A stretch of DNA of 64,000 nt from positions 6,696,001 to 6,760,000 of the forward strand of contig NW_027361868.1 of assembly GCF_039654945.1 (NCBI RefSeq), in the 5' to 3' direction. Positions within the stretch are counted from its first letter, which is position 1; each line of letters begins with the position of its first letter. The notes below the pieces were generated by a model, which saw only the letters and a program-made list of their open reading frames with translations, was not told the DNA's origin and searched no databases. A program made the position numbers and the translations under genes. This document shows, one piece after another, positions 1 through 64,000 of this stretch. The DNA comes from Dendrobates tinctorius. Lineage: Eukaryota.

Positions 1-138
1 GGGCCCAATATGAAATGAAAGCTGCACTGTGATTGGTTGCTAAGAGCAACAACATGGATTCTTAAAACTCCCCTATCATTTATATTTACTGTCTAACATG
101 GTGAAAAACTGTTTATGCTATATTTTAACTACGGCCCC

Positions 139-613
139 TGTTGTGAGCTCATTTTCTCACCAAAAATGTCCCAACACGTCTGATAGGAAAAACGGCCCTG
201 AAGTCACTAGACTTCAAAATCCCTATATCAGCACTCCGATATATTCTGAAGACAGAGCAAAAGAGATTTAACCGATCAGGGACAAAAATGGAAATTCAGC
301 AGAGCTCCAGCTGGGGCTGGCAGAACACAAAACTAAGCAAATCAGACAAAATCTCATGGAACAATAACAGAGCAAAACTTAGCTTTAGAAGACAGGAACT
401 GAACTGGAGGCCAGAGCTCAGAGCAGAGAAATCACCAGCAACCCTACAGGGCGTCAGCTGCCTTATATCCACTCAGAGATTCCGGATGTCCAATCGCAAT
501 CCACCTGTTCAGGTGACAGGTTTCTCCCATCCAAATCAGTTTCACCACCTCCTTTCACCAGCAGAGGGAGTTCATCAGACATCAAAGGTGATCGAGAAAA
601 TGAGCTCACAACA
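139..613 (-). mobile_element. Truncated LTR (U3-R part) bounded by perfect 20-bp terminal inverted repeats; 6-bp TSD GGCCCC
   Basis: Starts TGTTGTGAGCTCATTTTCTC (139-158) and ends GAGAAAATGAGCTCACAACA (594-613); GGCCCC at 133-138 and 614-619; interior 160-600 aligns by eye to the solo LTR at 31120-31650. Confidence 0.8.
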
Positions 614-647
614 GGCCCCATAATGGAGAAGAAAGGAACAGCTGTTA

Positions 648-859
648 GGCCCGAGTTCAGATGGGCGTATGTCACGGTCTATATATGGACCACAATTCCC
701 AAACTGAGCGCAGATTTCCCTACCCAAATTTACAGCCAAATGCAATGACTGGAATGATCACCTGACCTGAACTTACAGAAACGTTTTGCGGCTGTAAGTT
801 TGGGTTAGAGACCTACGGTCCATATACGGACAGTGAAATACGCCCGTCTGAACATGTCC
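648..859. mobile_element. PIF/Harbinger-type MITE
   Basis: Imperfect TIRs GGCCCGAGTTCAGATGGGCGTAT / ATACGCCCGTCTGAACATGTCC; TTA on both sides. Confidence 0.6.
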
Positions 860-1139
860 TTAGAAGGAGAAGAGTTTTTACTACAGATGACTGAATCAAA
901 CTCGCTTCAAATTTTACATTTGCCAGAATTGGAATTGACATTTGATGTGTTCAAATCAAAAGAAAATGGTAGCCGGATGGATTCGTTTTAGGAACAGGAA
1001 CATATGGGGTCGACCCAGACCCCATATGCCCATCCATAAAGCTCTTCGCCTGGTCCTCCTGCACAGTTCACACTCTCCTAGCTCGGCCTTCATCTTTACA
1101 GTGCTCTGTCACTCACTAGGCCTCATGTGATGTCATGAT

Positions 1140-1368
1140 TAGGGATGAGGGAACCTGTGGATGTTCTGTTTTTTTGGGTTTTAGCAAACTTTAGTTCAGT
1201 TCGGGTACCAGAAGTCTAATCGGCCCCAGAAAAGTCAATGGGGATCCGAACTTTGGTGCTGAAAATGGTCGTAGTAAGGGGTAGGGGGCTGCAAAAGTCT
1301 ATTTCTCTTCCGTGTTTGGAGTTTTGGTACGAACCCCAAACTTTACACTTCGGGTTCGCTCATCGCTA
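1140..1368. mobile_element. Non-autonomous DNA transposon (hAT-like, TAGGGATGAG termini), internally deleted
   Basis: TAGGGATGAGGGAACC ... GGTTCGCTCATCGCTA inverted ends; interior resembles the element end at 25843-26000. Confidence 0.5.
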
Positions 1369-1516
1369 GTCAGGATGCTGCGGGATGACGCATATCATGA
1401 TGTCATTTAAGGAATCGTGAGCATCAGAAGCTTTGAAGACCACTGTGAAGATGGAAGAGCAAACTGGAGGGAGCTAACTGCGCGGAGGACGGGATGCAGA
1501 ACTGTGCTAATAGATA

Positions 1517-2160
1517 CACTGCTAAAAAAAAATAAAGGGAACACTTAAACAACAGAATATAACTCCTAGTAAATCAAACTTCTGTGAAATCAAACTGTCC
1601 ACTTAGGAAGCAACACTGATTGACAATCAATTTCACATGCTGTTGTTCAAATGGAATAAACAATAGATGGAAGTTATTGGCAATAATCAAGACACCCTCA
1701 ATAAAGGAGTGGTTCTGCAGGTGGGGACCACAGACCACATCTCAATACCATTGCTTTCTGGCTGATGTTTTGGTCACTTTTGAATGTTGATTTTGCTTTC
1801 ACACACGTGGTAGCATGAGACGGACTCTACAACCCACACAAGTGGCTCAGGTAGTGCAGCTCATCCAGGATGGCACATCAATGCGAGCTGTGGCAAGAAG
1901 GTTTGCTGTGTCTGTCAGCGTAGTGTCCAGAGGCTGGAGGCGCTACTAGGAGACAGGCCAGTACACCAGGAGATGTGGAGCGGGCTGTAGGAAGGCAACA
2001 ACCCCAGCAGCAGGACTGCTGCCTCCGCCTTTGTGCAAGGAGGAACACTGCCAGAGCCCTGCAAAATGACCTCCAGCAGGCTACAAATGTGCATGTGTCT
2101 GCACAAATGGTTAGAAACCGACTCCATGAGGATGGTCTGAGTACCTGACCTCCACAGGGG
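1517..2160 (+). mobile_element. 5' fragment of a Tc1-like transposon with disrupted transposase N-terminus
   Basis: TA followed by CACTGCTAAAAAAAAATAAAGGGAACAC terminus; ATG at 1815 reads [44 protein letters not shown] (paired-like HTH) with a premature stop; no right TIR. Confidence 0.75.
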
Positions 2161-2521
2161 GCGGTAACGTGTTCTTATGGCTGTTATATAGGGATTATAC
2201 TCAATGTGTTTAGATTGGTGCATGTGTGGTCACCCGCACCCCCGGCTGTTACATCACATCCGGTCTCATCCTAGGTGTGGCCAGGCTGGGGAAATCCCCT
2301 GGGACATCACTACCCAGCCTGCACCAGGGATCAAGAGACTTTCGGTGATGCTTCGTTTAGCTGTGCCCACCAGGCATGCGCACTCACATGAATGACACCA
2401 TCTTCACTACTGGAAAGGACAGCGGTGGACATTTTAGAATAAGGCAATTTCTCCAGCACCCATCTCGTCCCATAGTAAGTCAATAAAAGAGTGAAAAGAG
2501 GTAGAAGAAAAAAAGCAGTCA

Positions 2522-2742
2522 CATCCTAGAACTGTTTCTTTTTTGCTGCTCAGTCACACTGTTGACTCATGTGAAGTCTGTAATCTATTAGTATACCCAA
2601 ATCTTTTTCACACCTGCTGTTGCTTAGTTCTATTCCTCTCATCTTGTAGCTGTAATTTCTGTTTTTCTTGCCCAGATGTAGAATTTTGCAATTATCCCTG
2701 TTAAATACAATTCTATTAGTCTCTGCCTATTGTTCAAGCTTA
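2522..2742 (-). mobile_element. CR1 LINE ORF2 fragment
   Basis: Colinear similarity to the CR1 segment at 19780-20010. Confidence 0.65.
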
Positions 2743-3939
2743 TCTTAAGTCTATAGGCAATACCAAAATATCTCGAGCCCATAACCCTTTAGGTAAATAG
2801 AACTTCAATGACCTGCTTAACTCCTTAAGCTACATTTCCACGATGAGTATTTTTTCGCTGCGTATTTTCAAAAAAATGCAAGTAACCTATTTTACTTAGT
2901 GGGTGCAGAAATTGTGCAGAAAATCTGCAATATCAAAAACTCACCAAAAGCTCATCATGGGAACATAGCATTAACGACTTCTGAAGGTGTGTGGTGCGGG
3001 TTATCTTTTGGCATTGCAGCATGGAGAGGAGTGACCGGTTCATTGTGCACTCTTTTTTAAGAATAAGCTGTTACTACACTTTTAAAGTAGCCGTGAGCTC
3101 TGTAAAGCGGGATCAGGGGAAGTTCCGATCCTGGCCTTGAATTTCATGGTTCGTTTTACTCACTCTGTGATATTTCTTTTTTCAGCACACTTTCCCTTCT
3201 GTAGGTAATTTGCACTCTGCTTTTACTGCTGGTTATTTAGGAGGGACATGAAGCGCTCGACAGCCCTTCAAGCAGCATAGATCCGATTTGACATCATCTA
3301 GTCTGTGGTTATGGCTATCTCAACTCTTGCAAGAACCAGTAGGGACTGTGGAGTCAGTATCTCTAGTCTGTACAGGAATCAGCAGGGTCAGTTGCAGTCT
3401 TTAGTGTGTTACCTATTTTAGTGTGTTGCTACACTATGATAACAATAGGTGATGCATTTTAAAACTAGACAATTATGGCGGCTGTCTTTTCCAATTTTTT
3501 ACACCTGATTGTTTGGAGATATTCTTTAAAGGGAACCTGTAATCTGATTTATGCTGCCTAAATTGCAGGCAGGATGTAGATTCTTGCTGCACGAATGAAG
3601 TCAGGCATATTTTTCTATGAAATGCTCTTGTGTCTCAGGGACTTCAAGTTCGACTTTAAAAATCCAGCCTGAGACCATAATCAGACAACTCTTTTCAGTG
3701 CTGCTAGAGATGGTTGACATGTCTCACCCCCCCTTTGTACACACACCTGTCAATAACCTGCAGCAGTGCTGCGAAGAGCCAGCCATGGGCGATGCCAGAC
3801 TAGTTTTGTCTCCGGCTATGGTCCCTAGCTAAATGTTTAAAGTATATTGACTGATAAGTGGGGAAAGAAACATTTTACATAGTTTTTTCTTTCTTTGCTT
3901 GTAGTATTGATTAATTAGATTAATTGCAGTTACTGATAG

Positions 3940-4246
3940 AGAACATGTACCTTGCCAAAAATGACATTTTTTGCATAGTGTTAATGCTGCTGTTGTCCTG
4001 AATTCAGAATTATTTTTTGTTTCCTCACTTCTTCGTTCCTGAGATATGGCCCCCTTTTCCGTCTATGCAAATCTAGTTTTTTAACCAATTGGTAATGACT
4101 CTCACAGGGAAGAGTTGGGGGTCACGCGGCCCACTTGGCTGGAAAGACTAGATTTATTTACAGTGAAGCCGGCAACAGAGAGGCGAAGGAACGGAAGAGA
4201 AACAACTCCGGATTCAGGAGAACAGTGGTATTTAACCAAGTTAAAA

Positions 4247-4292
<46 letters not shown>

Positions 4293-4314
4293 GCAAGTGC
4301 CAGGTCTTCTTTAA
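3940..4314. mobile_element. Kolobok/T2-type MITE (TTAA end) containing a (TA)n tract
   Basis: Internal inverted arms (CCTGAATTCAG/CCGGATTCAGG; AAATCTAGT/ACTAGATTT); ends GGTCTTCTTTAA; related to 33390-33725. Confidence 0.45.
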
Positions 4315-5866
4315 TACATAGATATTAAGACTTCAGAGCAGCAGTGCCTCCTAGTGGCCAAGTTGTAGAGTGGAATAATAGAATAACTACAATTTTCAAT
4401 AAATAAATTACTTTTAAACTTTGCAGCACCCAGATAATGTAATATTTAATCTCTACAAAGTCTGTAAGGTACAGAATATTCCATTGCTATGTCCCTATGA
4501 GAATCGAGGAGGTTTAGAAGATTCTGCAGTGGGTGCTGCTGCAATGCAGTATTTTCCTCAACTGATCTGTAATCACTGAGTGTTTGATCTGGCTCATCTA
4601 CTTCTTGGCTCTAAAAGCCAAGTAAGCTCCTTGGCGTGGCTGTGATTTGGCAGTACCTCTAAGTTGTGTAAGTTGCCCATCTCTAGCCCACATGTCCTTG
4701 CCAGGAGATGCTTTCAAATTACATTTAAAAAAAAAGAAAAAAGCCCACAGCATCCAGCAACCATCGGAGGGAAGGGACGGGATACAAAGCCACAAAACTG
4801 ATTATGTAACACATATTACACTTCCATAAAACACAACGTTGCTTCGCTGGGTTATATCTTCTCACTTCTATGGAATGATAGATCAAATCCTGTATTTTCT
4901 ATCATTTGGGCATTTAGTTTCTATTACAGCCACTTGCTACATGTCTCTGCTTGAGATGGCATTGTGCCCCAATAACAGTGGCAGCTTCAGTGACATCAAA
5001 ACAGTGACAGCTAGTGTCACATAACACAGCCAGTCGTAGTGCCCTGTAGCCTGGCAGTAGCCATCACACCACCAAGCATAGTGGCAATTAATCACAACGC
5101 CTTGAAGGCGTGCCAGTTTGTGCTCCATATCAAATTTAACCAAAATGCCCTAAATTACTTACACCTACATGCCACCATAACACCGTAAGTCTATGTTTCC
5201 ACGGGGCGTATTCCTTCAGTATTTGCTGCGGATTGAACGCTGCGTACAGCCGCAGCGTCCAATCCGCAACGTCCAGATGTTACAGCGTAGTGGAGTGGAT
5301 TTTATGAAATCCCATCTCCATTATGCGTGCAAACTCACAGGCAGCACACCCGCGTAACCGGACATGCAGCGCGTCTTTATAGACCGCAGCGTGTCTATTT
5401 ATCTTGCGGAGACGCTCCATCTCCGCAAGATAAATAACATAGTCTATGTATAGGATGCGGTGATTCCACATGTGTTCAATGAACACATGCGGAATCACTG
5501 CGCGTTCAAAAGGGGGCAGCACTTTGGGCGGAGCTGGGTATCCGCTACTGCCAATATGCCCATGGACACATACCCTAACATTACCAGTGACAGTGGCTTC
5601 ATAGCCAGGGCTGACGACAGCACCAGGTGGACCAAGACAGCACCAGTCTTAGGCTGAATGGTGCCTCATGCTCTTTGCTGTCCTTACCCCATTGTTTTTT
5701 TTACTCATTCTGCGCAGGACACATGAGTAGGCAGGAGGCAATCCTTTATATCCTAGGAAAATTAATTTAGGCTTTTTTCACAGATTCATTTCCCCCCCCC
5801 CTGACATGAAACGCACACGTATTATACAATAAACCTCAGACTCATCATGTCTGAACTAACCCATAA

Positions 5867-6804
5867 GAGGGGTCGTCCACTGCTAGGATAAGGCCGGTTT
5901 CACATTCGCGCTTTTGAGCGCAGCGACGGCCTGCGCACGGCCGCCGCTAAGCCCCGCCCCCTGCCCCGCCTCCACCGGTATCTCCGCCTCCGGGCGCATG
6001 ACGTTGCATGCGTCGTGCGTCCCCTATCTTCATCACAGAGGGCGCAGGCCGTGCCCTTCTGCGCACAGTCTGCGTTTGGCGACGCATGCGTCCTTTTGAC
6101 GGTGCGCCGAGCACAACCAAAATGCAACAGGTTGCGTTTGGCGCTGCTCGGCGCACCGTCAAAAGGACGCATGCGCCGCCAAACGCAGACTGTGTGCAGA
6201 CTGCGCACGGCCTGCGCCCTTTGTGATGAAGATAGGGGACGCACGACGCATGCAACGTCATGCGCCTGGAGGCGGAGATACCGGTGGAGGTGGGGCAGGG
6301 GGCGGGGCTTAGCGACGGCCGTGCGCAGGCCGTCGCTGCACTCAAAAGCGCGAATGTGAAACCGGCCTAACCCCTACTTGAACTAAATGTTTGGCCCGAT
6401 AAAGTACAAAAACCTATACTCAAGTCCTGTGCCAGCACCGTTCAAGCGGTGTCAGCACTCGCAGTTCCGGAGCTCTGGTCGAATGGCACGTGGTGCCCGG
6501 CGCGCAATCAGCGCCGGCTTCACTGTCCCCGCCTTCGTACGGATTGAAAATGAAGAGGAAGTCAGAGATCAGCTGCAGCATGGACTTCCTCTACAAGTTC
6601 AATCGTACAAAGATGGGGATAGTGACCCCAGCGCTGATTGGACACCTGGCTCATGTATCACAACAACTGCACGGGACCCCGGGACCATGAGTGTTGACAC
6701 CGCTGGAACGGCGCCATCACGTCAGGTTAGTGTAGGCTTTTTTATTTTGTCAGGGCCAAACATTTAGTTTAAGAAGTGATTGCCCTAGTAGTGGACCACC
6801 ATTT
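5867..6804. mobile_element. Kolobok/T2-type MITE whose left TIR is interrupted by the palindromic MITE at 5892-6367
   Basis: GGGTCGTCCACTGCTAGGATA(A)CCCTACTTGAACTAAATGTTTGGCCC matches the reverse complement of 6753-6800 once the insert is removed. Confidence 0.6.
5892..6367. mobile_element. Near-perfect 476-bp palindromic PIF/Harbinger-type MITE, TSD TAA
   Basis: GGCCGGTTTCACATTCGCGC...GCGCGAATGTGAAACCGGCC; TAA at 5889-5891 and 6368-6370; mirror ORFs on the two strands are nearly identical. Confidence 0.9.
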
Positions 6805-6852
6805 TATAGTGCTACTCCAGTTAAGAACATTTAAGCCTTATCCAGAAAGAGG

Positions 6853-7510
6853 GTATCACGATTGTTGTCGGGTTTTCCAGGACCACGGGCTCCTTCCCTG
6901 TCCCTACTGCTAGGGGTGCCCTGGCTTGCCCTGTTCTCCGGATTACTTCTGATGGTGAAGACACCGGGGCCACGTATCTTGCCTCAACTCTTTAATCTGT
7001 CGTCAGTCTGTGCCTTTCCCCCACCCAGGGAAGATGGGAGTAGTAGTATACCGTAATACACCAACCAGACTAACAAGGTAATACAAACAGGGATAAAGTA
7101 AAATACCAATCATACAAATATACTCATTCAAACAAAAGAGGTAAACACTGAGGAGTGGAGGATGGGGACAAACTAAAGTAGGAGAAGAAGGGGATTAGCA
7201 CACAACCAAAACCTTGCAACAGTCTTGGATAAATCCACCAAATGCCTTCTCAAACAACAACAACAACAAACCACCATCTCCAAAACCATGCAGCATGAAG
7301 CTAGCTCTTGCAATGAGTGTTTGTCAGGGCCCAGAATATATAGGAGATGGGAGTGGCTAACAGTGAAGAGCTGAGACCCTTAATGCAGGAAAGCTTCCAA
7401 AAGCTTTTACATGAGCAGATTAACCCATGCACTGCTAAAAGAAACCTGCATCTTTTAATATTAAGGTGAAGTATTTCTAATCAGTGCAGGAGTAAGAGAA
7501 ATCAGAAGCT
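6853..7510. mobile_element. Probable degraded LTR fragment
   Basis: Composition and layout resemble the other solo LTRs in the window; termini and TSD not resolved. Confidence 0.3.
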
Positions 7511-7589
7511 GCGGCCAGTGACGCAACTACAAAGTTATGGGCCCCGGTGCAAACTTTCAGTTGGGGCCTCCCATTCCAAAATACATGCA

Positions 7590-8001
7590 CATCTACACTC
7601 CATACACCTCGTACACACATGGCTCCGCTCCGTACACCTCGTACACACACGGCTCCGCTCTGTACACCTCGTACACACGTGGCTCCACTCCGTACACCTC
7701 GTACACACACGGCTCCGCTCCGTACACCACGTACACACACGGCTCCGCTCCGTACACCTCGTACGCTCCGTACACCTCATACACACACTGCTCTGCACTG
7801 TACTCCTCGTACACACGGCTCCGCTCTGTACACCTCGTACACACGACTCCGCTCTGTACACCTCGTACACACGTGGCTGTGCTCCATACACCTCGTGCAC
7901 ACATGGCTCTGCTCTGTACACCTCGTACACACACAGCTCTGCTCCATACACCTCGTACACACATGGCTCTGCTCCGTACACCTCGTACACACACGGCTCC
8001 G
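7590..8001. repeat. 30-bp minisatellite (GGCTCCGCTCCGTACACCTCGTACACACAC)n, left half
   Basis: About 13 visible units; follows a hAT-like terminus CAGTGACGCAACTACAAAGTTATGGGCCCC at 7516. Confidence 0.9.
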
Positions 8002-9703
8002 TGTTTTGAACTCTCTTAATCTGACTTTTGAGGCAGGGCTCCCTCTGGTGGATACTGCTGGTAGTGGAGCTGGTCAGGCTGATGGTAATCCAATAGCTGT
8101 AGAGGATGATTGCAGGAGTGGGTGTGGTGACTTGGAGCATATAAGCGAGCAAGATTCTCACAGTTGCTGCCGGTGATTGACTTCTTTCTGTGCATTTTTG
8201 AGGATATCTGTCTCCTGCCTGATCCTGCATTTTTCAGCTTAGTTTCATTTGCTAAATCCTTTGCATCTGATTTTGCCTTGCTGTTAGGGTTCAGCCTGCT
8301 CCCCCTGGGGCTGCTGGCTCCTGCCCTGTATGTTACACCTTGTGTTTGTTTGCTCAGTCTCCTGCTGTATTAGCCTGTTGCTTGCTGCCAGTTCACACAT
8401 GAGTGCTGATATAGTGTGTCACATGTGCTGTCCTGGGTGACACGACCCGCAGGCCGGTAACTCAAACAACAAGACCAACACGTGTAACTGTCCTGTGTGA
8501 CACAACCCGCAGGCCGGTAACTCAAACAACAAGACAAGAGGGAAGGGGAAACAGTTACAACAGTGGGCCCTGCAAAAGGGAACGGGGACGTGGAGACCTG
8601 CTGCACTCCCCTGAGGCAGTGTCCCTAAGCACTCCTAGCGATCCCTATACAGGCTCCTCACCTGTCGCCGAGCAGGATACCTGAGTCCCTAACTCACCCT
8701 GCACCTATCCCTTTCTAGGGAACTGGGTGATGCAGACACTACTCCCACTGCTGCACTAATACACACAAAGGAAAAAAAGGGAAAAACACCAAAACACTTA
8801 TCTTGCTCTGCTGCAGTCATCAGACAGCAGAGTGCAGCACCAGATAAACTTTTACAGTGGCTCAACACCTCAGAGCCAGCTGCCACTTCACCATCTCACT
8901 CTGCTGGGGACACCGGGTAGGCAGAGTTCACACCAGTTTCAGTAGTGGCTCTACATCTCAGAGCCAGCTGCTCTCTTCACCATGGTTGGAATCCACAAAG
9001 GAAACGCTGCTATCACCAACCCCTGCTGATAGACCAGCTGACCTCATATAGCAAAAGAGGAGTGGACACATCAGCAGGGACCAAAAACATGTAATAACCC
9101 CGGTGACCACCGGGGGCAAAAGGTAAAACAAAGAAAGCATCAGATGTAATGACACTTGTGGCCACCGGGGGGCAAAAACCCATATTAAGCCCCCAGAAGC
9201 CTGAAAATAAAGGTTTACATGAGGGAACCCAGACTCTGACACGGATCCAAGAATTGGACCGTGACATAGTGGGGGCGAGGTTGTGTATGTAACCTCAGTA
9301 TTTTTGTACATCAGACGTGTTGGAATTTTTAGGGTTTTTGCGTGATTGCAGACAGTGCCTTTCCTGTCCTGTCCTATCTAGACAGTTTGGGCCCCATCAT
9401 TTGCTCATTCTATTTTCTGTCTGTGTTTGTGCTTCATCTTGTCTCACCGACAATATATGTTGGGGGCTATCTAGTCTTTGGGGGTTCTGCTCCGGGGCAG
9501 TTTAGATTTCACCTTTCTTACTTCAGGCTTAGTTATCTCTCCGGCTGTGCTGAGGCATCTAGGGCATCGTAGGTACGCCCCATGGCTACTGCTAGTTGTT
9601 TTTTTTAAGATTAGGGGTCTGCAAACCGCTGAGTGACCAACCACTCTGGTTTTCTGGTGGCATAAACTATTACTCCATCCTCCTCGGTGACCCATTCATA
9701 ACA
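8002..9703 (+). mobile_element. Solo LTR (TGTTTTGAA...CATAACA), 6-bp TSD GCTCCG, interrupted by a second solo LTR
   Basis: TG..CA ends; GCTCCG at 7996-8001 and 9704-9709; removing 8417-9271 gives a continuous reverse-complement match to 30745-31653; TATA-like TATAA at 8140. Confidence 0.8.
8417..9266. mobile_element. Solo LTR (TGTCACA...GTGACA), 5-bp TSD TAGTG
   Basis: TAGTG at 8412-8416 and 9267-9271; TGTCAC/GTGACA inverted termini; internal 60-bp direct duplication (8428-8535). Confidence 0.85.
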
Positions 9704-10100
9704 GCTCCGCTCTGTACACCTCATACACACGGCTCTGCTCCGTACACCTCCTACACACATGGCACTGCTCCATGCACCTCGTACACATGTGGCTCCGCTC
9801 CTTGCACCTCGTACACACACGGCTCCGCTCCATGCACCTCCTACACACATGGCTCCGCTCCATACACCTCCTACACACATGGCTCCGCTCCATGCACATC
9901 GTACACACACACGGCTCCGCTCCGTGCACCTCGTACACACACGGCTCCGCTCAGTGCACCTCGTACACACGCGGCTCCTCTCCGTGCACCTCGTACACAC
10001 ACGGCTCCGCTCTGTGCACCTTGTACACTCACAGCTCCGCTCCATGCACCTCGTACACACAGCTCCGCTCCGTACACCTCGTACACACAGCTCTGCTACA
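9704..10100. repeat. 30-bp minisatellite, right half
   Basis: Same unit as 7590-8001; resumes in register after the LTR. Confidence 0.9.
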
Positions 10101-10339
10101 TCCACACTGTAAACCCTTCCTGACCCCGCACATATGCTTTACCTCATCCAGCACCATGACAACCTGCACAGCAGAGTCCTGCAGACACTGAGGCCCCTGA
10201 TCATGTGATCCCTGACTCCTCCCCACCTGTGACCTCATCACAGGTCCTGTGCGCACATTGAAGAAAACAGCCTATAAATGGTCACTAGGACTACCTCATG
10301 CAGAGCTTACCCATGGTGGATGAATAACCAAAGCGCAAG

Positions 10340-10378
10340 TGCCCTGATGCGCGTTTTGCTGTGGCTTCCTCGGGGGCA
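10340..10378 (-). ncRNA. Degenerate minimal type-I hammerhead ribozyme motif
   Basis: Minus strand TGCCCC-CCGAGGA...AAAA-C-GCGC-A-TC-AGGGCA; closely similar to the motif at 61448-61489. Confidence 0.45.
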
Positions 10379-11314
10379 GTGTGTTACACATTTTATTACT
10401 TGGTGTTTGTTATTGGTACTTGTGCATATGTCCGTGTCAGCAATGCAGAGAGGACAATACAAAGGGTCAAAAACAGCTTAATAGTTAAGCTAGATAAATA
10501 CAATGACCCACACACTATGCCCCTTAGATAATGATCAAGGGAAACTATCCCGGTAAACCTGTGACAGGGGGCTTCATCCGAGAAAATAACATTACCCCAA
10601 TTCTCTGCAGTACAATCCCTGTCCTTTCTGCAATGTTATTTTATCTGATAAAACCCCTTTCAGACTGTTTGGGACAATTGAAGACACTAAAAATGTCCTT
10701 AAGATCAATTTTTGGCACTTCAAACACAATAATACACTTAGGGGTAAAAAAGAATTCACTAATTATCCCCAAAAGAAGCGAACCAACACACCATATATAT
10801 AAAAAATATTATTTTATTGAATATCAAAAATATTCCAATTTTAATACAAATTACAGACTACATAATACCTTACTCATAACATACCCCAACGGGGAAAAAT
10901 GCACAGACCATGAACACGGATAAATAATCCTTCTGTTAATAATCATAATATTCCTGTACAATTCATGGAATAAGGCAACAAGACCAATATTATAATAATC
11001 CTAAATAGGAATCAATCTAACCTTGCCGTTATAAGACGCCACTAAGTTTTATAGTATGCAATCATAAGTCTCACTCTAAATATAAAAATTCAGGGTAATA
11101 AGAAATCCTATGAGGTTATAGAGATACGACATAATACCAGCACCATATAAAGCCTTCATATCGACAAAATCGGGGAGGATTAATCTAACCCCGCTGTGAA
11201 AAGCACCGATACAACATGGGCTAAAATATACTTATAACACATAAAATGACAAGGTAGAAGAGCTATCAAACTGATAATTACCTTAGACCAGATTATGCAG
11301 GTGTAAATAATCCT

Positions 11315-11575
11315 GTGCACAGATCCCCGCGCGAGCACTTCAATTCTATTTTGACAAGCAAAGGGGTCCCTAGACTTATTAACCATGTGAGAGAAGCACA
11401 CGGTGCCAATCCCGATGCATTATCATTTGCTGGCATAGAAAGGGTTACTCTACCCTCACGGGGAGGTGATCTGAATAGGAATTTATTGAAACGAGAGGCC
11501 AGGTGGATTATGCAAACCCGTGATTTAGAGCGTACGGGACTCAATGAGAGGATTGATATGTCTGTTTTTTTGTGA
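11315..11575 (+). pseudogene. C-terminal GIY-YIG endonuclease fragment of a Penelope-like retroelement
   Basis: REH...H...H...L.F.GIE.V....RGGD....LL.RE.RWI......GLN, the characteristic end of Penelope/Neptune-type ORFs; followed by an AT-rich 3' region and a hammerhead motif. Confidence 0.75.
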
Positions 11576-11755
11576 AATGAAATAATTTTTTTTGCAAGAA
11601 ATTTTTTTTGCAAGGGAAGTCATTTTTTTTTGTGAAAAATCATTATTTTTTCGCCTCTTTCTGGCATGTGGTTTTTTCTCTTTTTCCATTTGTATTTATG
11701 GTACTATTATGTGTATTATATATTTTTGTTTTTACTTATGTGAACTATGTATATA

Positions 11756-13361
11756 CAGTGGGGAAAAAAAGTATTTAGTCAGTCAGCAATAGTGCAAGTT
11801 CCACCACTTAAAAAGATGAGAGGCGTCTGTAATTTACATCATAGGTAGACCTCAACTATGGGAGACAAACTGAGAAAAAAAAATCCAGAAAATCACATTG
11901 TCTGTTTTTTTTTCATTTTATTTGCATATTATGGTGGAAAATAAGTATTTGGTCAAAAACAAAATTTCATCTCAATACTTTGTGATATATCCTTTGTTGG
12001 CAATGACAGAGGTCAAACGTTTTCTGTAAGTCTTCATAAGGTTGCCACACACTGTTGTTGGTATGTTGGCCCATTCCTCCATGCAGATCTCCTCTAGAGC
12101 AGTGATGTTTTTGGTTTTTTGCTTGGCAACACGGACTTTCAACTCCCTCCAAAGGTTTTCTATAGGGTTGAGATCTGGAGACTGGCTAGGCCACTCCAGG
12201 ACCTTGAAATGCTTCTTACGAAGCCACTCCTTCGTTGCCCTGGCGATGTGCTTTGGATCATTGTCATGTTGAAAGACCCAGCCACGTTTCATCTTCAATG
12301 CCCTTGCTGATGGAAGGAGGTTTGCACTCAAAATCTCACGATACATGGCCCCATTCATTCTTTCATGTACCTGGATCAGTCGTCCTTGCCCCTTTGCAGA
12401 GAAACAGCCCCAAAGCATGATGTTTCCACCACCATGCTTTACAGTAGGTATGGTGTTTGATGGATGCAACTCAGTATTCTTTTTCCTCCAAACACGACAA
12501 GTTGTATTTCTACCAAACAGTTCCAGTTTGGTTTCATCAGACCATAGGACATTCTCCCAAAACTCCTCTGGATCATCCAAATGCTCTCTAGCAAACTTCA
12601 GATGGGCCCGGACATGTACAGGCTTAAGCAGTGGGACACGTCTGGCACTGCAGGATCTGAGTCCATGGTGGCGTAGTGTGTTACTTATGGTAGGCCTTGT
12701 TACATTGGTCCCAGCTCTCTGCAGTTCATTCACTAGGTCCCCCCGCGTGGTTCTGGGATTTTTGCTCACCGTTCTTGTGATCATTCTGACCCCACGGGGT
12801 GGGATTTTGCGTGGAGCACCAGATTGAGGGAGATTATCAGTGGTCTTGTATGTCTTCCATTTTCTAATTATTGCTCCCACAGTTGATTTCTTCACTCCAA
12901 GCTGGTTGGCTATTGCAGATTCAGTCTTCCCAGCCTGGTGCAGGGCTACAATTTTGTTTCTGGTGTCCTTTGACAGCTCTTTGGTCTTCACCATAGTGGA
13001 GTTTGGAGTCAGACTGTTTGAGGGTGTGCACAGGTGTCTTTTTATACTGATAACAAGTTTAAACAGGTGCCATTACTACAGGTAATGAGTGGAGGAAAGA
13101 GGAGACTCTTAAAGAAGAAGTTACAGGTCTGTGAGAGCCAGAAATCTTGATTGCTTGTTTCTGACCAAATACTTATTTTCCACCATAATATGCAAATAAA
13201 ATGAAAAAAAAACAGACAATGTGATTTTCTGGATTTTTTTTTCTCAGTTTGTCTCCCATAGTTGAGGTCTACCTATGATGTAAATTACAGACGCCTCTCA
13301 TCTTTTTAAGTGGTGGAACTTGCACTATTGCTGACTGACTAAATACTTTTTTTCCCCACTG
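11756..13361 (-). mobile_element. Full-length Tc1/mariner transposon (IR/DR type; probably Passport/Eagle-Glan-like clade)
   Basis: 1606 bp; ~200-bp near-identical TIRs starting CAGTGGGGAAAAAAAGTATTTAGTCAG; TA at 11754-11755 and 13362-13363; clade assignment is from memory only. Confidence 0.95.
11972..12994 (-). CDS. Tc1-family DD34E transposase, 340 aa, uninterrupted
   Basis: Paired-like HTH N-terminus, GAPRK linker, WSDETK, FQHDND and [11 protein letters not shown]; 34 residues between the second D and E. Confidence 0.95.
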
Positions 13362-13466
13362 TATATTTTCTTGCTGTTGATTGCTCAGCAGGTGAGCGGC
13401 ACCGGTGGGAGGGGTCCTGACTTCTCGTTGTTTGTATTTCCTCCTTGGCCGGCTGCAGCTCACCAT

Positions 13467-13511
13467 GTAACCTGTGGAAGCGCCTTTGCAGCGCGAAACG
13501 ATCGTCGTTGC
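13467..13511 (+). ncRNA. Minimal type-I hammerhead ribozyme motif in the Penelope-like 3' region
   Basis: GTAAC-CTGTGGA-A-GCGC(ctttgca)GCGC-GAAA-C-GATC-G-TC-GTTGC: stems I and II pair, palindromic stem III loop, GUC site; one core change (A6>T). Confidence 0.7.
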
Positions 13512-15046
13512 TATCTCCTTTTTGCACCCGTTCTCCCGCTGATATGCTTTTATAATAAAGCCTTGACTATACCACCCGGTGAGTGCTGTTCTTTTCTACT
13601 ATTTTTTGCTTTTATATTCATTGCCTATCCTTAGGTTAGATCATCAATATGCGATACCCGGCAGCTCAACTGATCTGCTGTTCCCGATGCCGGTGGTGCT
13701 TAATTGGTGCCGCTGGCGGTGGTGCCCAGCTAGGTACTACATATCTGCCTCCTATTCGGGCACAGCTTCACAAGTGAGCATTTCGTGATTGGCTGATTGG
13801 CGTGGCCGCCAGGTATCACACCCCCACCGATCAGATATTGATGACCTATTCTAAAGATAGGCCATCAACTTAAATGTTCTGGACAACCCCTTTAAGCTAA
13901 CTTTCTCTATGATTTATTACATGGGCAGTTGCTCGTGATTACAAACTGACTGCAGGTTTAGGATTAGTGGCCCTTTAACAAAACCAATGGGATACCAAGT
14001 GTTTTTCACTAGTCTTGCAGTGTCTATAAATGTATGACCTATTACCAAAACCTCCTTTCCAGCAGCCTTACAGCTCGGAAGATCCTCACAATTAGTACTG
14101 ACAGATTGGTGAGTACTTTGGCACTCACACGCATTTCAAAACCGTCACTTAGAGAGTAGGAATAACAAACATCAGGCAGACGGGTGACTTTATGCTTTTA
14201 TGGGAAAGGTGAAATTTATGACCCATTCAATCCAAGGCAGAGGTGATAACAGCGATGATTCCTCCGAAGTGTAAAGAACAAAAGACAGGAATGAATAAGC
14301 GAGGATTCACCCTCTGTAGGAAGCATCGCTCATTCTCCTCATCAAGTAAATGCTTAAAATAAGATGATTGGCAAGAGGCAACCTGGATAGGAAGCAGCCG
14401 TGTCCAAGGGTCACTTCCCTAATCCCGGTGTTCAGTCCGGATCAAGAAAGGAAGTGGTCATATGGCCAAGCAGATGTGTCCAGAGAGCGGAGCAACAGAA
14501 GAAAAAACATCTAATACTATTCTTAAGTACTGGATAACATCCATGCAGAGTCAAAAGAATAGATTGTAATTGTTGATGGTTGTCAATGTTGCATTACTTT
14601 ATAAAAAAGTGTTTAATATTTGGGATGTAGGTACCGTAAAAAAAAATGTTGTTTTTGAATCCTATAAAAAGTCATCCAATGTAACCTTTATTACCATTCA
14701 TTTATAGCTAACCGGCCTTACCAAAAATTTTACAATGATATTTCTCAGTTGATCATACATGCAAAATTACAAAATCATTGTGAAAAGTGGCTTACACTTC
14801 AGCGACAGTAGTTATTCCTAGACTGCAACTCGTTTCAGTTGGACTTCCACTTGTCAGCCTGTTGACGAGGCAGACACTCATCAATCTTTCCTGGCAACTA
14901 CACATCTCTGAATCCCTCCGTGGTCAGCTTCTACTTGCCCTCCTCAAGGCTCTGTCTCCCTATCCCCAAGACACCATGGCCAGCTCTATTCTTTTTTTCT
15001 GGCTATTAATGGCAGATCTTCCTCTCCTAGCAAGAAGGGACGGCTT

Positions 15047-15664
15047 TGTAATACTGGTGAGTGTGGACCCACAGCGTCACATGACAGGTTTATCAGTTTA
15101 CCCTGGAGAGGCACGACTAAGTGTTTACTGTGCCTTCTCTAGGGACTCTGATGGTGAGAATAGGCTATGCTGCCTGTAGGTACCAGGCACCACTCTAGGG
15201 CAGTCCCTAGGAAGAGGTACAGGAGAGCGAGAAAGAGGCATAGTCAGTCGGTCCAAGGTCGGTGCTGGCAGCACCGGTTCACAGTACAAAGCCAGAGTCA
15301 GGGATGAAGAAGTCAAATAGGGTAAAGAGGCTGGGTCGATAACGGGAGACAGAATATGAAGTTATGCAAAAACATGGTGCTAGCAGGCTAGGAACCAATG
15401 TTCGGGCAGAGATTGGTAAGAGGAACTGCCTAAAATAGACCCTGCTGGGATAGGCCAGGGAACCTAATGTTTGCAGGTCACAGCAGGGTCAAATTCCTGC
15501 AGAGACCAGCCATGATCCCCTTAAGCCAAATGGAAACCTCTTGCAGTGCTGAGGAGTGCTGACAGAGGCAAACTTAGCGAGATGGCTGTCTGACATGAGG
15601 AGAAGCATAATGACCATGGTGAGAAGGGTGGCGCTGAGGAGGCATGTGAGTTAGCGCCGTCACA
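15047..15664 (-). mobile_element. 3' LTR of a decayed Gypsy element
   Basis: TGTAATA...CGTCACA ends; purine tract AGAAGAGGAGAGTAC directly upstream on the minus strand. Confidence 0.65.
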
Positions 15665-17000
15665 GTACTCTCCTCTTCTTTATGCCAGCTGACAGAGAAA
15701 ATGCTGAAGGAAAGCAGGGGCGTAGCTGTTGTCAGCAGGCTCCCAAATCCTCTCCTCAGGACCCAAACCCTTCCAATTGACCAGAAGCCATCTTGGAATC
15801 CAGGATTTCCTTCATCTCAAGGCACATCCGAAGGACCCTCAGGAACAAGCATAGAGGCAGGAGTTAGTGGCTAAGAGATGTGGTTTAGAACCACCGGTTT
15901 TAAGAGTGAGACATGGAAGGAATTAGGGATCCGTAGGCTCACCGGAAGCTGAAGTCTGTAGGTCACCAGATTGATCTCCCTGAGAACCTTGAATGGCCCA
16001 AGGTACCAAGGAGCGAACTTATAAGCTGGCACCTTCAGGCAAATATTACGAGACGACAGCCAAACTTTATCTCCGGGACAGCAATGGGGCAGAGAGCCTC
16101 TCTTCTTGTCTGCATGGGATTTTGGGATTTCATCCTGTACATGGCCTTAAGGAGGGAGGACGGGGTCAGCTGCCAGATCTGAAGGAAGTTGCCATAACAA
16201 AAATCAGCCGCTGTTACTCCAGAGAAAGCAGACATAGGCGAGGGCACATGAGGATGCTGAGAATAAACAACCAAGAATGGGGATGCTTCGGCAGTCTCCC
16301 CAACGTGGTTGTTGTAGGAAAACTCTGCCCATGGGAGTAGTACCCAGGGGAAGGTAGTTCTCAAGAATCTGATTTACCTGTTCCACTTGCCCTTTAGTCT
16401 GTGGAGGGAACACAGAGTAAAAATCCATCTGTATATGCAGTAAGTTGCAAAGAGCTCTCCAGAATTTAGAATTGAACTAAACCCCACGATCTGAGACTAT
16501 GAGGATAGGAAGGCTGTGGAGCTGAAAACATGCTGGAAAAACTGTGTGGCAAGCTTATGAGGACAGGGTAGACTGAAGAGAGGAATTAAATGAGCCTATT
16601 TGGAAAACTGATCCACCACAACCCAAAATAGTTGTGCAACCCTCAGAGAAAGGGAGATCCCTGATGAAATGGCTATTTGTTGCCAGGGAGCAGAAAGAAT
16701 CGGCAATGGCAGAGGGAGACCAGTAGGCTTGTCCCTGGAGGACTTGTTTCTGGCGCACTGTGGACAGGCGGTTACGAAGTCCCAGACATCATGATCCTTT
16801 ACAGTAATAGCCATCAGAAACGGTGAACAATAAGCTCAACTTGGATTTGTGATTGCAAAACAGAATTTTCCTACTCTTAGAAGTAGAAACAAAAGTCTTG
16901 CCCAAAGGAATGTTTCTTAAAAGGACTGGTCCTGCTTCACTAATACTGGCTGGGATTAGTGAATGATGTGCTGACGCTCCTCCTGACCATTTCTCCTGAA
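15665..17000 (-). pseudogene. Frameshifted Gypsy/chromovirus integrase plus chromodomain remnant
   Basis: Fragments GKTFV..RKIL..NH, DVWDFVTACPQCARNK..KPTGLPLPLP, PQTKGQVEQVNQILE, PWAEFSYNNH. Confidence 0.85.
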
Positions 17001-18241
17001 GAAGCCACACAAGTTTGTGGTGATACACGTGGGGTCTGTATCCCCCTAATCTCCTCCAGCTTCCATGTCTCTTTTCCTCCACCTACGGGTCTAACCTTCA
17101 GGCTGCCTTTCTTTGATATACTACAAGAAATGGTTTGACTTTTATTCAATACTTTTTATATATTACATTCATTACTTCTGTGGTTACACAGTGTATCAGC
17201 CCACCTTGGCTTACAATGATTGCATATGTGCATCTTGTTACATTATTGTGCCTCCTGTTCTTATAGGTCATTGGCGGTTGGTATTCAGCCACTTATATGG
17301 TGCTGTGAATAGGTACAAACAGTCTTACTTATCTGCATTCATATGATTGGTCCCATTGGTATTTGAGTATATTGTATTTTATTTCTATACAACATGTTTC
17401 TTGTTTGGAGCCACATGTGGTCACTCACATTGCTGTTGGGGATTTATTGTGGGTTAGTTATTGCCACATTATGGGCATAACTGGACATCTAATTGTTTTT
17501 AAATGTTTTTATTGAGTCTTGCTTTGTTTTTTGCATGTGCTGTTTTTCTGATCAATAAAAATCAACTCTTTACTGAATTTTGGGTGTTCCCAATCTTGTA
17601 GGCATGTCTTTTTACTCTTTTGTTCTTCACAGGTGCTTATGAAGTCCCAGACATCCTTTACCAAGGGTTTTTACTGCCTCCATACCTCTTTGTAGGGTTT
17701 GCCAGAAAAAAGCTCGACTTTCCCATTGACTCCCATTATACTCGTTCATCAAAATAAGCATTTGAGTTACTATAGACAGGATAGGACTGTCCCGATGGGT
17801 ACACCTTGTTGTGGTGGGATGGCTTTTATGGCTTTTTGAGCAAAATAGCGCTAAACTAAGTACCCTATGTTATTTACATGTGCTATTACTATTTAATTAT
17901 TTACTTGTAGTGTATATGCTAATTTTTTTAATTGGGTTTTGCCTGTGCAATGGCCATGGAGTAAACATGCTCTTACACTTTGCATGTATACAAGTTTATA
18001 GTCCAGCTCAGTTTTTGTTTTTTTGTTTTTTTTCAGATATTTATGATATAACCTATGTGGATGCCATACATGTCAGAGATGACAATATCCCTTTAAGAAT
18101 GGTTCAGTTAAACCATCAAGTTAAAATAAATTCTTACTACGGACATACCATAGATGAGAACACAGTCCATTTATTTTTTACTTATAAGTAACCCATGTCC
18201 TAGACCTTTTTTAGGGGGTGTCGAGGTAAGTTACGCTTAGA

Positions 18242-18540
18242 TAGTGATGAGCGAGTATACTCATTGCTCGGGTTTTCCCGAGCATGCTCGGGTGTCCGCC
18301 AAGTATTTTGGCGTGCTCGGAGATTTAGTTTGTGTCGACGCAGCTGCATGAGTTGCTGGACAGCCTGAATACATGTGGGGATTCCCTAACAAACAGGCAT
18401 TCCTCACATGCATTCAGCCTGTCCAGCAAATCATGCAGCTGCATCAACACAAACTAAATCTCCGAGCACGCCAAAATACTTGGAGGACACCCGAGCATGC
18501 TCGGGAAAACCCGAGCAACGAGTATACTCGCTCATCACTA
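18242..18540. mobile_element. Palindromic MITE (TAGTGATGAGCGAG...CTCGCTCATCACTA), hAT-like
   Basis: About 140-bp inverted arms visible directly. Confidence 0.85.
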
Positions 18541-18977
18541 CACCTAGTTTAGACAGGGACCAAAATACCCCTTTCTTCTACATGGTAGGTGGGAAGACCT
18601 TTTATTAATTTGGTATTAGGGCAAAGTAGTTTTAAGTTACATCTTTGTCTTGCAGTTTTTTTCTGGTTTCCCTCTAAAACTTTTTGAAACTTCTGGTGAA
18701 CCTAATCCAAGCTAACTTATAGGGGTGTTCCAGCCTGAAGTGTTTATCAGTTAGGGCTCTGTGAAGAATATTGGAGACATAATTGCACATTAATCACACT
18801 TTACTATTGCGCATGGAATTATAAAAAATCCTTCCGCACATTCTTGGTAACATGATACCTGGTCTCCTCAGACAAAGGATTCACATCCCCACTAGCAGCT
18901 GGTATGCAATGCAACCTTCTAAAGGAAGACCCGCTGTGGATCCAAGCCATGCAGCCTGAGTGCTTTGTTCAGCCAGG

Positions 18978-20040
18978 TAGAATCATAGAATAGTAGAGTT
19001 TGAAGTGACCTCCTGGGTCATTTGGTCCAACCCTCTGCTCAAAGCACGATTCACTAAATCATCCCAGACAGATGTCTGTCCAGCCTCTGTTTGAAGACTT
19101 CCATTGATGGAGAACTCACTACCTCTCGTGGCAGCCTGTTCCACTCATTGATCACCCTCACTATCAAAACATTTTTTCTAATATCTAATCTGTATCTCCT
19201 CCCATTCAGTTTCATCCCATTGCTTCTAGTCTTTCCTTGTGCAAATGAGAATAAAGATGATCCTTCTACAATGTGACAGCCCTTGAGATATTTGTAGACA
19301 GCTAATAAGTCGCCTCTCCTTTTTTTTTGCAAGCTAAACATTCCCAAATCCTGTAACCGTTCCCCATAGGACATGGTTTGCAGACCGGTCACTATTCTGG
19401 CCTCTCTTCTCTGAACTTGTTCCAGTTTGTTGATGTCTTTTTTAAAATGTGGTGCCCAAAACAACACCAAAGAAGAAAAAAAGTTAGCATTCCAGCTCCT
19501 ATAAAATCTTGAAACTTTATTTACCCATATTAAAATAACAATAGTGATAAACTCCTCCAATGTGGACCAACAAGGTAAAAGGAGGTATATAGCAATGTGT
19601 TTCGATCTACATGAAGTTCTTTATCAAAGCTGTTCTCTGAACTTGCTCTAGTTTTTCAATATCTTTTTTTAAAATGTGGTGCCCAGAACTGGACACAGTA
19701 TCCAAGATGAGGTCTGACCAAAGAGGCGTAGAGGGGGATAATGACTTCACATGATCTAGAGACTGTATGTTTCTGTTAATACATCCCAGAATTGTATTTG
19801 CCTTTTTGCTGCTGCATCACACTGTTGACTCATGTTTAGTTTATGATCTATTAGTATGCCCAAGTCTTTTTCACATGTGCTGTTGCTTAGCCCTATTTCT
19901 CCCATTCTGTATATGCTTTTTTCATTTTTATTGCCCAGATGTAGTACTTTGTATTTTTCCCTGTTAAAAACTATTCTGTTAGTTGCTGCCCACTGCTCCA
20001 GTTTATTTATATATTTTTTAATCCTATCTCTCTCTTTATG
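18978..20040 (-). mobile_element. CR1 LINE 3' portion (two segments separated by a ~160-bp foreign insert)
   Basis: [19 protein letters not shown]...LGMFSLQKKRRGDL..VYKYLKG...WNRLPREVV..S...FK.RLD; FNREKYKVLHLG...EKDLG; CR1-type terminal repeat TAGAATCATAGAAT. Confidence 0.9.
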
Positions 20041-20773
20041 AAGGTAGGATTTCATAAAGGAGTTCTGGAAATATTATACTTCCTAGCTGTATATATTTCT
20101 GAGATCCCCAGACTAGGGCAGCTCCAGCCTGTGTCTCAATTCATTCTAACACGCACGGGAAGGGAGATATATAGAACAACCACTAGCAGCTAGGTAGCAA
20201 AATTGTCTTTAGTCTCTATGAGTAGCAGGGGCCCAGTCAGATCTGATGGTGCCAGAACCGCTGCCCTAGAACTGCCCAGAAGGGAGTTATGACCTTTCAT
20301 AGGTTTTGGGAGATTTATCTTCAATCCTCCAGGGAAGGAGATTTAGATTCAGACCAGAGGGCAGGAGTGACTCAAATGGTTAAATGCTTGTGGGCAGCAT
20401 TTACTTTTGCTTTTTCTCTGGGAGGTCACAAAAAACATTGTGTGAGGACAAGTCACACACCAAGGGGAACAGAAGCCTCCCATGTGGCAGCCCCTCCCCC
20501 GCAAGCCAGGCCTTTCATCTAACTAGAAACTGACTATATGTCCTGTTTTTACCCTTTGTCCTGCCCCTATTGTATTTGTATATCTGACCATTATATGTGT
20601 ATAACCATTGTGTATATATATTGATAAACTCAAGTGTGTCCGCTCAATAACCATCCAATATTACGTTATTGCCTTGCCTGGTGACGTGAATGCGGTGGTG
20701 CATCATCCCACATTTGCTCCCACTCCCATTGGCTGCTCTCCCCATAAATACCTTTTCTCCCTTGGATGACGCC

Positions 20774-20813
20774 ACCCCCTGACGAAAGCAGACGCCAAAA
20801 CGCACGTTGGGGT
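20774..20813 (+). ncRNA. Degenerate minimal hammerhead motif in a Penelope-like fragment (~20560-21480)
   Basis: ACCCC-CTGACGA-...-AAAA-C-GCAC-G-TT-GGGGT; departures from consensus are CpG-type transitions. Confidence 0.5.
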
Positions 20814-20968
20814 TGGGCGCATCCAGGGGACCCTGCATTTTCAGGCAATAAGGTAATATTGGACGGTTATTGAGCGGAATCACTTGAGTGTATCTTATAT
20901 ATATATACACATATGTTGTGCCATCAGCCCTAACTTTTCTGCTATTGAGTGGACTCACTTGAGTTTAT

Positions 20969-21007
<39 letters not shown>

Positions 21008-21504
21008 ATATGTTGTGTTATCAGCCCTATCTTTGCAGCTACTGCTCTATCTTAGCCTCCTCTTTGTACCTATCTTATGCATTTGCACTTTATATGTGAT
21101 TATTATTTGCCTGTTTACAAATTTGCACTCTAGCACTTTACTTATCTTATATTGCTGTGGCCCATTGAAATTTGCATTTGATGATGTCATACAATTTTTC
21201 CAAGTTATAATTATTCTTGGCTACAATTTATTTATTTAAGTGCAATACGTTGTGCAATTGTTGTCCCCTGTACTGCCCCCCTTTCTTTGGTATTTTGTTC
21301 CCACCCCTCCATATGGTTTCTGTAATTTCCACCAAAAAACTTTTTCTTACATTGAATATTGGACTTTTTTTCGGTTTCTTTTTTCGTTTTTTATTATTTG
21401 ATTTTCCGATTTGTCCATTCATAAGACAAGAGTCTTATCTATTGCATTTTTTCTGTGCTGTGTTGTGTATAAATATGTGATTCTTCAGATTTTGCATTAG
21501 TCAA

Positions 21505-21543
21505 TGCCTGATGAAGTGACCTGAGTAGTCTCGATAGCTTGCA
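21505..21543 (+). ncRNA. Degenerate minimal hammerhead motif
   Basis: TGC-CTGATGA-A-GTGAC(ctgagta)GTCTC-GATA-GCTT-GCA; the related copy at 36868-36904 retains GAGAC/GTCTC-GAAAGCTT and the same downstream TTAGCCATTAAAAGGTATCA. Confidence 0.55.
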
Positions 21544-21619
21544 ATGTGTTACCATCTTTTCAGTTAGCCATTAAAAGGTATCAACCGCTGAGGACTCTCA
21601 ATTCTGAATATTTTTCTAT

Positions 21620-22900
21620 TTCAAATAAAGGACTTTCTTTAGGCTGTGGTTGTTTTTACAATTTGACTATGGAATTAGTAATGGGAGCGTCTTATGGATG
21701 CCTCTCCATTACTAACCCCTGGGCTTGATGTCAGCTGCCAATATAAAGGTGACTTAAACCCCAATACTGTCACCCCACTTGCCAGCACACAAGGTCAAGT
21801 GAGAAAAGTGGAGGCTAATCGACAAAATTGGCACATCTTATGGATGCACCATTTCTGGGGCGGCTGAGAGCTGATGTTTTTAGTCCAGGAGGGGGCTAAT
21901 ATTCATGGCCCCTTCCTAGCCTATTTAATATCAGCCTGCAGCTGTCTGCCTAGCCTTTGCTGGCTATTCATTATACGGGGACCCTATGGCATTTTTTGGG
22001 TGGGGAGTCCCCCATTTTAACCAGTAAAGGCTAACCATACAATTATGAGCTGATATATTAATAGCCTGGAAAGATCCATGTTTATTACCCCCATCCCAGG
22101 CTATAAATATCCCCCAGCTGTTGGCTTTCCCTCAGCTGGTTATTAAAATTTCGGGGACCCCAAGCCATTATTTTCTTTGCTATTGAATTATTAACTAAAT
22201 ACATGAATATTAAACTACACACGCACTGCACTAATTATATATGTCACTGACATCTTTCTATCTATTCAATGTATATATCTATTCTATCTATTCTATTCTG
22301 ATGGGTCATACAGTGAATTTGTTGCATTTGGCTGATGAAATTTCAGGTTATCTAGGAGTCAGTCCTAGTGCTGTCTGAATTTTTTCTCGCACCCATTGAC
22401 TTGCATTGGCAAGTCTTGTCCGATATATACACAGCCAATTGCAGCATGCTGCGATTTTTTTCTCAGTCTGATCTGAGCTGAGAAGAAAATTGAAAATGAA
22501 CAAGGAATCATAGAATAGCATTAGTCAGAGTGCAATCCGATTTTGTTATAGGATTGCACTTGTCCGTTTCTCACGCAGATGAATATGAGCCCTAAGGTCT
22601 CATTCAGACATCTGTTTTTTGACGTACGAGTTTTATCAGTGATTGGTCAGAGATTAATCAGTTTTATACACTGACGAGAAAAAAAAAGTTTCTCCACTTT
22701 TTCCTATCTGTCAGTGAAAAACAGACTGCAAAGGGATGTCATCCGAGTGTAGTGCAAAATTTTCCACAGAGTCATAGACTTCCATTATGAAGTTTGATCC
22801 AACTCTTCAATCAATGTTGGATATGGGTACGCGATTTTGTTCGGGCCACTCGGTTGGCAAAGTTACTGACATGTCAACAGCTGTCATAGGAATGAGTGCT
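21620..22900. mobile_element. Fragments of non-autonomous Harbinger-like elements
   Basis: Ends ...GATGAATATGAGCCC-TAA-GGTCTCATTCAGACA...; internal hairpins (TTAGTAATGG/CCATTACTAA). Confidence 0.4.
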
Positions 22901-24450
22901 AACACTCATATGAATGCATGATAATAATTGCTAGATCTGTCAGATTCTGACTTCTCGGACCCCAATCGCTGGATTGGGCAACTCTCGCCCTCCATTTCCT
23001 GTACATACAGGACTTCGAATAGACAGAGTTTGGGTGGAGTGGTGGTCAAATATAGTGACTCCTGTCTTAAGATCATTGTGGGTATGAGATCTTTACCTGT
23101 AATGTCCAAAATATTGCTCCGTTATGCAGAAAGTACCATATCGTTCTACCACTGCACATTGTTGGAAAGATTTAAAAGCCATGGATTTTCCCCTACTTAC
23201 TATAATACCAGACAAAATTGCTTTGTGCATCCCTACCTCACATGCTATTTTTTTTTTATGTTTTTCACTTTATTATTCATCTAGATCTCATGTCTTTGCC
23301 CAGATTATTAAATCTAAGCATTAACTACTTTATTATGTTTCATAAGTGAAGCCGTAATTAAGATTTGGCGACTTGAATATTTTTCTCTGGCTTAATGATT
23401 ACAGAAACACCAAGTTTACCTTTGTTATCAATCATGAATTAGATTTTCACATCTTCCTGGCAAGTTGGGTCCAAAAAATTTGTTGTGGAGTTTGATGTTT
23501 GGAAGAATTTGGAAGGAAAAAATCCCGAGATAATTGGAAACATTAAACCTCGGTTATCAACGTAATCATATCAGCGAGAGGTTACAAACTTATAACAACC
23601 TCCATCCAATCACATTAGAGTTTCATGTCCCTTAACGATGATTAATTAATAAGCAAATATTGGGGGAGTCGGAGAATTTAGAAGTCTACAAAGTTAATTC
23701 GATAAATAGTCTTTTGAGGATTGGTATTGGAAGGATTTAAAACCAATTTAGACTTCATGGGTTTCGAATTGCAGATGGAATGGTTGCCAAGGCTGAGTAA
23801 TTCTGCGCTCATCGGAGAAGCTTGAAGACGTGCCTACAGAAGATCGGCTTGTCCAAAAGTCTTCTGCCAGCTTGGAACTCAAGAAGGGTGAAAGAAAAAA
23901 GAAGTCCTACACAGCAAATGTTGTTATGAAGATAGTGTGTAGTGCGGAGCCCAGGGAAAGGGAGGGCAACGTGATTCATGTTGTGACAAACACCATGCGT
24001 CAAAGAAATCTGTGTGCACAGCTAAGATGCTAATGCAAAAGTCTGGCAAAGTTTTTGGACTTGTGTGAAATAAGGAGCCGAGCCTTCCCTGTATTAGAGG
24101 TGGAACAGATTTGACTAATGATATTGGCACATTGTGATTCCTTGGACGGCAAATGCATTTTCCTTTTGTTCCTCCCCAAGTTAAATGGAAATGAGCAGGT
24201 GCAGTTTATGGTAAACGGCATGGTAAGGATTTGCTGCTCTTCTTCACTAAGTCTTGTTTCTGCCGGTGTCTGCTCGGAATACATATGAAGTGTTGTGCTT
24301 GGATGAGCAGGATAATTTACATTAAATAACTGGGGGGTTTAGAGGTTGGTAAATATAGGGGTAGAACCGTGGCGGTCAGAGGTTAGAGCGGCAGCTGGAG
24401 TCTATATGTGGGTACTATCGGTTCATCTGCTACATATGAGCATGTTGGAA
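22900..24450 (-). pseudogene. Highly degraded L1/Tx1-like ORF2 fragment
   Basis: Minus-strand patches ILPIPILKRLF...SKF and KSFQQ...RYG...YF resemble the post-RT region of L1 ORF2; many stops and frameshifts. Confidence 0.4.
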
Positions 24451-24479
24451 ACCTTACACAATATGATCATAAATCTTGA

Positions 24480-24896
24480 AAACACCACTCTGGTAGTTTT
24501 TCTTTAATATTTCATCGCCAGAGTGGTATCACTAATGCATTTTCCCTGCTCCTAGTAATACTTACTGGTCGCCATCTTCTGCCGTTCCAGTTGTCTTCTT
24601 CTGGTTGAGACCTACTGGATGGCTCCATTGTTTGCTGGGAGAGCTGGAAGCCAATGTAAGTCTAAGAGAGACAGAACTAGGTTATCATAGACTTGCATTG
24701 AGAGCTTGTGACCGTTATCCCTGACTTCTCTGATCACTTAGGAACTGCGGTTAGTAGATGGTCGGAATGGGACTGGAGTGGAGCTGGAAAGAGCTGAAGA
24801 CAGCGGCTTGTATTTTAATACAGTCAGGGAACAGACATTAGTATTACCACTCCAGGGGTGAAAATGAAAAACAAACCCACCGGTGTGGTGCTTTAA
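24480..24896. mobile_element. Kolobok/T2-type MITE
   Basis: AACACCACTC ... GTGTGGTGCTTTAA ends; internal CAATGTAAGTCTA/TAGACTTGCATTG hairpin. Confidence 0.5.
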
Positions 24897-25394
24897 TCCT
24901 TGAAATCAGGCTTTAGCCTCATTGCTCCAATTGTATAACTTCCAGTCCCTCTCCATGCCCTCTGCCTTTACTATTATGTGTGGACAAATGGCCGGTGGTA
25001 AAGAGCTCACTGATACCAGTGCAGTCTGTAGTAGGAGCCGTCCGTTCTAAAGTTGGTGTGAATTGATTGCTGGACCTTGTGCATTGGTCACTTAAGAAAT
25101 CTGTCACTACAGCAGCCTTGAGAACCGATACTTACTTGATGGCTCTTCTATTGATTAGCCATCATGGCGCAATGTCATTGTTGCAGTATGATGCACTTGT
25201 GACATTGCGTCAGACCTTCAAATTAAAAGAAGAGCCACAGATGCCATCATGTAAGGGGTGGTTTTCAGGGCTTTCGTCCAGTTACAAATTATTGACGTTG
25301 CCAATGAACTGGGTGCCACGAATCTATTCACTACAATTCTTGCTAGTTGAAAAGTTCATTAAATGTCTTCTTCCTAAATCTTCTCCCATCTCTT

Positions 25395-25835
25395 GTGAGT
25401 AATATTACTGAAAGTGGAAGGAACCGCAGTAACTCAGCCACAAAGTGGAGACCCCATAATGATACAGAGTGGGGATGCTGAGTACTGAGGGGCAGAGGAT
25501 AGAAAAGTCACCAATGCTCTGCTGACTCCATAGCTGCATAGTCCAGACCTCCTCTGGTTTAACATCAGCACAAACAGTGCGCACCCACCTGGAGCTTCAT
25601 GGCCGAGCAGCTTCATGAAGAGTTATATCACCAAACACAATGCCAAGCGTCGAATGGAGTGTTGTAAAGCCACCACAACTGGACTCTGGAGGAGATGTGT
25701 TCTGTGCAGTGACCGATCACACTTTTCTGTCTGGAGTCTGTTGGAGGAGTCTGGGTTTGAATGCCAGGAGAACGTTACCGGCCTGACTACATTGTGCCCA
25801 CTGTAAAGTTGGTGAAAGAGGATAATGCTATGGGC
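25395..25835 (+). pseudogene. Degraded Tc1 transposase fragment
   Basis: ITKHNAKRRMECCK...VLCSDRSHF, a decayed version of the WSDES motif, and the TVK.G region. Confidence 0.6.
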
Positions 25836-26529
25836 TTATAATTAGGGATGAGCAGCCCCATGGTTTAAAGTTCAGTTCGGCTTCCAATTATGACCCAGAA
25901 CCCAAACCGAATAGAAGTCAATGGTGACCTGATCTTCAATGCTTTAAAATGGCTATAAAATGGTCATACTAGTAATGGATTGGGGGCTGCAAAGGGAAGC
26001 AAAAAAGGGAGTAAGAGCACAACATTTGCCTTGCAAATGTGGACAGAGAAATTACTTAAAATAACATAGAATTAAAAAAATAATTAAATATTAATCTTGA
26101 ACCAGGAGGTGGACATCCAAGTGGAGGAGGAAGTAGAGGTGGAAGTGGTGGTGTAGGTAGAAGAGGCAAAGAAGTAGTTATCCAACACTGTTTTTGTGTT
26201 TTTTTTTTCATGTTTTATTTTTTATAGAACTAACGTAAAAGAACATAGAATTAAAGCAAAAAAATAACAATCTAGAATCAGGAGGTGGATTTACAAGTGG
26301 AGGAGGGGGTGGAGTAAGTGGAGGTGGATGTGGCGGTGAAGGTGGGACAGGTAGAGAAGGAGGTATTCAACACTTTTTTTTTTAATTTGTGGAGACCCCA
26401 AAATGAAATGAATGGCAAATAGTGCTCAACAATAGCAGTGTGTGGCTGGTGTAGTTGTCTACAGAAGAATGGACACGGCACTCATAAGGGAGTTTGGTAG
26501 TGGTGCTCAAGTAGGGTGTCCAGCCCATA

Positions 26530-26970
26530 GTAGCAATGGAAAAATAAACTTGGCACTCAAAGTTGATGCAAAACAAGTGTTCCTTTTATTTCGGATCCAG
26601 TGATTATGTAGTTTAGTTAAATTTTTGTGGCCAACATCTGGACCTTCATCAGAACTAATGTTTGCTGGTTCTCTAGGAGAGCACAATCCCCAGGCGACAT
26701 TGCTCGCAATTCACCAAGCACTGAGGCTCGTCGACTCCTTCCAGCATCCAGGTTTCTCTGAAATCCATCCTGAAACACAACAGGATTTACTTATTAGGAT
26801 ATCACATCCCTCCAGCTCTCCTACAGAACCAGCAAATGTTAGTTCTGATGAAGGTCCTGATGTGGGCTGTAGAACGTTTAACTAAACTACATAATCACTG
26901 GATGGAAAATAAAAGGACCACGTCTTTTGAATCAACTTTGAGTGTCAAGTTTATTTTTCCATTGATATAG
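26530..26970. mobile_element. Fold-back element with ~155-bp inverted arms, each carrying a hammerhead-like core (Penelope-type inverted termini)
   Basis: 26530-26682 is the reverse complement of 26815-26970; CTGATGAAGGTCC at 26845 (+) and its mirror at 26640-26652 (-). Confidence 0.7.
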
Positions 26971-26974
26971 TTGT

Positions 26975-28345
26975 CTAGTCAGCCAAAGGTATGGGCAAGT
27001 CCTGTAGGAGCCACGCCTGGTTCAATTTAATAAATGTTAGCTTCCCCACGTTGGCTGTGGACACTCGACTGCGCCTGTCTGTGATCACACCTCCTGCCGA
27101 GCTAAACACATGTCCTGACAGTGTACTTTCCGCAGGACAGACCAGCACCTCCAAGGCATAGCGGCCATGTGTCCAATTTGGACACCCAAAAATTAAAAGG
27201 GGCAGACCCATCAGTTAGTACGTGGAGACGTGTGGACAGGTATTTTTTCACCATGTTGTTTTAACGGACCGTATCAGATGGTGATGCTGGATGTTGTGGC
27301 ATGCTGAGAAAGCGATGCAGCACAACACAGCACACATGTCCCGCATGGAGGCCCACTCATTGGTGATGAAGTTATATTGTTCTGCGAAGCGGATTTAGCT
27401 GGGTGTGCTGCATCTAAAACTCCAATATTGCCTGCTGCTGCTCACACAGTGTCTCCAGCACATGCATGGTGGAGTTCCACTTTGTTGGTACATCTCATAT
27501 CAGCCTGTGAGCAATGAGCAGGAAGGCAGAAGTAGCACTGCAGTGCAGACAGGCGAGCAGCAACAGGGTGAGAATGCCGAAAACGCGCACACACTGGCTG
27601 CAGTTTCAGCAGCAGCTCTGAAATAAGTGGGTAATTTTTAAGGAAGCTCTGCACCACCAAATTTATCACATGTGCCAGGCAAGGCATGTGCGTCAAACTG
27701 GGTAGGCCTAGAATTGCTGCAAGATTTCTCCCGTTATTGCACACCACTAGACCGGGCTTGAGGTTCACTAGCACCAACTACTCATCTGTTTGCTGTTTGA
27801 TCCCTGTCCACAGCTCCGGCCTGCTGTGGCATTTGTCCCCCAAACGGATTAGTTTCAGAACAGCCTGCTGTTATTTCCCCCTGGATGTGCGGAAGTTGGT
27901 GGTGCAGGTGTTACTGTGACTGGATGAGGAGGCAGTGAAGGAGGTGAAATAGGAGGAAGAGGCAACCTGAACAGAAGAACCTTGAGCAATCCTCGGTGGT
28001 GGTAGGACATGCGCTAGAACGCCTTCCGCCTTTGTCCCAGCTGCCACTACATTTACCCAATGGGAAGCTAGGGAGATGTAACTTTCCTGACTATGCTTAT
28101 TGGTCTACATATCGGTGGTTATTTGGACCTTGCCACTGAAAGCATTGCACAGTTCACACCTGATTTTGAGTGTGTGCAGGACAGAGATGGCCCACCTGGA
28201 AAAGTAGTAGAAGATGGGAGAAACATACTGCAAACCAGCCACCGCCATCTGTTTTTTAAAACTGCATGTCTCCACCAACTGGAATGGCAGTATTTCAAAA
28301 TACAGTAATTTGGAAATGCTGTCATTCAGGACACAGCTACAGAGC
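26975..28345 (-). pseudogene. Decayed hAT (Ac/ZBED-like) transposase within a larger hAT element starting at ~25843
   Basis: KVQITTD, VCNNGRNL...HMPCLAHVINLVVQ, and the hATC dimerisation motif YALEVLVCPAESTLSGHVFSSAGGVITDRRSRVS...LTFIKLN. Confidence 0.9.
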
Positions 28346-28701
28346 ATAATTATATTTTAGACACACTACTCGTACAAACAAGGCTGCAGAGTACACAGAG
28401 GCTTTATGGCACAGCACTCCGACAGGCAGGGATGCAGAATATACAGGGGCTTTTTGGCACAATACTCCCACAGGCAGGGGTGCAGAGTAGACACAGAGGC
28501 TTTTTAGCACAGTTCTCCCACAGGCAGGGGTGCAGAGTACACAGGCTTTTTGGCACAGTACTCCCACAGGCAAGGTTGCAGAGTACACACAGATGCTTTT
28601 TGGCACACTACTCCCACAGGAAGAGGTGCAGAGGTTTTTGCACAGTACTCCCACTGGCAGGGGTGCAGAGTAGACAAAGAGGCTTTTTGGCACAGTACTC
28701 A

Positions 28702-29815
28702 TGTGGTACTCGCATGCACGGGGGATGCAGTGACTAGCCGGAGATGGAGCAAGCTTATATTCAACTTTTATATATGGATTGTAAGAATAACGGGTAAGCT
28801 GACAATAGTTTTCCACGCAGGGAGGTTAAATAATACACAAATAACTCGATATAAGACTACTTGGCAAGTGCCTGCAACTAGACGGCACGATATGGCCGGC
28901 TGTGAGTCCTCAAACTATAATTAACAACCAACGGAGTGTCACTTATCCTTGTCTGATGTCCTGCAGAGTTGCTGTCCAGGAGGTGTCCGTTCGGCATCTC
29001 AGCCGCTGGGCCCAGCCAATGAAGAGCTGTCGGAGGCTTCAGGTGTTCCTACGCCTAGGTGCAGCGGGGGCGTAACAGGCCCCAGAAGAGTTTCCCAGCA
29101 TCGAGACCGTCCTTCTTGGGGGCGAGGTGGTAGCAGCCGCGGTCTTTGATGGACAGGCCGCAGCAGCGGGATGGAGCCGGGCAGTGGTGGCCACGAGGCT
29201 CAGGGTCTGGGCCGTAGTTGCGGTGTGGAGCATGACAGTGGCGGCCGCGGGTGGCAGCGTATAGGCCGCAGTCGCGGGATGAAGCAGGGCAGCGGCGGCC
29301 GCAGGTGGCAGCGTACAGGCCGCAGCCGCGGAGTGGAGCGAGGCAGTGGTGGCCATGGGTGGCCGCGTAAGGCTACAGCCGCGGGATGGAACGGGGCAGC
29401 GGTGGCTGTGGGTGGCAGCGTACAGGCCACAGCCGCTGTGTGGAATGGAGCAGTGGCGGCCGCGGGTCTCAGCGTCGGGGCCGCAGCCGCACGTGTCAGC
29501 ATTCTGTCTCTTCCTGGCGTCGCTTGGTACCGTCCTCTCCCTGGATCAGGTGAGCCCCTGTTCTGTGTCTCTGGAAAAAAAGGGCTCCCTCCTGCTCTCC
29601 AGGGCCACCTAGGTTCCTCCTTCCTGACTCTTGTCTTTCTCCTCATCGAGTGCCCCCTGCTGGTCTCCTGTTCTCCTTTAATAGTTGCCCCGCACTTTCC
29701 AGAAGAGTCTTTGTCCCGGCCTGTAACTGCTTCCCCGGGATCACACTCCCTGGGGAACCTAAGTGACAGCCCCTTAGTTCCGACACGGTTACACAGTGGG
29801 GTTCTCTCTCCTACA
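28702..29815. mobile_element. TG...CA-bounded insert (probable solo LTR), 4-bp TSD CTCA, with an internal 54-bp GC-rich tandem repeat
   Basis: CTCA at 28698-28701 and 29816-29819; TGTGG...CTACA; about 6 units of 54 bp at 29155-29490. Confidence 0.65.
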
Positions 29816-30744
29816 CTCATACAGGCAGGGGTGCAGAGTACACATAGATGCATTTTTGCACTGTACTCCCACAGCAAGGGGTGCAGAGTAGACACAGAGG
29901 ATTTTTTGCACAGTACTCCCACAGGCAGGGGAATAGAGTACAAGGAGGTTTTTTTGCACAGTACTCCTACAGACAGGGGTGCAGAGGACACACAGCTTTT
30001 TGCACAGTGCTCATACAGACAGGGGTGCAGAGTAATCAGAGGCTTTTTTTGCAAAGTAGTCTCACAGGCAGGGATACAGTGTACACAGAGGCTTTTTGGC
30101 ATAGTACTACCACAGGCAGGGTTGCAGAATACACAGAGGCTTTTTTGCACAGTACTCTGACAGGAAGGGGTGCAGAGAACACAGAGGCATTTTTGCACAG
30201 TATTCCCATGGGCAGGAGTGCAGAGTACACACTGTGGCTTTTGAGAACAGTACTCCCAGAGGCAGGGGTGCAGAATACCCAGAGGCATTTTTGCACAGTA
30301 CTCCCACAGGCAGGGGTGTAGAGTACAGACTGAGGCTTTTGAGAACAGTACTCCCACAGGCAGGGGTGCAGAGGACACGCAGAGGCTTTTCAGCACAGTA
30401 CTCGTACAGACAGAGGTGCAGGGTACACAGAGGCTTTTTTGCACAATACTCCCACAGGCATGGGTGCAGAGTACACAGAGGCTGTTTGCACAGTACTCAC
30501 ACAAGCAGGAGTGCAGAGGACACAGAGGCTGTTTTGCACAGTACTCCCACAGGCAGGGGTGCAGAGTAGACACAGTGGCTTTTTGGAACAGTACTCCCAC
30601 AGGCAGGGGTGCAGAGTTGACACAGAGGCTTTTTGGAACAGTACTCCCACAGGCAGGGGTGCAGAGAACACGCAAAGGCTTTTTGACACAGTACTCATAC
30701 AGATGGTTACAAAGTACACACAGAGGCTTTTTGGCACAGTACTC

Positions 30745-31653
30745 TGTTATGATTGGGTCACCGATGAGGAAAGCAAGACCAAGCTAAGCCAGAGAGGTTG
30801 GTAACTAAGCGAATTGCAGACCCCTGATCCTTTCCACACAACTAGCAGTAGCTGTGGAGCATACCTACGATGATCCTAGACGCCTCGACACAGCCGGATA
30901 ACTAAATAAGCCTAAAGCAAGAAAGGGGAAATCTAAACTGCCCCAGAGCAGACCCCAAAGGAATAGATAGCCCCCAAACATATATTGTCGGTGAGACAAG
31001 ATGAAAACACAAATGCAGGTAGGAAAATAGACTGAGCAAATGAAGGGGCAAACACTAACTAGACAGGACAGGACAGGAAAGGAAAGACTCTGTCTGCAAT
31101 CACGCAAAAAACCCTGGTTCAAAAAATGCCCAACACGTCTGATAGAAAAATACTGAAGTCACTAGATTTCGCCCACTATATCAGCACTCTGGTATATTCT
31201 GAAAGCAGAGCAAAAAGAGGCCAATCTAATAAGGGACAAAAACAAACTGGCACAAGCAGTAACATATGGATGGAGATTCAGCACAGCCCCAGCCGGAGCT
31301 GGCTGAACACACAAAACTGAAATAGACAAAACCAGATCAAATGTGAACAATAGCAAAAGAACACTTAGCTGAGCATGCAGGGACTGAGCTGGAATCTAAG
31401 ACCTCAGGAGGCAGGAAAAATCACCAGCAGGGATAGAGGGAGTCGGCTGTCTTAAATCCAGTCAGAAACTCCAGATCTCCAGTCATGCTCCTCATTATCA
31501 GTTGGCAGGCCTCTGTTAATTAGATCAGCTCCATTACCTCCAGTAACCACCAGAGGGAGCCCGGAAAGAGAACTCGTGACCCCTCTGTCAATACAATCAG
31601 CTCCACTACCTTCACTAGTAATCAGAGGTAGGCCAGAAAGCGATTTAACAACA
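30745..31653 (-). mobile_element. Solo LTR, 909 bp, 6-bp TSD GTACTC
   Basis: TGTTATGA...TAACAACA; GTACTC at 30739-30744 and 31654-31659; same family as 8002-9703 and 139-613. Confidence 0.85.
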
Positions 31654-33389
31654 GTACTCATACAAACAGGGGTGCAGAGTACACACAGAGGCTTTTGGCA
31701 CAGTAATCCCATCATGCAGCGTCATGTATCTTTCTATGTGACATTACTATAACCATTTCATAGAAAGGCAATTTTAAGGGCTATTCCCATCTTATATGCG
31801 ATAAATTCTAGACAGTTCCAGGTCTCACAACTTGAAACTTCACCTATTGGGAAAAGTACTGTCCTGTAATCCCATCCGACATAAAATTTAGCCATCAATT
31901 CCTGTACCCTTAATGGAGAGAGAAGTGAGCAATATGATACTCTGTCTATTAATTTTAATTATTTTAATTGAGAAATAGGTTGCTGACTGATACTTTGGAT
32001 GAAGAAGGATCTACACCAAAACTAAGCATGGAGGAAGCTCTCATAAAGTTAGGGAAAACGTAAATCTTCCTATGTTTTCTGGGCTGCAATAATTAATTAA
32101 TTAATTAATATATTATTAGTAGTAGTAACAATAATAATGATTGCTATAATTTAAAGGGATTGTTCATCCACCTAATCTTTAAAAAATCTTACTGATTTTC
32201 CCCACTACTGATATCTTTCTTATTCTTTCCAGGTTCTCCAACAATTGCTGCACTTTCTTCTCCACTAATCTGTTAAGCAAGATGTGTGACCACTGTCTCT
32301 GACAGTGACATGTCACAACCACTAAGGTCACCTGTGCAACCAATGATTGGCTGCAACAGTCACATGTCTGTGATGATAAATCATCATTGGAGAAAGCAGA
32401 ACAAAGACTGGCATGGGCTCAGGAACCATCAGAGCAGGAGCGGAGGATCTCTGAGGTATTTCCTCATTTATTACTGTAGAGCATTCTTAGCATTTTTTCT
32501 TTAAGTTTGGTGGCTCCTTTAATGGATTACAAAAAAAGAATAAAAAAAAACAAACAAGCAAAAAAAGGGCTACTCTTTGCCATAGGATTCATCTGGTATT
32601 ACAGTTCAATGAGGTTAACCTGCAATACCAGCCATAGCCTTTGGACAAAGGTGGCACTGTACTTCTGGAAAATTAACAGCCTTTGTTTTCTAATCCTGGA
32701 CAACCTGTTTAATGTTAATCTAAATGGAAAGAGTAAAAACTAGATGAAGAGCAATTTTTGCCAGGTGGAGCGGTAAAGCAGGTTCCCAGCAGGGAACAGA
32801 TGCATGTTATATAACACAGGTAGAGAGGTCAGTAAAAAGTGCGTAAAATACTGCGCATTCTAGAAAGCTGCATTTAGGAGGTTTATAACTCCATAAGGGA
32901 AGCAGGTAAAGTTATTTTAGGCTCTGTCTCATGTCTCACAAGGACATATGTTACGCTTCTCCAGACTAGCAGCCAATAAAATCACCATCTGTGCGGCAGG
33001 TGCAATGACTGAAGAGCTGCGGATAGTGACAAGACACGAGCGGGTGTACGGCTATAACCAGGTATTCAGCTGCTACAACCAGAATGGCTGTTAAATATCA
33101 TAAAGCGGAGGCGCAGCAGCCCCCTCTGCTCACAATCCGCAGCAGGTCATGTTTTCAGTACCTCGCTGCATGGAGCAAGGTGCGGGAATCACTGGCTAAC
33201 TCAATTACATTATGCAAGCACAGAGGGTTATTTATTAAAGCAGGTCCCATTTGGCAGCGGAGAAAACCTGGTTCATCTGGTTATTATAAAATAAGCAGCT
33301 AGTGTATTTTATTTCCTACAGATAAATCTCCCTCTACTTCTGCCTGTAACATACCCACCACTGTTCCATAAATAGAGAACAATATAAAT

Positions 33390-33725
33390 GCATTTTTTTT
33401 TTACCCGGTGTAAATGCCGCTTTTCTCCTGAATCCGGCAATGTTTTTCTTTTCTTCCTGCGCCTCTCTGTTCCTGAGATATGGTCCTCCCTTGTATATAA
33501 ATCTAGTCATTTTATATTATACAATAGGTGTGGCCTTTAACTCTTCTTTGTGGATATCTTCTGGTTGTCTAAAAGACTAGATTTATACACAAGAAAGATG
33601 AGGCCATATCTTGGGAATGGTGAGGTGCAGGAAGAAAAAGAAAAACAATGCGGAATATAGAAAAACAGTGGCATTTTTATCAAAGAAAAAAATTACTTAA
33701 TTTTGACAAGTGACAAGTCCTGTTT
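33390..33725. mobile_element. Kolobok/T2-type MITE
   Basis: Inverted arms (GAGATATGGTCCTC/GAGGCCATATCTT; TATAAATCTAGTC/GACTAGATTTATA). Confidence 0.5.
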
Positions 33726-33867
33726 ACTGTCTCCACCTTTTTGATCACTGTATGTGTAGTGCTCAACTAGCACTGTCTATACAGCAACAGGAAGCACTAA
33801 TGGCACGGTCATGTGATCACTGGGTGTAGAGATTGAGCAGGAACTGCTGGGTCATAGGAAACCCAAT

Positions 33868-34465
33868 TGTAATGCTGAGTCACTACTCACGGGAAAGCTG
33901 TGAGACAAGGTAGTTAGGACCTCCAAGGTCAGATATTGGGAGGGCTCGTAGTACAGAGGGGTAAGCCAAAGGTGTGGTTAGGAAACAGTCCGGGGTCAAA
34001 AGCAAGGATAGTGCGTCAAAATCAGGGCGTACAACAACCGGATAGTAAAAGGCTAAGTCCGGGTTCAGATACCTGAAGTCAGGCAGTATCAAAAGCAGAA
34101 GGGAGAATCCACAAGAATAGTCACAACAAATTCCAGGTCCGGCAACAGGGTCAGAGAAAAGAGACACAGATGTAAGCAAACACATCCAGCATAAGCAGAA
34201 CTACAACTGACGCTGACTGCTAAAAACTAGCCAGCTAAGTACCTTGCAAATGATTAAGCATGGGAGGAGCCTGAGGCAATCTAAATCAGATAGAGCAGCA
34301 AATCTGTCAACCAAAATGCTGACAGCCCAGCACGCCCCAGGATCAGATTGGATAACTGGACTGTCACTCACACAACCAACAGTCCAGCACACTCCAGATT
34401 CCATAGGGTAGCTGAGCTGTCACTCACAGAGTCCTTAGACCACAGTCACTTAAGAAACTGTGACA
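33868..34465 (-). mobile_element. 3' LTR of a decayed Gypsy element
   Basis: TGTAATG...GTGACA ends; PPT GAACAGGGGGTAC adjacent on the minus strand. Confidence 0.75.
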
Positions 34466-36722
34466 GTACCCCCTGTTCTAGGGGGCCACTAGACCCAAAG
34501 GCTTCCAAGGAAACCTAGCATGAAAGACCCTATCCAGTCGATCGGCCCTCAACGATAGAGATGGAACTCATGGTCTCTCCTTTGGACCATATCCTTTCCA
34601 AAGTATAAGGTACTGAAGGAAATTTCAGATCATCTGAAAATGCACAACACTCTAGACTGTCATCGACAGGAGGCGAGGACAATGGTGACTCCACTGAGGG
34701 AACAAATGCCTTCAACAGTCTCTATGGAAGATATTAGAGATGTGGAGAGATGGAGGAAGCTTCAACCTAAATGCCACTGGATTGATCACTTCCAGGACCT
34801 CATGGGAACCGATGAATTTCGGACTTAACTTCGCTGACGGTACCTTAAGTTTATTGTTTCTGGATGATAGCCAGATCCTATCTCCCACCTTAAAGACAGA
34901 ACACGTTCGGCGGTTCTATCAGCCCTCTGTTTTTGGTGAACTTGAGCAACCCCAATATTCCTTTTCAACTTCCTTCTAAACATCCCCAAGCCCAAGATTC
35001 TGTATAGTGACCTCCACCTCTGGACACTCATAATATTTCCTGGAACACTCACCAAAATGGGGATGCAAACCATATTTACAGAAAAATGGTGAAGTTCCAG
35101 TGGATTCATTGACCCAACCATTAAAGGCGAACTCTGCAAGAGGTAGGAATGAGGGCCGGTCCTCCTGCTGAGCACCAATGAAACACACCTCAAAATTTGC
35201 TCCAAAAATAATTAGTACTCTCCGTCTGAGCATTGGTTTCAGGTTGGTAAGCAGAAGAAAAAGACTAGTCAATGCCCAGTTTCTTACAAGAAGCTCTCTA
35301 GATCTTGGGGACATGTTGCTCTCCCCTATGAGACATAATGTTAAGAGGAATTCCATGCAACCTCTTCACATGAAGGATAAACAACCTGGACAGTGTTTCT
35401 ATATTAGGTAAACCTGACAACAGAACAAAATGAGCTTGTTTACTGAAACGGTCAACTACCACTCAGACAACAGTTTTTACATCTGACAGTCAAATCAGTG
35501 ATGAAATCCATGGACAGATAAGTCCACAGTCTTTCCGGAATTGGCAACAGAACGAATACTCCAATATGACTGACTTTAGCGCAGATTTCACAGCTGGATA
35601 CAAAATCTTTAATATACTTACTCATTAAAAGCCGCTAAAAGCGTCTGAAAATAGCTTTCTGTGTAGTTATGAAACCAGGGAGCCACTCAAGACGGAATCA
35701 TGAAACTCCTGTAATAGGTGTGATCTTAAGTAAACAGGTACAAATAGCTTGAACCCTGGAGTGGCGGACAGGGCCGACGACTGAGTTTTACGGATCTCCG
35801 CTTTCAACTCAGAGGATACCACAGAAACCACAATGCCCTTAGGAAGAATGGAGTATGGAGGTTCTGGAGGTGAAACTGAATCAAGACTGCGTGACAGTGC
35901 GTCAGCCTTCACATTCTTATACCCTGGACTGAATGTGATAGAGAGCTTGAATCTAGAGAAAAATAAGAACCATCTGGGATGTCTAGGATGATCAGTGACC
36001 ACAGTGATTTGATTAACTGCCCTCTCCAAAAAGTGCCTCCATTCTTTAGAAGCTAATTTAACAGCGAGTAACTCACGATTCCCGACATCATAATTTCATT
36101 CAGCAGAGGTAAATTTCTTTGAAAAAAATGTACATGGCCACAAATTAATCAGAGTTTTGAGCCCCTGAGATAAATTGGTCCCTACCTTACCTTTGAAGCA
36201 TCCACCTCTACAATTAATGGTTTCCGAAGATTGGGTTGGGTTAGAACAGGACCAGACATAAAATACTTCTTCAATTTTTCAAAAGCCCCAATAGCATCCG
36301 GTGACCAAACTTTGAGATCCACCCCATTACGTGTGAGGTAACTAAGAGGTTTAATAATCTGAGAAAAACCCCTTAATGAATTTCCTGTAATAGTTGGCGA
36401 ATCTTAGAAAACATTGCAATGCTTTCAGGTCAGTAGGTTGGACCCAATCTATTATGGCTTGCACCTTCTCAGGATTCATTTTAAAACCATCAGCTGACAA
36501 AATGTATTCCAGAAATGAAACCTCCTGACCAGAAAAAATACATTTCTCAATTTTCGCAAAGAAAGAATTTTCCCTCAATCTTTGTAATACAACCCGGACA
36601 AGTTCCTGGTGAGAATCCAAATCAGAAGAGAAAATTAAAATATCATCATGGTAAATAACAATACATTTCCTATTACAATCAGAAAAGACAATATTCCTAA
36701 AGTTTTGAAACACTGCTGGCAT
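34466..36722 (-). pseudogene. Frameshifted Gypsy/chromovirus pol remnant (RT C-part, RNase H, integrase, chromodomain)
   Basis: CIVIYHDDILIFS...KIEKCIF..EVSFL, FANYYRKFIKGF, VVTDH, PGYKNVKADALSR, EFHDSVLSG, LPLAEFAFN...STGTSPFF. Confidence 0.92.
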
Positions 36723-36974
36723 AACAAGATTTTTAAAAAAGAAAAAAGTGGTTTGGTACCGTGTTAGCCAGTAGAAAAAAATCTATAAAGCGCTCTCAGT
36801 AAGAGAAACAAAATAGGAATCTTGTGGCTTCATCAGGCTGATATAACAAAATATTTGAAGAAACCTTATTTATTGAAGAGACGTAAGTTGTCTCGAAAGC
36901 TTGCTTTGTAACATCATTCACTAGAACTTGTTAGCCATTAAAAGGTATCACACCCACAAGATTTTTAAATAGAC

Positions 36975-37184
36975 CTTCAGACGTTAAAAACGCCAGTTTC
37001 CCATTTTCCACTACACTATGTGGTAAAATGAATGTTGTCATTCAAAAGTACATCTTGTCCCTCAAAAAAACAAGCCCTCATATATCTGCGTGGGCAGAAA
37101 AATAAAAGCGTTATGACTCTGAGAAGAAGGGGAGATAAAAACGGAAACGCAAAAACAGAAATTGGTCCGTCGTGAAGGGGTTAA
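36975..37184. mobile_element. Right end of a piggyBac-like non-autonomous element
   Basis: Terminates GTCGTGAAGGGG-TTAA. Confidence 0.4.
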
Positions 37185-37754
37185 ATCATCACTTTTTTTA
37201 TTGTCTTCTTATAAGAGTCTAAATTCAGTGCTGATCGATTTCCAAATAGGTTTTTATAATGGTCACACCTGTATTTCTCGGCTTCTGAGCTCCAAAACTT
37301 TTGCATAGAAATAGAATCAAGTGAAAAATGTTAAGCTGCCTTCGACCACCACTAGGTGACAATTTTGAGCTAGCGACATGTTTTTTTTTTTTATTACTCC
37401 ACTATTCCTACGCAGGCGCAGTAACAGCAATACAAAAATCCAGAGGGATGATATAGAACAGATATGTTGGAAAGCGCAAGTGGTGTGAGACATGTCCACT
37501 GCTCCTGTCAGCACCACTAAGCATACACAGATGTTAATTTCTTCGCACTCCCGATGCGATAGCATAGGGCCTATTTCTAGTATGTAATAATGTATTGCAA
37601 ATCTCTGTCTGTGAAGGTGATATGTGACTTTGTAGCATTAAAAAACAAGTTCCAACTGATGTAATGGTGTATGAAAAATTAATCGGCATCATTTTTTTCA
37701 TTTAGATAACATGAAAAATTGGCATTCTAAGGTCGATATTCACTTGTTGTATTC

Positions 37755-37898
37755 ATTTATCTAACATCTACATATTCTGCAGCACTATTCTCTCTCTGAG
37801 GCTCATAATCTAAATTTAACCAATCAGTCCTCCATGTAGAGGTTAGATTCGAACACAGGACCCCATCAGTGCAAGGCAACAGTTCTAACTGCTGAGCT
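37755..37898 (-). mobile_element. Internally deleted tRNA-derived SINE
   Basis: Minus strand GCTCAGCAGTTAG (A box) ... GTTCGAATC (B box); tail similar to 60213-60330. Confidence 0.5.
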
Positions 37899-38566
37899 GG
37901 ACCTGTACTCTCACTTTAAGAGAGTTCTGACTACCTTGGAATGGTGTTGCCACCATAACTTTGGCCAATGTCTCCAGTTTTTCCACTTGAACCATCATTG
38001 AGGAGTGACACAAGGTCTACTGCCATATTTGAATATAGAAAATATAAAATATTCCGAGAACTGTAAGAACTGAACCCAGGGCTTTAAAGCCGGGAAATGA
38101 TCAGGATGTCGCTTTAATCAGATGTAATGGCTCTGTGACTTGTAGTTTTGTAGAAGGAAGATGGAAATCCGTGTTAACGCTTCTTTTCACACCTGCTGTG
38201 CTGCTCGAAATTTCTGCCAAATTTGTGTCAAAGCGCAAAATAGTTCTGATATCATGTTTTTTTTCCCTCAAGAGTCAGGGGAATATTTTCATCTGTAAAG
38301 AGATGCATTATAACCACACGGCTTGTTTTTCAACTCTGGGAAGATACCTGTGTGATGAGAGAATGCTTCATAAAGAGGAAGTGAAGGTGAGAAGTCAAGA
38401 CTCCCTCATTGTCTTTTACACGGTAAATAAGTGACTAATAAGTTACCACGTACCACAATATTCAGGCTTGCTTTAGCAGAAGTCTTTAAGTTATTCCTTA
38501 TAGATTTCAGAGAAATTTTTAAAAGACAAATCATGTTCTATTTGGAAAGAACAGAAAAAAGTTTAA

Positions 38567-39356
38567 AGGGAATATCCCACAAGCTAAGTACAGTAACTAA
38601 GTAGGCTACGTTTTAGTTAATAGATCTTGGAATAATAATAAGTTCTACAACTGGATTTTAAAAAAAATATTACTGTGCTGAGATAATTACTTGCTATGTA
38701 CTGTCTTATTTGCTGTGTCCCAGCATGAAGAGCTGCTCCAGTTCATGGTCGAAGCATCCAGTTCATGGTCGAAGCATACCACAACTCCAGGACAGGGGAG
38801 GACGCACAACTCACTTGTGATAACTGTATATTCAGAAAACAGGAACTCTCATTTGCTTAATTCTGTAAGGTAACACATTTTCATTCCTGTTTTATCACAG
38901 GAGTGGGTGTTACTACTATGTTTACCGCCCTCTGAGCTCATCATAAATCAAGTTAGTGATGTAGGAGCTCAGCGGTTGCTGGAACTCCTATGCCACTGAC
39001 TTGTTTTATGATTAGCTCAGCGGAATAGAGACATAGCAGAAACACTTCCAGAGGTAACATTTTCTTGTTTTATCACCGGGGCAGCAGCTGTGAGCCCCTA
39101 CTGTGTGTCTGTGTACTCACTTATCATAAGTGATTTATGCTTCCTCCCCAGGCCAGGAGCTACGGTATATGTCGATCATGAGCTGCAGTAGTTCTGCATG
39201 GTTAACCACAGAAAATAAGACATTGTACATAATAGGGGCATATTTATAATTATATTTCAGCATAGGAACATTTTTTTAATACATCGAATTGTGGAACTTG
39301 TTATTATTCCAAGATCTTTTGATTGAAATGGACTTTGTTCATGGGACAATCACTTT
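38567..39356. mobile_element. Kolobok/T2-type MITE with long inverted arms
   Basis: TTAA-AGGGAA start; AGATCTTGGAATAATAATAAGTTC / GAACTTGTTATTATTCCAAGATCT. Confidence 0.6.
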
Positions 39357-41373
39357 ATAGGGAAGTTCGGTAGAGATAAGCAAATCTGCTGAGATTCAGA
39401 TTCGGCAGATCACTCGAATTTGGCAGGGAAATTTGATTTGCGTTGAAGTTTCTCAATGCTAATTAAATGCTCCTTATTATGCTCTGGGGCTGAAAAAACA
39501 AAGAATAAACAAATATTCACCTTGCCTCTTACCTGCTCTACTGCTGTAGCTCGCCACATGGTGTCCCGCACCTCTTCTTCTTCTTCTACCTCTCTGGTGT
39601 TCAGCACCTCCACTTCTTCCTTTCTGGTGCTCAGCACCTCCTCTTCTTTCTTTCTAGAGATCTGCACCTCCTTTTCTTCTTCTGTACGCTGCTCTTGACA
39701 ACTGGATAGGCTGATTGCAGGTATCCTGCTTCTGTGACCTTCAGAAATCAACTGCAAACTGTGGGGGAGTCCAGGCCTACAGCATTCTCGCAGGTGAAAT
39801 GAGGTATTACACAGTTGGGAGGTTCATGTAATTCATAGACATGATCGGTCATCTAGAGTATGAGACATTATGCATATGCGTAAATACAATATGATGTGCG
39901 TTATCAGTTGCACATGGACCATAAAAAAATAGTTAGTTTATGGCTGGTGACTAACTTTACAAAACAATTTGGAAATGTTCTTTATGCAATGGAATATTAC
40001 AGGCAAAGTTGACACTTTGGATTATGGCTAGTAGAAATTATGAGAGATAATGCATGACACATGCAATGCTACATTGGACCCTGTGCTAGATATAGGATAT
40101 AGGACCTTGTATAAAAAAAACTGACTATGAGAAAATGTCTAGTATGAAATAATCTAATACTACCAGAAGATGGGTCCACATGGATGTGTCTTCCAACTTT
40201 TCTTATAGATTCTCTCACCAGCTCTGCTCAGTCTTTAATAAGATCCTTCAACCTTCATAGTTGTTGTTTTTCAGTGAGTGCAGAGATTCTGTGAAGTTTC
40301 AAAAAAAATATGATATCCAAGTATAGGGTGAAATAAGCGGGGCAGATATACCATTGGTGCAACCTATAAGGTGGGTAAGGGGCCACATCCATCCATTTTG
40401 CATTCTGATCAGTTAAAGTGCCCTTTAAAAACATAAATTACAAAGTTTATTATCTATGCACAAAATATAGATTTATAGAAAAAAATTATTACAAAATCAA
40501 TCTGTATCCAGGCAAATGCAGATGTGCATGTATATATAATGTCGTATTTGCATGGAATTTTTTTCCCCTGAGTCTTATATATACAACCGAAGATGTTGCT
40601 GATTATAGTAAAATCCTTATGTTCTGATTATCTTTTTTTGGATAAATTCCAACTGTGATTTTTTTTTTCATGTAAAAAGTGACTTTTTTTAAAATGTAAA
40701 TTTAACTAGCCAGAAGTTGAAATGAGGGCTAACACTTGGTTGGCATGATGGGTAAGCAGTGGGTGTGATGTTACGGTGTGATAAGGCTGCTTCTATGTTT
40801 ATAGTAATATACTGTACAATAAAGGTAACACTTGCTGAATAGAACAAGTTATTATTGTGATGTTGTGAAGGACTTTGTAACAACGTCATGATTACTCCAG
40901 TCATAGAGTACATACTGCCAAGAATGGCTCAGGTTTTCTACTGATGGTACCTGCCAATCAGCCATGGGCAGACTCGGACTGGCCCACCGGGGAACAGGAG
41001 AATCCTCCGGTAGGCCGCCCCGTGAAGAAGTTCTTGTGAGTAGTGCTATTACACTTGAGTCACAATTTGCAGAAAAAGGTATCATCTAATCATTCAATAA
41101 ACAAGCTGATAGGAGTCAGATTTCTGCCCTGTCTATGCAGAGATCTAGACCCTTACATCCTGCAGTCTCCTGCTCTCCGTACACTGCAGGAGAGATTGCA
41201 GAGGAGATTGCTTTTCAGCAACTCTCTCCGGAGGCTAAGTCCTTCATCCCATCCTCTGAGCATGCTCGTGGGACAATCTCTCATTGGAGCTCAGGAGTCA
41301 GGTGCTCAGGTCCTGCTCCTAATTCTATTGGTCCAGCTCAGGGTTATGGAGACTTCCGGAAGGTCCCGTCCAC

Positions 41374-41414
41374 TATAAAAAGTGCGCATGGCCGTTCCGC
41401 CATGCGCTAGTATT
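41374..41414 (+). promoter_or_regulatory. LTR TATA box and predicted transcription start (G41404)
   Basis: TATAAAA at 41374-41380; GCGCTAGTATT begins 30 nt downstream and is complementary to the PBS. Confidence 0.7.
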
Positions 41415-41995
41415 TTCATACTTGCTGCTGTGTGTATTGTGATGGATGCTTGGACTGGTGACAGACTTATTAAGAAACCCCTTCCCTCTGATAATACGTC
41501 TGTGTGAGTGTTTGGGTATCAGCCACTAGCAGCGCTAGCGCCAGCGCGCTTAAGCACCATCTACTTCAGCAGCTAGCGCCCTGCATCACGCTTGCGACAT
41601 AGCGGTGCTTTCTCTGCGGCTCAGTTCACGCCGCGCTGCGGTAGCAGTCCTGTCGGGCGTTCGCAGTTGCGACGCCACGCACCTTATTTCACGGTAGGTC
41701 TAGATGGAGTAGTCCTGTTGTTTAAGGCTACTTCTGTGACCCGGAATACCGTGTCTGTATCGCTGGCTGTCTGTGACCTTGAACAGACTCTGCGTTTTGT
41801 ATGCTTTATGCCCGCAGGTCTGTGAAATATAACAGCTTGCTACAGTGCACTAGGTGCAGTTAACCCTGTGCACACTACCGCCATAGTGCTCTGCCTCTTC
41901 TAGAAGCGGTTTTTCCATCCACCGCACGGTGGACCCCCAGTGGCGAAGGCACTTTATTTATATTTTTATTTGGTGCCTTCCGCCACTCCTAAAAT

Positions 41996-42006
41996 AATAC
42001 TAGCGC
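41996..42006 (+). promoter_or_regulatory. Self-priming primer-binding site (11 nt)
   Basis: AATACTAGCGC, 1 nt after the 5' LTR, is the exact reverse complement of 41404-41414; no TGG tRNA-type start. Confidence 0.8.
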
Positions 42007-42022
42007 CAGGGTCTGGCTGGAG

Positions 42023-43339
42023 ATGGCAGAACAGCAGCAAATTTTGCAGTGTGTGCGACAGCTCGAGGCTCGCTTGACTACCCTTGAGAGGGCTCTCGCA
42101 GCTGCGCAGGCCACGGATGCTGCTGTTCAGGCACTCACAGATGCGGTCGGGCATATGTCCATGTCCACCCTTGCGCCGACAGTTACCCGCCTCCCGTTGC
42201 CCGATAAATACTCTGGGGATGGCGCCTCCTGCAGGGGTTTCATCAGCCAGTGCTCAATACACCTGGAGCTGCTGCCTGCGCAATTCCCTACAGAGCGGGC
42301 CAAGGTAGCCTTTATTATTTCTTTACTGTCGGGCAAGGCGTTGGAGTGGGCTACGCCCCTGTGGGAGCATGGTGACCCCGAGATTCGGACCGCTGCTCAC
42401 TTGCTAGCAGCCATCAAGCAAGTTTTTCTCGGTCCCCGGGTCACCCATGACACCTCTCTACAGTTGCTGGCCTTGTCTCAGGGATCCCTCCCGGTTAGCC
42501 AGTACGCTCTCCGTTTTCGGACACTGGTGTCCGAGTTGGAGTGGTCCGACAAGGCGTTGATCCCTGTTTTCTGGAGAGGTTTAGTGGAGCACGTTAAGGA
42601 TGCTCTCTCCACTAGAGAGATTCCTACCTCTCTGGAGGAGCTAATTTCCATCTCCTCCCGTATCGACCTCCGTTTTTCGGAGCGCGGTATGGAGCGTGCT
42701 CACTCCAAACGGAGAGGTACTCCGGCTCCCAACTTCTTTGAGCCTCTGGAGCTGCCCGAGCCAGAGGTTCTACCTCCCGAGCCCATGGAAGTGTCTCGCG
42801 TCATTTCTGAGACACGTCCGGCTCAAGAGTCGATATGCGGTTGTCACCATCTACACGCTGCTTCCCAGGAACACAGCGCCCCGCAATGCTCTGACTGTGA
42901 GTCGGTAGGCGAGACTTTTGTCCCTCCTCGCCAGCGGCCAAAAATTCTCGCGTGGACACACGCGTCCAATGCGGACGGCCACCGTGGCTATATGCAGACC
43001 ACGAAGTCTCTGGCCGGATCGTATTGGTGGCCGCACAGGGCTCGGGACGTGAAAAAATTAATTCGGGCATGCACCTTATGTGCTCGGGACAGTCTTCCCG
43101 AACGGAGTGTGGCGACGGCCGTCGACACACGGCGGCATTCTCCTAAAACTCCTGCTCCCATTATCTCCCGGGTATCCCTCCTGACACCTGGCGACCTGAC
43201 CTCCGCTGATACTGTCCGTATGTCCCGGTTTTCGGTTTCATCTACCAGGACATCAGGCTCACCTTTTAACGAGTCTGAGGCCTGTGCCACTGTCGGGCAT
43301 AGGCTGGTGGATCGGAGGGTTCAGCGAGGGGGGCCCTAG
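42023..43339 (+). CDS. 438-aa Gag (PEG10/RTL/sushi-like capsid) fused in frame to the integrase HHCC zinc finger and pol C-terminal remnants
   Basis: N-terminal coiled coil; LPLPDKYSGD...CRGFISQC...FPTERAKVAFIISLLSGKALEWA; LSQG...V.QYA.RFR; EPMEV; then ILAWTH......GH.G...T......YWWP....DV......CTLCA; ORF spans PBS to PPT. Confidence 0.9.
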   Translation: MAEQQQILQCVRQLEARLTTLERALAAAQATDAAVQALTDAVGHMSMSTLAPTVTRLPLPDKYSGDGASCRGFISQCSIHLELLPAQFPTERAKVAFIISLLSGKALEWATPLWEHGDPEIRTAAHLLAAIKQVFLGPRVTHDTSLQLLALSQGSLPVSQYALRFRTLVSELEWSDKALIPVFWRGLVEHVKDALSTREIPTSLEELISISSRIDLRFSERGMERAHSKRRGTPAPNFFEPLELPEPEVLPPEPMEVSRVISETRPAQESICGCHHLHAASQEHSAPQCSDCESVGETFVPPRQRPKILAWTHASNADGHRGYMQTTKSLAGSYWWPHRARDVKKLIRACTLCARDSLPERSVATAVDTRRHSPKTPAPIISRVSLLTPGDLTSADTVRMSRFSVSSTRTSGSPFNESEACATVGHRLVDRRVQRGGP

Positions 43340-45903
43340 GAGGGGGGGTAATGTTAGGAGTCAGATTTCTGCCCTGTCTACGCAGAGATTTAGACCCTTA
43401 CATCCTGCAGTCTCCTGCTCTCCGTACACTGCAGGAGAGATTGCAGAGGAGATTGCTTTTCAGCAACTCTCTCCGGAGGCTAAGTCCTTCATCCCATCCT
43501 CTGAGCATGCTTGTGGGACAATCTCTCATTGGAGCTCAGGAGTCAGGTGCTCAGGTCCTGCTCCTGATTCCATTGGTCCAGCTCAGGGTTATGGAGACTT
43601 CCGGAAGGTCCCGTCCACTATAAAAAGTGCGCATGGCTGTTCTGCCATGCGCTAGTATTTTCATACTTGCTGCTGTGTGTATTGTGATGGATGCTTGGAC
43701 TGGTGACAGACTTATTAAGAAACCCCTTCCCTCTGATAATACGTCTGTGTGAGTGTTTGGGTATCAGCCACTAGCAGCGCTAGCGCCAGCGCGCTTAAGC
43801 ACCATCTACTTCAGCAGCTAGCGTCCTGCATCGCACTTGCGACATAGCGGTGCTTTCTCTGCGGCTCAGTTCACGCCGCGCTGTGGTAGCAGTCCTGTCG
43901 GGCGTTCGCAGTTGCGACGCCACGCACCTTATTTCACGGTAGGTCTAGATGGAGTAGTCCTGTTATTTAAGGCTAGTCCTGTGACCCGGAATACCGTGTC
44001 TGTATCGCTGGCTGTCTGTGACCTTGAACAGACTCAGCGTTTTGTATGCTTTATGCCCGCAGCTCCGTGAATTATAACAGAGCTTGCTACAGTGCACTAG
44101 GTGCAGTTAACCCTGTGCACGCTACCGCCATAGTGCTCTGCCTCTTCTAGCAGCGGTTTTTCCATCCACCGCACGGTGGACCCCGAGTGGCGAAGGCACT
44201 TTATTTATATTTTTATTTGGTGCTTTCCACCACTCCTAACACAAGCTAGCCAAGTAAATATTACATAGAAGCAAAAGTAAATTTGTGTACTAGGGACAGG
44301 TTATTTTTACATGTAGCTGAACAGTGGGCCCCAACACTCAATGTTACTGATGAACCTTTGCCAACCCAGTCTGACACTGGCCGTGGAGGTATTTGGAATC
44401 ACTGCGTAATGGGTTATGATTGGAATCTCTTACAGTTGTAACAATTGCAGAGGTAACATTATATTCTAGAGGTGGATAATAATACAAAAGTGGAGTTATA
44501 ATGAACAGTTCGCTGGTAAATAGCTAAGCCATCTTACAATTGCCTTATTTTTAAAGTGGACTCTCCTACTGGATATCCTATCAGGGCATGGGACCATTAT
44601 AAATAAGAGTATACCGCTTAAGGTGTCACTCGATGAGCTGGAGAAAATATCTACTGTGTTGGCGGTTGCAGTGCAACCATATTGTAATGGTCATCACTCA
44701 TTCATTTGAGTGGTTAATATGTCGGGAGTGTAGATCCGTCTGGTTAGGGAAGTTGAAGTCGTTGCGATCAGTCTAACATCAGGTTGACTTCACTGTAAGA
44801 AGGGTTTGTCCAGATGGTACTTTCAGATAGTCTATAAACAAATGCACCATGATGTTGAGTAGCCAAAGAGTTGTGGCTGCAAGATTTCTGACAAATGAGT
44901 ATATACTGAATGAAAATGAATTAAGTCCAATAGGCAGGGGTCTTTCAGATGTCAAGTCACTGAGTAACGAAGAGACTGGCATTAGACTCTATCCACTGTG
45001 AGGCTCAACTCTCAAATCACAGTCTCTACGCAAAGATATTAGTTACTCAGCTGGATTGTACCAGTGGCGTGAGCAACTTTTAGTAACAATGTGCAGTAAA
45101 GTATTGGAACAATCTTTAAGTCTTGCTGTTACTCATAATGTCAGTACACCAGGTGCCCTCTCAAGACAAAGAAGCTGTTGACCAGTAACTGGTTCTCTTG
45201 GTGGAAAAACACCAAAGTCCAGGTGTCTTCCTCTACAGTCGTGTCCTCACTCCTCTTTTGGCTGTCCTTTCTTTCCTGAGCGGTCACAACTTCCTCTCTG
45301 TCACCAAAATAATTTCCTCTCTTTTTTCAAATCCTGAATATTGCACTGACAATACACAGGAGAAGCCCATCAGCCACAATGGCCTTGACTATTCCGAGTC
45401 TCCCAAACTCTCTTTACCTGAAAAACAGCTCTCTAGTTATAGTGCCCTCTTCTGCATAACACTGCATCATTAGTGTAGCCCTGGGCTGCCTAATAGATCA
45501 CTTGCAGTGGTCATTGCACTGACAAGTGGCTATTTAGTATAGTCTGATGGAAGCACATTTGGAAAACTAGGGCATGAACCCTTCAGTATATAACCCTTAA
45601 CTCCCTCTGATAAATATGGACTTTCTGCATGAGATCCACAGGTCATACACCTCGAAGTAACCAATATATGCTAATACCGATGTTGGGAAGGGATGTAGCA
45701 TTGACTACAGAGGCTAACATCAAACGATAGACAAGCATTAATACCACAAATACTGTCAGAGTCATGGGGAAGTAGCAAGGATTATTCAAAGCGAAGCCAG
45801 AAACCAAAACCAAGGTTGATATCTGGAGTATGATATCAAATAGTCAATTAAAGTGAGGAAACAGGAATTCAAAGCAAGAAATTGGCAAAACATGCCAGCC
45901 CCA

Positions 45904-46200
45904 ATGTTAGGCTCACCAGGCGATGTGGATCCTCCAAGTCCAAGGTCTTGGTGGATACATTGGCCTCAGACATCGGTACAGCAAACACGTGAGGCATGAA
46001 GGACACGGATAGCTGGGATACTGGAAACTACAGGCAGGCGGGAGACATCCAGGAGACTGCAGACAGGCAGCTGTGAAACTGGAAACTGCAGGCAGGCAGA
46101 AGACGTCCAGGAGACTGTATGTAAACAGGCAGCAGAGCAGGTCAAGGTGCTTAGAGCAATGGTAGAGTCTGATATAAGGCCGGAAGGGTGCTCACATGTT
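45904..46200 (-). mobile_element. Partial LTR related to 49043-49799
   Basis: Starts TGTTAGGCTCA; the reverse complement resembles 49480-49799, including short CCTGCCTGCAGTTTCC repeats. Confidence 0.45.
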
Positions 46201-47619
46201 GTCACAATGGGCCATCTGCAAAGCCCAACGTGGAGAACAACAGAGTCTAGCGCATTAGTAGGAGGAGTAGGTTGGCTTAGCTATTGAAATGACCCAGTCA
46301 GATAAATGTTCTACAGTGTTAACCACAGCTGGAAGGAAAGCTTTTGGGAATTGGGTTTGCTGCTGGTATCGGGAAATGAAGGCACCTTTGCTAATTGAAA
46401 TATATGAGTAAGTTGTATATAATGCTATTTTACACGCATTTCAAGATAAATTTCTCAAACTTGAGAACCCCTTTATGAATGTCCAAAAACTTCCCACGGA
46501 TAAGCTTCATTAGTATGTTTTGTCACACAATGCAATTAATATAAACACATACATTTGTGAGCGCTGCCGTTACGTGCTCCAGGAGCGTTCACGTAGGGTT
46601 TTTTTTTATTAGATCAGATGGAAAAATTGCATAAGTAGCATATAAAGCCTCGTGCATACAAAGCTACCTTCAGGCTTCTAACAAATTCATAAAACTTTTT
46701 TTTTTTTTTGCAAAAAAAAGAAGTATCATTTCCTAGCAGGCAATCACTTTAATTAATGGGATCACCTACAGCAACACATGTCCTTCAAAAACTTACATTA
46801 TTTTTTTCTTTCTGAATTTCAAAGTTCTTGTGGTAAGAGTTGAATAGCTGAGCAGCTAAACCTCAAAAGAATCTGTAAGCTTTTATGGCGGTTACAAACC
46901 ACTGTGCTGCCATCTTCATAAGAAAAGACTCTTAACACGGCAGAGAAAGAAGGTGTTTTATACACATAGCTAGAAGCTAGAATTTCCTCCAAAGGTCAGA
47001 AAACTTTATTTAGCAAAAAAAAAAAAAAGTAAAAAAAAAAATCAAGAATTAAACAGCTATTAAATAAGTCAAAACTAGTCATTATCTCCGCTGGATGAAT
47101 TGCAGATGTGATTTTCTTTGCTTTAATAATAGATGTTATTCAGATGTGAGGGATGTGTTGTAGCCACGGTAAAAATACTTAGAAACATGAAATATTTCTG
47201 ATATTAGGGGACAATTATTTTTGATTGGGTAACAGAATAAGAAATATTAAATTTTTATATTAACTAAATCCAGAAAAAAGATGATCTAAAAGCTAAAAAT
47301 TGATTTAAAAAGGAAAAAAAATATGGACATGGCGAGCTTCACCCATCTGAATTTCCCATTCCATGTACGGACGATGATTTTGCGACTGGCCATGGCTCTA
47401 CTGACCCAAACTCAACAGCTCCATCGGCATTTGTAAGCAGCGTCAGACTGGAGCACCTTGGGCCCATCAGAGAAAATCATTCTTGGGGCCCACTATGTAG
47501 CTACATAGAAATAAATACAAGACCACCAACTGTGCGGTAAAATGCACTAATATCAGGGTATAATATAAGGTAGTACACGTCTTAGTTATGTAGCAGGGGT
47601 TGGGGTAGAATCATAGAGG

Positions 47620-48450
47620 GGTAGCCCCCTCATAACTATAATGTAGCCTCTCTCATAGACTATAATGTAGTCTCCCTCATAGAATATAATGTAGCCCTCC
47701 TCATAAAATAATTTAGCCCCCCTCATAAAATATAATGCAGCTCCCTCTCATAGGGTATAATGCAGCACCCCACAAAATATAATGCAACCCCCTCATAAGG
47801 TATAATACAGTTCCCACCATAGAATATAATGTAGCACCCTCATAGGGTATGATGCAGCCCCTCTCATATAGTATAATGCAGCCCCACCACAGAATATAAT
47901 CCACCCCCCATAGAGTATACTGTAGCCCCCTCATATAGTAATATGTAGCCCCCCAGATTATAATGTAGTCCCCTGAGAGATTAATGCAGCCCCACCACAG
48001 AATATAATGCTGCCTCCATATATATTATAGCCCCATTATATAGTAATATGTAGCCCCTAAGAATATAATGTAGTCCCCTGAGAATAATGCAGTCCCCCCA
48101 CAGAATATAATGTAGCCCCCTCATAAAGTATAATGCAGCCCCTCTCCACCCCCATCATTGTCCTCATCACCACCTCCATCATTGCCTTCTCCCCCACCAC
48201 CCCTATCATTCTCCCCACCACCCCATCATTGCCCATTCCACCACCTCAATCATTGCCTCCTTCCCCACCATCATTATCCATTTCATCAACTCCATCATCA
48301 CCTCGATCATTGCCTCCCCCCACCATCATCATTGCACATTTCATCACCTCCATCATTGCCTCCCCCACCACCATCATTGCCCATCACCTCCATCATTGCC
48401 TCCCCCACCGCCATCATTGCCCATCACCTCCATTTTTGCCTCCCCCCCAC
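47620..48450. repeat. Two adjacent minisatellites, (TAGAATATAATGTAGCCCCCTCA)n and (CATCATTGCCTCCCCCACCAC)n, inside a hAT-like carrier starting at ~47438
   Basis: Visible tandem units at 47620-48145 and 48150-48450. Confidence 0.75.
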
Positions 48451-48892
48451 CACTCTACAGCAAAATGGTAGTATATTTTTTGAAAGAAAAGTATTTGAAA
48501 ATTTGTCTCCTTTTGCATTTAGCAATCAAATGAATAATTAAAAAAACCCCAGTGCAGTGGAGTCCAGAGTCTGGTAAAAGGGGTTGAACAGAGTTTAAAA
48601 ATTATAGCTGCTTTCTTCTAGGACTTGTGCCACACCTGTGGATGGGCCATGTCTGGTATTGCAGAATAAGTTTATTGAGAATGCGGTTTACTTCTATACT
48701 GCATACATCTTTTGGTCAAGGGTGGCGTTTTTTTTTTCAAGAAAAGATATATTGTGCTAATTATAAGGAAAGTTAAACTGTATCCAACAGAGTTTGGGTT
48801 GCTTCTTGCAAAGTGATAGCATATCCAAGCAATGCAGCTTCATTCCTTGAGATTGGCATACCCTTTTAATGCTGCAGAAATTCATATGCAAT

Positions 48893-49983
48893 TATCGCCA
48901 CCTTGTGGTGACTGCATACAGTCACAAATATATTGTCGCCACCTAGTGGTGGCTGTATACAGTCACAAATGTATTGTCGCCACCTAGTGGTGGCTGCATA
49001 TAGTCAGAATTTTATTTTTGCCACCTAGTGGTGGCTGTATACTGTTACACACCTGTCTATTTCATCTGCCTCAATCCAATGAACTTTTTGGTGCACCATG
49101 TTGGACTTTGCAAGTGGTCTGGTGTGCTTCTACTGTATGTGATGAACTGCCTGGGCCTATTTAAGTCTTCTAATCCCCCCTTATGCCTTGGTATTGAATC
49201 TGAGACTAAAGTTGCAGTTTGTGATTCCACAGTCATCTGGCTGCAGGTCGTCTCCTGTAGACCAGCGGCTTCTAGTACTTTTTCCAACTTGTCTACAGCT
49301 TCTTGTGACTCCAGAGTTCTGTTGGCTACCTGTCCCCAGGTCTGCTAGACCTCTTCTCTTTGTCCACCTGTGGTTTTCAGGTCATCTTCCTGGCTGTGTG
49401 CTGCTTCCTTGGTTGCTGCCATTCGCTTTACTCCAGAGTGTCATCTGCTAAACTGCCTGTGTTTTCCAGCGTTGCACTACTTGTCTGCAGTCTTTTGACG
49501 TCCTCCACCTGACTGTAGTTTCCTGCACTCCACCTGCTTGCCTGCGGCTTCCTAATATCCTCCCTCTGCCTGCGGTGTCCTTCACCTGCCTGCAGTTTCC
49601 TGACATCCTCTACCCACTTGTGCTTTCCTGCATTCTGCCTGCCTGCAGTTTAGTAACGTCCTCCACTTTCCTGAAGTTGCCTGTTCCTCGGTTATTCGCA
49701 TCCTGCGTGCCCCATCTACATACTGCACTGATGCCCATGGCCCGTGTGCCCACCCGAACATTGGGCTTAGTAGATCAACCTCACCTCATGAGTCTAACAT
49801 ATACAGTCAGAATTATATCATGACCACCTAGTGGTGGCTGCATACAGTCACAATTATATCATCGCCACCTAGTGGTGGCTGCATACAGTCACAATTATAT
49901 CATCGCAACCTAGTGGTGGCTGCATACAGTCACAATTATATCATCGCCACCTAGTGGTGGCTGCATACAGTCAGAATTATATC
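48893..49983. repeat. 41-bp tandem repeat, 8 copies, each with a CTCF-consensus-like core, split 4+4 by a solo LTR
   Basis: Unit ATCGCCACCTAGTGGTGGCTGCATACAGTCACAATTATATC at 48893-49042 and 49800-49983. Confidence 0.85.
49043..49799 (+). mobile_element. Solo LTR, 757 bp, 5-bp TSD TATAC
   Basis: TGTTACA...CTAACA; TATAC at 49038-49042 and 49800-49804. Confidence 0.85.
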
Positions 49984-50937
49984 AAACAAGGAGGACAAAA
50001 GCAGTACATTTTTGGGAGATCTCAATGAGGGTGGGGTCCATTCTGTGAGACCCTTTTCTTTTTGTGCATGAAGCCTTTAGAGATGTAGTAAATTAGTTTC
50101 CTGGATTTGTCATTGGCATACATTGAATTAATAAATTTGCAAAGTTGCTGAGACGCATGTGATATTCTGAGCCTTCTTGGAAACAATTGGTTAAAAGTTC
50201 CTGCATTTTATACCTGAGCTCATTCTGCAGATGATTCAGGTGAAATTTGTCACATTTACTCATCTTCATAAGGTTTCCTTTGCCAAGTCAAAAAAAGGAC
50301 TGAAAGCCTAGTGTGAAGCATATGTACCGTATAGCAACCTGTCTGTCTTTTACACCTACAGCTGCCATGGATTAGAACTACATCTGTATCCCTCTGAATG
50401 GAACGATCACACATCCGCTCCACAGGCAGTGATGGGGGCTCCAGGTATCTGACATTATGCCGCTGTCAGACTCTCTACAAGGAATTCTTGTCAGAGAAAA
50501 AGTTGCTGAAAAAATTATTTGACCTTGGATTAAAGGGCGTCTCCCAAAATGCAAATTCAGCAACATAATCATTTATATAGGGGACTAAGTCTGTAACATT
50601 CCTTACTAATACCAGTATTCAGAGATGAGCCGATCAATTCATGGAGGATCAAGTTCAAGTTTTACGCAAATTCTAACACTTTGAGATTTGACTCACGGTT
50701 TACAAAAAAAAAAAAAAGAAAAACGTACCCGGCACCATTTCCCACACTGCTGAAGCATCAGAGAGCGGCTAATATAATTTTCCATTGCCGTGCAGGAGTC
50801 CCCATGATGTCCTGCAGCTATGACATCTAGCGGATGATCATATCTTGAACAGTTGTGGTCAGTATCCGGGTTATCACAGAGCACATGGGAGCAGAGCAAT
50901 TTTCCATTTCCAGAGTCACTGAATAAGTCTTTCTGGT

Positions 50938-53900
50938 CTGTAGACTGTAAGCTCTTAAGGTCAGCAGGGTCCTCTCTCTCTCCTGTAGAGTGTAAGCTCT
51001 TATGGTCAGTGAGGTCCTCTTTATTCTGTAGAGTGTAAGCTCCTATGGTCAGCAAGGTCCTCTCTCTCTCCTGTAGAGTGTAAGCGCTTATGATCAGCAG
51101 AGTCCTCTCTCTCCTGTAGAGTGTAAGCTCTTATGATCAGCGGGGTCCTCTCTCTCCTGTAGAGTGTAAGCTCTTATGGTCAGTGAGGTCCTCTTTATTC
51201 TGTAGAGTGTAAGCTCCTATGGTCAGCAGGGTCCTCTCTCTCTCCTGTAGAATGTAAGCTCTTATGATCAGCGGGGTCCTCTCTCTCTCCTGTAGAGTGT
51301 AAGCTCTTATGATCAGTGGGGTCCTCTCCTGTAGAGTGTAAGCTCTTATGGTCATTGGGGTCCTCTCCTGTAGAGTGTAAGCTCTTATGGTCAGTGGAGT
51401 CCTCTCTCTCCTGTAGAGTGTAAGTTCTTATTATCAACGGGGTCCTCTCTCTCTCCTGTAGAGTGTAAGCTCTTATGATCAGTGAGGTCCTCTCTCTCCT
51501 GTAGAGTGTAAGATCTTATGGTCAGTGGGGTCCTCTCTCCTGTAGAGTGTAAGCTCTTATGATCAGCGGGGTCCTCTCTCTCTCCTGTAGAGTGTAAGCT
51601 CGTATGGTCAGTGGGGTCCTCTCTCTCCTGTAGAGTGTAAGCTCTTACGATCAGCAGGGTTCTCTCTCTCTCCTGTAGAGTGTAAGCTCTTATGGTCAGC
51701 AGGGTCCTCTCTCTCTTCTGTAGAGTGAAAGCTCTTATGGTCAGTGGGGTCCTCTCTCTTCTGTAGACTGTAAGCTCTTATGGTCAGTGGGGCTCTCTCT
51801 ATCCTGTAGACTGTAAGCTCTTACGGTCAGCGGGGTCCTCTCTCTCCTGTAGAGTGTAAGCGCTTATGATCAGCGGAGTCCTCTCTCTCCTGTAGAGTGT
51901 AAGCTCTTATGATCAGCGGGGTCCTCTCTCTCCTGTAGAGTGTAAGCTCTTATGGTCAGTGAGGTCCTCTTTATTCTGTAGAGTGTAAGCTCCTATGGTC
52001 AGCAAGGTCCTCTCTCTCTCCTGTAGAGTGTAAGCTCTTATGGTCAGTGGGGTCCTCTCTCTTCTGTAGAGTGTAAGCTCTTATGGTCAGTGAGGTCCTC
52101 TTTATTCTGTAGAGTGTAAGCTCCTATGGTCAGCAAGGTCCTCTCTCTCTCCTGTAGAGTGTAAGCGCTTATGATCAGCAGAGTCCTCTCTCTCCTGTAG
52201 AGTGTTAGCTCTTATGATCAGCGGGGTCCTCTCTCTCCTGTAGAGTGTAAGCTCTTATGGTCAGTGAGGTCCTCTTTATTCTGTAGAGTGTAAGCTCCTA
52301 TGGTCAGCAGGGTCCTCTCTCTCTCCTGTAGAATGTAAGCTCTTATGATCAGCGGGGTCCTCTCTCTCTCCTGTAGAGTGTAAGCTCTTATGATCAGTGG
52401 GGTCCTCTCCTGTAGAGTGTAAGCTCTTATGGTCATTGGGGTCCTCTCCTGTAGAGTGTAAGCTCTTATGGTCAGTGGAGTCCTCTCTCTCCTGTAGAGT
52501 GTAAGTTCTTATTATCAACGGGGTCCTCTCTCTCTCCTGTAGAGTGTAAGCTCTTATGATCAGTGAGGTCCTCTCTCTCCTGTAGAGTGTAAGATCTTAT
52601 GGTCAGTGGGGTCCTCTCTCTCCTGTAGAGTGTAAGCTCTTATGATCAGCGGGGTCCTCTCTCTCTCCTGTAGAGTGTAAGCTCGTATGGTCAGTGGGGT
52701 CCTCTCTCTCCTGTAGAGTGTAAGCTCTTACGATCAGCAGGGTTCTCTCTCTCTCCTGTAGAGTGTAAGCTCTTATGGTCAGCAGGGTCCTCTCTCTCTT
52801 CTGTAGAGTGAAAGCTCTTATGGTCAGTGGGGTCCTCTCTCTCCTGTAGACTGTAAGCTCTTATGGTCAGTGGGGCTCTCTCTATCCTGTAGACTGTAAG
52901 CTCTTACGGTCAGCGGGGTCCTCTCTCTCCTGTAGAGTGTAAGCGCTTATGATCAGCGGAGTCCTCTCTCTCCTGTAGAGTGTAAGCTCTTATGATCAGC
53001 GGGGTCCTGTCTCTCCTGTAGAGTGTAAGCTCTTATGGTCAGCAGGGTCCTCTCTCTCTTCTGTAGAGTGTAAGCTCTTATGGTCAGTGGGGTCCTCTCT
53101 CTCCTGTAGACTGTAAGCTCTTATGGTTAGTGGGGCTCTCTCTATCCTGTAGACCGTAAGCTCTTACGGTCAGCGGGGTCCTCTCTCTCCTGTAGAGTGT
53201 AAGCGCTTATGATCAGCGGAGTCCTCTCTCTCCTGTAGAGTGTAAGCTCTTATGATCAGCGGGGTCCTCTCTCTCCTGTAGAGTGTAAGCTCTTATGGTC
53301 AGTGAGATCCTCTCTCTCCTGTAGAGTGTAAGCTCTTAAGGTCAGTGAGGTCCTCTTTATTCTGTAGAGTGTAAGCTCTTATGGTCAGTGAGATCCTCTC
53401 TCTCCTGTAGAGTGTAAGCTCTTATGGTCAGTGAGGTCCTCTTTATTCTGTAGAGTGTAAGCTCTTATGGTCAGTGAGGTCCTCTTTATTCTGTAGAGTG
53501 TAAGCTCTTCTGATCAGCGGAGTCCTCTCTCTCCTGTAGAGTGTAAGCTCTTACGATCAGCGGAGTCCTCTCTCTCCTGTAGAGTGTAAGATCTTATGGT
53601 CAGTGGGGTCCTCTCTCCTGTAGAGTGTAAGCTCTTATGATCAGCGGGGTCCTCTCTCTCTCCTGTAGAGTGTAAGCTCGTATGGTCAGTGGGGTCCTCT
53701 CTCTCCTGTAGAGTGTAAGCTCTTACGATCAGCAGGGTTCTCTCTCTCTCCTGTAGAGTGTAAGCTCTTATGGTCAGCAGGGTCCTCTCTCTCTTCTGTA
53801 GAGTGAAAGCTCTTATGGTCAGTGGGGTCCTCTCTCTTCTGTAGACTGTAAGCTCTTATGGTCAGTGGGGCTCTCTCTATCCTGTAGACTGTAAGCTCTT

Positions 53901-56900
53901 ACGGTCAGCGGGGTCCTCTCTCTCCTGTAGAGTGTAAGCGCTTATGATCAGCGGAGTCCTCTCTCTCCTGTAGAGTGTAAGCTCTTATGATCAGCGGGGT
54001 CCTGTCTCTCCTGTAGAGTGTAAGCTCTTATGGTCAGCAGGGTCCTCTCTCTCTTCTGTAGAGTGTAAGCTCTTATGGTCAGTGGGGTCCTCTCTCTCCT
54101 GTAGACTGTAAGCTCTTATGGTTAGTGGGGCTCTCTCTATCCTGTAGACCGTAAGCTCTTACGGTCAGCGGGGTCCTCTCTCTCCTGTAGAGTGTAAGCG
54201 CTTATGATCAGCGGAGTCCTCTCTCTCCTGTAGAGTGTAAGCTCTTATGATCAGCGGGGTCCTCTCTCTCCTGTAGAGTGTAAGCTCTTATGGTCAGTGA
54301 GATCCTCTCTCTCCTGTAGAGTGTAAGCTCTTAAGGTCAGTGAGGTCCTCTTTATTCTGTAGAGTGTAAGCTCTTATGGTCAGTGAGATCCTCTCTCTCC
54401 TGTAGAGTGTAAGCTCTTATGGTCAGTGAGGTCCTCTTTATTCTGTAGAGTGTAAGCTCTTATGGTCAGTGAGGTCCTCTTTATTCTGTAGAGTGTAAGC
54501 TCTTCTGATCAGCGGAGTCCTCTCTCTCCTGTAGAGTGTAAGCTCTTACGATCAGCGGAGTCCTCTCTCTCCTGTAGAGTGTAAGCTCTTATAGTCAGTG
54601 AGGTCCTCTTTATTCTGTAGAGTGTAAGCTCTTATGGTCAGCGGAGTCCTCTCTCTCCTGTAGAGTGTAAGCTCTTACGATCAGCAGGGTCCTCTCTCTC
54701 TTCTGTAGAGTGTAAGCTCTTATGGTCAGTGGGGTCCTCTTTATTCTGTAGAGTGTAAGCTCTTATGGTCAGCGGAGTCCTCTCTCTCCTGTAGAGTGTA
54801 AGCTCTTATGGTCAGCGGAGTCCTCTCTCTCCTGTAGAGTGTAAGCGCTTATGATCAGCGGAGTCCTCTCTCTCCTGTAGAGTGTAAGCTCTTATGATCA
54901 GCGGGGTCCTCTCTCTCCTGTAGAGTGTAAGCTCTTATGGTCAGTGAGATCCTCTCTCTCCTGTAGAGTGTAAGCTCTTAAGGTCAGTGAGGTCCTCTTT
55001 ATTCTGTAGAGTGTAAGCTCTTATGGTCAGTGAGATCCTCTCTCTCCTGTAGAGTGTAAGCTCTTATGGTCAGTGAGGTCCTCTTTATTCTGTAGAGTGT
55101 AAGCTCTTATGGTCAGTGAGGTCCTCTTTATTCTGTAGAGTGTAAGCTCTTCTGATCAGCGGAGTCCTCTCTCTCCTGTAGAGTGTAAGCTCTTACGATC
55201 AGCGGAGTCCTCTCTCTCCTGTAGAGTGTAAGCTCTTATAGTCAGTGAGGTCCTCTTTATTCTGTAGAGTGTAAGCTCTTATGGTCAGCGGAGTCCTCTC
55301 TCTCCTGTAGAGTGTAAGCTCTTACGATCAGCAGGGTCCTCTCTCTCTTCTGTAGAGTGTAAGCTCTTATGGTCAGTGGGGTCCTCTTTATTCTGTAGAG
55401 TGTAAGCTCTTATGGTCAGCGGAGTCCTCTCTCTCCTGTAGAGTGTAAGCTCTTATGGTCAGCGGAGTCCTCTCTCTCCTGTAGAGTGTAAGCTCTTACG
55501 ATCAGCAGGGTCCTCTCTCTCTCCTGTAGAGTGTAAGCTCTTATGATCAGTGGGGTCCTCTCTCTCTTCTGTAGAGTGTAAGCTCTTATGGTCAGCAGGG
55601 TCCTCTTTCCTGTAGAGTGCTAGCTCTTATGGTCAGCAGGGTCCTCTCCTGTAGAGTGTAAGCTCTTATGGTCAGTGGAGTCCTCTCTCTCCTGTAGAGT
55701 GTAAGCTCTTATGATCAGTGAGGTCCTCTCTCTCTCCTGTAGAGTGTAAGCTCTTATGGTCAGTGAGGTCCTCTCTCTCCTGTAGAGTGTAAGCTCTTAC
55801 GATCAGCAGGGTCCTCTCTCTCTCCTGTAGAGTGTAAGCTCTTATGATCAGTGGGGTCCTCTCTCTCTTCTGTAGAGTGTAAGCTCTTATGGTCAGCAGG
55901 GTCCTCTTTCCTGTAGAGTGCTAGCTCTTATGGTCAGCAGGGTCCTCTCTCTCTCCTGTAGATTGTAAGCTCTTATGGTCAGTGGGGTCCTCTCTCTCCT
56001 GTAGAGTGTAAGCTCTTATGGTCAGTGGGGTTCTCTCTATCCTGTAGAGTGTAAGCTCTTATGATCAGCGGGGGTCCTCTCTCTCCTGTAGAGTGTAAGC
56101 TCTTATGGTCAGTGTGGTCCTCTCTCCTGTAGAGTGTAAGCTCTTATGATCAGTGGGGGTCCTCTTTCTCCTGTAGAGTGTAAGCTCTTATGATCAGTGG
56201 GGTCCTCTCTGTCCTGTAGAGTGTAAGCTCTTATGATCAGTGGGGTCCTCTCTCTCTCCTGTGGAGTGTAAGCTCTTATAATCAGCGGGGTCCTCTCTCT
56301 TTCCTGTAGAGTGTAAGCTCTTTTGGTCAGTGAGGTCCTCTCTCTCTCCTGTGGAGTGTAAGCTCTTATGATCAGTGGGGTCCTCTCTATCCTGTAGAGT
56401 GTAAGCTCTTATGATCAGCGGGGGTCCTCTCTCTCCTCTCTCTCCTGTAGAGTGTAAGCTCTTATGATTAGTGGGGTCCTCTCTCTCCTGTAGAGTGTAA
56501 GCTCTTATGATCAGTGGGGTCCTCTCTGTCCTGTAGAGTGTAAGCTCTTATGATCAGTGGGATCCTCTCTCTCTCCTGTAGAGTGTAAGCTCTTATGATC
56601 AGTGGGGTCCTCTCTGCCTCCTGTAGAGTGTAAGCTCTCATGGTCAGTGTGGTCCTCTCTCTCCTGTAGAGTGTAAGCTCTTTTGATCAGCGGGGGTTCT
56701 CTCTCTCCTGTAGAGTGTAAGCTCTTATGATCAGTAGGGTCCTCTCTCTGCTGTAGAGTGTAAGCTCTTATGGTCAGTGGGGTCCTCTCTCTCTCCTGTA
56801 GAGTGTAAGCTCTTATGATCAGTAGGGTCCTCTCTCTGCTGTAGAGTGTAAGCTCTTATGGTCAGTGGGGTCCTCTCTCTCTCCTGTAGAGTATAAGCTC

Positions 56901-57603
56901 TTATGATCAGTGGGGTCCTCTCACTCTGCCTCCTGTAGAGTGTAAGGTCTTATGGTAAGCAGGGTCCTCTCTCTCTCTCTCCTGTAGAGTGTAAGCTCTA
57001 ATGACAAGCAGGGTCCTCTCTCTCCTGTAGAGTGTAAGCTCTTATGGTCAGTGGGGTCCTCTCTCTCTCCTGTAGAGTGTAAGCTCTTATGGTCAGTGGG
57101 GTCCTCTCTCTCTCCTGTAGAGTGTAAGCTCTTATGGTCAATGGGATCCTCTCTCTCCTGTAGAATGTAAGCTCTTATGGTCAGTGGGTTCCTCTCTCTC
57201 TTGTAGAGTGTAAGCTCTTATGGTCAATGGGATCCTCTCTCTCCTGTAGAATGTAAGCTCTTATGGTCAGTGGGGTCCCTCTCTCTCCTCTAGAGTGTAA
57301 GCTCTTATGATCAGTGGGGTCCTCTCTCTCACTTGTAGAGTGTAATCTCTTACGGTCAGCGGGCTCCTCTCTCTTCTGTAGAGTGTAAGCTCTTATGGTT
57401 AGCAGGGTCCTCTGTCTCCTGTATAGTGTAAGCTCTTATGGTCAGTGAGGTTCTCTCTCCTGTAGAGTGTAAGCTCTTATGGTCAGTGGGATCCTCTCTC
57501 TCTCCTGTAGAGTGTTAGCTCTTATGGTCAGCGGGGTCCTCTCTCCCTTTCTCTCCTGTAGAGTGTTAGCTCTTATGGTCAGTTGGGTTTGCTCTCTCCT
57601 CTC
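50938..57603. repeat. 6.7-kb satellite, ~39-45-bp unit CCTGTAGAGTGTAAGCTCTTATGGTCAGCGGGGTC(CT)n, with higher-order repeats
   Basis: Directly visible array; identical ORF translations 1081 bp apart. Confidence 0.97.
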
Positions 57604-57841
57604 CTTCACATGTATTTTGCACGGCCGAGTGCGATCTGAATGTGAAATCAAGTTGCGAAAAATCAGAGATAGAATATGACATTGTTTATTCAACGTTTTG
57701 TCAGAACGCACTTGGACCGAAAATATTCTCGTCTGCACCTGCCCTAACACACGTCTTCAATGTATAATTTTCTATTTCAATTTATTACCATTTAATATGG
57801 GATTTTTATAATTTTTATATAATAACTTGATTATTTCCATA

Positions 57842-57973
57842 NNNNNNNNNNNNNNNNNNNNNNNNNNNNNNNNNNNNNNNNNNNNNNNNNNNNNNNNNNN
57901 NNNNNNNNNNNNNNNNNNNNNNNNNNNNNNNNNNNNNNNNNNNNNNNNNNNNNNNNNNNNNNNNNNNNNNNNN
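57842..57973. other. Assembly gap (N run)
   Basis: 132 N characters. Confidence 1.
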
Positions 57974-60212
57974 ACCCTGACTTGGAAATGATGTGCCAAA
58001 TCCCAGACATTTGGTTCTGAAAACTTACTGGGGGAATAAAAGGCCTCGTATTAGGGTAAGTGCAGCGTAAGTCTGATAATGGAAACACATCTGCTGCGCA
58101 CGGCGTCGAACGCGGGGCTTCCCAGTATTAATTATATTGATGCACGGCGCTGCAAAGTGAGTTGAACATTATTTATAGTGATCTTTGCTAAGTAAATCAT
58201 TTTAAAAATGGCTTTCTAAAATGTAACGTTTTCCCCTCTTAAGAAGCCCTACAGAATTAAAGAGGCTTTACAATGGAACATGAAACATATTGTGATAGGA
58301 GCCAGAAGCTGCCATGATTAATGCGGCCGATTATCAGTGATGCAAATCACTTTCACTTATTAAGTCGTATTTAATATCCTAATGAAGGCTTCCCGAGCAG
58401 ATTTGGTAATTTCAGAGAAAGTGACTGTGAACCGGTGCCCTTTCAGCATGTTCAGAGCGAGCCTCCATAGAAAGAAAACCTCATTTAGCCCAATAACAAT
58501 TCACATCAAATGTGTCGGCGCCCGTCTTAGTTTCTGCCGCGCAGCGGGTTATCAATTAACCTTTTCAGGTCCAGAAGTGATCTTCCATAAATTCCAGCTG
58601 TGAAGGCCAATGGACCATGCATAAATGAAGATTACCTCCCAGCTTATTCTTCTAAACAAGCATTAGACACATGTTAAATCTGTAATGAACACCATAGATT
58701 ACGCCGCGCAGAGTGCACCCGCGCCTTAGTCGTCTTTAATAAGGAGATGGAGAAAGCCCTGAATTCGTCTTAGGAAATTACTTTTTTTTTTGCATTAAAA
58801 ACAGTTCGATAAACTGTATATCCAATACAGAGACTGAAAGAGCACTCACAAAATAATTTGTCATTTTTACGAGAGGGAGCTGGCAGTACCATCCATGGCC
58901 ACTACTCAATGTACGGCGCTGTGCAACTTCCTGTGCGTCACAGTCACATCAATCATCTGATCGGTGAAGGTGTCGGGATTTAGACCCCAGCTGATCTGCT
59001 ACTGATGACTTATGATAAGTGTAGGTCATTAATAACAAAGGTTTATTCCCCCCCAAAAAGCAAGTTATCTCGTATACATAGGATAGGTGATAACTTGCCG
59101 ATCACTGGGGGTCTGGATGCTGAGACCCCCTGAGATCCAAAAACAGGGCTCAGCATGGCCTCCGCTCCATTCATTACGTGGCTGCAAAATCCTGTTCTTA
59201 GGGCGCGAGAGCCTTCATCTTTGAGGTAAGACTCGTAGGGATTATCCCCTTTTTTAAGTACCCCATTAAATTATAAGAAAACTCACTTCATTTTAAGAAC
59301 ACTCGAGATGAAACTTTTTTTCTATGTCAACTCTATTTCCAATAACTTGCCATTAGAATGAATCCATTAACCCCATAAACAATGCCCGAATAGTTCCTTT
59401 TACAAATAAAGTGTCTAACTAAGAGTGTCAGACACTAAATAGTGCCCCCCATTGGACAACTGCAACAGAGTGCGCCGAATTAACATTAGTGTCAGTAGAA
59501 AGCAACATATAGGGCCAAGATTGCTTTCTCACTAAATCACAACAGCACAGTGTCCCCTGACCAAAGGCACAAAAGAACTCAATGCTAAAATTCTCACTGC
59601 TCGCAGTCACCACTAGGGGGAGCTCCCTGCATATATCTTTATACAGAATCCATTGAAGTCAGTAATTGTATCCTATTAGTCGTAATACACATTATTGCAG
59701 TAGGGGCTTCTGTCTTTTAAGGGTCTTTAATCACTTTACTAAAGTCAACCATTCTTGTAAGTTTATTGTAAGGATGTACTCACCAAAGTATCCTAGCAGG
59801 ACCAGACCCCTTTCATATTGATACCAACTGTATGACGTTTAGCCCACTGTGCCGCTGCCCACCGGACTACAGATGCTATTTTTTTTTTTTCATGTTTAAA
59901 AACTTTTATTTGGGGTTTATATTGTGTTTCTGTAAAAAATTGTGCACCACTACAGCCTCTGCGTTGTACTTTCACTTGCTGGCTACACAATGAGTTATCT
60001 GAGAATCCATCAGTGAGCTGACTCTGACAATCTGATGGAGAGTTTGTAACTCTCTTGTCAGTCTTTTTCTGAGCTACTCTCTGCTGATTTATGACCGCAG
60101 AACACATCAAAGTTACATGCGCGAGGGGGAAAAAAGCCTGGAAAAACCGAACGATGCAACATTTTTAATGAAATCCAATTTAAAAAGTGATTTTTTTTTT
60201 AAGTCCTAGACG

Positions 60213-60428
60213 ATAATAATAATAATATTTATTTTTATGTAACGCTAACATATTCCGCAGCGCTTTACAGTTTTGCACACATAATCATCACTGTCCCCAA
60301 TGGGGCTCACAATCTAAATTCCCTACCAGTATGTCTTTGGAATGTGGGAGGAAACCGGAGAACTCAGAGGAAACCCACGCAAACACGGGGAGAACATACA
60401 AACTCCTTGCAGATGTTTTCCTTGGTGC
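60213..60428 (-). mobile_element. 5'-truncated SINE (V-SINE-like core) with an L2-type 3' tail
   Basis: GGAGGAAACCGGAG...GAAACCCACGC..ACGGGGAGAACATACAAACTCC core; minus-strand tail TAGATTGTGAGCCCC...TGTAAAGCGCTGCGGAATATG...(TTA)n. Confidence 0.75.
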
Positions 60429-61329
60429 GTTTAAGTAAAAAAAGAAGTTCCAAAGGTGCCAATTTAGACAAGAACCTAAGGCCATCAGCCCTTCGTTCTC
60501 CTGGGCACCTTTGATTTTACCTCTGCAACATTTCAAAAGAATATTAAACTTTTAAACCATTTTTAAAAACAGTGGCAAATATTACAAAAAACAAAAAAAA
60601 AACAGTGTACACCTTTTCATTCCTCCACAGATGTTGGGCCATCTAGAAAATTTCTAGGGTTCCATAAGGGAGGTTTGAATTGGGACCCCCACCGCGCACC
60701 CCCAGACAGCCTATTGAGTTTGCACAATCCCGTTGGAGGAACCTAATAGGGTTGACAGTGAGCCACTTCATCTAACCACTTAGATGCCAAGGTCGCTGTT
60801 CACCTTGACATCTAAGAAAAGTAAAGACTGACGCACAAGCAAAGCAAGGGCCCCATACACAATAGATAGCCATCGTCTGAACAATGGTTCCGCAAGGAGG
60901 TATCATACCAGTCTCCTCCATGCACAGGAGCGCTCCTATGTTCTCTATGAGAGACCTGCTCGGAGATGGTGGATCATTATCTCCTCCAACCGGTCAAGTC
61001 GGGAGACCTCCATACACATTAGACTGTTGGAGGAGCCCTACATGTTCAGCTGATGTTAATCTAATGGGGGCCTTACCGTTATAGTAGAGCCAGAAAGGTG
61101 TCTGTGTCTCAGGGTCTGTGACTAGCTGAGTAACAATCCCATAAGAACTTCAATGACCAAAACATTGTGGTTGCCTCCCAGATTTTCTAATTTTTACTGT
61201 TACAGTAAAAGGCCCAGGTTATAGTTTCTCTGAAAAAACCCCCATAACATATCACAAAATAGTGCACTGTGCAGAATATTGTTAGTACTGCCCAGAGAGA
61301 AAGTATTGTAAGATTCCCTTATAGCTTAA

Positions 61330-62251
61330 AAGGGACCTGTCACCAGGTCAAAAGTGTCCAGTTTTTGCTCTTATTTTATTCCTGCTGCTCCCGTGAGTAT
61401 TCCACTTTTTCATTTTTTTAAATTTTGCCATACGGTTCCTATGTGCGCAGCCCCCCGAGGAAGCCCACGCAAAACGCGCGTCGGGGCTGTGAACATAGGC
61501 CACCACAGTGGAGACAATGGGTAAGGGCATTTTCTGGTGTTATCAGTGATAATATCGTTCCCTTAAAGTGACATGCACTATATTTTCTAACTCTTTGTAT
61601 AGGCCGGTTAGGATTAACTATACTGCTCTATATCTTTTCTGCTATATATTTTTTATATTTTTTGTTACTTGTTCTTTAGAAACTTTATATTATTGAGCAT
61701 TAGATCCTGAGCAGTCTAGGTTTTCCACCAGCGTTTTTTACATGGGGACTGTTTTCACTTATTTATTGCACTGGCACTTTCTCTTAGCTTGCTGCCACAT
61801 TTTGCTTCCCATCCACTTAGATTAATTGTGATTTCTGTGTACTACACCTGTGGTATCAACTATTCAACTTGGTACTTTAATTAATTGCTATTATTATTTT
61901 GTTTTACATGTTTTTTGAATAAATTATGGGACTTTTTGTGCTTTTTTTTTTCTTCTCTTGTCTCATATGGTTCCAGAGATATAGGCCTTTTTATTTAGTA
62001 CAAATTTTTATGGTCTTTACTAAGGGGGCGTGGCTCATAATATGGAACATTCTCAAGACACCCCCCCATATAATCCCATTAACCACGCCCCCTTTGTAAT
62101 GACCATAAAAAATGTCACTAAATAAAAAGGTTCATATCTCCGGAACGGTATGGTGGATTTTAAAAAAGAAAAGAGCGTACTACTCAGGGGAGAAGCTAGA
62201 ATGAAAGAAAAGCAAAAACTGGACACTTTTTCATTTTCTGACATATTGCCT
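61330..62251. mobile_element. Kolobok/T2-type MITE (TTAA flanks) carrying a ~520-bp hammerhead-headed insert
   Basis: TTAA at 61326-61329 and 62252-62255; AAAAGTGTCCAGTTTTTGCT / AGCAAAAACTGGACACTTTT arms. Confidence 0.7.
61448..61489 (+). ncRNA. Degenerate minimal type-I hammerhead motif
   Basis: CAGCCCC-CCGAGGA-AGCCCACGC-AAAA-C-GCGC-G-TC-GGGGCTG; perfect 7-bp stem I, palindromic stem III loop, GUC site. Confidence 0.6.
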
Positions 62252-63695
62252 TTAAATCAGAGCGGTTAAGAATCAGTGATTGATATATGACAAGTATTAT
62301 CTAGGCTTTCCTTTATCAAGGGTAAAAATTCAGTTAGCTCTTTATCTATTTATCCCGCTATTGGGCTGCTGTGATCTCGCTTATTTTGCTTGTCCGAGGA
62401 AGTGACAGTGCTGCAGCCCAGTAGTGACCGCTAATTGGCTACAGGGCTCACATGACATAACAATGGCACGGGAGACCAGGTGCCAATATTGCTGGGAGGT
62501 GAGTCTATGTTATGTTATTTTACAAAGGGGAGTGCTTCATTTATAAAGGGGAAGTCCACATAGTGGACAACCCCTTTAAGAAACTATAGTGTGCTCTGAA
62601 ACTTGCGTTTCCAGGGGGCAGAGTGAAATATCGGAGACCCGTGGTATTTCTTGTGCCCCACTTTACATGGCGTGAAAACTTCCCATAGAATTGCGGCCGT
62701 AGTTTTTCTAGCTTCCTAAAACATATCGTCTCAATGACTGCATTTCTCGGCTAGGACTGCCCCTCTAATTTGTCTTAACCGGTGTTAAAAGAGACACAAC
62801 AATGGCTTTTGATGAGTAAAATTGTCATTTCTTGTCTTGATTATCCTCAGATTGCTCGTGTAGGACAAGATTTACCAGTGGATTTGTTTAAAAGCAAGTA
62901 ATCCCCAGGGAAGAAAATATGTGAAAGGAGGAAAAAGGAAACAGTCAGGAGTAAGATGAAAGCCGCTCATTTTTCTTCTGTAAAAGAATAATAAAAAAAA
63001 AAAAGACGTTCTTTAAAGACTCCCCTGCCCCGGTTTAATTGGAAACATCTCTCCATGACACGGCTTCTCTATGAAAGCAGTACATAATATTATTCTCTTG
63101 CATATAACAAGACCGTAGATGAAAGATGCCAGACAGAAGATCCGCGACAATTGAATAGTGTGAAGTCTTGATACAGCCCCACAGAAGGCGACTGCTGACG
63201 TGGGTAATTTCTCCGGCGTTTGTCTTCTAATTACTTGCAGCTCCCACCTTAATTCATCCTCATCATCTGACCTCTTCTTATGTAATCTCCCACAATGAGG
63301 CATTGAGCAGGACGCGGATGAGAACAGCACATTCTGCCATTATCATCTGGATTAAGTGCAGTGATACTTTTTTAAAGCATTTCACATGGCAGCTCTCAGC
63401 GCATTGCAGGAATAAAATTGCAAATCGTATCGCGTCTCATTTATTTTAATGTACTTGGTGATGTAAAAGGCGTCCGCACATTATCCTATAGATGGATCCA
63501 TAAGTATTACACTCCAATGGCAAATATGAGTTAAGGGGGTCATTCACAAATCTCCTTGGAGGTGTTTCATTCTGCAGATTCCTCCATTTATCGATATAGA
63601 ATATTAGTGAAGGATCCATCACTGGGATCTGGAACCCACCTGACCATCTATTACAATCACATAATAGGGCTGGTTGTGCACAGGAGTGATCTTAA

Positions 63696-63874
63696 GGCCG
63701 GGGTCACACATGTGAGAAACTCGCACGAGTCTCGCATCTCAATACCCGGCACTCGGGACTCGTGACCGGAGTGTGCGGCTGCATGTAATTCTATGCAGCT
63801 GAGCGCTCCGGTCCCGAGTGCCGGGTATTGAGATGTGAGACTCGTGCAAGTTTCTCGCATGTGTGACCCCGGCC
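63696..63874. mobile_element. Palindromic PIF/Harbinger-type MITE, TSD TAA
   Basis: GGCCGGGGTCACACATG...CATGTGTGACCCCGGCC with ~65-bp arms; TAA at 63693-63695 and 63875-63877. Confidence 0.9.
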
Positions 63875-64000
63875 TAACCACTAGTCTACAGCGCTGAGTG
63901 TATGTGCACACGACATCTTTTTCAGGTGAAGCCCACCTGAAAAAGCACTGCAAACCCACTGCAAAAAATGAGCCTAACGCACAGTAATATAAAAGCATCA

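What the first reader, a model, noticed from the sequence alone, without database searches (positions are those of the whole stretch)
139..613. An LTR turned into a TIR-bounded mini-element: the U3 attachment end appears at both termini
Seen: a 475-bp unit with perfect 20-bp inverted ends and a 6-bp TSD (GGCCCC). Its body is the promoter-containing half of the LTR family also found at 8002-9703 and 30745-31653, but the normal distal ~375 bp (ending CATAACA) is replaced by an inverted copy of the element's own first 20 nt. The junction has GGTGA microhomology (GGTGAGAAAATG vs GGTGATCGAGAAAATG). The TSD length equals that of the normal copies. Inference: this molecule was integrated as such by the family's integrase, for example after a fold-back template switch during plus-strand synthesis. 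That would be an integrase-mobilised, MITE-looking LTR derivative that repeat classifiers would call a DNA transposon.
Basis: partly seen in the sequence, partly recalled or inferred. Interest (0 to 1): 0.72.

Follow-up and report, generated by a model that had tools for sequence, protein, structure and literature searches.

The report
Half LTR with two identical ends
A 475-bp piece of a very abundant frog retrotransposon LTR carries the same integrase-recognised end on both sides and was inserted in one event; it is a rare fossil of a mis-made or mis-repaired DNA copy, not a new kind of mobile element.

Summary
Window 139-613 is a 475-bp unit with perfect 20-nt inverted ends and a GGCCCC duplication on each side. 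A contig from a closely related species (about 2% diverged) runs from 132 straight to 614 with a single GGCCCC. That is the exact empty site.

The body (159-613) belongs to a hugely repeated LTR family. Other copies continue leftwards at 159 with ordinary LTR sequence, so the 20-nt cap is not part of the normal LTR. By k-mer depth the cap is at least about 60 times rarer than the right end.

The two in-window "family" copies are only 59-69% identical to the body. All three copies have 6-bp duplications.

Best reading: a linear DNA with the same LTR end at both termini was inserted by the family's integrase. The inner joint lies where the body's end can pair with the sequence next to the terminus, which points to an annealing-guided switch.

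- Whether this happened before integration, or by trimming of a longer fold-back afterwards, cannot be decided.
- Whether the doubled end is U3 or U5 is also open.
- Nothing shows an amplifying MITE-like family.

The scan reported a comparable fold-back LTR insertion elsewhere in this genome (s1-382816).

The parts
133..138 (.). Left copy of the 6-bp target-site duplication GGCCCC
   Evidence: The empty site in organism B has one copy; the joint 132->614 has 6 letters that fit either side.
139..158 (+). 20-nt cap: an inverted copy of the element's own right terminus. It replaces the far part of the LTR.
   Evidence: perfect match to the reverse complement of 594-613; other family copies read ...GCAATCACGCAAAAACCCT before 159 instead.
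159..613 (-). 455-nt LTR body, collinear with the family from the shared terminus (613) inwards.
   Evidence: 69% identity to 31122-31559; word depth around 1e5 against 3 for unique DNA in X1.
159..170 (.). Inner joint patch ACCAAAAATGTC. Its complement can pair with 8 of 12 positions of 578-589, including the 3 terminal base pairs.
   Evidence: only 2 of 396 possible truncation points pair as well. This test was chosen after seeing the data.
578..593 (.). GACATCAAAGGT plus GATC next to the native terminus. This is the presumed landing site of the switch. GATC is the 4 nt missing from the cap side.
   Evidence: the arms align as 18 nt, a 4-nt gap, TCACC, 4 mismatches, ATGTC.
594..613 (+). Native LTR terminus ...GAGAAAATGAGCTCACAACA
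   Evidence: many family contigs stop at 613/614.
614..619 (.). Right copy of the target-site duplication GGCCCC
461..470 (-). Conserved TATA-like motif: GGATATAAGG on the minus strand, CCTTATATCC on the plus strand.
   Evidence: these columns are invariant across the three copies. TATAAG at position 147 of the minus strand.
30745..31653 (+). Reference solo LTR (909 bp), same orientation as the mini element, duplication GTACTC. It ends in a tandem duplication of about 55-70 nt.
8002..9703 (-). Reference solo LTR in the opposite orientation, duplication GCTCCG. It is 852 bp plus a nested 850-bp LTR at 8417-9266.

Best explanation
A short linear DNA made from one LTR of a very abundant frog LTR-retroelement family carried the same terminal attachment sequence, in inverted orientation, at both ends. 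The family's integrase joined both ends to the chromosome in one concerted, 6-bp-staggered reaction. This happened after the split from the sister species.

I think the molecule was made before integration. A nascent DNA strand that started at the LTR terminus was 455 nt long. Its 3' end annealed to positions 25-36 of a strand of the same polarity (its own 5' part or a second copy). It was then extended to that strand's 5' end, with a 4-nt slip between the two TC repeats. This added the 20-nt inverted cap.

Twenty nucleotides is about the length of DNA end that retroviral integrase covers, so the cap was enough for integration.

The product has no primer-binding site, no polypurine tract and no second LTR, and integrase cannot excise it. 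It is therefore a dead-end insert.

Shown: the insertion, the duplication, the empty site, the identical ends, the LTR origin and the rarity of the cap. Inferred: integrase as the agent, the pre-integration timing and the strand involved.
For: - Perfect 20-nt inverted ends, with 0 expected by chance.
- TG...CA termini flush with a 6-bp duplication, the same length as in two other copies of the family.
- Exact empty site with a single GGCCCC in organism B, whose flanks differ by about 2%.
- The body is collinear with the LTR family from the shared terminus to about position 455.
- Other copies continue at 159 with normal LTR sequence (loose ends in X8 and X5).
- The joint sits at one of only 2 of 396 truncation points whose 3' end pairs well next to the terminus.
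- Retroviral integrases make 4-6-bp duplications, protect about 20 bp of each end, and integrate 487-bp to 1.5-kb mini-donors and pairs of identical oligonucleotide ends in vitro (PMC11054761).
- The normal two ends of this family already share TGTTNTGA.
Against: - Only one locus was seen, and no reads span the left junction.
- The joint is not a clean product of the proposed pairing: 4 nt (GATC) are missing.
- The pairing statistic was chosen after seeing the data.
- A single strand with a 20-nt panhandle has only one duplex end, so a second strand must still be made. Mutual extension of two annealed 3' ends would do this, but that is conjecture.
- The same local similarity would also guide a slippage deletion after integration.
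Confidence: 0.5

Rival explanations
1. Integrase inserted a larger same-end structure. This was either a long fold-back of two head-to-head LTRs, or two separate DNA molecules each contributing one like end. Host replication slippage or end-joining later removed the centre and all but 20 nt of one arm.
For: - The scan reported a 1.56-kb head-to-head LTR insertion elsewhere in this genome (s1-382816), so such substrates occur here.
- Long palindromes are known to be unstable (general knowledge).
- In vitro, two identical ends from separate donors are integrated together (PMC11054761).
- The 8/12 similarity between 159-170 and the sequence beside the terminus would be a direct repeat in such a palindrome, which suits slippage.
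Against: - A slippage or microhomology deletion between the ACC repeats should keep GATC, and it is absent.
- Keeping exactly an integrase-footprint-sized 20 nt would be a coincidence under random trimming. Under pre-integration selection it is a requirement.
- No longer allele is known.
Confidence: 0.32
2. It is an ordinary solo LTR of a short-LTR subfamily whose two natural ends happen to be a 20-nt inverted repeat. That would make it multi-copy.
For: - Some retroviral LTRs have terminal inverted repeats of 10-15 nt (general knowledge).
- The depth data do not exclude up to a few hundred capped copies.
Against: - Word depth in the 121-160 bin is about 0.2-0.6% of the next bin. It is at least about 60-fold below the depth at the right terminus.
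- Spill-over from normal copies aligned from 159 can account for that depth.
- Normal copies continue past 159 with LTR sequence.
- The two in-window LTRs have a different far end, TGTTATGA....
Confidence: 0.07
3. It is a class II (cut-and-paste) non-autonomous element moved by a transposase that recognises the 20-nt inverted repeats.
For: The unit has TIRs and a duplication and is small. An intact Tc1-like transposase gene lies in the window.
Against: - The ends are the LTR family's own TG...CA terminus.
- The 6-bp duplication equals that of the LTR copies, whereas Tc1 elements make TA.
- The body is LTR sequence.
- The capped form is rare.
Confidence: 0.03
4. The left cap is an assembly artefact.
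For: No listed contig of the source sample spans 81-160.
Against: - The cap's outer base abuts the left duplication copy exactly.
- The empty site in another species removes exactly 475 + 6 bp. An assembler could not produce that by error.
Confidence: 0.02

Closest known systems
Solo LTRs and truncated LTR-retroelement insertions
   Same: LTR sequence, TG...CA termini, and a duplication of the family's length.
   Different: A solo LTR arises by recombination between two LTRs and has two different ends (U3 and U5). Here one end is replaced by an inverted copy of the other, and the insert entered in that form or as a fold-back.
Self-primed (fold-back) strong-stop DNA and other aberrant reverse-transcription products of retroviruses
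   Same: A nascent strand uses a strand of its own polarity as template, which gives an inverted duplication ending at the strand's 5' end.
   Different: Those products are known mainly from in vitro reactions and unintegrated DNA (general knowledge; papers listed). Here the product is integrated in a germline, with a duplication and an empty site. The arms are very unequal: 20 against 455 nt.
Fold-back LTR insertion reported by this scan (s1-382816, same genome)
   Same: Two like LTR ends facing outwards, read as a mis-made reverse-transcription product inserted by integrase.
   Different: That one has two full LTR arms joined at a tRNA-Ser primer-binding site. This one has a 20-nt arm, no primer-binding site, and a joint inside the LTR. 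I could not check whether the LTR family is the same.
MITEs (miniature inverted-repeat transposable elements)
   Same: Small, non-coding, with perfect TIRs and a duplication.
   Different: The ends and body come from an LTR. No evidence of multiple copies with these ends, no matching transposase, and a 6-bp duplication as made by the LTR family.
DIRS-type elements with inverted terminal repeats
   Same: A retroelement bounded by inverted repeats.
   Different: DIRS elements use a tyrosine recombinase and make no duplication (general knowledge). This insert has a 6-bp duplication.

Membership tests
Integrase-inserted LTR-retroelement DNA | Termini 5'-TG...CA-3' flush with a short target-site duplication of family-typical length | tested here: met
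   TGTTG...CAACA with GGCCCC on both sides. The two other copies have 6-bp duplications. The empty site is exact.
Integrase-inserted LTR-retroelement DNA | Sequence homology to an LTR family | tested here: met
   69% identity over about 440 bp to 30745-31653. The alignment is collinear. The family is very abundant in reads of two species.
Integrase-inserted LTR-retroelement DNA | Two different ends (U3 left, U5 right) | tested here: not met
   Both ends are the same 20-mer. The normal far end, TGTTATGA..., is absent.
Integrase-inserted LTR-retroelement DNA | Identity of the doubled end (U3 or U5), from a copy with a primer-binding site or polypurine tract | not testable with these tools
The indirect cues conflict.
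MITE / class II TIR element | Terminal inverted repeats plus a duplication | tested here: met
MITE / class II TIR element | Many copies sharing both ends | tested here: inconclusive
   The cap region is at least about 60-fold less deep than the right terminus. This is compatible with one copy, and up to a few hundred cannot be excluded.
MITE / class II TIR element | An autonomous transposase-encoding relative with the same TIRs | not tested
   None in the window. The genome could not be searched.
TRIM / small LTR retrotransposon | Two direct LTRs flanking a primer-binding site and a polypurine tract | tested here: not met
   The unit has no internal direct repeat of LTR size. It is one LTR fragment.
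DIRS-like | No target-site duplication | tested here: not met
   A 6-bp duplication is present.

The most novel reading that the evidence does not exclude
Same-end LTR molecules are a recurrent product in this frog. The hyper-abundant LTR family would regularly generate short, integrase-competent DNAs capped by an inverted copy of one attachment site. That would seed TIR-bounded, promoter-carrying inserts that repeat annotators file as DNA transposons. The capped form seen here may exist at tens to hundreds of loci.
Probability: 0.12. Interest if true: 0.6.

Novelty: new variant of a known kind. Interest (0 to 1): 0.36.

Why it matters
It is direct germline evidence that an LTR-element integrase will insert a DNA carrying two copies of one attachment end, and that about 20 nt of that end suffice. 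In-vitro work with mini-donors and identical oligonucleotide ends predicts this, but it is rarely documented in genomes.

Such inserts also warn annotators that a TIR plus a duplication is not proof of a class II element.

With the fold-back case found elsewhere in this genome, the frog may be a good place to measure how often reverse transcription or repair goes wrong in this way.

As a single locus it is a curiosity rather than a new mechanism.

Tried and rejected
- Metagenome scans for a conserved LTR core pattern found nothing. The scan for the 20-mer gave two hits, L001 and L002, whose context is unrelated, so they are chance matches.
- I used the 111-aa spurious ORF (288-620) as bait in the protein word search, hoping to reach other LTR copies. 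It found nothing.
- Looking up earlier findings by sequence gave a blank.
- Rfam at gathering threshold over the whole window gave no match.
- Four literature searches for integrated same-end LTR products found no direct precedent in the held library.
- I tried to fix the LTR orientation from TATA and polyadenylation motifs, composition and conservation. There is no canonical polyadenylation signal on either strand and the cues conflict.
- An in-window scan for other TG...CA inverted-repeat units with 4-6-bp duplications found only this element and a palindrome at 5960-6300.
- Autointegration was rejected. It would join the terminal CA to internal DNA, whereas here the terminal bases face the host DNA.
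- Two independent nested insertions were rejected. Both outer ends share one duplication and one exact empty site.

Full report
**What is there**

Window 139-613 is a 475-bp unit. Its first 20 nt, TGTTGTGAGCTCATTTTCTC, are the exact reverse complement of its last 20 nt. With up to three mismatches the 20-mer occurs nowhere else in the 64-kb window, and shuffles give none. GGCCCC lies directly outside both ends, at 133-138 and 614-619.

**Insertion and empty site**

Public runs holding this stretch come from two organisms. Earlier notes of the scan call the genome a frog.

In run X8 (organism B) one 765-nt contig matches 15-132 and then continues at 614-1200. The joint 'skips 481' and 6 letters fit either side. 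So B has the uninterrupted site with a single GGCCCC. That contig differs from the window by 15 substitutions and 2 gaps over about 705 nt, roughly 2%, so B is a close relative.

The insert is therefore exactly 475 bp plus one duplicated hexamer. It entered after the two lineages separated, or it is still polymorphic.

A contig of X1 (organism A, probably the assembled sample) covers 585-1200 without a mismatch and confirms the right junction. No listed contig spans the left one. The left cap nevertheless cannot be an assembly error, because its outermost base lies flush with the left duplication copy that the empty site predicts.

**What the body is**

BLASTN and a MAFFT alignment show that the unit is collinear with the solo LTR at 30745-31653 (same strand, 69% identity). 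It is more distantly collinear with the LTR at 8002-9703 (opposite strand, about 59-64%). The collinear stretch runs from the shared terminus (...ACAACA at 613) inwards for about 455 nt.

Those two copies carry 6-bp duplications, GTACTC and GCTCCG. They are relatives rather than members of the same subfamily.

The reads show closer relatives in very large numbers. Summed word depth over 161-600 is about 1e5 in X1, where unique flanks have depth 3, and it is similar in organism B.

At 159-162 other copies leave the mini element and read ...CTGCAATCACGCAAAAACCCT(ACC) to the left (loose ends in X8 and X5). That is the normal LTR continuation, as seen at 31095-31117. Normal copies do not contain the inverted 20-mer.

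**How rare is the cap**

Depth in the 121-160 bin is 0.2-0.6% of that in the next bin. Even if all of it lay on 139-160, it would be about 60-fold below the depth at the right terminus. Organism B, which lacks this insertion, shows similar residual depth, so most of it is spill-over from normal copies aligned from 159.

The data fit a single capped locus. Because only contigs could be laid, they cannot exclude up to a few hundred capped copies.

**Which end is doubled**

This could not be settled.

- A conserved TATAAG reads on the minus strand, 147 nt from that end.
- The region between the motif and the end is variable and is duplicated in one copy.
- The far part of the LTR is the better conserved: 78% against 64% between the two reference LTRs.

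For the opposite orientation (the doubled end is U5):
- The plus strand is strongly A-rich in all three copies (A 35-37%, T 17-20%), as sense strands of retroelements usually are (general knowledge).
- The TATA-like motif would then sit about 150 nt from the LTR's 3' end, which is the usual layout.

No canonical polyadenylation signal is present on either strand. No copy with a primer-binding site or a polypurine tract is available.

The main inference does not depend on this point. The family's two normal ends already share TGTTNTGA.

**The inner joint**

Aligned against each other, the two arms match for 18-20 nt. A 4-nt gap follows (GATC, present only beside the native terminus), then TCACC, four mismatches and ATGTC.

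The ACCAAAAATGTC stretch on the cap side is ordinary LTR body, because the reference LTRs and the reads have it too. So the body's last 12 nt (read on the strand that starts at the terminus) can pair with positions 25-36 of a like strand at 8 of 12 positions, including the three 3'-terminal bases.

Of 396 possible truncation points in the body, only two pair this well. I chose this test after seeing the junction, so it is suggestive only.

A primer annealed there and extended to the template's 5' end would add GATC plus the 20-mer. The observed product lacks GATC. A 4-nt slip between the two TC dinucleotides would explain that, but it is an extra assumption. Only GGT is added information.

**Mechanism**

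Firm points:
- One concerted insertion took place.
- It made a 6-bp staggered cut, the same length as in the family's other copies.
- The inserted DNA had termini that are both the same LTR attachment sequence.

Retroviral-type integrases make 4-6-bp duplications and protect about 20 bp of each end. In vitro they integrate 487-bp to 1.5-kb mini-donors and pairs of identical oligonucleotide ends (PMC11054761). So a 475-bp donor with a 20-nt cap is a plausible substrate, and 20 nt is about the minimum one would expect to pass.

How the inner joint arose is inferred. I favour an annealing-guided strand switch during DNA synthesis before integration, at odds of 0.5. Mutual extension of two nascent strands annealed by their 3' ends would give a fully double-stranded product directly.

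The main rival, at 0.32, is that a longer same-end structure was inserted and then trimmed by slippage or end-joining. That structure could be a fold-back like the one this scan reported elsewhere in the genome (s1-382816), or two molecules each giving one like end. The same local similarity would guide that deletion, and the missing GATC is equally awkward for it.

The other rivals are unlikely for the reasons given under rival explanations: a regular short-LTR subfamily (0.07), a class II element (0.03) and an artefact (0.02).

**Consequences**

The insert has no primer-binding site, no polypurine tract and no second LTR, so it cannot be reverse-transcribed as an element. Integrase does not excise. 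The 'integrase-mobilised MITE-like family' is therefore not supported. The unit is a dead-end fossil that merely looks like a MITE.

It does carry the family's conserved TATA-like region. I have no expression data.

**Comparison and novelty**

The unit works like known aberrant reverse-transcription products (self-primed strong-stop DNA, inverted duplications in defective proviruses), combined with normal integration. It fails the solo-LTR definition because it has two like ends. Membership of MITEs is unproven because copy number could not be shown. It fails the DIRS definition because it has a duplication.

My searches of the held literature found no direct description of such an integrated, unequal-armed, same-end LTR fragment. 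That library is incomplete.

I rate it a new variant of a known kind with modest interest (0.36). It would rise to about 0.6 if a genome-wide count showed that such capped LTR fragments recur.

**Limits**

- Only Logan contigs, not raw or long reads, could be laid, and only once.
- The genome itself could not be searched.

Noticed in passing
window 8417-9266: An 850-bp unit, TGTCAC...GTGACA, is nested inside the solo LTR 8002-9703 and flanked by TAGTG on both sides (5-bp duplication). It is probably a solo LTR of another family. It holds a roughly 50-bp tandem duplication at 8430-8535.
   Followed up: partly
window 7598-8001, 9704-10089 and 29821-30744: Both reference solo LTRs sit inside tandem arrays. 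One array has a 30-bp unit (CTCCGTACACCTCGTACACACACGGCTCCG) and one a 48-bp unit; the 48-bp array appears to resume after 31653. This family may tend to land in satellites, or to be retained there.
   Followed up: no
window 31517-31653: The solo LTR 30745-31653 ends in a tandem duplication of its last 55-70 nt or so, including what looks like a decayed copy of the LTR terminus (and the sequence). Earlier notes on this genome describe LTRs that grew by duplicating their end (s1-382839).
   Followed up: partly
window 5960-6300: A near-perfect palindrome of at least 340 bp (GC-rich arms, centre near 6130). The TIR scan flagged it with a 33-nt perfect stretch. Its nature is unknown.
   Followed up: no
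window 11972-12994 (-): An uninterrupted 340-aa Tc1/Sleeping-Beauty-type transposase ORF with HTH_SB, HTH_Tnp_Tc3_2 and DDE_3 domains. It is possibly a young copy.
   Followed up: no
window 42023-43339 (+): A 438-aa ORF joins a Ty3/Gypsy capsid-like Gag domain directly to an integrase H2C2 zinc-binding domain. This looks like an internally deleted Gypsy element.
   Followed up: no
window 655-853: An inverted repeat with 50-nt arms (78% complementary) lies 40 bp to the right of the insert. The stretch is a low-copy repeat in the reads, about 10 times unique depth. The left flank 1-80 belongs to a very high-copy repeat.
   Followed up: no

What the first reader, a model, noticed from the sequence alone, without database searches (positions are those of the whole stretch)
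41107..44241. Minimal Gag-only LTR element encoding a Gag::integrase-zinc-finger fusion (best candidate for an undescribed system)
Seen: two ~890-bp LTRs, a 5-bp TSD, and a 1.36-kb interior filled almost entirely by one open 438-aa ORF. The ORF has a full sushi/PEG10-like capsid, a decayed knuckle region, then jumps in frame to the integrase HHCC domain (~42905-43090; compare the same motif in the dead elements at ~16.8 kb and ~35.7 kb). It continues through pieces resembling the IN tail (VSLLTP, cf. HVSLLKP) and the chromodomain start, and ends at the usual GGP-stop before the PPT. Protease, RT, RNase H and the DDE core are gone, so several deletions all preserved the frame. Inference: a non-autonomous family that supplies its own capsid, analogous to plant TR-GAG elements, and might use the HHCC domain, which mediates integrase multimerisation, to recruit or poison a helper's Pol. 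It is also the type of substrate from which PEG10/RTL genes were domesticated. Caveat: at ~3% LTR-LTR divergence an ORF of this size can stay open by chance, so this copy alone does not prove selection.
Basis: partly seen in the sequence, partly recalled or inferred. Interest (0 to 1): 0.82.

Follow-up and report, generated by a model that had tools for sequence, protein, structure and literature searches.

The report
Mini retrotransposon encoding Gag–integrase-finger fusion
This is a 3.1-kb stripped-down frog (poison-frog type) LTR retrotransposon whose only gene fuses its capsid protein to the zinc-finger head of integrase; it has copied itself in this form, and both folded parts have been kept by selection, so it looks like a working parasite of full-length elements, not a dead fragment.

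Summary
Window 41107-44241 is an LTR element with 888/890-bp LTRs (97.1% identical), a 5-bp target-site duplication (CAAGC), a Tf1/sushi-type self-primer and PBS, a polypurine tract, and one 438-aa ORF (42023-43339). The ORF has only two Pfam-detectable parts: a sushi/PEG10-type capsid and the integrase HHCC zinc domain. Compared with a full-length relative from Ranitomeya imitator, four in-frame deletions removed PR-RT-RNase H, the integrase core, the SH3-like domain and the chromodomain.

It is not a one-off. Two further copies in Dendrobates tinctorius have the same four junctions, their own LTRs and unrelated flanks; one has a different TSD (GGTGG). One of them also keeps a gapless 438-aa ORF.

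The copies are deeply diverged (dS 0.6-0.8), but dN/dS is 0.10-0.16 in the capsid and 0.17-0.20 in HHCC. The ex-knuckle is near neutral and the tail only weakly constrained.

Best reading: a non-autonomous Ty3/gypsy family that makes its own Gag::HHCC protein and borrows enzymes from autonomous relatives that share its primer, PPT and LTR ends. What HHCC does is inferred, not shown. Copy number, the true helper and the host species remain unknown. This is a new variant of a known kind (plant TR-GAG, mouse IAP IΔ1).

The parts
41102..41106 (+). 5' target-site duplication CAAGC
   Evidence: Identical 5-mer at 44242-44246, directly flanking the LTR ends
41107..41994 (+). 5' LTR (888 nt, TG...AA; last dinucleotide mutated from CA)
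   Evidence: 97.1% identical to the 3' LTR
41374..41381 (+). TATA box (TATAAAAA) in U3 of the 5' LTR
   Evidence: Read from the sequence. Conserved in L003, with a TATATAAA variant in L002, always 30 nt upstream of the self-primer
41404..41414 (+). Putative self-primer / start of R (GCGCTAGTATT)
   Evidence: Perfect 11-nt complement of the PBS at 41996-42006. The same pairing is present in the 3' LTR (43649-43659), L003 and L002. The transcription start site is inferred, not measured
41996..42006 (+). Primer-binding site for self-priming (AATACTAGCGC), inside the conserved leader 41995-42022
   Evidence: The leader ATACTAGCGCCAGG(G/A)TCTGGC is conserved in the window, L001, L003 and the full-length L002
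42023..43339 (+). Single ORF, 438 aa plus stop: the Gag::HHCC fusion
   Evidence: Gapless 69% aa match to the D. tinctorius protein P0001
42026..42151 (+). N-terminal long helix (aa 2-43), coiled-coil-like
   Evidence: AF2 helix 2-43, pLDDT mostly above 90; dN/dS 0.14-0.28
42185..42712 (+). Capsid (CA NTD+CTD, aa 55-230), sushi/PEG10 type
   Evidence: Pfam. PDB 7lga, PEG10 CA-CTD: sequence E 1.7e-6, Foldseek TMt 0.94. Ty3 capsid 6r24 also matches. dN/dS 0.10-0.16, p 1e-12 to 1e-16
42803..42907 (+). Decayed zinc-knuckle remnant and deletion junction 1 (aa 261-295); PR, RT and RNase H are missing here
   Evidence: No CX2CX4HX4C in any of the three copies; 38% aa identity between copies; dN/dS 0.29-0.61, not significant in two of three comparisons; pLDDT below 50. 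Junction mapped against L002
42908..43096 (+). Integrase N-terminal HHCC zinc-binding domain (aa 296-358); ligands H313, H320, C350, C353
   Evidence: Pfam Integrase_H2C2, 1.8e-13. The four ligands are invariant in all three copies. pLDDT 80-96. PFV IN NTD superposes at rmsd 1.3 A over 55 residues. dN/dS 0.17-0.20, p 5e-5 to 3e-4
43097..43336 (+). Tail (aa 359-438): remnants flanking deletions 2-4 (integrase core, SH3-like, chromodomain), ending RGGP
   Evidence: Aligns with L002 pieces ...VSADTHRRPAPVF......HVSLLKP...SRFSESSAGTSGS...EFEVNAIVG......QGGGG. Predicted disordered. dN/dS 0.46-0.57. No indels among the three copies
43338..43348 (+). Polypurine tract AGGAGGGGGGG
   Evidence: A 35-nt block covering the PPT and the LTR start (43328-43362) is 100% identical to L002 10940-10974, although coding dS between the two is saturated
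43352..44241 (+). 3' LTR (890 nt, TG...CA)
44242..44246 (+). 3' target-site duplication CAAGC

Best explanation
[quoted passage not shown] An ancestor lost PR-RT-RNase H, the integrase catalytic core, the SH3-like domain and the chromodomain through four in-frame deletions. It kept every cis-acting part: LTRs with TATA box, self-primer and PBS, PPT, and the TG...CA ends. It also kept one ORF encoding a capsid protein fused through a disordered linker to the integrase HHCC zinc domain and a disordered tail. Shown here: the family has inserted repeatedly in exactly this form over roughly 2-14 My, judging by LTR divergence. Its lineages have diverged to dS 0.6-0.8 while the capsid and HHCC stayed under strong purifying selection. 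Inferred: protease, RT/RNase H and integrase come in trans from autonomous relatives, whose primer, PPT and LTR termini are the same. The element's own Gag::HHCC is needed for its propagation, most probably by co-assembling with helper Gag-Pol around its own RNA (cis-preference). HHCC may then act either as a handle on the helper's integrase or intasome, or as a substitute zinc module for the lost nucleocapsid knuckle.
For: Structure. Same architecture elsewhere: P0001/L001 has a gapless 438-aa ORF at 69% identity, with LTRs. L003 is a full element with LTRs 98.6-99% identical, TSD GGTGG and the same junctions. The window flanks match none of these loci. Selection, NG86 dN/dS: whole ORF 0.23-0.30, capsid 0.10-0.16, HHCC 0.17-0.20; binomial p 1e-12 to 1e-16 for the capsid and 5e-5 to 3e-4 for HHCC. 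HHCC dS is not depressed (0.9-1.3), so the constraint acts on the protein, not on a nucleic-acid signal. The zinc ligands are invariant. AF2 predicts folded capsid and HHCC modules, which match the PEG10/Ty3 capsids and the PFV/Ty3 integrase NTD. Helper compatibility: full-length L002 (Gag-PR-RT-RH-IN-chromo) shares the leader/PBS, the 11-nt self-primer 30 nt after the TATA box, and an identical 35-nt PPT plus LTR start. Self-priming is a known trait of Tf1/sushi elements (PMC6317226). Precedents: TR-GAG elements transpose in Arabidopsis (PMC8704663), and the mouse IAP IΔ1 gag-pol fusion acts in cis (PMC6466679).
Against: Only three copies could be retrieved because no eukaryotic nucleotide collection was searchable, so copy number and the share of intact copies are unknown. 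Two of the three copies were found through protein databases, which return only open ORFs. That inflates the indel and frame argument, though not dN/dS. The closest autonomous relative found is distant (59% Gag and 48-51% HHCC aa identity, dS saturated), so the real helper is unidentified. No expression, protein or mobilisation data were available. The youngest copy (L003) carries a 2-nt frameshift in gag, so either that arose after insertion or copies with broken gag can still be mobilised. The tail and ex-knuckle are weakly constrained or unconstrained.
Confidence: 0.7

Rival explanations
1. Selection signal borrowed from the helper. The non-autonomous RNA is co-packaged with autonomous RNA and its gag and HHCC patches are repeatedly overwritten by template switching. 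The low dN/dS would then reflect selection on the autonomous element's genes, and the fusion protein itself would not be needed.
For: Recombination between co-packaged retroelement RNAs is common (general knowledge). P0001's HHCC is as similar to autonomous P0011 (64%) as to copy P0003 (64%). The weakly constrained parts are exactly those with no counterpart under selection in a helper.
Against: At nucleotide level the three copies are much closer to each other than to the only autonomous relative in every segment: dS 0.55-1.3 against 1.4 to saturated. All four junctions and the 438-aa length are retained across all lineages. No closer autonomous donor was found in three word searches and the full HMMER search.
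Confidence: 0.1
2. Gag::HHCC works mainly as an inhibitor. It would be a dominant-negative capsid or integrase decoy that damps the autonomous family (copy-number control, like Ty1 p22 or Fv1-type Gag restriction), and it persists because it rides along with, or benefits, the host.
For: Truncated or altered Gag proteins are known to poison assembly (general knowledge). An isolated integrase NTD could compete for intasome contacts. The nucleocapsid knuckle is lost, so the protein may be a poor packager.
Against: The family itself kept inserting (TSDs; LTR ages about 2, 6 and 14 My), which needs productive particles. A pure inhibitor would shut down its own spread. There is no sign of a fixed, LTR-less host locus.
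Confidence: 0.12
3. A dead deletion derivative whose ORF is open by chance, formed by deletions after insertion of a full-length element.
For: For the window copy alone, an open ORF is expected by chance with probability 0.28-0.58.
Against: The same four junctions occur in three independently inserted copies with their own LTRs and TSDs. dN/dS is 0.1-0.2 in the folded domains.
Confidence: 0.02
4. A domesticated host gene of the PEG10/RTL/LDOC1 kind.
For: P0001 is annotated as a protein-coding gene in D. tinctorius. Its locus has an old, 5'-truncated LTR and still carries an intact ORF. The capsid is PEG10-like.
Against: All three copies have LTRs, two have TSDs, and the LTRs are 93-99% identical. 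The loci are unrelated, and the ORF still ends at the PPT of a complete element. A single old copy such as L001 could still be co-opted; that was not testable here.
Confidence: 0.04

Closest known systems
Plant TR-GAG elements (terminal-repeat retrotransposons with a GAG domain; Chaparro et al. 2015, as cited in PMC8704663)
   Same: Short LTR elements with PBS and PPT and a single ORF giving their own Gag. They lack enzymes, are mobilised in trans, and are shown to transpose in Arabidopsis ddm1 (PMC8704663).
   Different: TR-GAG elements are described in plants and encode Gag only. This one is in a vertebrate, belongs to the Tf1/sushi lineage, has lost the nucleocapsid knuckle, and carries the integrase HHCC domain fused in frame and under selection.
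Mouse IAP IΔ1 (1Δ1) elements
   Same: An internally deleted, non-autonomous LTR element in which an in-frame deletion creates a new Gag-Pol fusion ORF. It needs helper proteins in trans, and the fusion protein acts in cis to promote retrotransposition (PMC6466679, citing Saito et al. 2008).
   Different: IAP is a class II endogenous retrovirus with one 1.9-kb deletion. Here a Ty3/gypsy element has four deletions that leave just the capsid and the integrase zinc domain. Cis action is inferred here, not shown.
Tf1/sushi group of Ty3/gypsy elements (sushi-ichi, Amn-type V-clade chromoviruses)
   Same: Capsid type, single Gag-Pol reading frame, chromodomain integrase in the full-length relative, and self-priming instead of a tRNA primer (PMC6317226).
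   Different: Members of that group are defined by full Pol. This element has none of the enzymatic domains.
PEG10 / RTL (SIRH) / LDOC1 domesticated sushi-like Gag genes
   Same: Homologous capsid fold (7lga, TMt 0.94).
   Different: Those are single-copy host genes without LTRs. This is a multi-copy mobile element with LTRs and TSDs, and none of those genes is known to me to carry an HHCC domain (my own knowledge, not tested).
Gag-based interference factors (Ty1 p22, Fv1, enJS56A1)
   Same: Altered Gag proteins that act on a related element's particles (general knowledge).
   Different: Those are restriction factors. Here the encoding element itself keeps transposing.

Membership tests
LTR retrotransposon (structural definition) | Two direct LTRs ending TG...CA, flanked by a short target-site duplication | tested here: met
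   LTRs are 97.1% identical. TG...CA is intact in the 3' LTR; the 5' LTR ends AA. TSD CAAGC
LTR retrotransposon (structural definition) | Primer-binding site after the 5' LTR and polypurine tract before the 3' LTR | tested here: met
   PBS 41996-42006 is complementary to LTR 41404-41414. PPT 43338-43348. Both are conserved in L001, L002 and L003
Ty3/gypsy, Tf1/sushi lineage | Gag of the sushi/PEG10/Ty3 capsid type | tested here: met
   Pfam Ty3_capsid, Retrotrans_gag and DUF4939; 7lga and 6r24 matches
Ty3/gypsy, Tf1/sushi lineage | Self-priming: the 5' end of the transcript is complementary to the PBS, with no tRNA PBS | tested here: met
   11-nt perfect complement, 30 nt downstream of the TATA box, in four LTRs. 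The transcription start is inferred. The trait is known for this group (PMC6317226)
Ty3/gypsy, Tf1/sushi lineage | Pol with the order PR-RT-RNase H-IN(-chromodomain) | tested here: not met
   Absent from this element. Present in the closest full-length relative, L002/P0011. The element is therefore a derivative, not an autonomous member
TR-GAG (non-autonomous, Gag-only LTR elements) | Terminal repeats plus a single ORF encoding Gag, with no enzymatic domains | tested here: met
   One ORF; no PR, RT, RH or rve hit at E<=1
TR-GAG (non-autonomous, Gag-only LTR elements) | The ORF encodes Gag only | tested here: not met
   The integrase HHCC domain is fused in frame and under purifying selection
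TR-GAG (non-autonomous, Gag-only LTR elements) | Replicates in the deleted form (several insertions with the same structure) | tested here: met
   Three copies, same junctions, TSDs CAAGC and GGTGG, unrelated flanks
IAP IΔ1-like in-frame Gag-Pol fusion elements | An internal in-frame deletion produces a Gag-Pol fusion ORF | tested here: met
   Four in-frame deletions relative to L002
IAP IΔ1-like in-frame Gag-Pol fusion elements | The fusion protein is required in cis and helper proteins in trans | not testable with these tools
Domesticated Gag gene (PEG10/RTL/LDOC1 type) | A single host locus without LTRs, conserved in synteny | tested here: not met
   LTRs are present at all three loci, TSDs at two, and the flanks are unrelated

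The most novel reading that the evidence does not exclude
Gag::HHCC is a purpose-built hijacking adaptor. A parasite of a parasite keeps only a capsid and the integrase N-terminal zinc domain, so that its own particles capture the helper's integrase or intasome (or so that the zinc domain replaces the lost nucleocapsid knuckle). Retention of HHCC in stripped-down sushi-like elements may be recurrent: an independent Gag-PR-HHCC derivative exists as contiguous ORFs in a Logan run (P0002).
Probability: 0.3. Interest if true: 0.75.

Novelty: new variant of a known kind. Interest (0 to 1): 0.6.

Why it matters
Non-autonomous LTR elements that keep their own Gag are documented in plants (TR-GAG). 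In animals the best-known case of a functional deletion-fusion ORF is mouse IAP IΔ1. This element gives a natural, minimal vertebrate Ty3/gypsy example in which selection has kept exactly two folded modules, the capsid and the integrase zinc domain. That makes it a compact system for asking how a parasitic element secures preferential packaging and access to a helper's enzymes, and what an integrase N-terminal domain can do apart from its catalytic core. It is also relevant to the LTR-driven genome expansion of poison frogs (PMC11152451). Finally, it shows the kind of intermediate from which Gag-derived host genes such as PEG10/RTL could arise.

Tried and rejected
- **Exact-sequence look-ups failed.** The window ORF and the window's intact Tc1-like transposase are not on record, so the host species could not be named. 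It is inferred to be a frog close to Dendrobatidae, from the nearest relatives only.
- **P0003 look-up.** The look-up of P0003 failed. Its longer isoform P0164 gave the locus.
- **Word searches found few members.** A search restricted to aa 255-438 and a profile search with the three copies found no members beyond P0001 and P0003. The databases hold only predicted proteins, so this says little about copy number.
- **Nucleotide-level junction mapping was unreliable.** A spliced global alignment of the window interior against L002 was not trustworthy at about 65% identity. The junctions are therefore given at protein level only, and I could not test whether the deletions arose at microhomologies or splice-like sites.
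- **Fish gene models set aside.** Models with partial architectures that retain HHCC (P0089, P0090, P0042, P0070, P0079) may owe their shape to predicted introns, so I do not use them as evidence.
- **Indel argument is biased.** The contrast between LTRs and ORF is real, but two copies were selected for having open ORFs. I treat it as supporting evidence only.
- **Other negatives.** Rfam found nothing in the window. A cis-acting explanation for HHCC retention (for example a central PPT) was rejected because synonymous divergence there is not reduced. No contig that I take for human was met.
Full report

Yes. The window carries two direct repeats, at 41107-41994 and 43352-44241. They differ by 25 mismatches and one 2-nt gap over 888 aligned bases. 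They begin with TG, and the 3' copy ends with CA. The pentamer CAAGC flanks the element on both sides, at 41102-41106 and 44242-44246.

Between the LTRs lies a 28-nt leader, then one ORF at 42023-43339 (438 aa). Directly after the stop codon comes a polypurine tract (AGGAGGGGGGG, 43338-43348). Pfam finds only two kinds of domain, even at E<=1. One is a retrotransposon capsid (Retrotrans_gag, Ty3_capsid, DUF4939; aa 55-212). The other is the integrase zinc-binding domain (Integrase_H2C2, aa 300-355, E 1.8e-13). There is no protease, RT, RNase H, integrase core, SH3 or chromodomain hit. No other copy of the LTR or interior is present in the window.

**2. What was deleted?**

The HMMER scan of 1.84 billion representative proteins returned a 1405-aa gene model, P0011, from Ranitomeya imitator. 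Its locus, L002, holds a full-length element: LTR, gag (from 6001), PR-RT-RNase H-IN-chromodomain in one frame (7864-10935), PPT and 3' LTR.

Aligning the window protein to that frame shows four deletions:
- After the remnant of the zinc knuckle the sequence jumps to ESV|GETFVP, just before HHCC. PR, RT and RNase H are lost.
- After CARDSLPER it jumps to SVATAVDTRR. The DDE core is lost.
- After PAPII it jumps to the HVSLLKP-like segment. The SH3-like domain is lost.
- After GHRLVDRR it jumps to VQRGGP-stop. The chromodomain is lost.

The knuckle itself no longer has the CX2CX4HX4C pattern.

**3. Is it a family?**

The word search found a 438-aa protein from Dendrobates tinctorius (P0001). It aligns without a single gap at 69% identity and has the same Pfam architecture. 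Its locus, L001, has a 3' LTR and a 5'-truncated 5' LTR, and lies in an intron of a VWA-domain gene.

A second D. tinctorius hit is a chimeric 'MFAP2 isoform' model (P0003/P0164), which led to locus L003. That locus holds a complete element with LTRs 13508-14301 and 15647-16439, 98.6-99% identical. It has the TSD GGTGG, the same leader and the same four junctions. Its ORF carries two in-frame 6-nt deletions, one 2-nt frameshift at codon 141 and a lost stop.

The window flanks match none of these loci. So the deleted form was inserted at least three separate times. LTR divergence gives rough ages of 2, 6 and 14 My at the rate used for D. tinctorius (PMC11152451). No eukaryotic nucleotide collection could be searched, so copy number is unknown.

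**4. Is the ORF under selection?**

The three copies are far apart (dS 0.6-0.8). Pairwise Nei-Gojobori dN/dS by segment:

| Segment | dN/dS |
|---|---|
| Whole ORF | 0.23-0.30 |
| Capsid | 0.10-0.16 |
| HHCC | 0.17-0.20 |
| Knuckle remnant | 0.29-0.61 |
| Tail | 0.46-0.57 |

A binomial test of non-synonymous against synonymous differences gives:
- p = 1e-12 to 1e-16 for the capsid
- p = 5e-5 to 3e-4 for HHCC
- p = 0.01-0.06 for the tail
- p = 0.01-0.23 for the knuckle remnant, not significant in two of the three comparisons.

The three comparisons are not independent. Synonymous divergence in HHCC is not reduced (0.9-1.3), so the constraint acts on the protein, not on an RNA or DNA signal. The four zinc ligands (H313, H320, C350, C353) are invariant.

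Indels add weaker support. LTR pairs show 10-17 gap events per roughly 780 nt, while the ORFs show 0-3 per 1300 nt and none in the tail or knuckle remnant. This contrast is inflated because two copies were found through databases that hold only open ORFs.

The case for selection therefore rests on the comparison between copies.

**5. What does the protein look like?**

An AlphaFold2 model built from a 45-sequence alignment predicts the following:

| Region | Residues | Prediction |
|---|---|---|
| N-terminal helix | 2-43 | Long helix, pLDDT mostly above 90 |
| Capsid | 67-230 | Two-lobed, pLDDT mostly above 90 |
| Linker | 240-297 | Disordered |
| HHCC | 298-357 | Helical, pLDDT 80-96 |
| Tail | 361-438 | Disordered |

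Foldseek matches the PEG10 capsid C-terminal domain (7lga, TMt 0.94), the Ty3 capsid (6r24) and the Arc/PNMA2 capsids. For HHCC it matches the N-terminal domain of PFV integrase (rmsd 1.3 A over 55 residues) and of Ty3 integrase in its intasome (7q5b). The sequence search of the PDB agrees.

**6. How is it copied?**

The 11 nt GCGCTAGTATT sit 30 nt downstream of the TATA box in the LTR (41404-41414). They are the exact complement of AATACTAGCGC, just after the 5' LTR (41996-42006). The same pairing is present in the 3' LTR, in L003 and in the full-length L002. This is the self-priming arrangement known for Tf1/sushi elements of yeast and vertebrates (PMC6317226). The transcription start is inferred from the TATA spacing.

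A 35-nt block covering the PPT and the first bases of the LTR is 100% identical between the window and L002, although their coding regions are saturated at synonymous sites. The leader is conserved as well. So the cis signals read by RT, RNase H and integrase are shared with autonomous elements. This is the basis for inferring mobilisation in trans.

L002 itself is too distant (59% Gag identity) to be the actual helper.

**7. Most likely mechanism and its rivals**

*Shown:*
- The element's structure.
- Repeated insertion in this deleted form.
- Long persistence.
- Purifying selection on the capsid and HHCC.
- Foldable domains.
- Cis signals shared with a full-length relative.

*Inferred:*
- The enzymes come from a helper.
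- The element's own protein is needed for its spread, probably by assembling around its own RNA together with helper Gag-Pol.
- HHCC either contacts the helper integrase or intasome, or replaces the lost zinc knuckle.

*Rivals:*
- The selection signal is borrowed from a helper by recombination. The nucleotide distances do not support this, but it cannot be excluded without the true partner.
- The protein is chiefly an inhibitor. This is hard to reconcile with continued insertions.
- The ORF is open by chance. Rejected.
- It is a host gene. Rejected for the family, though not testable for the old L001 copy.

**8. Comparison with what is known**

In function the element resembles plant TR-GAG elements (PMC8704663) and, most closely, mouse IAP IΔ1. 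IAP IΔ1 has an in-frame gag-pol fusion that acts in cis while helpers supply enzymes (PMC6466679). By descent it is a derivative of the Tf1/sushi lineage.

It fails strict membership in two ways. It is not Gag-only, because HHCC is fused and under selection. It is not an autonomous sushi-type element, because it has no Pol enzymes. My literature searches found no description of a Gag::HHCC element. They cover open-access papers only, so this is not proof of absence. I rate it a new variant of a known kind.

**9. Limits and conduct**

The host species of the window was not identified. No contig that I take for human was met. The N run at 57842-57973 was left untouched. Broken copies are described only by where they are broken. 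A mobilisation assay that would need an active helper has been referred.

Noticed in passing
L003:13508-16439 (D. tinctorius JAYMGB010000010.1): RefSeq 'MFAP2 isoform X1/X2' models (P0164, P0003) start inside this element's ORF (at about aa 223). They read through the lost stop and the PPT into U3 of the 3' LTR, then splice to MFAP2 exons. This is either a chimeric TE-host transcript or an annotation artefact. If the model is RNA-supported, this copy is transcribed.
   Followed up: partly
L004:124-2304 (Logan SRR5149504): An independent deletion derivative of another sushi-like family, present as a contiguous 726-aa ORF. It has Gag, an intact knuckle, protease, HHCC, the first strand of the integrase core and a tail reading into the LTR. 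Its 90% cluster has 7 members. This hints that HHCC is retained repeatedly in stripped-down elements.
   Followed up: partly
window 41380-41410 (and the same place in the 3' LTR, L003 and L002): A conserved inverted repeat, GCGCATGGC...GCCATGCGC, lies between the TATA box and the self-primer. It could form a hairpin at or just before the 5' end of the transcript.
   Followed up: no
window 11972-12994 (-): An intact 340-aa Tc1/Sleeping-Beauty-type transposase ORF (HTH_SB, HTH_Tnp_Tc3_2, DDE_3), possibly from a recently active DNA transposon.
   Followed up: partly
window 50938-57600: A 43-bp satellite with about 153 copies at 86% match, followed by an N run at 57842-57973 that was left as it is.
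   Followed up: no
window 15698-16793 (-) and 35060-36770 (-): Degraded Ty3/gypsy pol remnants: IN plus chromodomain at the first site, RT-RNase H-IN at the second. They are 33-36% identical to P0011 and come from families distant from the element studied.
   Followed up: partly
window 28385-30744; also 7598-8001 and 9704-10089: GC-rich minisatellites (48-54-bp and 30-bp units). They explain the long ORFs without Pfam hits on both strands at 29171-30675.
   Followed up: partly
L002:5975-12024 (R. imitator CAUEEQ010023292.1): A nearly complete autonomous-type relative. Gag is interrupted by about 0.8-1 kb of non-coding sequence inside the zinc knuckle, and there is one stop in the SH3-like region of integrase. 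The public gene model (P0011) fuses it to a short-chain dehydrogenase gene.
   Followed up: partly
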